A DNA stretch of 64,000 bases from an uncultured delta proteobacterium (GCA_963790475.1 CAWBOS010000012.1:1152001-1216000); one strand, 5' to 3'; shown: positions 1 to 64,000, counted from the stretch's first letter. The notes: generated by a model from the letters alone, not told the origin. Program-made: numbers and translations.

Positions 1-202
1 AAGGACAGGGAGGTTCAATCCGGTCCGGGGAAGGTTCCAGGATACGGAGCAACCTCCCCTGACTGTAATTTTTTTTTGATCGGATCACCCCCACTTCAAC
101 GACTTCCCCTGGAAGGCCGAAGGGGATAAAGACGACTTTTCCTTCTATCCGGCCGATACCCTCCCCTCCCCAGGAAAGGTCTGTAATACGGACTTCAGGC
201 AT
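1..202 (-). CDS. rlmD: 23S rRNA m5U methyltransferase (TRAM domain), 5' part only, runs off window
   Basis: Manual translation from ATG at 202: MPEVRITDLSWGGEGIGRIEGKVVFIPFGLPGEVVEV...LEPSPDRIEPPCP, typical RlmD/RumA N-terminus; not in ORF track. Confidence 0.85.
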   Translation of the reverse strand, partial: MPEVRITDLSWGGEGIGRIEGKVVFIPFGLPGEVVEVGVIRSKKNYSQGRLLRILEPSPDRIEPPCP

Positions 203-263
203 AATTTTATAATATTCTTATCATGTTAATTTTGAGATTTTATCCCTTCTTTCTTTTTTTGTC

Positions 264-350
264 GGAGTATGAAGTATGGATTCCCTTGGGTCATTAGACC
301 CTTACTCCATTGCCCCAGGACTCCATTACTCCAAGACTCCAATCCCCATT
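264..350. repeat. Short intergenic repeat cluster (GGAGTA / (T)ACTCCA units), REP-like
   Basis: ggagtatgaagtatgga followed by repeated actccatt/actccaa units that can pair with it. Confidence 0.45.
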
Positions 351-678
351 TCCAGTTTTTTGGCATTATAGGGTCTTGTTCCATGCTTTTCCATAATTAT
401 TTAAAACAAATTTAATAGTTGACCTTCTTCGGTTCATTATGCTATGTAAGCAATGACAGTCTATGATTACAGGGTAATCGATCCGGATATCATGGGAGCT
501 TCAAATAAAAGAAAACTCTTAAAGGGCTCCGGCCCTTAAAGTATTCAGTGGGTTTTTTGCGGAAACTCAGGACCGACCCTGATCGCCGGACCTGCCGGTT
601 CAGGGGAAAAAGAATCATCCAATTCCAACAATAATCAAGCATAATACGGTTAAGACCAATAGGAGCATCGTCAAGCCA

Positions 679-1335
679 ATGGGCAAAAAAAAGAATGGAA
701 ATGGAAACGGAAACGGCCGATCTATGGAAGGGATCTATTCTTTTTATTCTCCTTTCTATGATCTGATTTTCGGCAAAGTCTTTGAGTCCGGCAGAAGGCA
801 GGCTATAAATTACTTGAATTCCTCCAGCAAAAAAGTCCTCGAAGTCGGAATCGGAACCGGTTTAACCTTGCCCCATTACCCTAAAAGTTGTCATATCGTG
901 GGGATCGATATCTCCGCCAAGATGATCGAACGGGCCAAACAAAGGGTCAAAGAAATGGGGAATGGGCTCAAGGTCGACCTTGAAGTCATGGACGCCTGTA
1001 AAATGAATTTTGAAGACAATACTTTCGACGCCGTTCTTTCTCCCTATGTTTTTACTACCGTTCAGGACCCTCATCAATTCTGCCAGGAAATTATCCGGGT
1101 CTGTAAACCGGGCGGTCAAATCATTATTGTCAACCACTCTAAAGATCCTGATCGGCTGTTTGGAAAAATAGAATCCATCGCCTCCCCTTTGTTTGCCAAG
1201 GTCGGTTTTGTCACCAACCTGGATGTGGTATCCTTAGTCAGGTCCACGGAAATCGAGATCCAGAGAATCATTAAATGTAATCTCTTTAACCTGCACAAGA
1301 TCATCCTGGGGCAAAAACCCATACCCCTGAGTTGA
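679..1335 (+). CDS. Class I SAM-dependent methyltransferase (PmtA-like phospholipid N-methyltransferase)
   Basis: YDLIFGKVF and VLEVGIGTG SAM motif, GIDIS, RVCKPGG. Confidence 0.8.
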   Translation: MGKKKNGNGNGNGRSMEGIYSFYSPFYDLIFGKVFESGRRQAINYLNSSSKKVLEVGIGTGLTLPHYPKSCHIVGIDISAKMIERAKQRVKEMGNGLKVDLEVMDACKMNFEDNTFDAVLSPYVFTTVQDPHQFCQEIIRVCKPGGQIIIVNHSKDPDRLFGKIESIASPLFAKVGFVTNLDVVSLVRSTEIEIQRIIKCNLFNLHKIILGQKPIPLS

Positions 1336-1461
1336 ACCTTTCTGGAATAAAATACGGAAAACTTTTTCGGGTTCAGCGTTCGTTGAACTCGATGTCATGA
1401 TTTGATAAGGCCCGTCCCAGGCGAGTATGGGGGTATATTTTTAGCCCTTGAGGATCTCCCT

Positions 1462-2884
1462 ATGTTGAAAAAAATAACAAAAAAAGAAGCCCAGGCCTTT
1501 GAAAAAAAACTGGCCTATCACCGGCGGCTGGTCTGGGATGAACTTTCCTCGGAGGAAGGGGAAAAGGTTTGGAAACTTTCCGAGGACTATAAGGTCTTTT
1601 TAAATGCCGCTAAAACTGAACGGGAAACGATCGGAGAAATCACTCGAAGATTAACCCGGGCGAGATTTATCAGCCTTGATCATTCCAACCCCAAGGGTAA
1701 GGTGTTCCAGGTACTGAAGGACAAAGTGTTGGCATTGGCTATTCCCGGAAAAAAACCCTTGTCCGCCGGGTTGCAAATAATCGCCTCCCATGTCGATGCG
1801 CCCCGCTTAGACTTAAAGCAACACCCTTTGTATGAAGAAGCGGATATGGCTTTCTTAAAGACCCATTATTATGGGGGAATAAAAAAATATCAATGGCTGG
1901 CCAGACCCCTTGCCCTTCATGGGACTATCCTTACTGCCGAAAATAAAAAAATCGATCTGGTTATAGGCGAAAAAGACCAGGATCCGGTCTTCTCCGTGGC
2001 CGATCTTCTTCCGCACCTGGCCCGAAAGGTCCAGATGGAAAAAAAGCTCTCCGAGGCCATTGAAGGTGAAAAACTCAACATCCTGGTCGGGAGTATTCCT
2101 CTGGGGCCGGAGGAAACCAAGGAACGGTTCAAGCTGGCGATCTTGCGGCATCTTAATGAAAAATACGGACTGATTGAAGAGGACCTGGTCAGTGCTGAAC
2201 TGGAACTGGTTCCGGCCGAGCCGGCCCGGGATGTAGGCCTGGACCGGGGGATCATCGGGGCCTATGGCCAGGATGATCGGGCCTGTGTCTTCAGCGCTTT
2301 GAAAGCCGCCCTGGAGGTCGAAAATCCAAACAGGACCGTGGTGCATCCTGTTTTTTGACAAAGAGGAAGTCGGCAGCGAAGGCAACACCAGCGCCCGGGC
2401 CCAGATATTGGAAACCTTTCTGACAAGCTTGTTTTCCCTAAAACGGGAGGCCTTTTCTCAGGAGATCCTCAATGAGACCCTGGCCGCTTCCCGGGCCATT
2501 TCGGCCGATGTGGCCGGGGCCTTGGACCCTGATTATCAGGAGGTCCATGAAAAGCGGAATGCTCCGCGTCTGGGGTGCGGACTTTGCCTGACTAAGTTTA
2601 CCGGTTCAGGCGGCAAAATCGGCTCCAGCGATGCCCATGCTGAATATGTTTACTGGATCAGGCAGTTGTTCAACCGGAACGGAATAGTCTGGCAGACCGG
2701 GGAATTGGGCAAGGTGGATGAAGGGGGAGGGGGTACAATCGCCAAATTTTTAGCCACTCTGGGACTGGACATTGTGGATTGCGGCACTCCGGTCCTGTCC
2801 ATGCATTCTCCCTTCGAATTGGTCAGTAAGGCCGACTTATATATGACTTACAAAGGATATAAGGCATTTCTTCTGTCATCATAA
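1462..2884 (+). CDS. M18 family aminopeptidase, split by a frameshift near 2345
   Basis: SHVDAPRLDLK, THYYGGIKKYQW, GQDDRAC in ORF 1402..2358; FDKEEVGS resumes in another frame; SADV, SMHSPFE in 2408..2884. Confidence 0.9.
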
Positions 2885-3012
2885 CCGGTTCCAATTTCCA
2901 TCCGGTTCTTTCACCTTTTTGCATTGATATTCTTGTTCTTTGCCTGCTTTTAACTGGACTCCTTCTCTTTAAAAATAATATGGATATATAACAATAAAAT
3001 AAGCTTATCTAC

Positions 3013-4344
3013 TTGAAAATAATAATTTTTATGCCAATAAGCCTTGTCCTCTATAATATCCTTTCCGGGATTCTTTTTTTAGTTGGGTTTCCTTTCCTGA
3101 TCTTGTATAATCTGGCGCAGGGAAAGTACAGCAATCGTCTGGTCGAGAGGTTGGGGCGCTATCCGCTATCCTTTCGGCCTGAGGATGACTCGCCCGACTC
3201 GAAACCCATCTGGATTCATGCCGTCTCGATGGGCGAGGTCAAGGCCGCCGTTGCCCTGACCCAGAGGATCAAAGAGCAACTCCCCGATGTTCCCATTCTT
3301 GTTTCAACAACTACTCCGGCAGGAAGGGAAACAGCTGAAACGCTCTTGGGAAAGGAAATATCCGTTATTTACTTTCCCCTGGATTTTTACCCCTGCGTAA
3401 AAAGGGCGGTGAACTTCTTTCGCCCCAGGGCCTTTGTGGCTATGGAGACCGAATTATGGCCCAACTTTCTTTTTCAAGTTGACAAATCAGGCAGTAAATT
3501 GATCCTGGCTAACGGTCGGATCTCCAACCGTTCTTTTAAACGATATAGAAGTTTTCGCTGGTTATTTAGGCCGGTACTGGAAAAGTTCAAGGTGCTGATG
3601 GTCAGGGATGCGGATGATGCCAACAAATTGATTAGGTTAGGGGCTAATCCTGAGCGGGTCCAGGTTTTTGGAAACATCAAATATGATGGTCTATTGGAAC
3701 AGGCTAAGGAGACCTTGCCCCCCATGATTCGGCAACGGCTTCTTCTTCCGGAAGACAAATCTGTAATCCTCGCCGGCAGTACCCGTGGGGGCGAGGAAGA
3801 GGTGCTTCTTGCGGTCTATCACCATCTAAAGGCCTCTTTCCCGGACTTGATTTTAATCCTGGTTCCCCGGCATATCAATCGATGTCCTGAGATAGAAAAG
3901 CTGTTACAAAAGCAAGGGACCCCTTACCAGTTATATAGCCGGATCATTTCGCCGGAGGGGCAGAGGAAAGAAGCGGTCATCCTCGTCGATCGAATCGGTG
4001 ATCTCTTTGCCCTCTACAGCCTGGCCACCCTGGTTTTCTGCGGGGCCAGCCTGGTCCCTAAGGGAGGGCAGAATATTTTAGAACCGGCAGCCTGGGGGAA
4101 ACTGGTCTTCTATGGACCTCACATGGACGATTTTAAAGATGCTTGCCGTCTTTTGGAAGAGGCCGGGGCCGGGATTATGATCCGCAACCAGGAAGAATTG
4201 GAAAAACAAATGGCCTATTATTTAATACACCCGGAAGAACGGAAAAAACGAGGAGAAGCCGGCCGGGAGATTTTGAAATCACAGGCGGGATTAACGAAAA
4301 AAGCGGCGGGGATTATCGCCGAAGTGATAAGGACTCCGGATTGA
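3013..4344 (+). CDS. waaA: 3-deoxy-D-manno-octulosonic acid (Kdo) transferase
   Basis: IWIHAVSMGE, ETELWPN, LANGRIS, AGSTRGGEE, LVPRH, GGQNILEPA. Confidence 0.95.
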   Translation: MKIIIFMPISLVLYNILSGILFLVGFPFLILYNLAQGKYSNRLVERLGRYPLSFRPEDDSPDSKPIWIHAVSMGEVKAAVALTQRIKEQLPDVPILVSTTTPAGRETAETLLGKEISVIYFPLDFYPCVKRAVNFFRPRAFVAMETELWPNFLFQVDKSGSKLILANGRISNRSFKRYRSFRWLFRPVLEKFKVLMVRDADDANKLIRLGANPERVQVFGNIKYDGLLEQAKETLPPMIRQRLLLPEDKSVILAGSTRGGEEEVLLAVYHHLKASFPDLILILVPRHINRCPEIEKLLQKQGTPYQLYSRIISPEGQRKEAVILVDRIGDLFALYSLATLVFCGASLVPKGGQNILEPAAWGKLVFYGPHMDDFKDACRLLEEAGAGIMIRNQEELEKQMAYYLIHPEERKKRGEAGREILKSQAGLTKKAAGIIAEVIRTPD

Positions 4345-4345
4345 A

Positions 4346-5485
4346 ATGAAGGCGTTATTAGCATTAGAAGACGGGACGGTATTCCCGGCCCGGTCCTTCA
4401 CCGGCCCTGGAGAGGCCGAAGGGGAATGTGTGTTCAACACGGCCATGACCGGATATCAGGAAATCATGACCGACCCTTCGTATAAAGGACAGTTGGTGAC
4501 CATGACCTATCCCTTGATCGGGAATTACGGAACCAATGATCAGGATGTCGAATCAGACCGGATCCAGGTCGAGGCCTTTTTGGTCAAGGAATATCTGCCC
4601 TTTCCGAGCAATTTTCGCTCTCAGGCCCCTTTGGCTGATTATCTTAAGAAAAATAAGGTGCTGGGACTAGAGGGAATCGACACCAGGGCCTTGACCCGTC
4701 ATCTGAGAAATTGTGGGGCTATGCGAGCTGTTGGCTCGACAGAAGAATTAAGACCGGAAGTATTAATCGAAAAGGCAAGGTCCATTCCATCTATGCTCGG
4801 CCTGGCATTGGCTGATCGGGTCACCACCTCCCGGCCTTACCGCTGGATTCAAGGCAAACCACAACCCATCCCTTCGGAGCAGGTGGTCCATCCATGGAAT
4901 GCCAGTGGATCTGAATATAAGGTGGTGGTTGTCGACTACGGTATTAAATACAACAGTCTCCGCTCATTAGAGAAGAGAGGATGTCAGGTACTGGTAGTGC
5001 CGGCCCAGACTTCGGACCGGGAAATCCTGGCTTTAAGACCTGACGGCCTATCTACTTTCCAACGGCCCCGGTGATCCGGCCGCCGACCTGGGGATCATAA
5101 AGACCATTCAAAATCTCTTGGGCCTGATGCCCATATTCGGTATCTGTCTGGGGAATCTTTTCCTGGGCTGGCCTTGGGTGGGACAACTTCAAAACTCAAG
5201 TTCGGCCACCGGGGGGCCAACCAGCCGGTCAAATATTTGAAGACCGGCCGGGTGGAAATCACCTCTCAGAATCACGGCTTTTCCGTGGATTTGGAATCGC
5301 TGAAGGATCCCGACGTGGAACTGACCCATATCAACTTAAACGATCAAACCCTGGAAGGGATGGAACATAAAAGGCTGCCCATTTTTTCCGTCCAGTATCA
5401 TCCCGAGGCCTCGCCCGGTCCTCATGATGCCTCTTATTTATTTGATCATTTCCTGTCCCTCATGAGGAAAAGCCGGAGAAAATAG
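4346..5485 (+). CDS. carA: Carbamoyl-phosphate synthase small subunit, frameshifts near 5050 and 5170
   Basis: [17 protein letters not shown] and GICLG in shifted frame, [22 protein letters not shown]. Confidence 0.95.
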
Positions 5486-5488
5486 TCC

Positions 5489-8400
5489 ATGCCCAAACGA
5501 ACCGACATTCAAAAAATACTGATTATCGGCTCCGGACCGATCATCATCAGTCAAGCCTGCGAATTTGATTATTCGGGCACCCAGGCCTGCAAGGCCTTGC
5601 GGGAGGAAGGTTTTGAAATCGTCCTGGTCAACAGCAACCCGGCCACGATCATGACCGACCCGGAGATGGCCCATAGAACTTATATCGAACCGGTCACTCC
5701 CGGAAATCGTGGCCAAGATAATCGAACGGGAACGCCCTCAGGCCTTACTGCCGACCTTGGGCGGGCAGACCGGTCTTAACACCGCTGTTGCCGTAGCCGA
5801 GATGGGGGTTTTGGACCGTTTCGGCGTTGAAATGATCGGGGCCTCGCTACCGGTGATTAAAAAGGCCGAGGACCGGGATGAGTTCCGCCGGGCCATGTGG
5901 AAGATCGGGTTGCGAGTGCCGGAAAGCGTTATTGTCACCAGCTTGGAGGAAGCCCGCGCCCAGGCCGAAAAAATCGGCTACCCGAATATCATTCGGCCCA
6001 GCTTTACCTTGGGTGGGACCGGCGGTGGAGTGGCCTATAACCGGGAGGAATTCGAACGCCTGGTAACCTCCGGACTTGAGGCCAGCATGATCCATCAGGT
6101 CATGCTGGAGGAATCGGTCTTGGGCTGGAAGGAATTTGAACTGGAGGTCATGCGGGATTTCAAGGACAATGTGGTCATTATTTGTTCCATTGAAAATTTC
6201 GATCCCATGGGCGTCCATACCGGGGATTCCATTACCGTGGCCCCGGCCCAGACCCTGACCGACAAAGAGTATCAATTAATGCGGGATGCCTCTCTGGCTA
6301 TCATCCGCGAGATCGGGGTGGAGACCGGCGGATCCAATATCCAGTTTGCCGTGCATCCCGGGACCGGCGAGATGGTGGTCATTGAAATGAATCCCCGGGT
6401 CTCCCGGTCCTCGGCCCTGGCCTCAAAGGCTACCGGATTTCCAATCGCCAAGATCGCCGCCAAACTGGCCGTGGGTTATACCCTCGATGAAATCCCCAAT
6501 GACATCACCAAAGAGACCATGGCCTCTTTTGAACCGACCATTGATTACTGCGTGGTGAAGATCCCCCGCTGGACCTTTGAAAAATTTCCCGGAGCGGAAG
6601 ATTACCTGACCACTTCCATGAAATCCGTAGGCGAGGCCATGGCCATCGGCCGAACCTTCAAAGAAGCTCTGCAAAAAGGGATCCGCTCCCTGGAAATCGG
6701 AAGATTCGGGTTTGGGGCCGACGGAAAGGATCTTTTTCAGATTCCTTTGGATGAAATCCACAAAAAACTCCGCCAGCCCAATTCCCAACGGATTTTTTAT
6801 TTGAAGGCCGCTCTAGAGGCGGGCATTGGGGTTGAAGAAATTTATGACCTGACCGGGATAGACCCTTGGTTTCTCCGTAACCTGTCCCAGATTTTGGTCA
6901 TGGAAAAAACCTTGGCCGGACAGACCATGGAAACTCTGACGCCGGAATTGCTGCGACAGGCCAAGGAATACGGCTTCTCCGATGTGCAGCTCGGCCATTT
7001 GCTAAAGGCGCCTTCAGCGGAAGTATTTGAGAAAAGACAAAAACTCGAGATGCTTCCGGTCTACAAATTAGTGGATACCTGCGCTGCCGAATTCGAGGCC
7101 TATACCCCTTATTATTATTCGACCTATGAGCAGGAAGATGAGTCTCGGGCTTCGGAAAAAGAACGGATCATGATCCTCGGCGGCGGGCCCAACCGGATAG
7201 GGCAGGGGATCGAATTCGACTATTGCTGTGTCCATGCTTCCCTGACGGCCAGGGAAGAGGGCTATACCAGCATCATGGTCAACAGTAATCCGGAAACGGT
7301 CAGCACGGACTATGATATTTCCGACAAACTGTATTTTGAACCCCTCACCCATGAAGATGTCTATCATATCATCGACCGGGAAAAACCCAAGGGGGTCATC
7401 GTTCAGTTCGGGGGCCAAACCCCTTTGAATCTTGCTGTGGGTCTTCAAGCGGTCTCGGCCCCGATCATCGGCACTTCACCGGACAGTATCGACCGGGCCG
7501 AAGACCGGGAACGCTTTAAAAAATTATTGAAAAAGTTGGGTTTGCTTCAGCCGGAAAACGGGACGGCCTTTACCACCCAGGAAGCCCTGGCCGTTGCCGA
7601 AACGATCGGCTACCCCGTGGTCGTCCGGCCTTCTTATGTCCTGGGTGGCCGGGCGATGGAGATTGTTTATGAGCCGGCGGCCCTGGAAATTTTTATGGCC
7701 AAAGCGGTTCTGGTCTCACCGGGCCATCCTATCCTGATCGATAAATTTCTGGAGGAGGCCATTGAAATCGACGTGGACGCTGTTTCCGACGGGCAAAAGT
7801 CCTTGATCTGCGGGATTATGGAACATATTGAAGAGGCGGGGATCCATTCCGGCGACAGTGCTTGCGTCCTGCCCCCTTATACGCTCAAAGCAGAGCAGAT
7901 TGACCGGATTAAATCCAATACCTATGCCTTGGCCCGGGAGTTGGGGGTTCAGGGTCTTATGAATATTCAATATGCGATTAAAGGCGACACCCTCTATGTC
8001 CTGGAGGTCAATCCCCGGGCTTCGCGGACGATCCCCTTTGTCAGTAAGGCCACCGGAATTCCTTGGGCCAAGGTGGCTACCCGGGTGATGCTGGGTCTGA
8101 CCCTGGAATCGCAAGGGTTGACTAAAGAGATTGTTCCCGCCCATATTTCAGTCAAGGAATCGGTATTCCCCTTCTTACGTTTTCCTGGAGTGGATACGCT
8201 GCTTGGCCCGGAGATGAAGTCCACCGGAGAGGTCATGGGCATTGATCAAAGTTTCGGCCTGGCCTTCGCCAAATCGCAGTTGGCCGCCGGCGTCGATCTG
8301 CCCCTGACCGGCACGGTCTTTATCAGTGTCAAAGACCAGGATAAAAAAATGATTCTATCCACGGCCCAAAAGCTCTATAATCTGGGGTTTAAAATCATGG

Positions 8401-8751
8401 CCACTGCCGGGACTTCACAATTCTTGGACCAGGCCGGCTTTCCCAACCAAAAAGTCAACAAGGTCCGGGAAGGAAGGCCTCATGTGGTGGACCTCATGAA
8501 GAACGGGGAGATTCAATTGGTCATCAACACCACCATTGGTTCAAAAAGCGTTTCTGAATCCGCCTCCATCCGGCAGACCGCTCTCGATTAACCAGATCCC
8601 TTATACCACCACGGTGGCCGGGGCCAGGGCCACGGCCGAGGCGATTGAAGCCCTGCAGCAAAAAAAACTTTCCGTAAGAACCATACAGGAGTATCATAAG
8701 GATTTGAAAATAGCTCAAAGTCTGAAAGTTTTTCTTTCGGAACGGGAATAA
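5489..8751 (+). CDS. carB: Carbamoyl-phosphate synthase large subunit, frameshifts near 5705 and 8585
   Basis: [53 protein letters not shown] domain IPYTTT in last frame. Confidence 0.97.
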
Positions 8752-8841
8752 CGTCGATGGGTTTTAAAAACTTTTTTTAGGTTGTCAAAGTTACGGGGTT
8801 TGGTTTACTTTTCAACAGAAAATCATTTAAAGGCAACAACA

Positions 8842-10246
8842 ATGGAAATTTTTGAAGATCGGGCATTAAAAGAGGAATGCGGCATTTTCGGGATTTTTGG
8901 CCATCCGGATGCTGCTAAACTAACCTATTTCGGTTTATACGCCTTGCAGCACCGCGGGGAAGAGAGCGCCGGTATCGTCATTTCCGACGGCACCCAGGTT
9001 CGGGAACAAAGAGGAATGGGTCTGGTGGCCGATGTTTTTGACGAACAAAGCCTTGCCGCCCTTCATGGGAACCTGGCTATAGGACATGTCCGCTATTCCA
9101 CTACCGGTTCCTCGATGTTGAAAAATGCCCAACCCTTCCTGGTTTCTCATGGCGGAATGTCCCTGGCCATCGCCCACAACGGAAATCTGACCAATGCCCA
9201 TGAACTCCGCCTGGGGTTGGAAAAGAAAGGGGCCATCTTTCAATCCAGCATGGATAGCGAGATTTTCATTCATCTCATCGCCCATGGGTTGACACAGGGA
9301 TTTGAAACGGCCCTCATTCAGGCCTTATCCCAGGTTCAGGGGGCCTATTCCATGCTCCTTTTAACTCAGGATCAAATCATTGGGGCCCGGGATCCCAACG
9401 GTTTTCGCCCCTTGTGCCTGGGGAGATTGAACGGGGCTTATGTGCTGGCTTCCGAGACCTGCGCCCTGGATCTGGTGGAGGCCCAATATGTGCGGGATAT
9501 TGAACCCGGCGAAATTATTTTTATCAACAAGAACGGTCTTCGCTCCGTCAAGCCGACCACGTAAGGTCCGGAAGTCCTTTTGCATCTTTGAATTTATTTA
9601 TTTTGCCCGGCCGGACAGTTATATCTTCGGGCAGAATGTTTATCAGGTCCGGAAGCGATTGGGGCAGATGCTGGCCAAGGAATTCCAACTCCAGGGGGAT
9701 CTGGCCATGCCCTTCCCGGATTCCGGGAATTACGCCGCCCTGGGTTTTGCTGAAGCCTCTAACATCCCTTTTGAAATGGCAGTCATCCGCAATCATTATG
9801 TGGGACGAACCTTTATTCAGCCCACTCAGAGTATGCGGGATTTCGGGGTTCGGGTCAAACTCAATCCGGTCCGCTCGGTACTGAAAGGAAAACGGGTGGT
9901 CATCATCGAAGATTCCATAATCCGGGGGACCACCAGCCGCACCCGGGTTCAGGCCGTTCGTTCCGCCGGAGCCAGGGAAATTCATATGCTGGTCAGCTGC
10001 CCCCCGCATCAATTCCCTTGTTTTTACGGAATCGATTTTTCTACCAAAGGGGAGTTGATCGCCTGCCACCATTCCGTGGAGGAAATCAGAAAATATTTAG
10101 GTTTGGATGGGTTGGGATATCTCAGTGTCGACGGGATGGTTGCGGCCACCGGTCTGCCGGAGTCGAACTTTTGCCTGGCCTGTTTTGACGGCCGGTACCC
10201 GGTACAACCCGATCTGGCCTTTACCAAGGATTGTCTGGAAGGGTAG
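8842..10246 (+). CDS. purF: Amidophosphoribosyltransferase, frameshift near 9560
   Basis: EECGIFG propeptide/Cys1, LQHRGEES, GHVRYST, CIFEFIYFARPDS, DSIIRGTT, C-terminal CLAC. Confidence 0.97.
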
Positions 10247-10255
10247 TACGCGCTC

Positions 10256-11230
10256 ATGGTATTGGATGACGCCAAAGAGGTATTGGAAGTCGAAGCCCAG
10301 GGGATATTAAGTCTCATTCCCAAGTTGGGACCGGAATTTGAAAAGGCCGTTGAGGCCATCTATCAACTCCAAGGACGAGTGATTTTGACCGGAATCGGTA
10401 AGGCGGGTATCGTGGCCAGGAAGATCGTGGCCACCTTAAACAGCACCGGAACCCCGGCTCTGTTTCTGCATCCGGTGGATGCCATGCACGGTGACCTGGG
10501 GATGGTCACCTCCAAAGATATCGTCCTGGCCATCTCCAACAGCGGGGAAACCGTGGACCTGAACATTATTCTGCCCAGTATCAAACAAATCGGGGCCAAG
10601 CTGATTTCTTTTGTCGGCAACCCGGAATCGACTCTGGCCAGACAAAGTGATCTGATGATCGATGTCGGGGTGGAAAAGGAGGCCTGTCCCCTGGGATTGG
10701 CCCCGACGACCAGCACCACCGCCGCCCTGGCTATGGGTGATGCCCTGGCGGTGGCCTTGATTAAACGGCGGCAGTTCAATCATCAGGACTTTAAACGATT
10801 TCATCCCGGAGGAAGCCTTGGGGAACGGTTGTCGGTTAAAGTCTCCGAGGTCATGCTCACCGGCGAGCAGGTCCCGATGGTATCTCCCAACCAAACTCTA
10901 TTGGAAGCCGTTGAGGCGGATGCCAAAGATCTGGGGGCCACTCTGGTGGTGGATCATGATCAAAAGTTGGTAGGTATTATAACCGATGGGGACTTAAGAA
11001 GGCTCTTTAAACGGAAGTTGTCTCTGGAAGAAACCCTCATCGGACAAGTCATGACCCCGGATCCCAAGTCCATTTCACCCGAGATTCTGGCCTCCGAGGC
11101 CCTGGAAATGATGGAACAGTACCTGATCACCATCCTGCCTATTGTCGACTCCCAGAAAAAGGTCTTGGGTATTTTACATCTGCACGACTTGCTGGGCAAA
11201 GGGGAATTTAAATTCAGTAACAGGGAGTGA
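10256..11230 (+). CDS. kdsD: Arabinose-5-phosphate isomerase (SIS + 2 CBS)
   Basis: TGIGKAG, HGDLG, SNSGET, EACPLGLAPTTST, FHPGGSLG, ITDGDLRR. Confidence 0.93.
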   Translation: MVLDDAKEVLEVEAQGILSLIPKLGPEFEKAVEAIYQLQGRVILTGIGKAGIVARKIVATLNSTGTPALFLHPVDAMHGDLGMVTSKDIVLAISNSGETVDLNIILPSIKQIGAKLISFVGNPESTLARQSDLMIDVGVEKEACPLGLAPTTSTTAALAMGDALAVALIKRRQFNHQDFKRFHPGGSLGERLSVKVSEVMLTGEQVPMVSPNQTLLEAVEADAKDLGATLVVDHDQKLVGIITDGDLRRLFKRKLSLEETLIGQVMTPDPKSISPEILASEALEMMEQYLITILPIVDSQKKVLGILHLHDLLGKGEFKFSNRE

Positions 11231-11233
11231 GCC

Positions 11234-12587
11234 GTGGATCATCTGCAACATTTGACCGAGGAAGATATCGTCATTGAAAACCTGGGCCCGCCCAAAATCA
11301 ATTCTCCGGTAAGATGCATCAACCTTCAAGGCCAGGAAGTCGGTCCGGTTTCCCTGCAGAAACTTCGTCACCGAAGACGATCGGGTGGTGGTTGATAATT
11401 CCCAGAAATATTTTTTGGAGTGTTGTGAAAAAGGGGAAAGTCCTCTGTCCTTTGAAAAGGCCGGCCCGCGGCAGAAAATCTATTTCGATCCCAAAAAAAT
11501 CAAATGTGCCATTGTCACTGCCGGGGGGCTTTGTCCGGGATTGAATGATGTCATCCGTTCCATTGTTCTTGAACTGTATTATATTTACGGGGTGGACAAT
11601 GTGATCGGTATCCCTTTTGGGTATCAGGGCTTTATCCCCCAATACGGTCACCCGGTCATCGATCTGACCCCGGAGCGGGTTTCCTATATTCATGAGCTGG
11701 GGGGGACGATTCTCTCCTCTTCCCGGGGCCAATACAAAATCGAAGAAATTGTGGATTCCCTTCAGCAATTGAACATCAATATTCTCTTCACCATCGGCGG
11801 GGACGGCACCTTGCGCGGGGCCCAGGAGATTTCTCGGGAAATTGAGAAAAGGGGGCTGATCACCTCGGTCATCGGCATTCCCAAAACCATTGACAATGAC
11901 ATTTCCTGGGTGGAAAAATCCTTCGGCTTTGAAACGGCCGTGGAAGATGCCGCCAAGGTGATCCAAAGCGCCCATGTCGAAGCGCTGGGGGCCCCCAGGG
12001 GGATCGGGATGGTCAAGCTGATGGGGCGATATTCCGGTTTTATCGCCGCCAGTGCCGCCCTGGCCTCCCGGGATGTCAATTTCGTATTGATCCCGGAATC
12101 GGATTTTGATTTGGAAGGTTCCGGAGGATTATTGGTCGCCTTGGAAAAACGTTTGGAAAAGAGAGGGCATGCCGTCATCGTAGTGGCCGAGGGGGCGGGA
12201 CAAAAATATCTGGCCGACCTTCCCCAAACCAAAGATCCGTCGGGAAATATCCGATTGAAAGATATCGGGACTTATCTGACGGAACGAATCAATCACCATT
12301 TTGCCGAAAAGAATAGTGAGATCAACCTGAAATATATCGATCCCAGTTATATCATCCGCAGCCAGCCGGCCAATTCCAATGATCGGATATTTTGCGGTTT
12401 TCTGGGTCAGCATGCTGTTCATGCCGGGATGGCCGGGAAAACCAATATGCTGGTCAGCCTCTGGAATAACGAGTATGTGCATCTCCCCATCCGGGCTGCT
12501 GTGGCCCAAAGAAAGCAGGTCGATCTGGTGGGGAATATGTGGATGAGTGTTTTGGAATCCACCGGCCAGCCGTCGCTGGAAAATTGA
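11234..12587 (+). CDS. pfkA: ATP-dependent 6-phosphofructokinase (plant/spirochaete-like clade), frameshift near 11360
   Basis: GGLCPGLNDVIR, GGDGTLRGA, PKTIDND, KLMGRYSGFIA, KYIDPSY; N-terminus from GTG 11234 is in another frame. Confidence 0.92.
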
Positions 12588-12706
12588 CATGAAAAGATAA
12601 GAACCGTTCGTCGTTCAGCGTTCGGCGTTTGTCGATAAAGTCAATAAACATTCCCCACCTATTGCTTATTGCCCATCGCCTATTGCCTTATTTTTAGGAG
12701 TTCAGT

Positions 12707-13201
12707 ATGCCTGAAAAAGAAAGAGATTATCGAAACAGGGAAATAACCTGGAGCGAGATCGATAAACGGAAAGACCGGAGCAGTCATGTTTCCGATGATC
12801 CGAAGCCTTTCGGGAAGAACAAAGAAAAGGCCGACTGGCTTCGCAAAATGGCCCTCAAAGAGGCCAATAAGCATTTTCAGGGGAAGCAAGGAACTCCGGC
12901 CCATGAAAAGGCCGTCGGCCTCTTACAAGAAAATTTCGGGACCCGAAAATTTCAGACCCTGGCCAAACAATATCTGGATGAATACGACCAGCCCAAGCAT
13001 TGGGGGACCCAGTTTCTCTTTCTGGATTATGACGACCCAGAGGTGGTTATCGATTTGTTGAACCAAATGGCCGCTGATTATCCGGAACGGTCCTTGCGGG
13101 AACAACAGGCCTTTGTAAGCAAGCTCCGCACCCTTAAAACTCTGGCCGAGGACGGAGAAGTGCGGGATCGGGCCGAAGAGGTTTTGGATTCCCTTTCCTG
13201 A
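12707..13201 (+). CDS. Conserved hypothetical protein
   Basis: 164 aa, AGGAG RBS, charged helical sequence (TWSEIDKRKDRS). Confidence 0.75.
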   Translation: MPEKERDYRNREITWSEIDKRKDRSSHVSDDPKPFGKNKEKADWLRKMALKEANKHFQGKQGTPAHEKAVGLLQENFGTRKFQTLAKQYLDEYDQPKHWGTQFLFLDYDDPEVVIDLLNQMAADYPERSLREQQAFVSKLRTLKTLAEDGEVRDRAEEVLDSLS

Positions 13202-13423
13202 AATTTAAGATAAAGAGAGAACTCATTCGGCGCCTGCAATCGGCAGGAGCGTTCGATATTCGGCGACAACAAATTACTTTCAGGCGATTATTCCAGGAGC
13301 TCTTCCATCACCGACACGGGTTCCCCCAATATTATTTTTAGCGCTTCCACTTGCTTTTGAAATTCCGCCTCTGTAAAAAAAATAAAGCCCTCTCCGGACA
13401 AAAGAAGAATTCTTGATTTTCCA

Positions 13424-14204
13424 ATGGTGGTTTTTGACATGATCATGAATGGCCTTCCTCAGATTCCCTTCCTGGAATTAGTCAAATCTTCGGCTTCCCT
13501 GCGATGTGAACTTAAAATGGTTTACGACCGTCTTCCCGCCACCAGGTGTCTGCGCCAGGTTCGGTGTTGCCTGCTGTTGCCGGAGATGACTTTTCTGGAG
13601 ACTCTGCCGGCGATCAGTGCCATGAGGTCCTGGCCTCCACTGGACCGCATCAATATTATGAGGAAAATGGTCCGGTATTTTTTGGGCAATGCTACGGAAA
13701 TTCATTCCTGCCCTTTTTTGCAAGGCAGTGATTGCCTGATCTACCCGGACCGGTTTTTCGGCTGCCGGGCCTACGGACTTTGGTCCAAGGATTATTATCA
13801 GGAGCTGGTGAAGGAAAACCGGCAGGGAAAGCTGTTTTTGCGGCAACAGTGGGAGAACTTGGGGATACCCTTGCCCGATGGAAGTCCTTTCTTTCGAGGT
13901 CCCTTATTGTTCCCAAGTGGAAACGGTTCCGCCGCTGGCGATCACCGATGGGGAGCTTTCCGCCGCCTCGGACAAGATCGAAAGACTGTCGCAAGATCTG
14001 GAACCCTGGGATCGGGAATTCAGGGAAAACTATTCTTCCGACTTGAGCTTTTTCCTGACCAGCCTGCAATTCGGGTCTCAAGAAGCCGTTCGCCTGAAAT
14101 TTTTTATCACCAGAGATACTATCCAAAAAGGGGATCGAAATCTCTTGGATCAAACCCTCAGACGAGTGGCCGATCCACTTATCGAAGAATCGCAAAACCC
14201 TTGA
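13424..14204 (+). CDS. YkgJ-like Cys-cluster (Zn/Fe chelating) protein, frameshift near 13880
   Basis: CxxxxxCC, CPFL, CLIYPDRFFGCRAYG; continues in ORF 13878..14204. Confidence 0.7.
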
Positions 14205-14342
14205 CCGGGTCCTTCAAGATAGAATAGGAAATAGTGAGTGCATCTTTTACGGCACCTGCATCGATGGCTGTCCGTCCGGGGTCATCAAGTATGCTTTCCA
14301 TAAAAAGAGCTAACATTGTATAATATGCTATTGGAGGAAAGT

Positions 14343-14784
14343 ATGAAGCCTGATTTATGGTCCTTATATGCCCTTATGCACAAAAGCCGATTGTTTGAGG
14401 AGGCTGTCACCCAACTGTGGAAAGACGGGCTGATTTCCGGTGAGATGCACCTGGGGACAGGTGAAGAGGCCATTGTGGCCGGGGTCATCTCCCAGTTAAA
14501 GGCGGAGGATGCTATGGCCTTGGACCACCGGGGCACCCCGCCCTTGCTGATTCATGAGTTTCAGGGGGGCATCACTGGGGGAACGGTTGGCAGGGCTCAA
14601 AGTTGTATTATCGTCGGTTATGACCACCCTAAGGGACCCGCGCCGGGATAGCGGTAACGATCCGGTTTTACGAACCCGAACCGTCTTGATGTCGGACCAG
14701 GAACGCCTGATGAAACTGGAAGCGGCCATAGAGCAAGAGGTCAGCAATGCCCTGTCCTCTGCCCTTGAGGAGTGTGTAGTATGA
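14343..14784 (+). pseudogene. 2-oxoacid/acetoin dehydrogenase E1 alpha with large internal deletion
   Basis: N-terminal SRLFEE..GEMHLGTGEEAI..DHRG then out-of-frame C-terminal DPV..EQEVSNAL; central TPP-binding GDG motif absent. Confidence 0.8.
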
Positions 14785-15794
14785 AAACCATGTATTTCAC
14801 GGAAGCCGTTGACGACGCAATCGCCCAGGCCATGATCCAAGATCCCCGCATTATTCTCTTGGGTGAGGATGTCCCCCTGCTTCGTCGGAATCTGCTGGCA
14901 CGTTTTGGCCCCCAACGGGTGCGGGGCACACCGATCAGTGAAAGCGCTTTTCTGGGGGCCGGCGTGGCCGCTGCCATGGCCGGTTTACGGCCGGTGGTCG
15001 AACTGTATATGGTGGATTTTATCGGCGTCACGGCTGATGCCCTGCTTAATCATGCTGCCAAACTGGAAAGTTTTTCAGGGGGAAAATGGACCGCCCCTAT
15101 CGTTGTCCGGGCACCCTGCGGAGGCGGATATGGAGACGGGGGACAGCATGAACAATCATTATGGGGCTGGTTGGCCCACATTCCCGGACTGACCGTGGTT
15201 GTTCCCTCAACGCCGGCCGATGCCGGTGGGTTGATGTCAGCGGCTTTGAAATACGACGGGCCGGTTATTTTTCTCGAACATAAGTTGCTTTCAGAATCCT
15301 GGTTGGAATTTTTGGGATCCGGGGGACGCAAAACCGTCCAATACCCTACCCCCGCCGAAGGGAACCATGGCCTTGTACCTCAAAGCTGGGAGCCGGTTCC
15401 CATCGGCCAAGCCCTGCTTCGACGTGAGGGCAACGATGTGACCCTGGTCAGTGTGGGCGTAGGCGTACACCGCGTCCTTGAAGCCTCGGACATTCTGGGA
15501 AAGGAAGGTATTTCCGTCGGGGTTCTGGATCTGAGAACCGTCTCCCCGCTCGACAAGGCGACCCTCTGTGAAGAGGTCTCTCGGACGGACCGCTTACTGG
15601 TTGTGGATGAAGACTACGAAGGTTTCGGACTTTCAGGTGAATTGGCGGCCATTGTATCAGAGGCCGGTATTCCGGTTAAATATGCTCGAGTCTGCACCCG
15701 GACCTCTATTCCTTATTCTCGCTGCCTGGAAGACCAGACTTTGCCGAATGTCGAACGTATCTGCGCCAGTATCAAACTACTTGTTCAAAAATAA
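14781..15794 (+). CDS. 2-oxoacid/acetoin dehydrogenase E1 beta subunit
   Basis: LLGEDV, TPISESAFLG, GLRPVVE, GGQHEQS, DLRTVSPLD. Confidence 0.9.
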   Translation: MKTMYFTEAVDDAIAQAMIQDPRIILLGEDVPLLRRNLLARFGPQRVRGTPISESAFLGAGVAAAMAGLRPVVELYMVDFIGVTADALLNHAAKLESFSGGKWTAPIVVRAPCGGGYGDGGQHEQSLWGWLAHIPGLTVVVPSTPADAGGLMSAALKYDGPVIFLEHKLLSESWLEFLGSGGRKTVQYPTPAEGNHGLVPQSWEPVPIGQALLRREGNDVTLVSVGVGVHRVLEASDILGKEGISVGVLDLRTVSPLDKATLCEEVSRTDRLLVVDEDYEGFGLSGELAAIVSEAGIPVKYARVCTRTSIPYSRCLEDQTLPNVERICASIKLLVQK

Positions 15795-15861
15795 CTAATT
15801 TAGTATTTTTTTCAATCAGGATAGGCCTTGGAAAACCAATCCCTATTGAAAGGAACGGGCC

Positions 15862-16521
15862 ATGTATATCGGTCATTTTGCCCTGGGTTTTGCGGCCAAG
15901 AAGGTGGCACCCCAACCGTCATTGGGGACCCTGTTTCTGGCCACGCAGTTCCTCGATCTGCTCTGGCCGCTATTACTTTTACTGGGCTGGGAACAAGTGT
16001 TGGTCGAGCCCGGGAATACGGTGGTTACCCCTCTTAATTTCACCCATTATCCCATCTCCCATAGTTTCCTTTTGGCGTTTATCTGGGGAGTACTGATCGG
16101 GGGGATCTATTGGGTCGTAAAAAAAGACCTGAAAACAGGCTTATGGCTTGGATTACTGGTCATCAGCCACTGGGTTCTGGATTTATTAACCCACCGCCCG
16201 GATCTGCCTTTGCTGCCCGGCCTGGATATCAAAGTGGGCCTTGGCCTGTGGAATTCCCTGCTTGGGACCCTACTGGTGGAAGGGGGATTGTTTGTTGTCG
16301 GGGTTTATCTTTATGCCACCTCAACTCAAGCCAAAAATAAGACCGGCCGATGGGCCCTTTGGGGATTGGTGGCCTTTTTTATCATTACCTATCTCGGCAA
16401 TCTGTTCGGCCCCCCGCCGCCGGCGGTGGAACTGATTGTCTATATTGGTCTCCTGCAGTGGCTGCTGATCGCCTGGGCCTACTGGATCGACCGCAACCGC
16501 ATGGTTATTTATCTTCCTTGA
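15862..16521 (+). CDS. Membrane-bound metal-dependent hydrolase (YdjM-like)
   Basis: MYIGHF, DLLWP, YPISHS, SHWVLDLLTHRPDLP; multiple TM segments. Confidence 0.8.
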   Translation: MYIGHFALGFAAKKVAPQPSLGTLFLATQFLDLLWPLLLLLGWEQVLVEPGNTVVTPLNFTHYPISHSFLLAFIWGVLIGGIYWVVKKDLKTGLWLGLLVISHWVLDLLTHRPDLPLLPGLDIKVGLGLWNSLLGTLLVEGGLFVVGVYLYATSTQAKNKTGRWALWGLVAFFIITYLGNLFGPPPPAVELIVYIGLLQWLLIAWAYWIDRNRMVIYLP

Positions 16522-16758
16522 TTTAAAATCAGGGTGCGCGTCCAGATGGCCGGTTGGAGTGATGGGTGAACAGATATTTCTTCTTTCTCCCACCTCCGAA
16601 CATCGCCTTGGGAACCTTGGAGCAGTTCTAACACGTCCATCCACTGCAAGAAAAAATTGCTCTTTTTCACCATCAAAAAGCAAATTCTTGCAAACATTCT
16701 CACTCTCCTTCGGGGATAGACGCGTCCTATATGCGGCAGCATGAAGGACGGAACCCTG

Positions 16759-17106
16759 TCAATAGATTGAACGAATTCTCCCTGTTCTTTTATCTACGAT
16801 CGTCTTATCCATGAGGTTTCCATCGGCGTCCCGGATTTCTGCCTCGAAGTACCACTCCTTTTCCTCTATCTTACCAACGGTCATCTTATGTGGGCAGCCT
16901 GAGAAATACCGTTGCAGGACTTGTTTAGCCTCGTCAACGGTCCTGACGGGCTTACGCACTCCGTAAGGGCCACCCCAGCGAGGGCCTGGACAGAATTGTC
17001 CGTACGGCATTCCCTCATACCATCCGCGACCCCTTGGTTGCGCGAAAGAGACCACCGGCAGCATCAGCAGCTCTACGATAACAAGGAGAAATGTCAGAAT
17101 CCTCAT
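16759..17106 (-). CDS. Exported small protein (PepSY-like C-terminus)
   Basis: Signal peptide, Gly-rich segment, YFEAEI..VDKRTGRIRSIY. Confidence 0.65.
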   Translation of the reverse strand: MRILTFLLVIVELLMLPVVSFAQPRGRGWYEGMPYGQFCPGPRWGGPYGVRKPVRTVDEAKQVLQRYFSGCPHKMTVGKIEEKEWYFEAEIRDADGNLMDKTIVDKRTGRIRSIY

Positions 17107-17168
17107 TCTCTTACCTCATGCAGGCGGGGCGGGCGATCCCCCGTCCAGCCTGCAACTTGTTCTCCTGT

Positions 17169-17624
17169 CTAGTTCCACATGCCCCTCGGGCCATACCCGT
17201 AACCGGCGTTACCCTGCCAGCCGCAACCCATTCCACAGCCGCGACCAAAGCCGGTATTAGGACCCATGCCCCGACCGTGACCAAAGCCTGCTCCACGACC
17301 CATGGCCGAACCAGGACCCCACGCGGGCAATCCGTTTTTCTCAGCAGCAACCTGAATCTTCGTCCGGAGATCGATCATTTCCTTCTGGAGGGTCGCTATT
17401 CGCTCGAAATTCGGTTTAGCCTGTGAGTACTCGTTCCTGATCTCAAGTCTCTTGGCCATCATTTCATCCCTCAGAGGAAGCGTCTCCTTCTGGAACTTTC
17501 TCAGGGCGTTCACGTCCGTTTGGGCCGCTGCCGAGCGGGGCCCATAAGCCTGAGCCCACCCATAAATTGAAGCAAAGAGAACCGCAATCAACACTGCCAT
17601 TGCCACTACTGATACCCTTTTCAT
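17169..17624 (-). CDS. Spy/CpxP/ZraP-like periplasmic protein
   Basis: Signal peptide, KFQKETLPLRDEMMAKRLE helical core, Gly/Met-rich tail. Confidence 0.75.
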   Translation of the reverse strand: MKRVSVVAMAVLIAVLFASIYGWAQAYGPRSAAAQTDVNALRKFQKETLPLRDEMMAKRLEIRNEYSQAKPNFERIATLQKEMIDLRTKIQVAAEKNGLPAWGPGSAMGRGAGFGHGRGMGPNTGFGRGCGMGCGWQGNAGYGYGPRGMWN

Positions 17625-17692
17625 CTTTTCTGCCTCCTTGGCGTATATTTTCTATCAGTATAGGCGGCAGATGTGAAAGAGCGGCGAAGAGA

Positions 17693-19060
17693 TTATGAAG
17701 AATTGTGAAGAGGTGCCCCCGGGAGAAATGCTGTAAAAGAAGAGCCCGCCCCGTAGACGCTTTTCACTTCAATTCTCCCGCCCTGGGCCTCTAAAAGCTC
17801 TTTTACAATCGTCAATCCAATCCCGAGACCACCTCCGGGGCCCCGGTAGAATCTTTCGAAGAGGTAAGGAAGATCCTCCTCCTTAATCCCCGAACCATTA
17901 TCCTCGATGGTAATTGCCGTCTCACCCTCGACCGGCACCACCATTATGGACACGTGTCCGCCTGTTCCGGTTGCCTTCAATGCGTTGCTCAACAGATTAA
18001 CCACAATCTGGCTCAGGCGCTCCGGATCCACAAAAACCGTGACCTCCTTATCACACCTAACCTCCAGGGTCACTGCCTTTTCGAGAAAGGAGGCTCGGAA
18101 ACGGTCTACAATGTTCTCGAGAAAAGGTTTGACGTTGAACTGCTGCGGGTTCAGAGAAAGGACACCCGCCTCATTTTCATTGAGTTCTTCGATCCCGTCG
18201 ACTATCTTCTTGAGACGGCCTGTTTCCTCGTAGAGGGATTGCACCCTCTCTGGGCCATGCGGCAACATCCCATCCATCACAGCCTCAAGCTCCCCACGCA
18301 TGACACCGAGTGGGGTCCTCAGTTCATGGGCCACGTCTGCGATCAGCTTTTTTCGCAGGGATTCATGGGTGCGGAGAGACTTGACCATACGGTTAAACGC
18401 TACGGCCAGCTTACCGACCTCGTCTTGTCTTGAAACCCCTACCTGACTCCTGAGATCCCCCCTGCTGATTGCTAACGCCGCACGTGCCAGTTCTTTGATC
18501 GGCTTGGCAAGGCGCCGCGAAAAGAGAAAGCTCAGCACAAAGGCCACAGTACCCACCAGCACCATGGACATAATCAGAAGACGATCCGATCTCTGAACGA
18601 ATACCTTTTCCTTCGCCCCCTGAAGCTTTCTTACTTCAAGCGTGCCGATGGGCCGGCCTCCGAGGAACATGGGATAAGGGACAAATTCACCTCCACCCGG
18701 TTCCGTCCGGAACTGGGAAAAGGCCTTTAATCTCCTCTCGAAAAGCGGAGAAATGCCCTGGATGGCCCTGTTAGTGTCTGTAACCAGTTGTCCGTTTCCG
18801 TCGATGAGCCTGATCTCAAAACCCTCCGTTAAGGCCCATATGACCTCCCGACTCTGGCTCTCCTCCCGCCAGCCGGATTGGCGCTCATAGGACGCCTCGA
18901 GGCCCGCTAGGATCCCGTAGACCCTGTCTTCGGTCTCACCCTCCAGGTATTCGCGAAAGTCCACGACCATCAGCTGCCTCAATACTACGGCGGCCGACAG
19001 CGCCACCGCACCAACGATCATAAGGAGAAGCAGTGATTTGAACCAGAGACTCCTAAGCAT
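17693..19060 (-). CDS. HAMP sensor histidine kinase (BaeS-like)
   Basis: Two TMs, HAMP, ADVAHELRTPL, NLLSNALK, DNGSG, GLGIGL. Confidence 0.92.
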   Translation of the reverse strand: MLRSLWFKSLLLLMIVGAVALSAAVVLRQLMVVDFREYLEGETEDRVYGILAGLEASYERQSGWREESQSREVIWALTEGFEIRLIDGNGQLVTDTNRAIQGISPLFERRLKAFSQFRTEPGGGEFVPYPMFLGGRPIGTLEVRKLQGAKEKVFVQRSDRLLIMSMVLVGTVAFVLSFLFSRRLAKPIKELARAALAISRGDLRSQVGVSRQDEVGKLAVAFNRMVKSLRTHESLRKKLIADVAHELRTPLGVMRGELEAVMDGMLPHGPERVQSLYEETGRLKKIVDGIEELNENEAGVLSLNPQQFNVKPFLENIVDRFRASFLEKAVTLEVRCDKEVTVFVDPERLSQIVVNLLSNALKATGTGGHVSIMVVPVEGETAITIEDNGSGIKEEDLPYLFERFYRGPGGGLGIGLTIVKELLEAQGGRIEVKSVYGAGSSFTAFLPGAPLHNSS

Positions 19061-19757
19061 CTTTATTAGCCGAGAACCGGTATCCTACGCCGTAAATCGT
19101 TTGAATGAGAGACGGTTGCTGAGGGTCATCTTCTATCTTGCGGCGGATGTTTTTGACATGAGCGTCGACGCTCCTCTCGTAGCCCTCGAACTGATAGCCA
19201 AGTGCCTTTTCCACGAGTTCGCTCCGGCTAAAGACCTTGAAGGGAGTACTGGCGAGGGTGAAGATCACTTTGAATTCGGTTGGGGTCAATTCGACGGTCT
19301 TACCATCCTTCGACGCACGGTACATGCGGCCGTCGAGAAGGAGACGCCCCCCATTGAAACTTATTGGTGCGGTACCGGCCAAGTCCTTCTTCTCGGAGCG
19401 TTTCAGTATGGCCTTCACCCGCGAAACCAGTTCCCTGGGGCTGAAGGGCTTCACCACGTAATCATCTGCGCCAAGGGCAAAACCGGCGACCCGCTCGTCC
19501 TCCGACGACTTGGCGGTCAGCATAATCACAGGTAGATTGTCATCCATCTCCTTCAACTGGAGGCAGATTTCCTCTCCACTTATGTCTGGGAGCATGAGGT
19601 CGAGGATGACCAGAAGAACCTTCTCCTTGGCGGCTGCCTCCAGGGCATCCTTCCCGCGATCGAAAAGGGAGACCCTGAACCCTGCGCCCTCCAGGTAGAC
19701 CTTCACGATCCGAGCTATTTTGGCGTCATCTTCTATGACAAGGATGGGATAGACCAT
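19053..19757 (-). CDS. OmpR-family response regulator
   Basis: ILVIEDD, LDLMLP, GADDYVVKPF, winged helix RSVDAHVKNIRRKIE..GVGYRF. Confidence 0.95.
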   Translation of the reverse strand: MVYPILVIEDDAKIARIVKVYLEGAGFRVSLFDRGKDALEAAAKEKVLLVILDLMLPDISGEEICLQLKEMDDNLPVIMLTAKSSEDERVAGFALGADDYVVKPFSPRELVSRVKAILKRSEKKDLAGTAPISFNGGRLLLDGRMYRASKDGKTVELTPTEFKVIFTLASTPFKVFSRSELVEKALGYQFEGYERSVDAHVKNIRRKIEDDPQQPSLIQTIYGVGYRFSANKDA

Positions 19758-19879
19758 CTAGGCAACTTTACCCCAGAATCTTTACGGACTCAAGTTTATT
19801 GGTTTTTTCGTCATATTTTACCATCTGGTATCGGCAATATAAAGCGATTTCTCATTTGTATACACCAGCCGGATCCCTG

Positions 19880-20297
19880 TCTCAGTAGGAAGAAGTTCAT
19901 AGGTTCCTGTTCAGATGGGAATCGGGCCGCCAGCTCCGCAAAAAGGACCTCGCAAGGTAGTAGCTTCCTCTTAGAATAAATGCCGACACAGAAGTCTCTT
20001 GGAAGACTCGCTGAAAAGTTCATCCGGAATAAGGATATCAAGGATAATATTAGTGTCAACGGCTGTTATCATGGCCTCTGATCCCTCTGACCAGGTCATC
20101 GCATCTTTGCCTTTTAAAATGCTTCAGTTTGCCCAGCGGCTGAACGGAGATTTGGTTGTAGCTTTTCGGATAAGAATCAAATCTCCTTTTTCTTTAAAGC
20201 CCACATCTTCTTCCGGGTGAATCCCCAGTTATTCCCTTACCTTTTTGGGAATAGTCACCTTCCCCTTAGACGTTATTTTTGCACAATCAATTTTCAT
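19880..20297 (-). pseudogene. Decayed AbrB/MazE antitoxin + PIN (VapC) toxin pair
   Basis: From 20297: MKIDCAKITSKGKVTIPKKVRE*LGIHP; from 20072: MITAVDTNIILDIL..RHLF*, CEVLFAEL in another frame. Confidence 0.8.
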
Positions 20298-20833
20298 CCC
20301 TAAATAAGAAATTGCCTTTAAATTGTCAAGTTTTAATTCGACAATAATTATAAATGGATTCCCTTAAGAGAGGACATCCTATATTTGTTCTGTCAAGAGA
20401 AAAAATAGCATTCAAAGGAAAACAATGATTTTGATGAGGTAGAAATTTCTCCTTTTTTTGAAGGCACCTCTATTATTTCGTCTGACAGGTAGACGTGATT
20501 CATCTGTTTCCCAAGTATTACCAAGTGCGAACTTTGAACCTTCGGAGTTATTCGTGTCCGATAGGCGGTACTGCCACTATCCCATAAACCTTTATTCTGA
20601 TTTTAAAGCTTAATGAGCGGCCATTCAGTATCGTCCGGATTTGAAAATTTTTCTTTCAATTAGGTTACGTCTCGGATTATACTTTTCCCTAATGATCAGA
20701 TTAATTAAGTGAAAAAAAACGAAGGGCTGTTTTAAGGTAACTTCTCTTCCAAGTTTTGTTGGTATGCTTGCTGCCTGCTGCGGAGGGCTGTTTTTGTGGA
20801 GGGGAATTTTATTGGGACAAAGGTGAGGCCTGA

Positions 20834-21418
20834 ATGGGCAAAAGTAGATTAGAAGCCTTTAGCGACGGCGTGATCGCCATCATCATCACCATCATGGTGT
20901 TGGAGTTAAAGGTGCCCCGGGGCGAGGGTATCGATGCCCTGACACCATTGATTCCCGTTTTCTTGAGCTATGTGTTGAGCTTCGTCTATGTCGGTATTTA
21001 CTGGAACAATCACCACCATATGCTGCATACGAGCCGCAAGGTAACCGGACCGATGCTGTGGGCCAACCTGCATCTGTTATTCTGGCTATCGCTGTTTCCC
21101 TTTGCCACGGGTTGGATGGGAGAAAATCACTTCGCTGCCGCGCCATCGGCCTTTTATGGAATCGTTCTGCTGATGGCCGCTGTCGCCTACTACATATTGC
21201 AGCAGCTCATCATCGCCTCCCAAGGCCCGGACTCTCTCTTAAGGAAGGCTATCGGCGGTGATTGGAAGGGAAAGATGTCGCCCCTCATTTACCTCATTGC
21301 CATTCCGACGGCGTTTTGGTCGCACTGGATCTCCCAAGTTTTATACGTACTGGTTGCCTTGGTTTGGCTCGTGCCGGATCGACGCATCGAAAACGCTCTT
21401 GCCGGCAAAGATACCTAA
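20834..21418 (+). CDS. TMEM175 family potassium channel (DUF1211)
   Basis: RLEAFSDGVIAIIITIMVLE, YWNNHHH, LFPFATGWMGE. Confidence 0.92.
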   Translation: MGKSRLEAFSDGVIAIIITIMVLELKVPRGEGIDALTPLIPVFLSYVLSFVYVGIYWNNHHHMLHTSRKVTGPMLWANLHLLFWLSLFPFATGWMGENHFAAAPSAFYGIVLLMAAVAYYILQQLIIASQGPDSLLRKAIGGDWKGKMSPLIYLIAIPTAFWSHWISQVLYVLVALVWLVPDRRIENALAGKDT

Positions 21419-21570
21419 CCCATATTATGGCGGGCTTTCAACTGCAAGGCCGGCAGCGGAGAACTGAAAAGGGGTTTCTTGAAATCTAGGGATTCCATAA
21501 TTTTAAGTTACCGTAATAGGAGAGTTCCACAAGTCAATCAGCCTCTTGCCTATCCCTCACCCTTTCTCCA

Positions 21571-24408
21571 TTACAAATCCATCTTGAAGCTGAAATTCAC
21601 AAAGCCGTCTCCATCCCGAACCTTCCATCCTGTCTGAATGACGAATTCAATGGGCAGGACGGCGAGCAGAACGAACTTGTTGGTCAATGTCGCCCCAATA
21701 GTTGTCCTGGCCTTTCCGTTCCAGGAATCCCAGTCAAATCCGCCGTCCCAGCCGGCACCATAGTCTACAAAAAGAGAGCCTTTCAAGAGGTTGCTGTGAT
21801 AGGCATAGAGGCCATATCCGCTATCAGTATAAAGGATCGGAAAATGGTACTCGGCACTCAGGAGAAGATTATTCCTTTTATCAAGGTTGCCCTCGGTGTC
21901 GGTGTCAGAGTACCCCCGCGGGAGACTCGGGGTTTTGCTGTAAAAAAGCAGGCCCTCCTGGGACTGTTGGGTCATGGTCAGGGCCAGGCCCTGGTGTTTT
22001 AAATAAGAGGGGATATACTGGGTGGCGGAAACAACCAGATTGTAGCCGGGGAGCTTCCCGCCCAAGCCGGACAGCCCCTTTTCATAAGAAAGGAAAAAGT
22101 CTTCCCCCCAGGAAGACACCATATCCCTTGATGCCGAATCCGGCCTTCTGGACAACTTCACCTCGCCAAAGAGTCCGACCGATTGATCCGCATCATCGCT
22201 TATCCGAACTTTATCAGCGAGGCTGTTGAAATACCGCAACCTGGACCCGATCCGTAACGAGAAAGTAATGAGGTCAGGTACGGCCCGAGGAATGATATTA
22301 AGTCCTGCGGAAAATTCAGCGCCCCTTTCCCGGAACCAGAAAGTCTCGACCTGGCCGACAGTATTCCCTTCAACGGAAGTGTCATAGATCCTGGCCGACA
22401 AAATGGGCCAGAAGGATTTATTGGTCAGGTTTATATCATACCCGGGCCTGCCGGAGTTAAACCCGTAAAGCAGATTCACCGAATAGACGTTTATTCCAAC
22501 TGGGTCCGCCCCCATGAGGTATAGTCCGGACTGAACCCCTTTTTCATCAGAGCTGAGATAAGGGATGTGGACAAAAGGCTTATAGGCCTCAAGGGGGATC
22601 CCTTTGGTCCCGGTAAAGGTGACCTCCGGCTGCAGAAGTTTTAGGTCCGGATGTTCGATGGCCGACGGTTCTTCCACTTCGACGGGTTTCCCTGATAGGG
22701 GGGTGAAAGGTAGAATACGAAGTTGTTTTATGCCCCTGGTCAGGAAGGAAAACGACAGCGTCTTCCCATCCGGCGATAAATGGGGATCGCCGGCCACGTA
22801 GGGGACTGAGGTTAACTGGAATAGCTTTTTCCCGGCCAGGTTCCAGGCATAGATGTTCCAGATTCCACTGCGGTCCGAGGAGAAGATGATCCATCGCCCA
22901 TCCGAGGAAAATTCCGGGTCCTGGTCTTCGGCCAGATCGGATTTGAATAGGAGTTCCATGGCGCCGGTCACAGGATCCACCAGGACGATATCGGAATTTC
23001 TTCCGCTCTTGACCACTGCGGCTATGCGGGAACCGTCGGGAGACCAGCAGGGTGCATCGAAATACAGGCCCGGTTTGGAGACAAGAGGCCGGAGGTTTGT
23101 CCCATCCGCATCGAGAAGCACCAGGTCGATCCACATGCCGTTCCGGCGGGTGGCGACAAAAGTCTTACCGTCCGGGGAAAGGGCCGCGGAATAGATATGC
23201 CGGGACCTGGTAAGACGATTATGTGCCTTGGTCATCGGATCATAGATCACCAGGTCCGTGGTATCGATGGTCTTCTCCCCCAGGGGATGATAAAAAACTT
23301 CGGGCAGAAGAAGTCGCCCGTCAGGGAGCCTCCGGGCGGAGAGATTGGTCAGAAGACCGGTTTTAATCTCCCTGATTATTTTTCCCGTATTCGGGTTGAC
23401 CTCTACCAGGGCAGTCTTCCGGTCATAGCCTCGCCTGAGGGCGGTAATGGTCCCCTTTTCCGTCCAGAAATGCGATTCAAAACTGTCCAGGGCCTGATCA
23501 TCGGTAAGAACAATCTTGCCCGAAGGAAGACCTTCTGAAAGGGCCTCTTTTTTGATAAGGCCTGACCGGGCCAGATAATCGCTTAAAAAATCCTGATAGA
23601 ACTGCTGCGGCGATTTCCCGACCACTTTTTGAAGGGCCTCGGTCGTTCCCCCCAAAGGATGCTCGGCCTGGTATCTGCTCATCCTGACAAAGGCATCCTG
23701 GCCATAAGTGCGGTTCAGAAACTCCACCATGTGGTACCCGGCCAGATAAATTCTTTCGCCCGGGGGGGCATAGGGAGAGGCCACAGCGGCGGAATTGAGG
23801 TTCCAGAGACCGGGACCTTCGGTGAAAGACCGCATTTCACCCTCAAAGAGAGGAGATCGACCGCGGCCTCCGTCGGTGAACAGGGTCTCTGTGTTGGTGG
23901 TGATCCCCTCTGTTACCCATCCCGGGGATAGAATGTTCGATACGGCCAGTCCCTTACCCAGGATGTCGGTCAAACCTCCATACCAGCCCAGACTGGTCGT
24001 GATATGGACATAATGGGTGTATTCATGGCTAAAGACCAGGTCCATGAGGTCCGATCCCGGACCGAAACCCCGTAGAGAATAGAGCGGTGTCTCATACAGG
24101 GATATCCTGCTGGGGAATAGGGACAGGTACCCGTTGAAAATGTCCGTGCCGGGGTCCAAAACGATCGGGCAGGCATGGGGCTCAAAGCCCAGATAACCAG
24201 TGATATCCTTATGGACCTTCTCACAGAGTGCGAGTACACGCTGGGCCGCAAGTTCGTGCCCTTTGGGGTAGTAGATAATAAAGTGGTCCGTTCGTACAGT
24301 GGACCATTGATACGCGGGGTCGTAGCGGGCAGAAGCCGGAAATGGGGAAAGGAGCATTATGGCCGCCCAGACCAACAAACCCGGCAAGTTCATTTTTCCG
24401 GATCCCAT
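21571..24408 (-). CDS. Exported protein: gluzincin peptidase-like domain + TolB/PD40 propeller + Omp85-like beta-barrel
   Basis: Signal peptide, HEYTH..WVTEG, repeated SPDG(K/S) motifs, C-terminal LPRGY / SAEYHFPI / LFVDYG amphipathic strands. Confidence 0.75.
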   Translation of the reverse strand: MGSGKMNLPGLLVWAAIMLLSPFPASARYDPAYQWSTVRTDHFIIYYPKGHELAAQRVLALCEKVHKDITGYLGFEPHACPIVLDPGTDIFNGYLSLFPSRISLYETPLYSLRGFGPGSDLMDLVFSHEYTHYVHITTSLGWYGGLTDILGKGLAVSNILSPGWVTEGITTNTETLFTDGGRGRSPLFEGEMRSFTEGPGLWNLNSAAVASPYAPPGERIYLAGYHMVEFLNRTYGQDAFVRMSRYQAEHPLGGTTEALQKVVGKSPQQFYQDFLSDYLARSGLIKKEALSEGLPSGKIVLTDDQALDSFESHFWTEKGTITALRRGYDRKTALVEVNPNTGKIIREIKTGLLTNLSARRLPDGRLLLPEVFYHPLGEKTIDTTDLVIYDPMTKAHNRLTRSRHIYSAALSPDGKTFVATRRNGMWIDLVLLDADGTNLRPLVSKPGLYFDAPCWSPDGSRIAAVVKSGRNSDIVLVDPVTGAMELLFKSDLAEDQDPEFSSDGRWIIFSSDRSGIWNIYAWNLAGKKLFQLTSVPYVAGDPHLSPDGKTLSFSFLTRGIKQLRILPFTPLSGKPVEVEEPSAIEHPDLKLLQPEVTFTGTKGIPLEAYKPFVHIPYLSSDEKGVQSGLYLMGADPVGINVYSVNLLYGFNSGRPGYDINLTNKSFWPILSARIYDTSVEGNTVGQVETFWFRERGAEFSAGLNIIPRAVPDLITFSLRIGSRLRYFNSLADKVRISDDADQSVGLFGEVKLSRRPDSASRDMVSSWGEDFFLSYEKGLSGLGGKLPGYNLVVSATQYIPSYLKHQGLALTMTQQSQEGLLFYSKTPSLPRGYSDTDTEGNLDKRNNLLLSAEYHFPILYTDSGYGLYAYHSNLLKGSLFVDYGAGWDGGFDWDSWNGKARTTIGATLTNKFVLLAVLPIEFVIQTGWKVRDGDGFVNFSFKMDL

Positions 24409-24686
24409 AAATCAGCTCATGGCTCCTTTCCCGAGACAGATGGCCCTATTCCCTCCCGGGTCATTTAGTCCGGTGGAACCGTCCCTAGTTGAAGGACTAT
24501 CATAATCCCCTGCATGCCTGTCGTCGTTGCGACCCCGGAAAACTCAGTCTTCGATTCTTCAAGGATGATTGCCGGTCTTCTCCGGCTTCAAATACGTATA
24601 CCCCTTCATCGGATTGGAATTCGGGACGCTCTGGAATGAATTGAATTGATCAAAACAGGGGAGCCGATTGACCCAGGCCACCCTGA

Positions 24687-25016
24687 TTACATCAAATCAT
24701 ATCCCGTTTCCAGCTTGGGAATGCCGGCGATCTTACAGGTTATAATGGGATCCGGAAACTGGATATATTCACAGGCCTTGGGTTGGTGGACGTTGGTACA
24801 GACCGCCCGGACGATGGGGACTGAATTGAATTTCTTATAATATTCTCGGATAAATTTCAAAATTTCCAATTGTTCGCTGTTCATTGGACAGGTTTTGCCG
24901 ACCCCTTCTCTATCGGCCAGGGCACAGGCAACCTTTTCATTCCAGGCATCAAAATTTACCAGATAGCCCTCGTCGTCTACCTTGATATTCATTCCTTCGT
25001 ACTCAAAAGTTGGCAT
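24687..25016 (-). CDS. DsrC/TusE family protein lacking the terminal Cys
   Basis: VDDEGYLVNFDAWNEKVA, ILKFIREYY, CKIAGIPK; ends ETGYDLM. Confidence 0.85.
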   Translation of the reverse strand: MPTFEYEGMNIKVDDEGYLVNFDAWNEKVACALADREGVGKTCPMNSEQLEILKFIREYYKKFNSVPIVRAVCTNVHQPKACEYIQFPDPIITCKIAGIPKLETGYDLM

Positions 25017-25154
25017 TTCCCCTCCTCATTTTATGTTGGTTAAGTCGGTCAGCCGTTTCGGCCACTTTTCAATTACCAAATTCAGGACGCTACCCAACTA
25101 AAATAAGAATGGAATGGACATAAGTCAATAAAAAGATTGTTGTATTAAGCAGGA

Positions 25155-25850
25155 TTATTTTTTTTTGAATCTCTTGATGATCTTCGGGATAAAGAGGGAA
25201 AAACTAAACAGCCCTATGGAGAGAAAGACCTTGTCTGAAAAGAGCCGACCCCAATCCCCACCAGCCCAGATTTCTTTAAGGGTACCGATAAAGAAGGTGA
25301 AGACAAAGGTGCCGACGATAATACCCAGCAGGGTTCCCCAAAAATAATCCCGGAAACGGACCCGGGTCAGGCCCATGCCAAAATCCATGGCCGTAAAAGG
25401 AAAGTAAATCAGCCGTAAATAAAGAACAGTGGCAAAACCATTTCGTTCGATGGCCTCGTCATATTTTTTGAGTTTATCCCCGATGACCGTGGCGGCGAAA
25501 TCCCTTCCCAGATATCGGCCTATAAAAAATGTAACCGTGGCCCCCAGAATGGCCCCGGCTAAAACATAGACAAATCCCCAGTAGGCTCCAAAAATCGCCG
25601 CTCCCAAAGCGGTTAAGACGGTGCCGGGCACAAAAAGACAGATGGCCAGGGTATAGATGAGAATAAAAATTACCGGTGCCCAAAAACCCGAAGCATCCAA
25701 GAATTGCTTCATTTTTCCTACCGTCAGGAATTCTTTGATCGGGGTATAACGAACCACATAAACAGCGGCCAGGATGAACATTACCAGTATGGCCGCCTTT
25801 ATCATGGCGCCTTTATGTCGTTTGGTCTTAATCTTTTCTTCTTTTCCCAT
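25155..25850 (-). CDS. TVP38/TMEM64 (DedA/SNARE-associated) membrane protein, intact copy
   Basis: FVPGTVLTALGAAIFG, FFIGRYLGRDF, LRLIYFPF. Confidence 0.9.
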   Translation of the reverse strand: MGKEEKIKTKRHKGAMIKAAILVMFILAAVYVVRYTPIKEFLTVGKMKQFLDASGFWAPVIFILIYTLAICLFVPGTVLTALGAAIFGAYWGFVYVLAGAILGATVTFFIGRYLGRDFAATVIGDKLKKYDEAIERNGFATVLYLRLIYFPFTAMDFGMGLTRVRFRDYFWGTLLGIIVGTFVFTFFIGTLKEIWAGGDWGRLFSDKVFLSIGLFSFSLFIPKIIKRFKKK

Positions 25851-25963
25851 TTTTCCCTTTAATTTTCCCAAAAACCTCTCAGGATACTAAAAAGAGTTAG
25901 GAATTGTTAAATATTAATATGCACCATTGCTGATTTTGAATTTCTTGCCCAAAGTTTTTTGCA

Positions 25964-26020
25964 GTCATTCCGGCGAAAGCCGGAATCCAGGAATATTAAT
26001 CGTCTTGGAGGAGTGACGGC
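25964..26020. repeat. Degenerate REP-like palindrome
   Basis: gtcattccggcgaaagccggaatccag hairpin. Confidence 0.55.
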
Positions 26021-26065
26021 CTTGGCGCCTTATTCAGATTCTGCCAATTCTAAAATGTCAAAGAC

Positions 26066-27094
26066 CTAAAAGGGGACTGACAATTTATTATCCGCGAAAC
26101 TCCTATTATAATACCGCGACGGGCCATCCCACACGCTCCACTCACTTTCACGGAAGATCCGCTTACAACTCTCAATCGTTTCTCCCCGGCCTTCCTCGGT
26201 CTTTGCCTCAACATCCCGCGGATTCGCGCCGACCTCCGCCCAAAAAAGGTTGGCCCCGGCTATTGCACCCAATGAACACGGCTCGTGGGTGCAGTTGCCC
26301 AATACTGTCCGCGGCATACCCAACCTGGTGACAGCAACGATCTGGGACAGGCGCAGTTCGGAGATCATGCCTCGTGAGGCAATATGAGTTCCGGGAATGG
26401 CTATGCGTCTTCCAGCGCCACTGTATGAAGGCTTGAAGGACCCCGTGAAGAGTATGGCTTCCGCCAGTTCATCGTTCGTATGTTCCGGTCCGACCGGTTC
26501 CACACAGGTTCCCACACCCAGCCCAGCCTCTTGGAAGTTCCGAATGCTGTTCTTTCTCGCGTTTGGCGACAGGGTAGTATCCAACCCTTCCCTCAGGCGA
26601 AGGGCGTGATAAACCCCGGAGTAGCCCGTTTTCTTGATTTGATTGGCATGCTCAAGGGACTGGTCCCCGACATTGGCGATCATCATGGTATCGGACTTCA
26701 AATTACGCCGAATTTCCTGAGAGATCTCGATAAACAATTCGAAGGGGTAGTGCGCGGTGGACATGATGTAAATGGCGTTGGCTCCTTCGGTTTCAAACTG
26801 CTTTGCATAACGGACAGCCTGCTCCGGGCTCAGCCGGGTTTCCTCCTTGAAGATGCCGTTGCTCTGTGCAAATGAACAGAATTGGCAGTTGCAGAGACAA
26901 GGGGCAAGGTTGAGTGCGAGTTGGGCATGCACTTCGGCTTTGTTCTGAGTCAGCTCTTTGGATAGACGATTAGCCTCAGCCATGATCTGGTAGGTTTCCG
27001 GGGAGTCCACGGGATAGCTTAACATCTGTACCAGTTCCAATTTCGTAAAAGGTTCATCCTCACCGGACTTCCGTAAAGAATTTTTGATTTTCAA
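26066..27094 (-). CDS. Radical SAM protein (BioB-like fold), copy 2
   Basis: CLCNCQFC (CxxxCxxC); TTG start after GGGGA RBS. Confidence 0.88.
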   Translation of the reverse strand: MKIKNSLRKSGEDEPFTKLELVQMLSYPVDSPETYQIMAEANRLSKELTQNKAEVHAQLALNLAPCLCNCQFCSFAQSNGIFKEETRLSPEQAVRYAKQFETEGANAIYIMSTAHYPFELFIEISQEIRRNLKSDTMMIANVGDQSLEHANQIKKTGYSGVYHALRLREGLDTTLSPNARKNSIRNFQEAGLGVGTCVEPVGPEHTNDELAEAILFTGSFKPSYSGAGRRIAIPGTHIASRGMISELRLSQIVAVTRLGMPRTVLGNCTHEPCSLGAIAGANLFWAEVGANPRDVEAKTEEGRGETIESCKRIFRESEWSVWDGPSRYYNRSFADNKLSVPF

Positions 27095-27142
27095 TATGGT
27101 CCCCCGTTTCTTTGTCAAAGATATGCGAAAAACCTGCCCCTG

Positions 27143-27290
27143 TCAACGACCGAACAGGCAGCCTAACACCCCTTTCTTTTCCGGTTCCAGCGAGGTCATT
27201 CCGAGATGTTTTTGGATAATATTCTCCAGTTCACCCTCGATCACATCGGCGCCTTCCACCACGATGTCATCATCCACTATGACCGCCGGT
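27143..27290 (-). pseudogene. C-terminal remnant of a second TsoC-like thioredoxin-fold gene
   Basis: PAVIVDDDIVVEG..LEPEKKGVLGCLFGR matches the end of 28856..29152; Sec-bearing N-terminus deleted. Confidence 0.85.
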
Positions 27291-27710
27291 CGCAAAACCA
27301 TTTCGTTCGATGGCCTCGTCATATTTTTTGAGTTTATCCCCGATGACCGTGGCGGCGAAATCCCTTCCCAGATATCGGCCGATAAAAAAGGTAACCGTGG
27401 CCCCAAGGATGGCCCCGGCTAAAACATAGATAAATCCCCAGTAGGCTCCAAAAATCGCTGCTCCCAAAGCGGTTAACACGGTGCCGGGCACAAAAAAGCA
27501 GATCCCCAGGGTATAGATGAGGATAAAAACCAGGGGGGCCCAGAAACCGGAGGTGTTTAAGAAACGTTTCATCTCCTGAAGGGTCAAAAATTCTTTGACC
27601 GGCGTGTACCGAACCACATAAATAGCAGCGACGATGAACAAAACCAGAATCGCTGCTTTTATTACAGCACCACTATGTTGCTTAGCCTTAATTTTTTTTC
27701 CGTTTTCCAT
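27290..27710 (-). pseudogene. TVP38/TMEM64 copy truncated after ERNGFAT
   Basis: Near-identical to N-terminal part of 25155..25850, fused to TsoC-like remnant. Confidence 0.85.
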
Positions 27711-27768
27711 TTTCTCCCTTTAATCTAACCCAAAGTCCATTCATGCCTTTAACTAAAAGAGTTTAAGT

Positions 27769-28806
27769 TTAAAAAAACTTAACAGATGCCGTTGGTTTAT
27801 TGTGCTCGGAGTCGATGTTGAAAAAACGGGAAGGGCCATCCAGTGCACCCCACTCACTTTCACGGAAGATCCGCTTACAACTCTCAATCGTTTCTCCCCG
27901 GCCTTCCTCAGCCTTTGCCTCAACATCCCGCGGATTCGCGCCGACCTCTGCCCAAAAAAGGTTGGCCCCGGCTATGGCACCCAATGAACACGGCTCGTGG
28001 GTGCAGTTGCCCAATACTGTCCGCGGCATACCCAACCTGGTGACAGCAACGATCTGGGACAGGCGCAGTTCGGAGATCATGCCTCGTGATGCCATTTGCG
28101 TTCCGGGAATGGCGATCCGTCTGGCCGCGCCGCTGAATGAAGGGTTGAAGGATCCCGTAAAGAGGATGGCTTCTGCCAGTTCTTCGTTTGAATGTTCGGG
28201 TCCGACCGGTTCCACACAGGTTCCCACACCCAGCCCAGCCTCTTGAAAGTTCCGAATGCTGTTCTTTCTCGCATCGGGCGAAAGGGTAGTATCCAACCCT
28301 TCCCTCAGGCGGAGAGCGTGATAAACCCCGGAGTAGCCTGTTTCCTTTATTTTTTTAGCCTGCTCAAGGGACTGGTCCCCCACATTGGCGATCATCATCG
28401 TATCGGCCTTCAAATGGCGACGAATTTCCTGAGAGATCTCAATATATAGTTCGAAGGGGTATTGGGCGGTAGACATGATGTATATAGCGTTGGCCCCCCC
28501 GGCTTCAAACTGCTTGGCATAACCGATGGCCTGGTCCGGGCTTAACCGAGTTTCCTCTTGGAAGATGCCGTTGCTCTGGGCAAATGAACAAAATTGGCAG
28601 TTGCAAAGGCAAGGAGCAAGATTAAGCGCGAGTTGGGCATGCACCTCGGCTTGGTTCTGAGTCAACTCTTTGGATAGACGATTCGCCTCGGCCATGATTC
28701 GGTAGTTTTCAGGTGAGTCCGCGGGATAGCTTAACATCTGTACCAGTTCCAATTTCGTAAAAGGTTCATCCTCACCGGACTTCCGTAAGAAATCTTTGAT
28801 TTTCAA
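27769..28806 (-). CDS. Radical SAM protein (BioB-like fold), copy 1
   Basis: CLCNCQFC; closely similar to 26066..27094. Confidence 0.88.
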   Translation of the reverse strand: MKIKDFLRKSGEDEPFTKLELVQMLSYPADSPENYRIMAEANRLSKELTQNQAEVHAQLALNLAPCLCNCQFCSFAQSNGIFQEETRLSPDQAIGYAKQFEAGGANAIYIMSTAQYPFELYIEISQEIRRHLKADTMMIANVGDQSLEQAKKIKETGYSGVYHALRLREGLDTTLSPDARKNSIRNFQEAGLGVGTCVEPVGPEHSNEELAEAILFTGSFNPSFSGAARRIAIPGTQMASRGMISELRLSQIVAVTRLGMPRTVLGNCTHEPCSLGAIAGANLFWAEVGANPRDVEAKAEEGRGETIESCKRIFRESEWGALDGPSRFFNIDSEHNKPTASVKFF

Positions 28807-28855
28807 TATGGTCCCCCTGTTTCTTTGTCAAAGATATGCGAAAAGCCTGCCCCTG

Positions 28856-29152
28856 TCAACGACTGAACAGGCGGCCTAACACCCCTTTTTTTTCAGGCTC
28901 CAGCGACGGCAGCCCAAGATGCGTTCGAATGATATTTTCCAGTTTATCCTCGGCTACATTGGATCCCTCCACAACGACTTCATCGTCGACCATAACCGCC
29001 GGGGCCACGGGCAGCTCCAGTTCAAAATATTCATCTGTATTGTATTCGGATATCGGTTTGGACATTACTTCGACTTCGATATCACACTTTTGGCCCAACC
29101 TGGGCAGCATTTTTTGAAAATTCTTTCAAGGTTTTCCATTAGGTTCGTTCAT
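28856..29152 (-). CDS. Thioredoxin-fold selenoprotein with NEPxGxxU motif (TsoC-like)
   Basis: ATG 29152 MNEPNGKP-UGA(29128-29126)-KNFQK in frame with MLPRLG...; downstream hairpin GCCCA-GGT-TGGGC. Confidence 0.8.
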
Positions 29153-29159
29153 AAAACTC

Positions 29160-29390
29160 AGGAACTAATCCTTCTTGAATTTCTTGATGATCTCCGGAAT
29201 GAATAGGGAAAAAATAAACAGGGCCAACGAAAGAAAACCTTAGGTCCCGGCAATGATTCCCAGGAAGGTCCACCAAAAATAATCCAAAACCGGACCCGGG
29301 TGAGCCCCATGCCTAAATTCATGACCGTAAAAAGGAAGTAAACCAATCGTAAATAGAGGACCGTGTAAAAACCGTTCCTCTCAATGGCTT
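29160..29390 (-). pseudogene. C-terminal remnant of a third TVP38/TMEM64 copy
   Basis: EAIERNGFYTVLYLRLVYFLFTVMNLGMGLTRVRF..IPEIIKKFKKD*, with frameshifts. Confidence 0.8.
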
Positions 29391-29701
29391 CAAAAGGTCA
29401 AAATCTTATCCGCCTCTTTGGCGATTTCATATAAATCATCCATCCAACCGATGGGGCAACTGCTTGATCCCTCCAGACCGTGGGATTTCATGCAGACCCC
29501 TCAGACATAGAAGTCCCCTCCAAATTGGTTGATCTGCTCCATTACATTGAATTGTTCCGTGCCAGCCTGTTCAAAAAGGACCCCCTTCCCCAGCATGAAC
29601 ACGCTGATTTCATCCCCCTTCTTCACGCCGACGTTAGCCAACCGCATGGCATTATAAATGGACTCTCCATCGTTGGTGGTAATGATAAACAAAAATTTCA
29701 T
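29390..29701 (-). CDS. DsrE-family selenoprotein (UxxC)
   Basis: MKFLFIIT..YNAMRLA..VFMLGKGV..DFYV-UGA(29503-29501)-GVCMKSHG..CPIGWMDDLYEIAKEADKILTF*. Confidence 0.88.
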
Positions 29702-29970
29702 GTTTTGACTCCTTTCAAAATTTTACCCGCCAGAAAAATATCCATTTTATCCTTATCGGTTGCAATATCGATGGGCACCAATTCATTTTCAAAAATTACA
29801 TTGGTCGAACTTTTAAATTGATACTTTTTTGCTTCCTCCGAGTCTGTGGTGTAGAAATTTAATTTTAATTGTTCTCCATACTTTTCTTCCATCGCTTTAG
29901 CCACACCTATGGCCTTTTTGCAAGTCATTCAGGCCGGGTTTCCGCTTTGAAAAACAATTAACCTTCTCAT
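29698..29970 (-). CDS. Thioredoxin-fold selenoprotein, SGNPxU / UxxC (TsoX-like)
   Basis: ATG 29970 MRRLIVFQSGNPA-UGA(29931-29929)-MTCKKAIGVA; hairpin GGCCAT-AGGT-GTGGCT with loop 20 nt after UGA. Confidence 0.85.
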
Positions 29971-30022
29971 AACCAACGACCTCCTACTGATTATTATTTA
30001 ATCTCTGAAGAATCCTTCTCTT

Positions 30023-30478
30023 TTAAATCCTTCCTTCCCGCTGAAGCTTGGTCATCAGGAAGTTTGCTCCGGATCGTGACATTCCAAGGAACTCCGCCAA
30101 TTGAACCGGGTCCGTTATTCGATCGGTCCTGAAGGCCGCAACTACTTCCTCTTCTACTTCGTCCAGCCAGTTTTCAAACAGCCCCAGAATTTCTGGTTCG
30201 GCCACCCCTTTAAGCTGTTTGGACTGAAAGACCTTATCCACCAGACTCTGGCACATGTGCGTCGGATCGACACCTTCGTCCATGCACTCGGCCAGTCAGA
30301 GGTGGACCAAGCTGGAAACCTTATCCGTATCAGCATCTCCTATCAGATTCATTACAAAATCCAAAGGGACCTGTTCCTCAATAAGGGGGAAGATCTTTTT
30401 AATGATAGAGGCCATCTCCTTCAAAGCTTCTTCTGGCGCCAACTGATCGATGATTTGTTGTAGAGTTTTATTTTCCAT
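30023..30478 (-). CDS. LULAxC-motif selenoprotein (TsoA-like)
   Basis: MENKTLQQ..SSLVHL-UGA(30298-30296)-LAECMDEGVDPTHMC joins two track ORFs in frame; C-terminal HTH-like segment. Confidence 0.85.
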
Positions 30479-30494
30479 ACCATCCTCCCCTTGA

Positions 30495-30830
30495 TTAAAA
30501 AGATTTCCGATTGGCCAATAAAACATCGGCCAGAGTTTGCAAGTCTCGCAGAATAGGAACAATTCGTTGATCCGCCATTTCGTAATAAATGAAGGGGCCA
30601 TTTCTTTCCACCTTAACAAGCAGCGACCTCTTCAGCTCTTTCAGGTGATGGGAAACCAGGGGTTGGGAGAGTTTCAACTCCTCCACAATACGAGAAACAG
30701 ATTCTTTCCCATTGCTTAATAACAGAAGAATCCTCAAGCGGTTCTCATCCGAAAGGCTTTTAGCCAAAAAAGCGATGGTGGACAGATCTTCGGCCCATTG
30801 TGGTTTTTCCGATCGTTCTGTTTTCGACAC
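30495..30830 (-). CDS. ArsR/SmtB regulator heading the selenoprotein operon (TsoR-like)
   Basis: KSLSDENRLRIL, LSQPLVSHHLKELK. Confidence 0.9.
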   Translation of the reverse strand: MSKTERSEKPQWAEDLSTIAFLAKSLSDENRLRILLLLSNGKESVSRIVEELKLSQPLVSHHLKELKRSLLVKVERNGPFIYYEMADQRIVPILRDLQTLADVLLANRKSF

Positions 30831-30984
30831 TCTTTTACCCTTTCTTTGAATCAGTTAAACTGCTTCTTGATGAAAAAAAATAGCCACCCCATTAATCATT
30901 TGCCAGGGCACGTTCCTTTTGGCTATTGTCAGGAGAGTCGTAGTATTTTCTCCTTACAAACACTTTATACATAAACATATTAAT

Positions 30985-31075
30985 TGTAATTTATATATTG
31001 ATGATTCCTTTGTCAAGAAAAATTTTTTTTCATAAAAAAATGCTTGACAACTGATTAAGTAATCTGCTAAATAGT
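30985..31075. promoter_or_regulatory. Back-to-back sigma70 promoters for the two ArsR genes
   Basis: Minus: TTGACA-17-TAAATT; plus: TTGACA(31044) then TGcTAAATA. Confidence 0.6.
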
Positions 31076-31107
31076 AAACAAAGACAAAAAAGATCAATCG
31101 GAGTATT

Positions 31108-31539
31108 ATGGAAATCCACTTAGATCCCCATGAAATGTTTAAAGTATTATCCGTGCCGACAAGGGTTAAAATTATGGAGCTATTAAAATCCGAAGGGCCA
31201 TTGGGGGTAAAGGATATTTCCGGGAAGATGGCCGTCACACCGGCGGCCGTGTCCCAGCATCTGAAATTGTTGAGGCAGGCGGGTCTGGTGACCAGTGAAA
31301 GAAAAGGGTACTGGATACCCTATTCGGTCAATGAAGCGGCCCTGGAAAACTATCGGCAGGTGTTCAATCAAGTCTGCACCTGCGGGTGTCAGGAATCCTG
31401 TCGGCTCAGCGAACGGGGATCGGAAAGGTTGAGTTTAGAGTCCCTGAAGGATTATGAGAAGGACCTGAAAAAGGAACTGAAAACAATCAAAGAAAGGATT
31501 CGAGCATTGGAATCTCAGGTGGCCACACAAGAGAAGTAA
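31108..31539 (+). CDS. ArsR/SmtB regulator with Cys-rich linker and C-terminal coiled coil
   Basis: FKVLSVPTRVKI, TPAAVSQHLKLLRQAGLV, CTCGCQESC, LKDYEKDLKKEL. Confidence 0.88.
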   Translation: MEIHLDPHEMFKVLSVPTRVKIMELLKSEGPLGVKDISGKMAVTPAAVSQHLKLLRQAGLVTSERKGYWIPYSVNEAALENYRQVFNQVCTCGCQESCRLSERGSERLSLESLKDYEKDLKKELKTIKERIRALESQVATQEK

Positions 31540-31610
31540 GAAAAAAAAATTTCACAATTTTGTTAAGTTATTACTAAATTACTTAATTTAAAAGAAAGGA
31601 GAATGTTTTC

Positions 31611-32762
31611 ATGAAACAAAAAGAAAATCCCTTCAAAGAGAGTACAGGGATAAGGAAACTGGCAGAACAAATCACCCAAAAGACCATCGCCCCACAGGCG
31701 GGAGAAAGAGATCTGAAACAAATTTTCCCGAGGGATGGAATCCTTGCCCTTGGCCAGGCCGGCCTCTTATGCGCCGTCCTGTCGGAAGATCAGGGAGGTT
31801 CTGGTGTTGGGCGATTAGACTTTGTTTCAATGGTTACTGAAGTAGCCAAGGCCTGTGCCTCAACAGCTCTCATTTGGGTTTCCCACGTCATCGTGGCCAA
31901 GGCCCTCGAAGTTGCCGCGGCAGAAACCATAAGGAAGAAATGGTTGCCCCTGATGGCCAAAGGTCAGGCCCTAGGGGCGATTGCCGTACACGAACCGGAC
32001 TCGGGCTGCAATGCCGGCGCCATTACGACTCGGGCGGAAAAGGAACAGGGCCATTATCGGGTTAATGGTTCCAAGATCTTCATCACTTCGGCCGGGGAAG
32101 CCCAAATTTACCTGGTTCTGGTCCGGACGGACCCGGAAAAAGGACCTCAGGGCATGAGTATGCTGCTTATCGAAAAAGATACGGAGGGGTTTGCTTTCGG
32201 TCGGATTGAAGACAGACTTGGCATGAGAAGCAGCTCATCCAGGGAACTATTTTTTAATGATTGCCGGGTCCCGGTCGAAAATCTCATCGGGACGGAAGGT
32301 GGCTGGGCTGAAGTCATGGGAAAATCCATGATGGGTTGGGGGTTTTTTGGAGCGGCGGCTACATCTTTGGGTTTGGCCAAATCAGCCTCTGAACTGGCCA
32401 TAAAACATGCCAGGGAACGAATGATTGCCGGGCAGCCTATTGGCGTTCACCAGGCAGTTCAGTTCATGATCTCGGACTTAATTCTCGGGACCGAGGCTGC
32501 GGAGGCACTACTTAATACCTGTGCCCAGCAAGCAGACTCTTCTCCAGATAAGGCCGTTATCAACGGTTTTAAAGCAAAGCTCTTTGCTTCCGAGATGGCA
32601 GTAGAGGTTACTAACAAGGCGATTCAGGTGCTTGGTGGCCACGGATATTGCCGTGATTACACGGTCGAACGGCTCTTCCGTGATGCTCGGGGCCTTACGC
32701 TTCATTTCAAAACATCCGAATGGCTCAGGCAGGATATCGCCAAGGCGGCGATGGGCTTATGA
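31611..32762 (+). CDS. Acyl-CoA dehydrogenase family protein
   Basis: HEPDSGC, NGSKIFIT, LGMRSSS, AKLFASE, QVLGGHGY..ERLFRDAR. Confidence 0.93.
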   Translation: MKQKENPFKESTGIRKLAEQITQKTIAPQAGERDLKQIFPRDGILALGQAGLLCAVLSEDQGGSGVGRLDFVSMVTEVAKACASTALIWVSHVIVAKALEVAAAETIRKKWLPLMAKGQALGAIAVHEPDSGCNAGAITTRAEKEQGHYRVNGSKIFITSAGEAQIYLVLVRTDPEKGPQGMSMLLIEKDTEGFAFGRIEDRLGMRSSSSRELFFNDCRVPVENLIGTEGGWAEVMGKSMMGWGFFGAAATSLGLAKSASELAIKHARERMIAGQPIGVHQAVQFMISDLILGTEAAEALLNTCAQQADSSPDKAVINGFKAKLFASEMAVEVTNKAIQVLGGHGYCRDYTVERLFRDARGLTLHFKTSEWLRQDIAKAAMGL

Positions 32763-32840
32763 GCTCCATGCAGAACATAAAAGAAGGTCAAGCAGGTATC
32801 TGTTCTGCACAGAGATTCAAAGAGAAAGGAGGTGAGAAAA

Positions 32841-32972
32841 ATGAACAAAAAAGAAAGCCCGTGTGGTTGTGGATGTGTGGGTGCAAAGCCAAGCATCAAC
32901 AAGACCGCAAAAAGCTTGAAGGGGGTTGAGGCAAAAGAGGCAAAAAACCAACAGAACAAAAAAACAAAATAA
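32841..32972 (+). CDS. 43-aa basic peptide with CGCGC motif
   Basis: AAGGAGGTGA RBS; MNKKESPCGCGCVGAKPS..KKTK*; below ORF-track cutoff. Confidence 0.6.
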   Translation: MNKKESPCGCGCVGAKPSINKTAKSLKGVEAKEAKNQQNKKTK

Positions 32973-32994
32973 GTTTAATGGGAGGTGATCAATT

Positions 32995-33183
32995 ATGTGT
33001 TGTGAAACAAATGCCCGACGGCCTCAAAACCTGCAAACCGGTGGCGGTTGTGGCTGCACCGGCGTGTCCCGTCGGTTTCTGAGCGCCGAGGAAGAAAAGG
33101 CCAAACTGGAAGAATATCAGGATCAGCTCAAGAAGGAACTGGCCGGGGTCCAGGAATGTATCAACCAACTTCAAAAGGCTTAA
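32995..33183 (+). CDS. Small Cys-rich coiled-coil protein (DUF5320-like)
   Basis: GGAGGTGA RBS; MCC..CGC..RRFLSAEEEKAKLEEYQDQLKKEL. Confidence 0.75.
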   Translation: MCCETNARRPQNLQTGGGCGCTGVSRRFLSAEEEKAKLEEYQDQLKKELAGVQECINQLQKA

Positions 33184-33197
33184 ATTAAGCCATAGTC

Positions 33198-33242
33198 CGA
33201 CCGACCGTTTCCGGTCTATCAGATCGGCCGGAAACGGTCGCC
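33198..33242 (+). terminator. Hairpin between convergent genes
   Basis: cgaccgtttccggtc ... ggccggaaacggtcg inverted repeat. Confidence 0.6.
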
Positions 33243-33275
33243 AACTGCCAGCCTTGGATAACTTGTCTCAAGAAT

Positions 33276-33918
33276 CTAACTTTTTGTTTTTCGCAATCTC
33301 TCGGGCGTCTCTTTCATCCGGTCCTCCTGTTTTAACCGGTTCAGCTCAGCGGGTGCTTCCTGAAACCCTTCCAGGGCATTGAAAAATCGGTCCAGGGGAT
33401 CACCCTGGGAAGTAGGCACTAAAAAGATGTGGGTATGGGGAATCCTTCGACCCCGGGCATACAGGCAGACAAAATCCGGTTGGAAAGTCTGCATGATCTT
33501 TTTGGAAACCACTTTCGCCACCCTAAAGAGACTTTCCGTTTCCTCTACAGTGAGGTCATGCCACCAAGGGCGACCCGATAGCGTAACGTGTTGAAAACGG
33601 CTTTGCAATGATTCGAAAAGCCTCTAATTCTTTTGAGTTAGAGGCTTTTTCTTTCTGAAAAATTATCTTCTTACAAATGGCAATGATTTAACTATTTATA
33701 ATTATAGGCTTTAATGTTATATCATAACGGTATTATCAACACGTTAAGCTATCGGCTTGCCACCAAGGGACGTGCCTTTTGGGAATGATCAGGCAGTGGC
33801 CTTCGGCCAAAGGATTGATATCCAGTAAACCCAGGGAGAGCTCATCCTCATAAATAAGGTGGGCCTTGGCACGGCCCTGGACTAGGTCACAGAAGATGCA
33901 GTTATCCTCGTCGGACAT
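33276..33918 (-). pseudogene. HIT family hydrolase interrupted by a MITE
   Basis: CIFC..LDINPLAEGHCLIIPKRHVPWW | HDLT..IPHTHIFLVP; halves join in frame when the insert and one target copy are removed. Confidence 0.88.
33569..33761. mobile_element. 193-bp MITE, 26-bp imperfect TIR, 6-bp target duplication ACCAAG
   Basis: Left GGCGACCCGATAGCGTAACGTGTTGA vs right reverse complement GGCAAGCCGATAGCTTAACGTGTTGA; ACCAAG at 33563-33568 and 33762-33767. Confidence 0.88.
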
Positions 33919-34116
33919 TTTTCTCCTTTACTCCAGAATTAAAGATAGAATCAGAACCAATCTTATCGGGTTATTTTGATAATTCAACGAAGAAAGTACC
34001 TTCGAGGTTACCTAAAAATGGATCTATGAAATCGAGATTTAATATATTTTTCTATTCATAAAAGGGAAAGGCCATTATAATGGCGAGGTGCGTTAAAAAA
34101 AATTATAGGAAGGGAA

Positions 34117-34896
34117 ATGACCAAGTTAAGAACAAAGACAGTCGACCGGCACTGGTCCAGGGAAACGATGCCCGCTGTTCTGGTGTTTATTTTTTCTATT
34201 ATCTTCTCTCTCTATTTGAGCGATCAATCCGGTTCCGAAAGCTTAAAGGTCGTCTACAGGGTCTTTCTGCGGTTTCTTCGTTATACCCTTTTCCTTTGCC
34301 TCCCCCTTTATTTATTAAGACCCATCTATCGATTTATTCTTAATAAGAGTAAGGGGGGCTTAATTCAACTCGGCCATCCGGGGGAGATAACCATCAACCC
34401 CCTCAAACATTGGCTGTTCCGTCCCTTTCAGGGGATCGGCATCTCTTTCCTCTTCGCCACTAAATTAGTAGCCCTTATTCAGACCATCACCGGGCCCCTC
34501 ACCAGCCCCTCCCCGCCCATTATTTCCGGCCAATATCAGATTGGACGTATGCTTTTGGTTATCGTCGTTACGGTTTTTGTCTCCCTCCTTTTATCTACCC
34601 TCTGGACTATGGATGATATGGGGATCCGCTATCATAACCGCAGAGATCAGGAACTTAAAATGATCGGAAAGTATGTAGGGACCATTATGCCCCTTATTTT
34701 CGGACTCTATGGTCTTTTCAGCCTCCTGGCCCATTATCCCAAAGAAAACACGCTGCTCCATGTCTTCAGGATCATCCTGGCCTTTTATCCGCCTCTGGTG
34801 GTTTTCGTAGTCGTCCATACCCATTTTATTACCGGGAAAATAGATTTTCATGCCCGGAAGAATTTATTGCGGAAAGGAGGGATCTGGCAAGATTAA
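34117..34896 (+). CDS. Hypothetical multi-pass membrane protein
   Basis: 259 aa with about six hydrophobic segments. Confidence 0.65.
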   Translation: MTKLRTKTVDRHWSRETMPAVLVFIFSIIFSLYLSDQSGSESLKVVYRVFLRFLRYTLFLCLPLYLLRPIYRFILNKSKGGLIQLGHPGEITINPLKHWLFRPFQGIGISFLFATKLVALIQTITGPLTSPSPPIISGQYQIGRMLLVIVVTVFVSLLLSTLWTMDDMGIRYHNRRDQELKMIGKYVGTIMPLIFGLYGLFSLLAHYPKENTLLHVFRIILAFYPPLVVFVVVHTHFITGKIDFHARKNLLRKGGIWQD

Positions 34897-34931
34897 AGGG
34901 AACAAAAGCGCCTCTCATTCGTTATTCTTAT

Positions 34932-35117
34932 ATGAGCCCCACGACCCCTCAGGATGAAAATTATTTAATCCGACAAGTTAAAGATGACGATCCATCGACA
35001 TTTGAATGGATTGTCCTGAAATATCAGGATAAAATTTACAGTCTTTGCCGTTGCCTGTTGGGAAATCCCCAGGATGTGGAAGGTGCCGCCCAGGATCCTA
35101 CGCCCTTTTGGTATTGA
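34932..35117 (+). pseudogene. ECF sigma factor N-terminal remnant
   Basis: DENYLI..FEWIVLKYQDKIYSLCRCLLGNPQDVEGAAQD then stops. Confidence 0.65.
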
Positions 35118-35283
35118 GATGCCTTCTTTATAGCCTTTGACAATCCAAATAAAAAAAGAGATAACTTTTTTCCAGAACACAAATTTTTCCTTTTTCGGAG
35201 GTTTAACCAATTAAACGGGAAATTGCTAGTTTTAGACTGGGAGTGTCAAACCATAACTTAAATGAAATAAGGAGAATGGATCA

Positions 35284-36480
35284 ATGACACTGGATGGTCA
35301 GGCTAAAGACCTTGCAGATGAGAAAGATGGACTTGAAACCCCTGAGAAGGGAAGCGCAAAAAAAACCAAAAACCTCTATAATCAAATGGAGTGGGCCGGG
35401 GCCTTCGGTGATGTCGGCACCCTGATCCCTTTTGTGGTGGCCTATATCACCATTGTAAAAATCAACCCGCTCGGGCTTCTTTTCATGTTCGGGATAACTT
35501 TAATGGCTTCGGGGTTTTATTACCGAACCCCCATTCCAATTCAACCCATGAAAGCCATTGGAGCGGCGGCCATTGCCGGGGGCATAAGCCCGGCGGCCCT
35601 CTTCGGATCAGGCTTGACCACAGGACTTTTCTGGCTTCTGGCCGGCCTAACCGGGGCTATCAGACCCATAGCCAAGCTGGCCACCAAGCCCGTTGTGCGC
35701 GGCATTATGCTGGGTTTGGGGCTCTCCTTCATGGTCGATGGGGTCCACCGTATGGGGACAGCACCGGTCCTGGCGGGTATTGCCCTGGTGGTCACCTACC
35801 TCCTTCTGACGAATCCCAAGATTCCGGCCATGTTCATGCTGTTGATCATTGGGGTTGGATCCGCGGTCGTCATGAACCCACAGATAACCTCGGAACTGGC
35901 CAAGATTCATCTGAGTTTCAAGCTGCCGGTTTTTACCCTTCCTATGCTCACCTGGAATGACCTCGTTGTCGGCACGTTACTTTTCACCCTCCCTCAAATA
36001 CCTTTAACTTTGGGTAATGCCGTAATCGCCATTGTCGCCGAGAACAATGAGCTTTTCCCCGACCGGAAGGTAACCGAAAAGAAGATCGCCATTTCCCAGG
36101 GGATCATGAACCTGGTTTCGCCCCTTTTCGGCGGCATCCCCATGTGTCATGGGGCCGGTGGAATGGCCGGCCATGTTCGTTTTGGGGCCAAAACAGGTGG
36201 TGCTTTGGTTATCCTGGGCAGCATCCTCATTCTCATCGCCCTGTTCTTCAGCGATTCCGTAGCCGTTATCTTCAAGATATTCCCTAACGCGATCCTGGGG
36301 GTAATTTTGTTTTTTGCGGGCTCCGAGTTGGCGATTGTGGTAAAAGACATTGGGTTGAAGAAAACTGATTTCTATGTGATGCTCATTGTAGCCGCCTTTG
36401 CCATGTGGAATATGGGGGCGGCTTTTCTGGTGGGGGTTATTTTGGACAACGCGTTGAGGAGAGGGTGGATAAAAATTTGA
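35284..36480 (+). CDS. Putative molybdate/sulfate transporter (MOT1-like)
   Basis: EWAGAFGDVGT, PIPIQPMKAI, PQIPLTLGNAVI, PMCHGAGGMAGH. Confidence 0.9.
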   Translation: MTLDGQAKDLADEKDGLETPEKGSAKKTKNLYNQMEWAGAFGDVGTLIPFVVAYITIVKINPLGLLFMFGITLMASGFYYRTPIPIQPMKAIGAAAIAGGISPAALFGSGLTTGLFWLLAGLTGAIRPIAKLATKPVVRGIMLGLGLSFMVDGVHRMGTAPVLAGIALVVTYLLLTNPKIPAMFMLLIIGVGSAVVMNPQITSELAKIHLSFKLPVFTLPMLTWNDLVVGTLLFTLPQIPLTLGNAVIAIVAENNELFPDRKVTEKKIAISQGIMNLVSPLFGGIPMCHGAGGMAGHVRFGAKTGGALVILGSILILIALFFSDSVAVIFKIFPNAILGVILFFAGSELAIVVKDIGLKKTDFYVMLIVAAFAMWNMGAAFLVGVILDNALRRGWIKI

Positions 36481-36683
36481 TCCCGAGACGATACCCGTTC
36501 CAGGGTGATTTAAGAAGATGCCACAAGGTCATGGCCCGGGGTCAGGATACCCCGGCCCCATCTTTTTTTATAGTCCCCTATGTGAAGCCGTTTCTCAGAT
36601 CATGATTAAAGCGGCCAGAGCTTTCCCCGGGATATCATTCGAATCTTTTCGGGTGAAGACGCATTGATCACTTTAGTAAACAA

Positions 36684-37532
36684 TCAACCTGTGGAATTGT
36701 TATCCCGTAGCTTTCCCAGGGCTTCCAGGTGGGTTTTTTCTTCATCAGCAATTTTATAAATAACTTTTTTGGAAGATTCTTCCGACATTTTTATAGCAAA
36801 GCGCAAATACAGGTCCAAGGCCTGGGTCTCGATCATCATAGCCAGGTCAAGCAATTCCGGCACGGATTGGAAAGCAGCCCGGTTTTGGTTTAGAAATTCA
36901 GAGAACTTAAATCCTCCTTCCAGAATTTGTGGAAGCCGATCGGCCAGTCCGGCCGGGGCATTTGGCTGATTGGGATTTAATTCGGCATATCGGGATAAAA
37001 GAATCTGTTTGTGCCTCTCCTCGATATCCCCCAGTTTTTTCAAAAGGGCGGCCACCTCACCATTTTTTATTTCTTCACCGGCTAGGAGGTAGAACTGGCG
37101 CAGGGTCTCTTCCATCCCATAGGAAATCTCGATCATCTCAACCGGAGACTCATCCCCATGGATCAGGTCCAGGTTGAGCTCTACCGGCCCAACGGCCTTT
37201 AATCCCAGCCAGGCCTTAATTCCACCCTTAAGATGATACACTTCTTTAAATCCTTGGCCGGAAAGTAATTGAGCCGCTACACGGCTCCGTCCCCCGACCG
37301 CTCAATAAACAATGGTCGGTTTTTCCGGGTCCAGCTTATTCAAGGAATCGGGCAGATCAGGCAGGGGGATCAGTTGAGCCCCGGGGATGTGTTCCTTTTC
37401 GTACTCTCCGGGTTGGCGCACATCAACCAAGGCATAAGTCCCTTCCGGGTGTTGTAAAATATAGTTCTTAACTTCAACAGGTTCCAGGGCCTTTACAGGG
37501 TTAAACAGTTTTCTCAAGAGCACGGGTTTCAT
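36684..37532 (-). CDS. Selenocysteine rhodanese fused to rubrerythrin/ferritin-like domain
   Basis: VDVRQPGEYEKEHIPGA..PTIVY-UGA(37304-37302)-AVGGRSRVAAQLL..YHLKGGIKAW, then EERH and EEKTH motifs; hairpin GAGCCGT-GTA-GCGGCTC. Confidence 0.9.
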
Positions 37533-37536
37533 CCTC

Positions 37537-38346
37537 CTATTTAACCGACGTGGTAAAAGGCATAATCAACAAATGATGCAAGTATAATTTTTCCGGTTTT
37601 TGATAAGCCCCGATTCCTATTTTGATCCTGGCCTGATCGATCCGAGATAGAAGGGTTTCCAGAATCCGGTCCCACAGGGAAAAAATAGTCCCATAATTGG
37701 TGTTACGTTCTTTGATGACCACCGAATGATGAATCCGGTGCATGGACGGCGGAACAAACAGCGTCCAGTAAAGCCGCTCAAACCGGACAGGCACGGTCAA
37801 ACTGCTGTGTTGGAATTGGGAAGTCAAAACAACCAGGGAATCAAAAAGGGCGACGCTGAACAGGTCGGCTCCGAGAAGGGAGATCAGGCCGATCTTAATG
37901 ACCGCAGATATGGATAGTTCCCCGATGTGAAAACGGGAAGCCGTGGAAACGTCCATGTTCAAATCACTGTGATGGACCCGATGAAAGCGCCAGAAAAAGG
38001 GGATCTCATGATTTAATAAATGCCAGACATAGAGGATCAGATCAAAAAAGACAACGGTGGCCAGGACCTTTACCCAGTAAGGTAACGGCCATAAATTGAG
38101 GACCCCTATTTGACGGGTGTCTACATAGGCCGCGGTCTGGATGATGAAAGAGGCGAACAGAAGATTCAAGACAATACTATTGAAAATACCGATCCCCAGG
38201 TTGTTAACCCATCGGGTAAACTTGGACACCGAACTGGGGCGATAGGGGATGAGGAGTTCAAGGATCAAAAAGAGTAATACCCCTCCCCAGAAAATGAAGA
38301 CTCTGATCGATGCCAGGTTTAATGGGCTTCCGTTAAAATCCCCCAT
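37537..38346 (-). CDS. Sterol desaturase/fatty acid hydroxylase family protein
   Basis: His boxes WHLLNH, FHRVHH, RFH, FQHS, MHRIHH. Confidence 0.9.
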   Translation of the reverse strand: MGDFNGSPLNLASIRVFIFWGGVLLFLILELLIPYRPSSVSKFTRWVNNLGIGIFNSIVLNLLFASFIIQTAAYVDTRQIGVLNLWPLPYWVKVLATVVFFDLILYVWHLLNHEIPFFWRFHRVHHSDLNMDVSTASRFHIGELSISAVIKIGLISLLGADLFSVALFDSLVVLTSQFQHSSLTVPVRFERLYWTLFVPPSMHRIHHSVVIKERNTNYGTIFSLWDRILETLLSRIDQARIKIGIGAYQKPEKLYLHHLLIMPFTTSVK

Positions 38347-40396
38347 CTAAAATAGTCCTGACCCTTTCTGAAAGTTCTTGGAGGCTGAAGGGTTTTTGAA
38401 TAAAGGCCTTGCAACCTTGTTTCATAATCTCTCTGGCCGGGCCGTCCAGACTGTAGCCGCTGGACAAGATCACTTTGACTTGAGGATTGATTTCTTTCAA
38501 GGCCGTAAAAGTTTCTTTTCCTCCCATTCCGGGCATGATCATATCCAAAAGTACCAGGGAGATACTCGACTGATTTCGGGTATAGATCTCCAGGGCTTCT
38601 TTGCCGCTTGTGGCCGATAAAACCCGATATCCCAGACTCTCAAAAAGGTCGCGACAGACATTGATAATGGTATTTTCGTCATCCACCAGAAGGATCGTTT
38701 CGGTCCCGGTCATGATTTCTGAGATCGGGGAAGTTTCTTTGGCCACTTTCCTCCCGGTGGCCGGGAGATAGATAGTGAAGGTGGCCCCTTGCCCTTTTTC
38801 GCTGTCCACTTCAATAATCCCTTGATGGTTTTTGATAATACCATAGACGGAGGCCAAACCGAGACCGGTCCCCCGGCCCATCTCCTTGGTGGTAAAAAAA
38901 GGTTCGAAAATTCTTTCTTTGGTTCGGCTGTCCATACCGATACCGGTATCCGATATGGAGATCCGGATGTAATTCCCGGGTTCAAAGGAATAGGGTTTTA
39001 CGAGCGTTTTATCCAGGACCACATTTTTCGTTTCGATAAAGAGATCTCCCCCGGCCGGCATGGCCTGCCAGGCATTGACATAGAGATTTAAGAGTACCTG
39101 TTCAATCTGCCCCTGATCCACCTCGGCTGGGAAGAGATCCTTTTGGAATTTTTTATGGATCTGAATTTCCTTATTGGCCCGGCCGAACATGGTCGAAGTC
39201 TTTTCGATAACTTCGTTTAAATCCGTCGGACTGGCCTCATACTTCCCTCTCCGGGCAAAACCAAGCAGCTGTTTGGTCAGATCGGAGCCGCTACGCACCA
39301 TAGCCTGAATATTGATCAGCTTTTCATAGTTGGGATTTTCAGGAGGGAGGTTGTAAAGTATCAGGGAGGCATAGCCTTGAATGCCCATCAGAATATTGTT
39401 AAAGTCATGGGCAATGCCCCCGGCCAAAGTCCCCACCGCTTCCATCTTTTGGGCCTGGAAGAATTGCTTTTCCAGACGCTCCCGTTCGGAAATATCCTGC
39501 AAGGTTTCAATGGCCCCGATAATCTTCCCCTCGGAGTCACGAAGCCGGGCGGCCAAAAAATACAGGTGCCTGGGAACCCCTCCCACCACCAACAGATCGG
39601 AGCCCTCGAAGGCCTCCGGCATGGAGGTATTGGCCGTTAACCCCTTGTCTCCATATAATTTCTTCATGGATATTGAATCCATTTCCAGAACCAAATCCGT
39701 CAGGAGGGGTCTGTCCTGACCGGGATAAAAAATATTTGAATCCACCATGCGGTCCAAGACCTTTTCCCTGGGAACATGGGTCAAATTTTCACAGGCCCGA
39801 TTCCAAAGGATGACCTTGTGATTTTTATCAATAACAAAAGTCGGGATCGGGTTCCCGTCCAAGATGGCCGCCAGTTGTTCCTTGTCTTGCCGTATCCTGA
39901 CTTCAGCTTGCTTTCGCTCGGTTATATCCCGGATAGTACAGACATAGGCCTTCACTTTTTGATCAGGAGCCAAAATAGGAGAAATAACAACCTCGCAATT
40001 GATCACATCATTGCTTTTTTGCCGATAATCCCATTCCAACCTGGCTTTCCCTTCCTTTTCAATGATCGGATAGACCAGATTGACGAAGGCCTGATACCTT
40101 TCGTCAGAGAGATGGAGCGATTTTATCGATCTTCCGTCTAATTCTCCCCAGGAATAACCGAACATTTCCAGAAAGGCAGGGTTGCAGGAAATGATATTTC
40201 TGTTTTCATCGATCAGTAGTATGGCATCAGAAGAAGCCTCGACCGAAGTGCGGTATCGTTCCTCCGATTCGATCAGGGCCTGCTCCGCCTTTTTACGAGC
40301 GGTCACATCAACGGAAGCCACTTGATTGCCTTCGGGATTTCCTTCCGGACCCGGGGATTTTTTTCTCTTTTCCTTTGGTTTATCTTCGTTGGACAT
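38333..40396 (-). CDS. PAS-PAS hybrid histidine kinase with receiver domain
   Basis: QKMEAVGTLAGGIAHDFNN, EPFFTTK..GTGLGL, ILLVDDE..LDMIMP..KPF. Confidence 0.93.
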   Translation of the reverse strand: MSNEDKPKEKRKKSPGPEGNPEGNQVASVDVTARKKAEQALIESEERYRTSVEASSDAILLIDENRNIISCNPAFLEMFGYSWGELDGRSIKSLHLSDERYQAFVNLVYPIIEKEGKARLEWDYRQKSNDVINCEVVISPILAPDQKVKAYVCTIRDITERKQAEVRIRQDKEQLAAILDGNPIPTFVIDKNHKVILWNRACENLTHVPREKVLDRMVDSNIFYPGQDRPLLTDLVLEMDSISMKKLYGDKGLTANTSMPEAFEGSDLLVVGGVPRHLYFLAARLRDSEGKIIGAIETLQDISERERLEKQFFQAQKMEAVGTLAGGIAHDFNNILMGIQGYASLILYNLPPENPNYEKLINIQAMVRSGSDLTKQLLGFARRGKYEASPTDLNEVIEKTSTMFGRANKEIQIHKKFQKDLFPAEVDQGQIEQVLLNLYVNAWQAMPAGGDLFIETKNVVLDKTLVKPYSFEPGNYIRISISDTGIGMDSRTKERIFEPFFTTKEMGRGTGLGLASVYGIIKNHQGIIEVDSEKGQGATFTIYLPATGRKVAKETSPISEIMTGTETILLVDDENTIINVCRDLFESLGYRVLSATSGKEALEIYTRNQSSISLVLLDMIMPGMGGKETFTALKEINPQVKVILSSGYSLDGPAREIMKQGCKAFIQKPFSLQELSERVRTILDGGF

Positions 40397-40836
40397 CAGC
40401 CCCCCATTATTTTCATTCGGTCTTAGGTCGCAAGCGGCCGGAGAGTTCCTATAGATAACAGAAGTTGCCATCCCCGGTAATCCGTTTAGGGGAAAAGGGA
40501 ATTCCGATGAACAACCAAAAAAAGAAATTCTTATTTTTGCTGAATCCGAAAAAATTTTAGCAACAGGCTATAGGAGGAATTCCCGACGAATAAAAAGTCA
40601 TTTTTTGACTTATCACAGGGTATTCAAGCTTGAGACAGGGTTTTCCCAAACTTGCCCAAGTCTAACTGTATGGTTTTTTACCTCTTTTTGCAAGGATGTT
40701 TTTATTGAACCTATTGCCGTTAACTGAACAGAATCCATTTTTTTGCTGACAGACAAATTTCTTGTTAAGTTGTCGGTCCTCTGCTATATTTTTATGATCC
40801 GAATCGTCCAGTAAAAACGGAAGTCAGGGGGGTGTT

Positions 40837-41532
40837 ATGGGAGCTTCAGAAAAAGAAAAGAGAGATAGAGATTCTGTAGAAACCAGAAGGGATTACGCCC
40901 GAACCGCCGAAGCCGATTTTTTGGAAGGTATTTCCCGCTCTTCCGGTCACCAGGAAGAGTCCTTAGTATCCCTTTCGGTGGGGGCCAGGATCAAAGCCGT
41001 TCGGGAAAGAAAGGCCCTTTCCCTGCAGGATGTTGCCCAGCGGACCGGTTTTCCGGAATCGACCATTGCCCAAATTGAAACGGGCGAAATTCTACCTCCC
41101 TTGGGGGACATGGTCAAGTTGGCCCGAGCACTGGAAATGAAAATGGGCTATTTGCTGGTCCAGGGCGAATCCAAACCCTATACCGTGGTCCATAAAAAAA
41201 ACCGAAAGACAGTCTCACGTTACGATTCTCGGAAGACCCTTCGCTATGGATATACCTATGAATCTCTGGCCCCGGAAAAGAAGGAAAGAAACATGGAGCC
41301 TTTTCTGGTCACCCTGCAACCGATCTCTCAGGATGAATCCCCTTCCACGCACGATGGAGAGGAGTTCCTTTTTGTATTGGAAGGAGAGATCGAGGTCATT
41401 TTGGGAGATAAACGAGAAATTCTATCGCCGGAAGATTCGATTTATTATGATTCCACTTTGCCCCACCGCGTACGCGCCTATGGAGATCAAATGGCCAGGA
41501 TTGTGGCTGTACTTTACACCCAGGAAAAGTAA
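40837..41532 (+). CDS. XRE-HTH + cupin transcriptional regulator
   Basis: LSLQDVAQRTG..IETG, MEPFLVTL, HDGEEFLFVLEG, YYDSTLPH. Confidence 0.9.
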   Translation: MGASEKEKRDRDSVETRRDYARTAEADFLEGISRSSGHQEESLVSLSVGARIKAVRERKALSLQDVAQRTGFPESTIAQIETGEILPPLGDMVKLARALEMKMGYLLVQGESKPYTVVHKKNRKTVSRYDSRKTLRYGYTYESLAPEKKERNMEPFLVTLQPISQDESPSTHDGEEFLFVLEGEIEVILGDKREILSPEDSIYYDSTLPHRVRAYGDQMARIVAVLYTQEK

Positions 41533-41762
41533 GGGGATAAACCCCAACGATGAACGCTTCGCTAACGCCTTCAGGCCGGTGCATTTAATACCCGGGATTT
41601 CTGCAGCGCCACCCCGCCCGGAAACCACAGTGAAAGAACTGTTTGAATCTGAAATTGTTCATAGTTGATCTTATGAGCAATCCTCACCCTTTATCTTCAG
41701 ACATAGATTTCCCTATAAAATACTGAAAAATCTATTGACAAAAAGAAGAGGCCGCGATTATA

Positions 41763-41790
41763 GTAGCACTTTAATTAATAAAGGTGCTAC
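41763..41790. promoter_or_regulatory. NikR operator upstream of nikR
   Basis: GTAGCAC-N14-GTGCTAC palindrome just downstream of a TTGACA promoter. Confidence 0.75.
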
Positions 41791-41791
41791 G

Positions 41792-42208
41792 ATGGGAGTA
41801 TTCAGATTCGGCATATCACTTGAGAAGGCTTTGATTGAGAGGTTCGATCGCCTCATAAAGAAGAAAGGTTATGCAAACCGGAGCGAGGCGATCAGAGACC
41901 TCATCAGAGACAGTCTGGTCACAGAGGAATGGGAATCGTTAAGCGACGAAACCGTGGGAATCATAACCCTGGTCTATTCCCACGACACCAGAGAACTCAC
42001 GGATAACCTTACCGACTTTCAGCATCTTTACCACAACTCGATAATTTCGGCGATGCATATACATCTCGATGAGCATAATTGTCTCGAAGCTATAGTAGTT
42101 AAAGGCAAAGCGATGGATATCAAGATAATCGCAGACAGGTTGATCGGTACAAAAGGAGTGAAACACGGCAAGCTCCTAGTGACAACTACTGGGAAACATT
42201 TGAAATAA
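41792..42208 (+). CDS. nikR: Nickel-responsive regulator
   Basis: [39 protein letters not shown]. Confidence 0.96.
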
Positions 42209-42224
42209 TTTTTTTTACGCAAAA

Positions 42225-42251
42225 GTGGCACGATTATTATAATTGTAGCAC
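42225..42251. promoter_or_regulatory. Second NikR-type site upstream of the transporter operon
   Basis: GTGGCAC-N13-GTAGCAC. Confidence 0.6.
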
Positions 42252-42312
42252 CATAATCGGTAAGACACTACAAACAGTAGAATGGAAAGGAGACCGTCTG
42301 AACAAATTCATC

Positions 42313-43065
42313 ATGTCGTGTATGTTTTCTGTAATTGTGTCCTCAGCCCTTTGCTCAGTGTCTTTCGCTTCCCATCCGCTTATCACTGACGATGCCGGAA
42401 CTCAGGGAAAAGGGAAGTTCCAGTTGGAAGTAAACGGGGGGTATGGACAGGATGAAGATGAAGGAGTCACTACCAAAACTACCCAGATTTTGACTATGCT
42501 CACCTATGGCCTGTCAGACCCCGTAGACATCATAATCGGTCTTCCCTATGAGCACACACGGGTCGAGGATTCCGGCACAGTGACCAGGCAAGATGGAATC
42601 TCTGATATGTCTCTTGAAATGAAGTGGCGGTTTTACAAAAAGGACGGACTCAGTTTTGCTCTCAAGCCCGGCATTACCTTTCCGGCCGGCGACGACGAGA
42701 AAGGGTTGGGATCAGGGAGAGTGACCTATCACCTTTTTTTCATCGGGACCAAGGAGATAAAGCCATGGGCGTTTCATCTCAACCTCGGCTATATCAGGAA
42801 CGAAAACAAGCTCGATGAAGATAAGGACCTGTGGCACGGATCTCTTGCCTCAACGGTTGAAGTAAGAAAAAACCTCAAGTTTGTCGGGAATATCGGCCTG
42901 GAGAGAAACACAGACAGGAACCTCAATATTCCGAACGCATTTATTCTTGGAGGCTTCATCTATTCTCTATTAGAGAATTTCGATATCGATTTCGGAGTCA
43001 AAGGCGGATTGACAAAGCCCGAGGAGGATTATACTATCCTAGCGGGTATCACCTGGAGGTTTTAA
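42313..43065 (+). CDS. Outer-membrane beta-barrel transporter (MetA-pathway/phenol degradation family)
   Basis: HPLITDDAGTQGKG, DMSLEMKWRF, PAGD..GLGSG, terminal ITWRF. Confidence 0.8.
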   Translation: MSCMFSVIVSSALCSVSFASHPLITDDAGTQGKGKFQLEVNGGYGQDEDEGVTTKTTQILTMLTYGLSDPVDIIIGLPYEHTRVEDSGTVTRQDGISDMSLEMKWRFYKKDGLSFALKPGITFPAGDDEKGLGSGRVTYHLFFIGTKEIKPWAFHLNLGYIRNENKLDEDKDLWHGSLASTVEVRKNLKFVGNIGLERNTDRNLNIPNAFILGGFIYSLLENFDIDFGVKGGLTKPEEDYTILAGITWRF

Positions 43066-43752
43066 ATGCATATACCTGACGGTTACCTGAGTCCTCAAAC
43101 GTATGTGCCCCTCTTCGGGGCGTCTTTTGTGTTCTGGTCTGTTGCCCTTAAGAAGATGAATAAAGAGCTTTCCATGAAACACATCCCCTATCTGGCTATG
43201 TCAGCGGCTTTTTCTTTTCTTATAATGATGTTTAATGTGCCTATCCCGGGGGGAACCACGGGCCATGCGGTCGGCGGCGGGATTATCGCGATTCTGCTTG
43301 GGCCGTGGACGGCGGTCATAGCCGTATCTGTCAGCCTGATCATTCAGGCCATAGTCTTTGGCGACGGCGGAATAACCGCGATAGGGGCAAACTGCTTTAA
43401 CATGGCGGTGGTCATGCCCTTCGTCTCTTATTGGGTGTTCAGACTTATAAAAGGGAATGCCGATGGCGGCGCAAGGTTATCGATCGCAGCCTTTCTCTCC
43501 GGTTATGTCGGTCTTTCTGTCGCCGCGGTCTTTACCGGGGTCGAATTCGGAATTCAACCAATGCTGGCAACCGGTCCCGACGGAAGACCCCTCTATGCTC
43601 CTTACCCGCTGTCTGTGGCTCTTCCGGCCATGGTCCTGGAGCATTTGCTGATATTCAGCATCGTTGAGGGGGTAGTAACCGTATTGTTATTTCGATATTT
43701 TGCAAGGCATGAGCCAGGGCTGGTCTATGCCTTGAAAGCAAAGGAGGCCTAA
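43066..43752 (+). CDS. cbiM: Ni/Co ECF transporter S component
   Basis: MHIPDGYL, GGTTGHAVG, FGDGGITAIGAN. Confidence 0.93.
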   Translation: MHIPDGYLSPQTYVPLFGASFVFWSVALKKMNKELSMKHIPYLAMSAAFSFLIMMFNVPIPGGTTGHAVGGGIIAILLGPWTAVIAVSVSLIIQAIVFGDGGITAIGANCFNMAVVMPFVSYWVFRLIKGNADGGARLSIAAFLSGYVGLSVAAVFTGVEFGIQPMLATGPDGRPLYAPYPLSVALPAMVLEHLLIFSIVEGVVTVLLFRYFARHEPGLVYALKAKEA

Positions 43753-43753
43753 G

Positions 43754-44089
43754 ATGACAAAATCTCAGAAGAAACTCTGGATAGGCCTGCTTATTCTAAC
43801 CCTGCTTACCCCGTTGGGGATCATCCTCCCTGAAAAATTTAAAGCAGGAGGGGCATGGGGTGAATGGGGACCGGAAGAACTTAAGAAGCTTATCGGTTAT
43901 ATGCCGGAAGGATTAAAGAGATTATCTGATCTCTGGAAAGCACCGGTCCCCGACTATAACTTCGGCGGAGAAGGAGCTTCCCTGACTAGCCAGGTAATAT
44001 CTTATATAGTTTCCGGACTTATCGGGATCCTGGCGGTCGGAATTGTTATCTACCTGATTTCAAAGGTTGTTGTAAGGAATGAAAAATAA
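43754..44089 (+). CDS. Ni/Co ECF transporter accessory subunit (NikN/PDGLE type)
   Basis: LTPLG, AWGEWG, APVPDY. Confidence 0.85.
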   Translation: MTKSQKKLWIGLLILTLLTPLGIILPEKFKAGGAWGEWGPEELKKLIGYMPEGLKRLSDLWKAPVPDYNFGGEGASLTSQVISYIVSGLIGILAVGIVIYLISKVVVRNEK

Positions 44090-45006
44090 GGTCCCCTCAT
44101 TCCTTACTGGAAAGGCCTTCCTCTGACTCTTTTATTCAGGGCAAGGGGGGCCTGAAGATATCTTTTATCGAGCAGGGCATTCATCACCTGGCGGAGGTCA
44201 TCAAGACCGGATACGTCCAGGGACGAACATCATCGGGCGATAATTTCTTTCATAAGATCGACGCCAGAGTAAAAGTCCTCTTTCTCCTCTTTTATGTAAT
44301 TATCGTCAGCTTAAAAAAAGATATCCAATCGGAATTTTTGATTGGGACCTTTGTCTTCGTGTTGACGTTGTTGTCGCGCCTGGATATTTTCAGTCTTTAT
44401 AAGCGTGTCCTTTTCTTTGCCTTTATCTTCGGTTTTCTCATTGCTCTTCCCTCTGCTCTCAACATCATCACCAAGGGTGAAATTATTCTCCCGATACTGC
44501 ACCTTTCCAAATCCTATCGGTTCTGGATCTATCAGATACCTGAAGAGATCGGCTTCACCAGGGAAGGGGTGTATGGCGTTCTGATACTCACCTCGAGGGT
44601 TCTGAACTCTCTGGCCCTTTCATTCTTTGTTTTGTATACAACAACCTTCACTGAGATAATAAAGGCCCTCAAGGTGTTGAAGGTCCCCGACAGCTTTCTT
44701 ATGATCGTGACCCTATCTTACAAATATGTGTTCATCTTCGCCAAGACGATTGAAGATATGCACTTGGCTAAGAAAAGCCGATTGGCCGGAAAAGTTAGCA
44801 ATGCCGAGGCCAGGCGATGGATCGCCGGAAGGCTGGCCTTCATGTTCAAAAAGAGCCGCTTGCGCTGTGAAGAGATTTTCAAGGCGATGCTCGGCAGAGG
44901 TTATTCAAACAACGTAAAGATCTTCGGGGTCAAGAAGCTCCAGGCCCGCGATTGGATCGCGGGCGCCGTCCTTTTTCTGGTTGGGGTTCTCTTTTTATGG
45001 ATATGA
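44079..45006 (+). CDS. cbiQ: ECF transporter T component, frameshift near 44105
   Basis: IDARVK, ALKVLKVP, YKYVF, AKKSR, AMLGRGY. Confidence 0.85.
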
Positions 45007-45007
45007 G

Positions 45008-45823
45008 GTGAACTTGAAAGACATTATACGCTTTGAAGGAATAAGTTACAGCTACTACGATATAGTTCCCGCCCTGTGTGATATCAATCTTTCAATCAGA
45101 GAAGGAGAGAGATTTGCTATTATCGGCGCAAACGGAAGCGGCAAGTCAACCCTCCTGCAGATCATGAACGGCCTTATCGGTCAATCAAAGGGGAAATATT
45201 TTTTCAGAGGGAATGAGGTATCAGAACAGACTTTAAAAGATAAGGGGTTTCTACGGTTCTTCAGAGAGCGGGTGGGGTATGTTTTTCAGGACTCTGACGT
45301 GCAACTGTTCTGTCCGACTGTTCTGGATGAGCTTCTTTATGGACCCCTTCAGTTGGAGATCGAAGAAAAAGAAGCCCTGGATAGGGCTTTTGAGGTAATG
45401 CGGATTCTGAACATTGAAAACTTGAAAGACAGACCTTCCACCATGCTCTCCGGAGGAGAGAAAAAGAGGGTCACCATTGGTTCGGTTCTCACGATGAATC
45501 CGGAGATATTGCTTCTTGATGAGCCGACAAGCGGACTGGACCCCAGGACCCAGGTTTTTCTCGTCGAGCTGATGCTGGCCTTAAGTGATGCCGGCAAGAC
45601 TCTGGTGATGGCGACCCATGACCTTTCGCTGGTCGATGAGCTGCATATGCAGGTTGCTCTCCTGTCAGAGGAACATAGGATTGTGAAGATCGCCTCTTCT
45701 GACGAAATACTGAAAGATGAAGATTTGCTACTCAATGCAAATCTCATTCACGAACATGTTCACTATCATGGTCAGGCCATCCATAAGCATAGGCATTCTC
45801 ATTTCTTGTTTCACAAGCATTGA
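45008..45823 (+). CDS. cbiO: ECF transporter ATPase with His-rich tail
   Basis: GANGSGKST, LSGGEKKR, LLLDEPT, HEHVHYH. Confidence 0.92.
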   Translation: MNLKDIIRFEGISYSYYDIVPALCDINLSIREGERFAIIGANGSGKSTLLQIMNGLIGQSKGKYFFRGNEVSEQTLKDKGFLRFFRERVGYVFQDSDVQLFCPTVLDELLYGPLQLEIEEKEALDRAFEVMRILNIENLKDRPSTMLSGGEKKRVTIGSVLTMNPEILLLDEPTSGLDPRTQVFLVELMLALSDAGKTLVMATHDLSLVDELHMQVALLSEEHRIVKIASSDEILKDEDLLLNANLIHEHVHYHGQAIHKHRHSHFLFHKH

Positions 45824-46142
45824 AAAACGGATTTCGCTTACTCGATGAAAACGACTTCTTCACCTCCACCCCCCGAGTCAGGTGCATCAAAAATCTTTGC
45901 TTAACACTACGGCCCATAAAATAGGAGAAGCCCTGAAGTTCTTCAGGGTTCACCATGCCTCAAGCGTTCATGGCCCTTTATAGTGAAGGATAAATCAAAT
46001 GGGCCTGATGTCAAAAAAATAATGGATTCCGATAAGGGTTGGGTCCTATATCCCGTGGTTGTCTTTTCTCCTTTACACCAATTGCTTTTTATGATAAATT
46101 AGCACATTTAAGTATCTTTTGGGGAGGCGATTTTATTTCACC

Positions 46143-47204
46143 ATGCCGAATTCGATAATTACGGGAACAGGAAGCTATATTCCGACGTTAAATATTGACA
46201 ATGAGTATTTCCTTGGGCATGAATTTTACGGGGCCAATGGGAAAAAAAATGAAAAGTCGAACTTAGACATTATCCGCAAATTCAATGAAATAACCTGTAT
46301 CAATGAACGAAGGTATGTGACCGACGATCTTGACACATCGGAAATCGCCTTCATTTCCGCTGAACAAGCGCTGGAGGGGGTGGACAGGGAAACGCTTGAT
46401 TACATTATCGTCGGACATAATTTTGGAGAATTGAGGGCCGATAATCCGAGATCGGACATGGTTCCTTCCGTCGCTGCCCGCGTAAAGCATAAGCTGAGGA
46501 TAAAGAATCCCTTTACCGTTGCCTATGATGTCCTCTTTGGCTGTCCCGGCTGGCTGCAGGGCATGATCATGGCTGATTATTATATCAGATCGGGTGAAGC
46601 AAAAAAGATCCTGGTAATCGGAGCGGAGACCCTTTCCCGGGTTTCAGACCCCCACGACATAGACAGCATGATCTATTCCGACGGCGCCGGGGCTACCCTG
46701 GTTGAAGCCACAGACCGAAAAGTGGGAATATTATCCCATGTAACCCGATCTGACACTTTTAACGAAGCCTATCTGTTGCGGCTTGGACAATCCTACGGCC
46801 CAGAATATGTCGATAACAGGCTGTTTCTCAAGATGGATGGTCATGAGATTTACAAGTATGCCGTCAGGAATGTGGCCGATGCCGTAAAACAGAGTCTCGA
46901 CAAAGCGGGTCTTTCCTTAAGCGACGTTAAGAAAGTTTTGATACACCAGGCCAATCAAAAGATGGATGAAGCGATTTTGAAAAGAGTGCTCAAGCTATAT
47001 CAAATGGAAAAAAATCCGGAAGAAATTATGCCCATGACGATTTCCTGGCTGGGTAACAGCTCGGTAGCCACCTTGCCTACGCTATTTGATCTGTTGCAGA
47101 GGGGAAAACTGAATAATCATATCCTTCATCCAGGGGATATCGCTGTTTTTGCATCTGTAGGGGCAGGCATGAACATTAATTCAATGGTCTATAAAATGCC
47201 TTGA
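46143..47204 (+). CDS. fabH: 3-oxoacyl-ACP synthase III
   Basis: ITGTGSYIP, FGCPGW, HQAN, GNSSVAT, SVGAG. Confidence 0.9.
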   Translation: MPNSIITGTGSYIPTLNIDNEYFLGHEFYGANGKKNEKSNLDIIRKFNEITCINERRYVTDDLDTSEIAFISAEQALEGVDRETLDYIIVGHNFGELRADNPRSDMVPSVAARVKHKLRIKNPFTVAYDVLFGCPGWLQGMIMADYYIRSGEAKKILVIGAETLSRVSDPHDIDSMIYSDGAGATLVEATDRKVGILSHVTRSDTFNEAYLLRLGQSYGPEYVDNRLFLKMDGHEIYKYAVRNVADAVKQSLDKAGLSLSDVKKVLIHQANQKMDEAILKRVLKLYQMEKNPEEIMPMTISWLGNSSVATLPTLFDLLQRGKLNNHILHPGDIAVFASVGAGMNINSMVYKMP

Positions 47205-47329
47205 AGCCGAGAAACCAGGGGGATTGCTTCGTCACTGTCCTCTTCGCCAGGACAGACTAAAAAACTTCTAATTAGTTAGGAGTTCAATTTTATCGTATCG
47301 TTCCAATAAGGAACTGGAGGAATTATCCA

Positions 47330-47542
47330 ATGGCCAATAAATCAAAAGCCACTTTCAGGAAAATGGAAAAGGAAAAGGCCCGGCAGCAAAAGCAGAGAGA
47401 TAAAGAGGCCCGCCGCCTTCAATCGAAAACAACGAATTCAGCGGGATCATCAAAAATCGGGGATGAAGACCCGGACATCGCAGGCATCAGACCTGGCCCT
47501 CAACCCCTGCCTGAGCAGTGGAACGATGGCGAAAAAGAATAA
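47330..47542 (+). CDS. Small basic hypothetical protein
   Basis: GGAGG RBS; TFRKMEKEKARQQK..EDPDIAGIRPGPQP. Confidence 0.75.
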   Translation: MANKSKATFRKMEKEKARQQKQRDKEARRLQSKTTNSAGSSKIGDEDPDIAGIRPGPQPLPEQWNDGEKE

Positions 47543-47548
47543 GGGATA

Positions 47549-47872
47549 TTAAATTTCTTCGGGTCGGGATATCTCCTCTTTTTCCTTTCTCATGGCCTCT
47601 TTCCCGGCATCAAAAGCTGAGGAAAGGATTCCCCTTTTTTGCTCTACAAATTCTTTCCCTTTTTCAATAAAAGTTGCCGCTTTTTCTTTCCATTCTTCGG
47701 AAAGCTGGCCTGATTTTTCCTTAACCTCATCGGTCAGGTCCTTTAACTTTACCCGGGTCTGAGTCCCTTCCCACGGGGCATAGAGAATGGCCATGGCGGC
47801 TCCAGCCAATCCGCCTAAGATAAAAGACAGGACTACCGCACTTCCAGAAAACCCACAGTTTTCATTAGACAT
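47549..47872 (-). CDS. YtxH domain protein
   Basis: FILGGLAGAAMAILYAP.EG..TR. Confidence 0.85.
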   Translation of the reverse strand: MSNENCGFSGSAVVLSFILGGLAGAAMAILYAPWEGTQTRVKLKDLTDEVKEKSGQLSEEWKEKAATFIEKGKEFVEQKRGILSSAFDAGKEAMRKEKEEISRPEEI

Positions 47873-47873
47873 A

Positions 47874-48263
47874 TTATTTTCCTCCTTTTTCTTTTCTTTT
47901 AAACAGGGTTCGCCCGGCAGTTTTTACTCCAACCGCCAAGCCGGCCAGATTCACTAAGGCGGGGGAGATTCCTCCGCGCATGATCCGGTTAATCATGTTA
48001 AAAATTTGCGCCGATTCTTTTAAGGTCTTAAAAAGGCCTTCCAATTGATCCAAACGTTCCCGGGTCTGAGCCAGGATACCATTCATACTTTCGGAAGTTT
48101 CCCTCAAGTTTCGGACCAGGGGGGTGAGCTCTTTTTCCAAGGAATTTAAAAAGGTGTTCAGATTACTAACTGTTCTGGTAACCTGCATCAGAGTCCGGAT
48201 AAGGAAAAAAGCAACCAGTGCCGTCACGACCAGGAATCCCCAGCCTATCCAATTCCAATCCAA
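47874..48263 (-). CDS. DUF948-like membrane-anchored coiled-coil protein
   Basis: N-terminal TM + coiled coil; usual neighbour of YtxH. Confidence 0.75.
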   Translation of the reverse strand: MDWNWIGWGFLVVTALVAFFLIRTLMQVTRTVSNLNTFLNSLEKELTPLVRNLRETSESMNGILAQTRERLDQLEGLFKTLKESAQIFNMINRIMRGGISPALVNLAGLAVGVKTAGRTLFKRKEKGGK

Positions 48264-48466
48264 AATGAAGCCCCCCTTTCAATTTTTTTTATACCTTATC
48301 ATACTATCTTGTGAAAAGCAATTGATTTAACAACCTAATATAACTCTAAGCCAACCCATTTGAAATTTTGGGGAGGGTCAAAGGGGGTCTTGTTTTTGGG
48401 GATTGTTCCATAAGAGGTTAGGGACAACTTCCCTGATGATTTTATAAAAGAATCGAAAAGACTTTC

Positions 48467-49255
48467 TTAAATAGTCTCTATCCTAATCGTTCCCGAGAGG
48501 TAAGGTACCGCTTTGCCACCGATTGAGACCCGATCCCCCTGGTCAAGACAGAATAATTCTCCTCCCCGCTCTGAAAGCTGGAAGGCATGCAATTGCTTCT
48601 TGCCAAGGCGTTCAGACCAATAGGGGATCAAGGAACAGTGGGCGGACCCGGTGACCGGATCTTCCGGAACACCAACCTTGGGGGCGAAAAAACGGGAGAC
48701 AAAGTCGCTGTTCTTGCCTGGTGCGGTGACAATCACCGCAAAGGGTTCCAGGGCCGCCACTCTTGCCAAATCGGGTTGCAGCCTGCGGACTTGACCCTCT
48801 TCTTCATAGACGACTACCAAGTCTCTGGCGCGGAGAGTCTGCACCGAAGGAATTCCCAATATCTCGCCCAAATGGTCCGGAGGCGGACAAGGCTCCGGCC
48901 TCCTGGAAGGGAAATCCATGGTCAATAAATCTCCCTGCAGTTTGACCGACAGTAACCCACTCTTGGTTTGAAAGTCCACCCGCCTGGCTTGAGGGGTGAT
49001 GTATTCAAATACGGCAAAGGCGCTGGCCAGGGTCGCGTGTCCGCACAGATCAACTTCCAACTTCGGGGTGAACCAGCGCAGCTCATAGAAGCTGCCGGCC
49101 GGGACCAGGAAAGCAGTTTCCGAAAGGTTGTTCTCGGCGGCGATGGATTGAAGTATAGTGTCCTCCAACCATCGATCCAATAAACATACCCCGGCCGGAT
49201 TTCCGGCAAAAACCCGATCTGTAAAAGCATCAATTTGATAAAATGGAATATCCAT
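48467..49255 (-). CDS. PhzF family isomerase
   Basis: QIDAFT..GNPAGV, LSETAF, EVDLCGHATLA, EDPVTGSAHC. Confidence 0.95.
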   Translation of the reverse strand: MDIPFYQIDAFTDRVFAGNPAGVCLLDRWLEDTILQSIAAENNLSETAFLVPAGSFYELRWFTPKLEVDLCGHATLASAFAVFEYITPQARRVDFQTKSGLLSVKLQGDLLTMDFPSRRPEPCPPPDHLGEILGIPSVQTLRARDLVVVYEEEGQVRRLQPDLARVAALEPFAVIVTAPGKNSDFVSRFFAPKVGVPEDPVTGSAHCSLIPYWSERLGKKQLHAFQLSERGGELFCLDQGDRVSIGGKAVPYLSGTIRIETI

Positions 49256-49328
49256 GTTTTATTCTCCTTTCCGTTTGGGGACCCGTATCCCCTTCGCCTT
49301 TAGGATATAATAATTTATTATAAGTCAA

Positions 49329-49876
49329 CTATTTCTTGGCTTCAACATAGGAAGCAAATAACCTATCCATGCTTGATTTAACCATCTGATGTTTGTTCAG
49401 GGTTGCCTCCAGCAGTTCATCGAAAACAAAGAGAAGGTGCTCATCCAAAATGTTCAAACCCTCTTCGGTGATCCCGCCTTTGGTGGCTACCCGGGCTATC
49501 AATTCATCCAATCCCCTCTTCTTCTCCTGGAGCAGCCGTGCTGTTCCCAGATAGGTTATCAAGACCATTTCTTCGACTCCCTGTTGCGAAAACCGGCTCT
49601 GTTTTAATCCGGCCTGTACAAAATGCCTGAGGATGGAGGCAAAAAAGGCCGGGGCGCAGCTGGTTAAATGCGCCCCGATCTCAAAATGATCTTCAGGGAT
49701 GACCTTGACGATTCCTAAACTTGGACCTCTGGAAACAAGGAGACCAGACCTTTGATTCTTTCTTTCGTTCGGGTAGAGATCAGGACTTCCTGCTGTGAGA
49801 AAGCGCCAAAATCCAAAAGTCCTTTCAGCAAGGAACCCCCCAAACTTCCCAAGCCGATAAAACCAATTTTTTCCAT
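49329..49876 (-). pseudogene. Pyrroline-5-carboxylate reductase/ComER-like gene with internal deletion
   Basis: KIGFIGLGSLG N-terminus, then out-of-frame LTSCAPAF and RVATKGGITEEG; central part missing. Confidence 0.75.
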
Positions 49877-49966
49877 TGCCCCTCCTCTTTGGGCCATCCC
49901 GAAATCTGATGGAATCAGTATAAATCCATTGCCGAATAATAACAGATGCAATATTATAAAATTGTT

Positions 49967-50002
49967 ACCAGTACAGTTATATTTTTTATAAACTGTATTG
50001 GT
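49967..50002. promoter_or_regulatory. Palindromic operator, probably for the MocR regulator
   Basis: accagtacagtt-atattttttata-aactgtattggt inverted repeat between divergent genes. Confidence 0.6.
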
Positions 50003-50078
50003 TTAAAAATCAGACCACTGTATCTTTGGGAAAGAATTAGTCGGCACTATAATGGGCCTTAGTGAGGGACCGTCATTT

Positions 50079-51509
50079 ATGAAAAATAAGGAATTCAATC
50101 TTTACGAAAAAGTGGCCGCCAATATGGCCCGGCTGATAGACCAGGGCACCTTTCGGCCCGGAGATCGCATCCCTTCCATCCGAGGTCTCAGCCGCCGGAA
50201 GAAGGTCAGTATAAGCACGGTCATGGAAGCTTATCGCCTTCTCGAAGATCGTGAGTTGATCGAAGCCCGTCCCCAGTCGGGTTATTATGTGCGCCGTTTG
50301 TATCACCAGACCCTCATTGAACCAAAACCGACTAAACCGGAGAAAAGTCCGACCACCGTCAGTGTTGATGAGTTGGTCAGGATGGTGATACGAGACAGCC
50401 GGAACCGGAATCTTGTTCCCCTGGGTGCGGCCGTTCCCAATCCTGAAAATCTGCCCGTTGGCAAGTTGAACCGAATCCTGGCCTCCGTGGTCCGGCAAAA
50501 AGGTTCCCAGAGCATTTCCTATGAGATGTCCAACGGCTTCGAGGACCTCCGAGTTCAGATTGCCCGGCGTTTATTCTCTTCCGGGTGCTCATTAAACCCC
50601 CGGGAGATATTGATCACCTCCAGGATGACAGGAAGCGGTTACGCTCTCTCTGATGGCTGTCTGCCGCCCGGGAGACACGGTGGCCATAGAATCCCCGACC
50701 TATTTTAATCATCTCCAAATGTTGGAGGTACTTCGGCGCAAGGCCATAGAAATCCCGACCCACCCCCGTTATGGAATCAGCCTGGAGGCCTTGGGGACAG
50801 TTTTGAAAAAGAACAGGATACGGGCTTGCCTGCTTATCCCCAATTTCAGCAATCCTCTGGGAAGCCTGATGCCCGATTACCGGAAACAGGCACTGGTTAA
50901 AATGCTCGCCCAAAATGACCTTCCCCTCATCGAAGATGACATTTACGGGGATCTTGGTTTTTCTCCGGAAAGGCCAAGAGTGGTCAAAGCCTTTGATAAA
51001 GAAGGACTGGTGCTTCTGTGCTCTTCTTTTTCCAAGACCCTGGCCCCGGGATACCGGATAGGCTGGGTTACCCCGGGACGTTTCCAAACGGAGATAGAAC
51101 GATTGAAATCGGCCTGCACCATCGCCACAGCCACGGTCCCTCAGATGGCCATTGCCGAATTTTTAGTCAATGGGGGTTATGATCATCACCTCAGAAAAAT
51201 CCGAAGGATTTATATGCGGCAGATCTGGTCGATGACCCAGGCGGTAGGGAAATTTTTCCCCCCCGGAACCAAGGTAACCCGGCCGCGGAGGATTTGTGCT
51301 TTGGGTGGAATTACCGGAATATGCCGATGCCCGGAAGCTTTACGAACTGGCGCTGAAGGCCGGGATCACCATTGCCCCCGGCTCCCATCTTTTCCGTCAG
51401 GCAGGGATATCCGAATTATATCCGTCTGAATGCCGCCTTCTGGTCGGATAAAATCGAAAAGGCCCTGGCCACCTTGGGAGGGCTGGTGGAGACGATGAAG
51501 CCTGCCTGA
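50079..51509 (+). CDS. MocR/GntR-family PLP-dependent regulator, frameshifts near 50620, 51285 and about 51385
   Basis: LYEKVA..PGDRIPSIR..EARPQSGYYV, ESPTY, PNFSNPLG, IEDDIYGDL, SFSKTLAPGYRIGW. Confidence 0.9.
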
Positions 51510-51577
51510 GCCTGTACTAAAATCCCTTTTTTTCTCCTTAACTTCTCTTCAATCTTTTTGATCCCAATATTATATGA

Positions 51578-51798
51578 AAATAGGTTTAAAAAAAGGGATG
51601 CCCTGGGATGAGCCGAGATAAGGCGGGATATCTTATTTAAATTAAAGGATATTTGAATGACTTTAAAATATAGTTTAGGTTTTAGTTAAAACCTTAAAAA
51701 TTCCATTTTCCCCACCCTATAGAATGAAACTCATAAAACAAAATTAATAAATATTTCTATATATTATAATTGGTCTTAATGGAAACCTATTTGCAATT
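51578..51798. repeat. Left-end candidate transposase-binding boxes
   Basis: AAATAGGTTT at 51578-51587 (inverted) and GAAACCTATTTGCAATT at 51782-51798, identical to 61131-61147. Confidence 0.7.
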
Positions 51799-52011
51799 GG
51801 CTTATTAGAGGGTCAAATTTTCAAGTTAAAAATATATAATGAGGGTCATTGTCATTAAGTATCTATAATTTCATAAAAATTTTTCTGATACACAATACCA
51901 AAAGCGAAAACAATGAGGTTCACCAGAGGTTCATCATTTTTTTTATTTTTCCCTTGCAAAAACGTTTTTAATGGTGTATTAATATGAGGTACGATAGGAT
52001 CATATTTCATA

Positions 52012-52599
52012 ATGATTGATATTTATAGCAATCGAGATCTCGTTAAATGGTTCAAGATGAGCCCTAGTCAGGCCATTCACTGGACCGAGCGCGGCCTAAT
52101 AAGCTTCGTCGTAGATTCAAGAGGTAGAGGATCACAAAGAGGATATGATATTCAGGGAGTTTTCCAGGCTGGCATCGTTAAATCATTATTTGATATGGGG
52201 CTAAGTCTTCATATGGTGAAGAGTATTATGGCTCAACTTGTAAGGCACGAAAAACTCGAAAATATCATGGATCAATTAGATAAACCTCGTCATGATTTGG
52301 TAGAAATTATAGAAAAAGGTCCCATTGGGGTTTTGTTGTATTATCTCATGAAAGATGGGCCTGGAAGATTATTCATCTCCCTTCGTCCCGTTCGAGACGT
52401 TCTCTCGGGCTTTACCGAAGATAGTTTACCCAATGAAGGAATTTCGAATATTAGCGGCTTTATTTTTTTGGACCTGGGGTCAATCTGGTGGCGGGTTCAT
52501 AGAGAGGCTCTTAAGGTTCCACGGAAGGAAACGCTCACTGATCTGGCTGGCGAATGGGAGCACTCAACCGAGAATATACCTACTATTAAAAAGAAATAA
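52012..52599 (+). CDS. MerR-type HTH regulator
   Basis: YSNRDLVKWF..IHWTERGLI..GRGSQRGYD..LFDMGLSL. Confidence 0.75.
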   Translation: MIDIYSNRDLVKWFKMSPSQAIHWTERGLISFVVDSRGRGSQRGYDIQGVFQAGIVKSLFDMGLSLHMVKSIMAQLVRHEKLENIMDQLDKPRHDLVEIIEKGPIGVLLYYLMKDGPGRLFISLRPVRDVLSGFTEDSLPNEGISNISGFIFLDLGSIWWRVHREALKVPRKETLTDLAGEWEHSTENIPTIKKK

Positions 52600-52648
52600 A
52601 TTTTTTTGGTGATCATGATATATAATACGATCATATGTCACACTTTAA

Positions 52649-52876
52649 GTGGAGAAGAAAATGCTTAGTTGGTTAAAATTAAGAATTCGACTCGAATACC
52701 AAGTTCAGGGGGATTTCGCCCGAGCCTGTGGAAAGTCTGAGGCTTGGCTTTCCAGGATAGTTCGAGGGCGGAAAGAACCAACCAAAGAAGACAAAGAGTT
52801 GATCATCTCAAAATTAAAACCAGAATTTCCGGAAATGCTTTTTATTAATACAGACCAGGCAAAAGACGAACAATAA
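52649..52876 (+). CDS. Small XRE/Cro/Ner-like HTH protein
   Basis: QGDFARACGKSEAWLSRIVRGRKEP..EMLF, immediately upstream of transposase. Confidence 0.8.
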   Translation: MEKKMLSWLKLRIRLEYQVQGDFARACGKSEAWLSRIVRGRKEPTKEDKELIISKLKPEFPEMLFINTDQAKDEQ

Positions 52877-52884
52877 GGCCAGTA

Positions 52885-54738
52885 ATGCGCGAAAAATATA
52901 CATTGACGGTCAAGGAATTTTCTGAACGTGAAAGGATAAGTGTCAGTACGGTAAAGAGGCGCATAAAAGGGAAAAGCATTATTCCCATAAAAATAAAAAG
53001 GCCAAAAGGGTGCAAGGGAAATCGTTTTGAATTAAGAATTTCACATATTTATTTAACAGACAAGGAAAATTTTTTAAAAGAAAAAGGATTATTCCCTGAA
53101 AAGGATGAACTTAAAAACGGTGATTCAAAAAAGAAACAAGAATTAAAGCCTTTTCAAATAAAAGTGGCCGATTATAGATTGAAAATTTTAAAAAAATGTG
53201 ATGCGAGGACTGAAGGCCTCACCGGGAAAATAAGAACAGAAGTTATGAAGGAAGTCGCGAAAGAAGAAGGTAAAACTCTTGGAACCATTAATAGTTATTA
53301 TTCCAGATTTCATAAAGGAGCGTTTGAAGGGTTAGCCCCGCACTGGACGAACGGATCAAGGAAAAAGCGGATTACCAAAGAAATGCGCAAAGATATCAAG
53401 GACCGCTACCTTACGTTAAATGGGGACAATGGTGTTGAGGTCTGTGAGTTTATTGAAAAGAAATATGGTGATCAGGCTCCCTCTCGTAGAACAATTTATT
53501 ATTTTATCACAAAGACTTGGACTCTAGCTACTCGAACGTCCATACGAGAGCCTAATAAATTTAGAAAATTTGATCCTTTTCTTAGAAGAGACCCGTCCAC
53601 TTTAAACCTGCTGGATGTCGTTATTCTCGACGGCAAAAAGATGGATTACCTCGTCTGGTATAAGAATAGACTCATCCGGCCCTGGCTCTACGCGGCTATG
53701 GATTGGAAAAGCAGGAAAACAATAGCCTGGGTTATAACAATAAACCTCAACAGTGATGCGACTGGGCAGGTGATTTACTATATCTATCGCAATTACGGAG
53801 TCGCTGGAGAATTCTATGTTGACAATGGGCCTGAATTTAAGAATGCACACATATTAAGAGTTTGCAGTGAAGCGGGAACTAAAGTTCACCTTGCCTTCGG
53901 TCAGCATCCGCGCGAAAAACCAATTGAAGCCGCTTTTAAATATTTTACTTATCGCCATAAAAATTTTCCGGGATGGGTTGGTCATAATACCAAAATTAGG
54001 GATAACGCGCGCCTGAAACGAGAAATGGAAAATGGACTTATTTGGAAATTCGAAGACTTTGGTCCCGAAGTTGATAAATGGATAATCGAAAGAAATAGCC
54101 AATTGATTCATGGAGATACTAAAAAAACACCCAATAGCTTCTGGGTTGATTTTGTTCCACAGGTTTACTCTGAGGCCCATTGTGACTATCTGCTTATGTT
54201 AAAAGATGAATGCAAGGTGAACGATTCTACGGTTCAAGTTGGGCCAAAGCTTTATAGAGGCACGAAGCTATTGAGATTGGCCGGGCAAAAACTTGTAATC
54301 AGAAGAGATCCTAAAGATCTCTCAAGGGCGGTTGCCTTTTATGAAGAGAAAATTTTTGAGGTCCTAACTGAAGAACGCAGAGATGATGGGCGGGGGCCGC
54401 TAACAGAGGAATCCCGAAAAAATAATAGAAAGATCCGGAAGAACTTTAAAAATTTTCAAAAAGCTGTTCTGGAGGATGAAGAAAATAATTCCGATCTCCT
54501 GTTTTCGGAAGTTCAGAATGGACCGGGAAAACCCCTCCGGAAAAGTGATGTCCGCCACCCTAATGTTATCCGCTTTGATCCGGGGGAGAGACTTTTCAGA
54601 AATACTAAAAAGGCCTTAGCCGAGTCAAAAAATGATGAACTTGAGGAGGCCCAGGAGGCTGCTGCCGGTGGGGGAAGAAAAGATATTTTTTCCAAATTAG
54701 CGAAAATTCACCCCCCAATAGTTGAGGAGGAATATTGA
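52885..54738 (+). CDS. Mu-type DDE transposase
   Basis: N-terminal HTHs (LTVKEFSERERISVSTVKRRI; EGLAP; PSRRTIY), VILDG, AMDWKSRK, YVDNGPEF, EKPIEAAF, Mu C-terminal RRDPKDLS. Confidence 0.9.
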   Translation: MREKYTLTVKEFSERERISVSTVKRRIKGKSIIPIKIKRPKGCKGNRFELRISHIYLTDKENFLKEKGLFPEKDELKNGDSKKKQELKPFQIKVADYRLKILKKCDARTEGLTGKIRTEVMKEVAKEEGKTLGTINSYYSRFHKGAFEGLAPHWTNGSRKKRITKEMRKDIKDRYLTLNGDNGVEVCEFIEKKYGDQAPSRRTIYYFITKTWTLATRTSIREPNKFRKFDPFLRRDPSTLNLLDVVILDGKKMDYLVWYKNRLIRPWLYAAMDWKSRKTIAWVITINLNSDATGQVIYYIYRNYGVAGEFYVDNGPEFKNAHILRVCSEAGTKVHLAFGQHPREKPIEAAFKYFTYRHKNFPGWVGHNTKIRDNARLKREMENGLIWKFEDFGPEVDKWIIERNSQLIHGDTKKTPNSFWVDFVPQVYSEAHCDYLLMLKDECKVNDSTVQVGPKLYRGTKLLRLAGQKLVIRRDPKDLSRAVAFYEEKIFEVLTEERRDDGRGPLTEESRKNNRKIRKNFKNFQKAVLEDEENNSDLLFSEVQNGPGKPLRKSDVRHPNVIRFDPGERLFRNTKKALAESKNDELEEAQEAAAGGGRKDIFSKLAKIHPPIVEEEY

Positions 54739-55703
54739 TGTCTATGTTGGCCTTGCATTCAAATCTATCCGATGATCAGGCTCTAGGAGATGGATATAAC
54801 AGAAAACTTCATGATGACTTTCTTTTTTTAAAGGCCCAACTCGGGATTTCTTATCCAGAAATCGCCCTAGAAATCAATGTCCTTGCGGATACTCTTCAGT
54901 TATACGCGAATAAGCCCTCCATAGGTAATTTTAAAGAGCTTGAAAAAAAACTTGCCCGCTGGGTAGGCAAAAAAATAAATCCCGGACTTCTTCAGGATTC
55001 TAATTATCTTGCGATCAGTCCTTCGGAAAAGGGATTAACCATTTGCCAAGCTTCTCGGATAGAAAGGATTATGGCCCTTATAATTGCTTCTTCCGGTTGG
55101 GGCAAGGCTACGTTTGAAAATGAGTTTTGCCGTCGATTCCCGGACACGGTTTTTATTAGCTGTGATGTCACTATAAGGTCGCTCGGGGCAGTACTTGATC
55201 TACTCGGACACCAAATGCCGGTCGCGAGAAATCATCTAAATAATACCGCCTTTCTCTTGAAAATTATCGACAATTTAAAAAATAGTGGCCGTCTTTTAAT
55301 CGTCGATGAATGCCATTTTTTAAGTTGGCCGGGGTTTGAGATTTTCCGGAAAATTCATGATTGGGCCAAAGTTGGAGTCGTTTATTCCGGTCAGGAGTAT
55401 ACCCTCTCGCAAATGCGAGGGCGAAAAGGCTTTTTGTATGATCAAATCTTTAGCAGGTTATCTATTACTTGTGAGCTTAACACACTAGAGCGAAATGATG
55501 TCGTTCTTTTAGCCGATTCCGTTTGTTCGGGTTTAGATAAAAGATGCATAGATTTCCTAGCCAATAAAGCGCGCGGGCGGGGTCATTTTCGGGTTATGAT
55601 GACTGTGTTGCGAAGGGCCGCACAATTAGCCCAAGCAGAAAATATTCCCCTTACTTTAAATATTTTAAAAGAGGCCAATGAATTTTCAGGAGGTCTGTTA
55701 TGA
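54735..55703 (+). CDS. MuB/TniB-like AAA transposition ATPase
   Basis: N-terminal HTH, ASSGWGKA (variant Walker A), LLIVDECH Walker B, RKIHD, QIFSRL, GHFR. Confidence 0.88.
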   Translation: MMSMLALHSNLSDDQALGDGYNRKLHDDFLFLKAQLGISYPEIALEINVLADTLQLYANKPSIGNFKELEKKLARWVGKKINPGLLQDSNYLAISPSEKGLTICQASRIERIMALIIASSGWGKATFENEFCRRFPDTVFISCDVTIRSLGAVLDLLGHQMPVARNHLNNTAFLLKIIDNLKNSGRLLIVDECHFLSWPGFEIFRKIHDWAKVGVVYSGQEYTLSQMRGRKGFLYDQIFSRLSITCELNTLERNDVVLLADSVCSGLDKRCIDFLANKARGRGHFRVMMTVLRRAAQLAQAENIPLTLNILKEANEFSGGLL

Positions 55704-56056
55704 CTTTATCAGTTAAGGCTCAAAAAATTTATGAATCCCTCGATGAAAAAACAAAAAGGGTCATTAAGGGAAGCTACCCTTTTAAAAAGCTTCGGAATGA
55801 GGCCATCGCCGACCTGGGGAAAAAAGGTGTTAATGGGCGCCTCTTGGCTGAGATTACCGGCTTGAGTACTTCCAGTGTAAGCCGCATTTTGGGGACAGGC
55901 GGACAGACGCGATACAAACCCGACAGGAGAGAGGTAGAATTGTGGAAATTAAAAGAGATGATTGATGGACTCTATAAGCGCTACAGGCGCTTTATCTTGG
56001 CCAGAGACGAAAGGAGGGGGAAAAAAGGCATAGATGGCAGGGCGGGGAAGACTTAA
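55700..56056 (+). CDS. HTH DNA-binding protein (Mor/C-like position and pattern)
   Basis: LRNEAI..GVNGRLLAEITGLSTSSVSRIL. Confidence 0.65.
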   Translation: MTLSVKAQKIYESLDEKTKRVIKGSYPFKKLRNEAIADLGKKGVNGRLLAEITGLSTSSVSRILGTGGQTRYKPDRREVELWKLKEMIDGLYKRYRRFILARDERRGKKGIDGRAGKT

Positions 56057-56106
56057 ACGTTTTTAAACGGGTTTTAAAAGCTTTTAAACGCTATAGGGAG
56101 GGAAAA

Positions 56107-56442
56107 ATGAGTCAAGTTCCGAGTGAAGAGCTTAAAAACGTGTTTAATGTACTCGACACGGGGAAAGAGGATGATACAGGAAGACCTTTTAGCGGAGGAT
56201 TGGGGATTTTGGATGACTTGCAAACCTGGGCTTGTAAATTGGAATCACTGGGCGACGCCATAAGTAGTATGGCTTTTGCGGATAGTCAGAATAAATGCGA
56301 TTCAAGTCTTGCGTCTTCTGGTGAACAATTAGGATATATCATTAAAGATTACGCCAAAGCGATTTTTAGTGTTCTTGGGACCCCGGAAATGTATTCACTA
56401 TTTAAGAAAGCCGAGGAAGAGAGACGAGGGAAGAAATTGTGA
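56107..56442 (+). CDS. Hypothetical helical protein
   Basis: GGGAGGG RBS, 111 aa, co-oriented in element. Confidence 0.65.
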   Translation: MSQVPSEELKNVFNVLDTGKEDDTGRPFSGGLGILDDLQTWACKLESLGDAISSMAFADSQNKCDSSLASSGEQLGYIIKDYAKAIFSVLGTPEMYSLFKKAEEERRGKKL

Positions 56443-56450
56443 TGTAGGGT

Positions 56451-56576
56451 TCTTGGTTTGCCCTGGATAGGCCGATCACCGAAAAGGCGGAAACTCTCAC
56501 CGCCCTGCCAGGGTAAAATAAATGAGAGGCAACCAAGAGAGGGTTGCGATAGCCGGGTGCTATCCAACCCTTTTTT
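56451..56576 (+). promoter_or_regulatory. Structured RNA leader ending in an intrinsic terminator just before the tape measure RBS
   Basis: GGGTTG-c-GATAGC-cgggt-GCTATC-CAACCC-TTTTTT (56541-56576) preceded by nested stems. Confidence 0.7.
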
Positions 56577-56590
56577 ATTAGGAGGAGACA

Positions 56591-59035
56591 ATGGCTGAAG
56601 TAAAAATTGAAATCACCGCCCAGGACAATGCCTCCGGAGTTTTTAAAAACATCCAATCTGCAAACAGTTCTGCCCTTAATCAGATGTCCGCTGAAACCAG
56701 GAACTATACCGAGAGCAGCAAGAGCCTGGTCACTTCTCTAAAGGAACACTGGGTCGCCGCCTCGGTGGCCGTTTATGGGGCCTGGAGGTTGATCCAGGAG
56801 GGGCTGGACCTGGCCAAGCTGGGAGCACATGCCCAGCAGGCAGAGGAGTCATTTAGGACGGTTGTCGCTTCATATGGAGAAGATGCAGACGTCCTCCTTT
56901 CTAAAATGAAAGAGGCATCGCGGGGGTTAATTGATGACTCAGATTTGATGCAAAGGGCGGTCAAGGGACTTATGTCAGGGGCAGACTCCTCACAATTGGT
57001 TACACAACTTCAATATGCCAGCTATGGTGCCAGAATAGCCGCAACCTCTGTGGCAGATGCCTATGATATCGCGACAAATGCATTATCAAACCAAATGCTC
57101 CGAGGAGAGAAGGTGGTTGGACTGCAAGGAGACCTAAATAAAGCCTTCACTGAAGAGGCCGAAAAACTTGGAACAGTTGCGGGGGCGCTTAATGAAACGA
57201 CACAAACCCATGCTTTATTTGCTCAGGCGGGAGAGGATGCTATTCAAAAGATGAAGATCATGGGGCCACTTACTGAAAATGCAGCAGAGAAGTTCCAGAA
57301 AATGCAGGTTCAGGTAACGGAATTAAAAGAGACTATTGGAAAAGGACTGGTGGTTGTTTTAGAGACCGTCGGCGCTCTCTTTTATTCAGTGGCCACCGGA
57401 GCCCTGTATTTAGCGGGGGCTTTCGCCACGGTGGGGCAGGGCCTTGATTATATTGCTGGGAATTTAGGAGGTGCCGAGAAACTTAGGGATATTGCGAATA
57501 ACCTTTTCGGCGCTGCCGCCGAAACTAACAAAAAGGCCGAGACCATGTGGAAGGCAGTGGGCGCGGCAATTGAGGGTGCGACCAGCAAAATAAATAATGC
57601 CGCCGCCGCGCAATTGAAATCTGACCAGACTGCCAAACAACAAGCCGATTCTCTAAACTTATTAAAAGATAAAATTAAGGAGGCCAACACCTCTGTCGAG
57701 GAATTCGGGAAAAAGATGGGCGACCTGGCCCCGGACCTGAACGAAACGTCCAAAAAGGTCGCTGATGTGACCCAGGAAGTTCAAAAGATGAAACAAACCT
57801 TGCTGCAAAACGTGGGTCAAAATGTGCTGGACCAATTGGCCCCACAGATCGATGCTGCCGCGGCGGCGGGAATATCCAATATTTATAAGCAGCAGCTCAA
57901 GGATTTTGATGATCTCATGACCGGGATGTCCACTGCCCGCAAAGAAGGGATCACAAAGGATCTGGCCGAGATCGATAAGTCCCTGGCCGATGAGACCAAG
58001 AAATTTGGGAATAACTCGGTGATGATGACCGCCATCGCCCAGGCCGAAGACCTGAAGCGGATCGACAGCCTGAAGAAATGGAAAGATTCCCTGATCTCGA
58101 TGCACAATGAGGCGATCGACAAGGCACGGGAATATTATAAGACCGTCGAGGACCTGAATCTCGAACTCAGCAAAGGCACCATTTTTCTGGATCAATGGAA
58201 AAAGGGATTCCCTTCTGACCAGAAGTCTGTCTTTGAGAAAAGTCGGCAAGATCTTCAACTGATGATTGACATGGCCAACAATAACCCCACCCTGCAAAAT
58301 CTACAGTCCGCCAAGTCGGCCATTGAAAGTTTCGCTCAGCAGAACGATCCCTTGAGGACTACGCTTATAGATACCCCAGGAAAAGGTTTGCAGCCGATAT
58401 GGAAAGATTCTGATGTCGCCAAAATGCAAGATCAATATGCGAGCATCCAGACTTCGATAGCAGGGGTAAAAGATGCGACCCAGACACTTGGCGATTCATC
58501 GATGACAACCGCCATGAAATTTATTGACATTATCAAGCCTATAGATCAGGCGATGGACCTGCTCAAATCAAGAGTCACCGATTATATCGATATGATCTCC
58601 ATCCAAAGGCAGGTCACACTGGATACCTCGCCGGCAGTTGATTCCCTCCAGGCCCTAATCACAAAAACCACAGAGGCCCTGGGCTATATCCAGCAGCTTG
58701 ACCGCTATAATACTTTCTCCACTTCCGCCATGTCCGGCCTTGCGCCCTCGGCTCCGGCTGCCGAGGTGGCGCCCCCCGAAAATGTGCCGGTTATGGCCGG
58801 AGGAACGCCCTACGTCCGTAAGGCGGGATATGCCTGGGTAGATCCGGGCGAGCGGGTGATGACTGCCGACCAGAACCGGGCCTATAGCGGCGGCGGGAAA
58901 CAATCTTCTGTTTCTTTTGGGGATATTAAAATAAGTATTCAGGGAGTCAATGACGTCGAAGAGATCGCCAGGAAAATTGCGATTCCCTTGCAGAAACGAT
59001 TCCGCGAATTGAATCATCTCTTGGGCGGAAACTAA
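56591..59035 (+). CDS. Phage tail tape measure protein
   Basis: N-terminal EVKIEITAQDNASGVF, long Ala/Gln/Lys helical body with hydrophobic stretch, C-terminal MAGGT..GYAWVDPGERVMTADQN..SVSFGDIKISI. Confidence 0.85.
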   Translation: MAEVKIEITAQDNASGVFKNIQSANSSALNQMSAETRNYTESSKSLVTSLKEHWVAASVAVYGAWRLIQEGLDLAKLGAHAQQAEESFRTVVASYGEDADVLLSKMKEASRGLIDDSDLMQRAVKGLMSGADSSQLVTQLQYASYGARIAATSVADAYDIATNALSNQMLRGEKVVGLQGDLNKAFTEEAEKLGTVAGALNETTQTHALFAQAGEDAIQKMKIMGPLTENAAEKFQKMQVQVTELKETIGKGLVVVLETVGALFYSVATGALYLAGAFATVGQGLDYIAGNLGGAEKLRDIANNLFGAAAETNKKAETMWKAVGAAIEGATSKINNAAAAQLKSDQTAKQQADSLNLLKDKIKEANTSVEEFGKKMGDLAPDLNETSKKVADVTQEVQKMKQTLLQNVGQNVLDQLAPQIDAAAAAGISNIYKQQLKDFDDLMTGMSTARKEGITKDLAEIDKSLADETKKFGNNSVMMTAIAQAEDLKRIDSLKKWKDSLISMHNEAIDKAREYYKTVEDLNLELSKGTIFLDQWKKGFPSDQKSVFEKSRQDLQLMIDMANNNPTLQNLQSAKSAIESFAQQNDPLRTTLIDTPGKGLQPIWKDSDVAKMQDQYASIQTSIAGVKDATQTLGDSSMTTAMKFIDIIKPIDQAMDLLKSRVTDYIDMISIQRQVTLDTSPAVDSLQALITKTTEALGYIQQLDRYNTFSTSAMSGLAPSAPAAEVAPPENVPVMAGGTPYVRKAGYAWVDPGERVMTADQNRAYSGGGKQSSVSFGDIKISIQGVNDVEEIARKIAIPLQKRFRELNHLLGGN

Positions 59036-59068
59036 TTAAAAAAAAGTCATTTGAAAGGAGGGCTCGCT

Positions 59069-60271
59069 ATGGAAAATTCCAGAAATCTTTTAGAGGATAT
59101 TGAGAGGACACTCTTTTACCAACGTCATGGTTCAACTGGATTGAGCATCGGAAAAGACGAACTTCAAAAGGGAAGAGATGCCCTTGTTAAAACCTTCATC
59201 CCCGAATACCCTTCGGGCGGGTTTAGTGGGTTCAAGGGACTCCGGGAAGCCTACATTTACTTTACCGGAGATAATGAACTGCGCGGCAAGGCAGCCGGTT
59301 TCAGCCCCTCTAAGGTGTCGAGTGGCCTGCGGGGTTGCGCCGACTTCAATTCAAATACTTTCAGCTTTGCCCTGCAAAATGCTTTAAATATGTACCTCTC
59401 TAAGGCCTATGCGGCATTCCCTTACCACGAAGAGATATTCATCTCTGAGATAAAGACGGTCACTGATTTCAGGAAAATTACTTCCCTTCAATTGGCCTAC
59501 CCAGGAGATCTTCCTGATGTCGATCCGGAGGCGGGCGATTATCAGTCTCTTGGAGAGTATATAGATACCGAGTCTCAATATGATCTTGAACACAAAGGAG
59601 GGATCACCTGGGTAACGAGAAAACACCTCATCAATGATTCGGTAGGTCTGGTTCAGGCCATGATTAATAGAAGGGCGCGATCCGCCAGGAGAACTCATGC
59701 GAAATTTGTTTGGAGCTTTTTTATTAATAACTCCAACTGTCCGGATGGAACGGCGTGGTTTACTGCGCCACATGGGAACTTAGGATCAGACGCCTTGAAT
59801 TTTGATCCCCTGGCCGCAGCCATCACGGCCCTGGCTGATATGGAGGAACCGGGGTCAGGAGAAAAGCTTGGGATGGATCTTGCCAGCTTTAATTGGAATC
59901 TGGTTATCCCTATTGCCCTCTGGAAGCTGGCCATATCGAAAAATCAGGCAAGGCATTATTATGATTCAAACGATTTAACTGACAAGATCGAGAATCCAAA
60001 CTGCCGCCTGTTCGGTGATCATAACGAAAGAATTATCGTCTGTCCCTTTATCACTGATTCTAACGATTGGGGAGTTGTTAGAGATAAAAATGATGTCCCG
60101 ATTATCGAAATGTCTTATCTTAATGGACATCAGGAACCGGAATTTATTACTGCCGATGCGTCACTAGCCGAGAGAAATTTTCGATCAGACGACTATGGCT
60201 ATAAGATCAGACATGAATATGGCGGCACCTTGGCCGGATCACAGGGCGGATACAAATCCGTTGTAGCCTAA
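59069..60271 (+). CDS. Phage major capsid protein (Mu gpT-related HK97 fold)
   Basis: VTDFR, TRKHLINDS, ARRT, DGTAWF..HGNL, LVIP, PIIEMSYLNG..P, KIRHEYGG pattern of transposable-phage capsids; AAGGAGG RBS. Confidence 0.85.
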   Translation: MENSRNLLEDIERTLFYQRHGSTGLSIGKDELQKGRDALVKTFIPEYPSGGFSGFKGLREAYIYFTGDNELRGKAAGFSPSKVSSGLRGCADFNSNTFSFALQNALNMYLSKAYAAFPYHEEIFISEIKTVTDFRKITSLQLAYPGDLPDVDPEAGDYQSLGEYIDTESQYDLEHKGGITWVTRKHLINDSVGLVQAMINRRARSARRTHAKFVWSFFINNSNCPDGTAWFTAPHGNLGSDALNFDPLAAAITALADMEEPGSGEKLGMDLASFNWNLVIPIALWKLAISKNQARHYYDSNDLTDKIENPNCRLFGDHNERIIVCPFITDSNDWGVVRDKNDVPIIEMSYLNGHQEPEFITADASLAERNFRSDDYGYKIRHEYGGTLAGSQGGYKSVVA

Positions 60272-60289
60272 AGAATAGAGTTTCCCAAA

Positions 60290-60366
60290 GCCCATAGCCT
60301 TTCCTCCCTATGGGTTCCAGGCAGGGCGGTTTCTGACCCAAAGCAGAAATCGCCCTTAGCTTGGAA
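60290..60366 (+). other. Two tandem hairpins after the capsid gene
   Basis: CCCATAG-cctttcctcc-CTATGGG; TTCCAGGC-AGGGCGGTTTCTG-loop-CAGAAATCGCCCT-ta-GCTTGGAA. Confidence 0.65.
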
Positions 60367-60379
60367 TAAAAGGACTTGC

Positions 60380-60760
60380 ATGAGAAAAAGCGATTTTTTA
60401 ACTGATATTGCCCAAAACTATGAACCAAAGATTGAAGCAGTATTTTTTTGTAATGAGAAGTGTTTGCCAAAAGGTGTTTTTGGTATGGCAAATGCCCTCC
60501 CCAGTCTGGAATGGTATCGAATTCTTATTCACAATAAACTTCTTTTCTGCCCGATCCGCTCCTTTTGGACCTTTTTCCATGAGCTTGGTCATATTGTTTT
60601 GGGTCACTTTGGCCGGATGGATGATGGAAGTGAGGAGAGGGCCGCAGGCGAATGGGCATTCAGGGAGATGGGAACAATTGACCAAGAGGGAAAGATAAAG
60701 AAGGAAAACGCCTTTTGTTATGTTTGCCTCTCTACCTATTCAAAATCATGCCTTAAATAA
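60380..60760 (+). CDS. ImmA/IrrE-like HExxH metallopeptidase
   Basis: WTFFHELGHIVLGH, EERAAGEWA. Confidence 0.75.
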   Translation: MRKSDFLTDIAQNYEPKIEAVFFCNEKCLPKGVFGMANALPSLEWYRILIHNKLLFCPIRSFWTFFHELGHIVLGHFGRMDDGSEERAAGEWAFREMGTIDQEGKIKKENAFCYVCLSTYSKSCLK

Positions 60761-60764
60761 TTTC

Positions 60765-60974
60765 ATGACCAAATACGACCCCAAAAAAGCAGAACAATAT
60801 AAGGGACGTCCACATTCCCACTATCGGAACCAGGGCAAGCATAAATGCAGGTTATGTGGGAAGAAAACAGACAATCATTGGAACTGCCCGGAGTGCCTGG
60901 AAAGGATGGCCAAAGGAGAGATCGAGGCGCCGGTAACCGATATCTTGGGCCAGGATCTCGACGTGCCTTTATAG
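60765..60974 (+). CDS. Small zinc-finger protein
   Basis: CRLC-N9-CPEC. Confidence 0.55.
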   Translation: MTKYDPKKAEQYKGRPHSHYRNQGKHKCRLCGKKTDNHWNCPECLERMAKGEIEAPVTDILGQDLDVPL

Positions 60975-61130
60975 TAGGCTTTAAAGCCGTTTTAGCGGGC
61001 CATTTATGGGCCTTTAAATTTGTTTTAAACTGATCTTAAAGGATCTCCTTCGCTGCTAGTTTGGGGATCGGAAGCTCTTCAAGATCGAATAGGATTTGTG
61101 TTCTCTTTTTTTCTCGCCGTTTTTTTTATT

Positions 61131-61164
61131 GAAACCTATTTGCAATTTTTCAAAACCTATTTGC
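61131..61164. repeat. Right-end tandem candidate transposase-binding boxes
   Basis: AAACCTATTTGC at 61132 and 61153 (21-bp spacing). Confidence 0.75.
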
Positions 61165-61510
61165 GCGTTTTACCCAATTGGAAATCAATTGTAATAAGTA
61201 TCCCTTCATTTTCCTACTGGTTCTGTAGGAAAAACCATTCAAATTATTTTATCCAAATTGCTTGTATTTAAAAATAATAATATAATTCATCAAGTTATAT
61301 TTAACTATCCCCATGGCATATTCTTTGCTGAAGTAGTTGCTAAAGGCCTCTGGTTGTTTCGGCTATAAAAAAATTCAATCGGGTACCCTAACTTAACCCG
61401 GAATCCATAGCCGATTCAAAAGAAAAACCTGTCTCCTGTTTTAACCAAATTGAAAAAACGATTGAATAAAACCTATTAACTAATTGGTCAATTAAGGGGA
61501 GGCAAATATC

Positions 61511-61870
61511 ATGAAGATATTGATCGTGGATGATAATCAATCGGTGGCCTTTGTCGTTCAATCGATGTTGGAACTCAAAGGCCATATCGTCCGATTGGCT
61601 CTAAATGGACCTGATGGCTATGTAGCTTATATTCAATTTCGGCCGGATTTGGTCATAACCGACATCCAAATGCCCGGAGAAAACGGCTTTGAATTGATTA
61701 ATCACATCAGAAAACTTGATCCTTCGGTGAAGGCCATCTATATGAGCGCCAATCTGAATCAATTTTATTCTCTGCTTTTGGAGGAAAAAAGTAAGTTCCA
61801 TATACATTTTCTTGACAAACCGTTCACCATGGGAGAGTTGATCGACGGGGTTTCCCAATTGACCGGTTAG
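61511..61870 (+). CDS. Single-domain response regulator
   Basis: KILIVDD, PDLVITDIQMP, MSA, KPF. Confidence 0.92.
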   Translation: MKILIVDDNQSVAFVVQSMLELKGHIVRLALNGPDGYVAYIQFRPDLVITDIQMPGENGFELINHIRKLDPSVKAIYMSANLNQFYSLLLEEKSKFHIHFLDKPFTMGELIDGVSQLTG

Positions 61871-61879
61871 GAGGATAAG

Positions 61880-62221
61880 ATGGTTATCAAAAAAGAAACT
61901 TTGAAAAAGTCGGGGTTACTTTGGATTCTTTTCTTGATTCTGTCAGGTCCTTTGTTTACGGAAACGATCGGTTATGCCGCAACCGGAGCAAATAATGTCC
62001 CCAATCTCGTTTCGGAAAGATATCAGAGCGAAATACTTTCTCTGTTGGGACAACGAATAGAAAACCAACAGATAATGGATAAGGCCAGGGAAAAACTGCA
62101 ATCCCTGGATGATGAACAGCTGCGATTAATCGCTTCTCTTTCCGAACGTATCATGCTTAACCGATCGGCAGGGGCCGATGTGGCTTACCTGTTGTGGGCC
62201 GCTTTAATCATCCTTTCCTGA
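61880..62221 (+). CDS. Exported/membrane hypothetical protein
   Basis: Signal peptide; KLQSLDDEQLRLIASLS..AGADVAYLL. Confidence 0.65.
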   Translation: MVIKKETLKKSGLLWILFLILSGPLFTETIGYAATGANNVPNLVSERYQSEILSLLGQRIENQQIMDKAREKLQSLDDEQLRLIASLSERIMLNRSAGADVAYLLWAALIILS

Positions 62222-62339
62222 TTCTTTAATGTGAAAAGGGATTCATGGTATCAAATGCTCAAAGAGGGAGTCTTGGAGACGAAGGCTTTTCCCGCATAAC
62301 GGGATTAATCCCTCGGGACCTTTTTATAAAGGAGAAAAA

Positions 62340-62618
62340 ATGATGAAAAAGCTTATAAAGATTTTACACATCGATTCGAGTTGGAAAGTTATGTACTTTT
62401 TGATTCGTGGAGGAGTACAAATTAAATCGAAGGTTTCTCTGGAAACCGCCCTGTCCCTCCTGTCCAAACAAAAATTTGACTTAATCCTCTCCGAGCCGCT
62501 TAACATGGCCATCCTTACCCCTCAAGAACCAATTGAGAAAGAGATCATGGATAGTTTAAAGGGGTTGATGAAGAGGTTCTCCGGAGGATCCCTTGAATCT
62601 CAAACTGCACAGTGTTGA
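62340..62618 (+). CDS. Degenerate receiver-like small protein
   Basis: KILHID..SLETALSLL..FDLILSEP (E at phospho-Asp position), truncated. Confidence 0.55.
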   Translation: MMKKLIKILHIDSSWKVMYFLIRGGVQIKSKVSLETALSLLSKQKFDLILSEPLNMAILTPQEPIEKEIMDSLKGLMKRFSGGSLESQTAQC

Positions 62619-62822
62619 TCTTTGGTTTTTCCAAGGTAGATCCATCCTGATCAAAAACCCACAATAATTAATTCTGATCTTTTTGAACCAGGTATATTCC
62701 TGTTCCAAAAAGGAATTGATTCTCCCAATAGTCCCCAGAGGCAAGACTTGATTTCTCCTCTTGCGGGACTATTGATGTGGATCAATTTATTATTTTGAAA
62801 AATTATAAAGGAAATGAGTTAG

Positions 62823-63803
62823 ATGCACAGAAAAGGCTGGTCAATAAATCGAAGGTTGGTATGGATCCCAAATAGACCTTCAGGAGACTGGATCAGGGGT
62901 TCGGCCCACCTTTTCCGCCATCTGTTTATCATCGCCTTGAGTGTCTCCATTGTATTGTCTCTGCCCCTTTGGGTGAGTTTTATCGTCCGAAAGGTGTTGA
63001 TCTATTGGTCTTTTATCGGAAATGAAAAAATATTTCTGGCCTCGATGGAAATCATCCTGGCGGTTCTCTTAATCCTCTTTTCCAATTACATCGGAAAAAA
63101 CTGGAGGAATAAGAAACTTTCGGCCATGGCCCGAACCGCCGGATTGGTCATGGTCTTGCCGGCGAGAGGGGTCCTGGCACATAGAAGGATCAGGAAATTA
63201 ATGGAGAAACAGGGATTCGCCAGAGATGTTATGATTCTTGGTTCAACGGGGAACAGGACTTTTGGAGAACCTGGGGGGGAATTGCTTCAGCTAATCCAAC
63301 ATTGCCGGGAGGCAAAGATTATGCTCCTTAATCCGGACGACATGAAATCCACCGCGAACACCGAGGGTATCTCCCTTACAGCCAGCACTCCGGAAATACA
63401 GAGGGAACAAATAAGCGGGAGCATCGATTTCCTGAAACGCCTTAAGATTGTCCAAAAAAATATCAAATTAAAACTCTATTCGGGGACCCCGTTAATTAGA
63501 CTCACGATCCTGGGGGATTACCTCTGGCTCCAGCATTACCCTGCTGACTTTGACATAGAGGGCATGCCGAAATACGTCTTCAAACATGGACAGAACCCCG
63601 GAGGCCTCTATATCCCTTTTTATCAATATTTTTGGGACAAATGGAACTGTCCGGACATCCCGGAATATGATCTGGATAATGATGAACTTATTTTTAGAGA
63701 CCTGAACGGAAACGAATGTCGAAGAGGGAGGCTGAACCTTCTTGCTTTACCCGTCTCCTCCCAGGCCGACCATAAAGAATCTTCCGGGCAAACCGGCATC
63801 TGA
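62823..63803 (+). CDS. Two-TM protein with cytoplasmic DUF5919/TrmB-like domain
   Basis: TMs then VMILGSTG..KIMLLNP..IKLKLY..LGDYLWLQHY..FYQYFWDKW. Confidence 0.55.
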   Translation: MHRKGWSINRRLVWIPNRPSGDWIRGSAHLFRHLFIIALSVSIVLSLPLWVSFIVRKVLIYWSFIGNEKIFLASMEIILAVLLILFSNYIGKNWRNKKLSAMARTAGLVMVLPARGVLAHRRIRKLMEKQGFARDVMILGSTGNRTFGEPGGELLQLIQHCREAKIMLLNPDDMKSTANTEGISLTASTPEIQREQISGSIDFLKRLKIVQKNIKLKLYSGTPLIRLTILGDYLWLQHYPADFDIEGMPKYVFKHGQNPGGLYIPFYQYFWDKWNCPDIPEYDLDNDELIFRDLNGNECRRGRLNLLALPVSSQADHKESSGQTGI

Positions 63804-64000
63804 CCTAAGTCGCTCTTATTCGAAAATGATATTTTCGGATGAGAGCTATCAGCGATTAGCGGTCAGCTTTTAGAAAACCCTTTTAAAAGTGCTTTTGCAG
63901 ATGCTATAGGCTAATCGCTATCCGTTTCATCTGAGTATTAAATCGTCCCTATTCCCTGGCTTTTCCGGTTAGGTGATTAATGGTTATTTTTATTATCCTG

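Follow-up and report, generated by a model that had tools for sequence, protein, structure and literature searches.

A compact Mu-type element of ~9.6 kb lies between positions 51575 and ~61166 of the 64,000-nucleotide stretch of DNA that we analyzed (the window), within a 6.3-Mb genome. We give about even chances to the idea that this locus represents an undescribed family of compact Mu-type elements, which are transposition-based, satellite-like parasites of full-size Mu-like phages. The satellite step (helper use, packaging, and particles) is our inference. Full-text literature searches found neither a transposition-based satellite nor a printed description of the element family. To our knowledge, the P4-like, PICI, cf-PICI, PLE, and PICMI satellites are all integrase-type islands.

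Ten ORFs run on the same strand from 52012 to 60974, separated by short gaps (Table 1). All ten frames are intact, both here and in a second, divergent copy with identical gene order on contig C10 of the same genome. The first-pass annotation had proposed a nonautonomous Mu-type element with ten co-oriented, tightly packed genes and matching boxes at both ends, and this proposal held up. MuA and MuB profiles matched, and the terminal boxes are inverted. The end box, GAAACCTATTTGCA, occurs four times in 64 kb when up to two mismatches are allowed (0.63 expected), and all four sites (51575 on the minus strand and 51782, 61131, and 61152 on the plus strand) are at the element ends. None of the ten genes encodes a terminase, portal, tail, baseplate, or lysis protein, and no terminase or portal model scored above the cut-off anywhere in the 6.3-Mb genome. 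Neither a small terminase subunit nor a pac site was identified for the element. Of a cf-PICI-type capsid and packaging module (MCP, portal, protease, connectors, and small terminase), it has only the MCP. The ten proteins have no tyrosine integrase, primase, or replicon domains, and an alpA gene is also missing.

Table 1. Features of the compact Mu-type element, in window coordinates
Feature	Position	Strand	Basis or remark
Left terminal box, starts TG	51575..51594	-	Inverted relative to right-end boxes
GGGAT-rich motif just inside left end	51592..51632	+	Also in second copy and L096
End box, internal copy	51776..51798	+	Box search
MerR-like HTH regulator (weak)	52012..52599	+	PF13411, E 0.0044, sub-threshold
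Small HTH in Ner position	52649..52876	+	HTH_31, E 2e-4, sub-threshold
MuA-like DDE transposase	52885..54738	+	phrog_310, E 3.8e-53; rve and Mu-transpos_C
MuB-like AAA+ target-DNA activator	54735..55703	+	phrog_296, E 1.3e-32; AAA_22 and Phage-MuB_C
hth5, small conserved HTH protein	55700..56056	+	87% identity between the two copies
c7 family protein	56107..56442	+	Clustering
int-alpA RNA motif (RF02996)	56460..56529	+	45.6 bits versus gathering threshold of 35.8; full-length match
Tape-measure-like protein, 814 aa	56591..59035	+	Transitive homology
HK97-fold major capsid protein (MCP), no protease domain	59051..60271	+	Profiles and structure model
Minimal HExxH zinc peptidase, four conserved Cys	60380..60760	+	Alignment, structure, and atlas matches
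Zn-ribbon protein	60720..60974	+	Weak Pfam matches only; occupies position of Cys-rich c5 family
Right-end boxes, two in tandem, spaced 21 nt	61125..61166	+	Box search

Members of the family keep the full Mu early module, with a regulator, a Ner-like HTH protein, MuA, MuB, and often GemA. In the window copy, the MuB-type partner sits directly downstream of MuA, whose D249, D313, and E348 are nearly invariant across 26 relatives. The MerR-like and Ner-position HTH proteins have 30% and 50% identity, respectively, to their counterparts in the second copy. An hth5 profile found only weak HTH matches among PDB sequences (best, 8vd6 with an E value of 0.0036 and 7t5u with 0.01), and a c8 profile had no match there. 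Families c5, c7, and c8 and several flanking genes were annotated by clustering only. The gene identities proposed at first pass stood for MuA, MuB, the capsid protein, and the HExxH peptidase. The MerR/Ner HTH, zinc finger, and tape-measure identities rest on weak or transitive matches.

The stand-alone capsid gene of this clade was found at 47 loci in public assemblies (this and the other locus counts still include a few near-duplicate contigs). When genome contigs were searched for the MCP, a single sequence found nothing; an alignment query worked. MuA and MuB were each present in 21 of the 22 loci with at least 5.5 kb of upstream sequence, and TerL was present in none. Among the 41 loci with 600 nt or more of downstream sequence, 29 had the HExxH gene, and among the 27 with 1400 nt or more, 19 had c5. 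The elements are flanked by host genes and have the same gene order at unrelated sites, a recurrence that the first-pass annotation had suggested looking for. The G163 and G054 elements appear to be followed by the mraZ-to-murF cluster, judging from the sizes of the genes and from a single N-terminal sequence inspected by eye. Element sizes are about 8 to 11 kb, with a few larger. Two contigs, L137 (8106 nt) and L037 (10134 nt), terminate in inverted repeats, so each contig is one element. The family was found mainly in Deltaproteobacteria/Thermodesulfobacteriota MAGs. It is rare: of 401 genomes sampled from the phylum, 5 have its MCP (stand-alone in 3 of those), and the 20 other genomes of the order have none.

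Could these loci simply be decaying remnants of full Mu-like prophages, produced by independent deletions and retaining functionless structural genes? Their genes have homologues in full Mu-like phages, and the outer right box of the window copy ends in an atypical CG. However, this explanation is largely refuted, and we consider it extremely improbable. The same compact order occurs in dozens of assemblies, and the MCP clade is monophyletic. In an MCP tree of 121 rows, one branch (SH-aLRT 100) held 46 of the 47 compact-context rows and none of the 62 full-phage rows. Between the two copies in this genome, dN/dS was 0.12 for the MCP gene and 0.16 for the tape-measure-like gene. Between G163 and G054, it was 0.146 for MCP (dS of 0.26), 0.124 for HExxH, and 0.20 for c5. 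The capsid genes of this clade are under purifying selection. Remnants also fit poorly with the ten intact frames in both copies and with the genes and RNA motif that are specific to the elements and missing from sampled full phages. Therefore, with a second divergent copy and recurring conserved loci, the window element is not a one-off deletion. Two other worries raised at first pass, relaxed selection on the tape-measure and capsid genes and an assembly collapse, were not realized either, given these dN/dS values and the presence of the architecture in many independent assemblies.

The conserved core cassette of the family is the int-alpA RNA, c8, MCP, the HExxH peptidase, and the Cys-rich protein. 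The tape measure, although often present, is an accessory and not a core or defining gene, so of the tape measure and capsid pair that had been taken to define the element, only the capsid stood. Among 10 loci seen widely enough, six had a tape measure, which varied in both position and family, and one had a portal. Many members add one structural gene from Mu-like phages, usually a tape measure and rarely a portal, which some carry instead of or besides the tape measure (L019 and L015). The cassette as such had not been recognized at first pass.

No Pfam, NCBIfam, or PHROG tape-measure model matched the 814-aa protein directly. Its N-terminal ~400 aa have 1722 homologues. In a sample of 43, 22 matched the tape-measure family phrog_3779, others matched further tape-measure PHROGs, and one matched a Pfam tape-measure model. 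The tape-measure call therefore rests on transitive homology. The protein is also similar, N- and C-terminally, to tape measures in the tail modules of full phages.

The MCP matched PF25209 (E value of 3.7e-25) and an NCBIfam protease/MCP fusion model (E value of 3e-36). Its predicted structure (pLDDT 90.1) has the HK97 fold with an N-terminal helical extension. Residues 60 to 405 share 44% identity with residues 459 to 797 of a protease-MCP fusion of 798 aa. Foldseek matched the model with a probability of 1.0 to HK97, GTA, Mu, and other capsids, and encapsulin shells likewise scored 1.0. The encapsulin matches, and the fact that most members have no portal or terminase, would suit a nonviral HK97 protein, either an encapsulin-like compartment or another domesticated shell riding on the transposon. 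We find this highly improbable, because the closest sequence relatives are the capsid domains of protease-MCP fusions from 41- to 43-kb Mu-like phages and the neighbors are phage genes (c8, tape measure, portal, and GemA). Also, unlike the case for encapsulins, no cargo enzyme is conserved beside the capsid gene.

The HExxH peptidase gene has a fixed position directly after the capsid gene, and all 35 relatives compared retain H67, E68, and H71. The protein matched no Pfam model at an E value of 0.1, including Peptidase_M78 (ImmA/IrrE), and there were only weak leads elsewhere. Models of Lit and CapP matched weakly, as did the structures of abylysin, selecase, and CapP, and atlas neighbors were labeled IrrE-like, M78, and U49. 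ImmA/IrrE, CapP, and minigluzincin have a similar HExxH motif in a small alpha/beta fold, but the element peptidase differs from them in its four conserved cysteines and its location next to the capsid gene.

The int-alpA RNA was found in 15 of 19 compact loci (the window and 14 further loci), and 3 of 15 pairs showed compensatory change across nine copies. It was absent from all seven full-phage loci and from five full-phage records, with control genomes giving no match in the same search either. The motif is named after the int-alpA gene pair, which is typical of PICI and P4-type islands. We also considered it as an intrinsic terminator, but this was dropped because, in these copies, what follows the stem is rich in A and not a U-run.

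The full-size relatives are 41- to 43-kb metagenomic Mu-like phages with ~800-aa protease-capsid fusions (e.g., L041, L043, L050, and L060). MuA was present in four of five tested ~42-kb records with such a fusion, and full Mu-like phages also have c8 and tape-measure homologues. HExxH and c5 were found at none of 59 fused-MCP loci, and HExxH was in none of five full-phage records. A related helper prophage was not found in 10 of 11 compact-locus genomes, and the 11th had only an orphan TerL. The window genome, in which a complete Mu-like prophage had been suggested as something to look for, also had no resident helper that we could find. Prophages are often lost from MAGs, and helpers may be exogenous.

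If the element is a satellite-like parasite, it would move and amplify through MuA/MuB transposition and be unable to make virions alone. It would spread as a satellite of the related 41- to 43-kb phages, with the helper terminase packaging it from the Mu-type left end. The element's capsid protein would form all or part of the particle shell, and the tail would come from the helper. As switch or maturation factors, the HExxH peptidase and hth5 would be the likeliest candidates, and interference with helper assembly would be a by-product.

The main rival is that the family carries antiphage cargo on a mini-Mu. The protease-less MCP and the extra tape measure or portal would be dominant-negative copies that poison the assembly of incoming related Mu-like phages, the HExxH protein would be a sensor or effector, and spread would occur by transposition or other vehicles but never in the element's own particles. 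This would account for the presence of lone homologues of full-phage structural genes with the rest of the module missing, for the weak Lit and CapP matches, for the 10 carrier genomes with no resident helper, and for a capsid cassette cargo that is more conserved than the transposition module. However, no PADLOC model matched convincingly, and the MCP is a complete, confidently folded protein, not a fragment. The 8- to 11-kb size and the contigs ending exactly at inverted repeats fit a packaged unit. We regard antiphage cargo as rather unlikely. Known satellites both hijack and interfere, so it overlaps with the satellite reading.

The element shares MuA, MuB, a Ner-like regulator, and in many members GemA with Mu-like phages, as well as several transposase boxes per end and a homologous capsid core, c8, and tape measures. 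However, it is one quarter their size and lacks terminase, tail, baseplate, and lysis genes. Its MCP has no fused protease, and it adds the HExxH peptidase, Cys-rich protein, and int-alpA RNA. Laboratory mini-Mu has the Mu ends and the A and B genes and is packaged only with helper Mu. In contrast, this family is natural, conserved, and widespread, with its own capsid cassette, on which purifying selection acts. Like phage satellites (P4, PICI, cf-PICI, PLE, and PICMI), which are small nonautonomous phage-related islands of ~7 to 20 kb, it lacks autonomous virion genes yet keeps its own mobility and regulation. Unlike PICI and P4-like islands, it has MuA/MuB instead of an integrase, primase/replicon, and alpA (Table 1 of PMC13612085 gives int-alpA as typical of PICI and P4-type islands). 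cf-PICIs are described as encoding their own capsid protein and all proteins needed for their small capsids (bioRxiv 10.1101/2022.09.08.507074), whereas the element has a capsid protein with or without one more structural gene.

A bolder reading, which we consider less likely than not, is that this is the first satellite lineage to use Mu-type replicative transposition and its own small shell. Such transposition would replace the integrase-plus-replicon scheme. The shell would come from a capsid protein that shed its fused protease, and the minimal metallopeptidase and Cys-rich protein would mature or regulate it. An int-alpA-type RNA, which the cassette has in common with PICI/P4-type islands, would act as the switch for the whole cassette. 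Because recombination places the cassette on widely differing MuA/MuB backbones, the selfish unit that persists may be the capsid cassette and not the transposon.

If true, amplification of a satellite-like element by transposition would be a new route for phage parasites to arise, and it would connect Mu with satellites, both of them textbook systems. As a minimal Mu derivative that occurs naturally and has a single capsid gene, the element would offer a simple model for redirected capsid size and assembly, for protease-less HK97 maturation, and for the role of the int-alpA RNA. Prophage and satellite finders that depend on an integrase or on a complete structural module will overlook these elements or label them wrongly.

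The exact ends of the window copy are approximate. Candidates for the right terminus are 61144 (inner box, ending in CA) and 61165 (outer box). The left end predicts CA, so with CG at its outer right box the window copy might be immobile. No 5-bp target-site duplication was found in the flanks of either copy, with no matching 5-mer beside either candidate terminus. An automated terminal-inverted-repeat search, applied to the window copy only, was noisy. None of the congeners compared had a clean empty insertion site. In G009, homology to the right flank starts at window position ~61183 to 61193, and its alignment to the left flank was no better than shuffles (score of 41 versus a shuffled maximum of 49). 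G011 has in common only the aminotransferase, up to 51499. The one public run that contains the sequence, a DNA run kept as low-depth contigs, showed no joints and gave no signal on copy number or activity, and no RNA run was listed. A scan for promoters and terminators gave no more than shuffled sequence did. When the loci were searched for CRISPR-like matches in their own genome, the sole find was a dispersed ~30-nt repeat. The GGGAT-rich motif at the left end is kept in the second copy and in L096 despite their differing transposases, and it is a candidate operator or pac region.

We searched the window for the 14-mer GAAACCTATTTGCA and found four copies with up to two mismatches, against 0.63 expected; they are the end boxes of a compact Mu-type element and one internal box (see the table). 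The left end begins with TG. Of the right boxes, the inner one ends with CA (61144) and the outer one with CG (61165). A divergent second copy on contig C10 of the same genome has a different box sequence in an identical layout. No 5-bp duplication was found at the element ends, and no clean empty site was found in congeners. In genome G009, homology to the right flank begins at about 61183 to 61193, and genome G011 shares just the aminotransferase, through 51499. Because of the extent of this homology, the insertion is bounded at 51511 to 51575 on the left and 61144 to 61183 on the right, and it is about 9.6 kb.

A segment between 51510 and 61511 is richer in AT and contains ten ORFs, all in one orientation (see the table for the profile results). 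D249, D313, and E348 of the MuA-like transposase are near-invariant across 26 related MuA proteins, and a PADLOC search of the element gave no convincing match. An 814-aa protein, referred to here as the tape measure (TMP), had no match to curated TMP models. Its first ~400 residues had 1722 homologues at E values up to 1e-3. TMP family phrog_3779 was matched by 22 of 43 sampled homologues of the protein, and others matched further TMP PHROGs; only 1 of the 43 matched a Pfam TMP model. Its N- and C-terminal parts alike are similar to tape measures within the tail modules of full phages. Upstream of the element, the MocR/aminotransferase-like gene (50052 to 51510) is broken and occupies two frames. 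In sequencing run X1, a short-read contig has 2 nt fewer than the window at 51284 and 1 nt fewer at 51384, and alignment of the G011 orthologue leaves a gap of 1 nt. Therefore, the frameshifts are probably assembly errors rather than a sign of a pseudogene.

Features of the window element and of related loci. Coordinates without a locus name are those of the window; L numbers are loci from the scans, and G numbers are other genomes.
Feature	Location	Evidence or content	Identity, window copy vs. C10 copy
End boxes, GAAACCTATTTGCA	51575 (inverted); 51782 (internal); 61131 and 61152 (tandem)		
Left neighbor, aminotransferase	stop at 51510		
Right neighbor, response-regulator gene	61511		
MuA-like transposase		phrog_310, E 3.8e-53; rve and Mu-transpos_C (profile search)	27%
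MuB-like ATPase		phrog_296, E 1.3e-32; AAA_22 and Phage-MuB_C (profile search)	37%
Two HTH regulators		weak profile support	
hth5 (small HTH gene)			87%
int-alpA RNA (RF02996)	56460-56529, just 5' of TMP gene	above Rfam gathering score	
TMP			60%
Capsid protein (MCP)		PF25209, E 3.7e-25 (profile search)	73%
HExxH protein		profile searches	73%
Zn ribbon		profile searches	86%
Element L177 (G163)	3576-12220	5' of apparent mraZ-to-murF genes; cell-division-type cluster	
Element L178 (G054)	4090-12186	5' of apparent mraZ-to-murF genes; cell-division-type cluster	
Flanks of L016		ABC, kinase, TonB genes	
Flanks of L019		nrdD, nrdG	
nrdD/nrdG-like genes	L019 13646-16663; L102 after 8332		
Class II-like ribonucleotide reductase	L036 9283-11514		
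Orphan TerL	L180 (G035 contig C256) 15493-16953	66% identical to full Mu-like phage TerL	

The first-pass annotation had named a one-off deletion derivative as an outcome that would count against its proposal. This is not what we saw. The C10 copy has the identical ten-gene order, with a transposition module that is very divergent from that of the window copy, and the genome has no full-length MuA gene outside these two copies. In addition, 47 loci had the compact architecture, in which the MCP (about 395 aa) stands alone; this number, like our other compact-locus counts, still includes some near-duplicate contigs. These loci came from a wider set. The window MCP had 202 homologues at E values up to 1e-5 in a large protein collection, and alignment-based MCP scans yielded 16 genome, 51 IMG/VR, and 80 metagenome loci. 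Removal of contained duplicates left 132 loci, for which clustering was done at the level of single genes.

The full-phage architecture, in which protease and MCP are fused into one protein of about 800 aa, was found in 59 loci. Upstream of the fused MCP are a small-terminase-sized gene, TerL (its identity confirmed against terminases that included T4 gp17), a portal gene, a gene of ~280 aa, and the small cassette gene c8; downstream are connector, tail, and TMP genes. MuA lies near one end in four of five tested 41.6- to 43.4-kb records with a fused MCP, and so these are Mu-like phages. Of the compact loci, 22 had 5.5 kb or more of upstream sequence; MuA was present in 21 of these, MuB in 21, and TerL in none. 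The 10 compact loci that were widely covered on both sides included 6 with TMP (the labels of L019, L020, L022, and L026 being taken from separate locus analyses), 1 with portal, and 0 with TerL. HExxH was 3' of MCP in 29/41 compact loci with sufficient downstream sequence (at least 600 nt), and the Cys-rich family c5 was 3' of MCP in 19/27 (at least 1400 nt). Neither occurred in any of the 59 fused-MCP loci, and the HExxH profile had no match in 5 full-phage records. The family is rare: among 401 sampled genomes from the phylum, 5 have an MCP that belongs to it, and the 20 other genomes of the order have none. Four elements with TMP upstream of the capsid gene (the window element, in the 56591 region, L006, L019, and L118) lack c8, which is retained where TMP is downstream. 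TMP seems to have taken the place of c8 in the former.

The MCP is predicted to have a complete HK97 fold (pLDDT, 90.1) with an N terminus of about 100 residues in three helices. Foldseek matched the model at probability 1.0 to capsids, among them those of HK97, GTA, and Mu, and likewise to encapsulins. The protein aligns solely to the C-terminal third of the PHROG and NCBIfam "prohead protease/major capsid fusion" families. Because its residues 60 to 405 align to residues 459 to 797 of a 798-aa fusion (44% identity), the protease part has been lost and 59 residues are new. Among deposited phage capsids, the nearest belongs to Microcystis phage Mae-JY22 (30% identity). The HExxH model (pLDDT, 90.8) showed only weak similarity to abylysin and selecase (both minimal zinc peptidases), CapP, Ste24, and SprT-like proteases, and its Atlas neighbors were phage IrrE-like, M78, and U49 clusters. 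H67, E68, H71, and four Cys residues are invariant or nearly so.

We then built a 121-row MCP-core tree (quick search, LG+G4) from all MCP-cluster ORFs of at least 300 aa, with seven shorter ORFs omitted. A branch with SH-aLRT of 100 held 46 of 47 compact-context rows, 8 context-less rows, and 0 of 62 full-phage rows. Relaxed selection on TMP and MCP, which the first-pass annotation had named as evidence against its proposal, was not seen: dN/dS between the window and C10 copies was 0.12 for MCP and 0.16 for TMP, with dS near saturation. G163 and G054, two species of one other genus, carry an element at a shared site. Between them, MCP dN/dS was 0.146 at a dS of 0.26, and the values for HExxH, c5, and c8 were 0.124, 0.20, and 0.25. 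Simple co-divergence fails to explain the shared site because dS in the host genes on either side is one-fourth to one-third of the element value. Cargo identity of 83 to 93%, compared to 48% for MuA and 56% for MuB at the same site, repeats the contrast between the window and C10 copies and suggests in-place exchange of the transposition module.

Compact elements are flanked by host genes, for example in L016, L019, and G163/G054. The gene order does recur at unrelated insertion sites, a check that the first-pass annotation had proposed. L137 (8106 nt) and L037 (10134 nt) are each one element because the contigs start and finish in inverted repeats. The compact elements are a conserved, selected, recurrent, and non-autonomous Mu-type family with a capsid cassette. 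A full-text literature search, with subscription journals outside its coverage, found no description of such elements.

Two observations concern individual loci. Ribonucleotide reductase genes are directly past the right end in L019, L102, and L036, which could be insertion preference or cargo. L107, a 9543-nt metagenome contig, is circularly permuted (relevant parts at about 5420 to 6050 and both contig ends). Its left-end box is about 110 nt from the right-end boxes, and its first and last 102 nt are 94% matched. Possible explanations are a tandem pair, a circular form, and two variants assembled together.

The int-alpA RNA had exactly two genome-wide matches above the cutoff, one per element. 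In 8/10 and 6/8 other compact loci, it was at the equivalent position, 5' of the c8/TMP/MCP block. There was none in 7 full-phage loci or in 5 full-phage records, although control genomes of the latter search were equally without a match. Nine copies back the fold, with both sides changed in 3 of 15 pairs, and in none of the nine does a U-run follow the stem. A third, sub-threshold match (32.2 bits) is outside both elements, at C10:292097-292163. This RNA is named for the integrase-alpA gene pair. Such a pair is typical of PICI and P4-type islands, as drawn in part from PMC13612085.

A complete Mu-like prophage, which had been proposed as something to look for in the same genome, was not found: Portal_Mu, Phage_portal, and TerL_ATPase had no match, Terminase_6N was sub-threshold only, and tblastn with the other genes of related full phages found nothing. 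The TerL profile matched in 1 of 11 genomes carrying compact loci. This match is the orphan TerL of G035, which has no adjoining portal or MCP. We infer that related Mu-like phages would serve the compact elements as helpers.

A dispersed ~30-nt repeat occurs at many sites in the genome of the window element (e.g., C4:15007-15201 and C10:462603-462635). Several copies are also in three full Mu-like phage loci (L064, L076, and L078), and this common repeat may point to related hosts for these phages.
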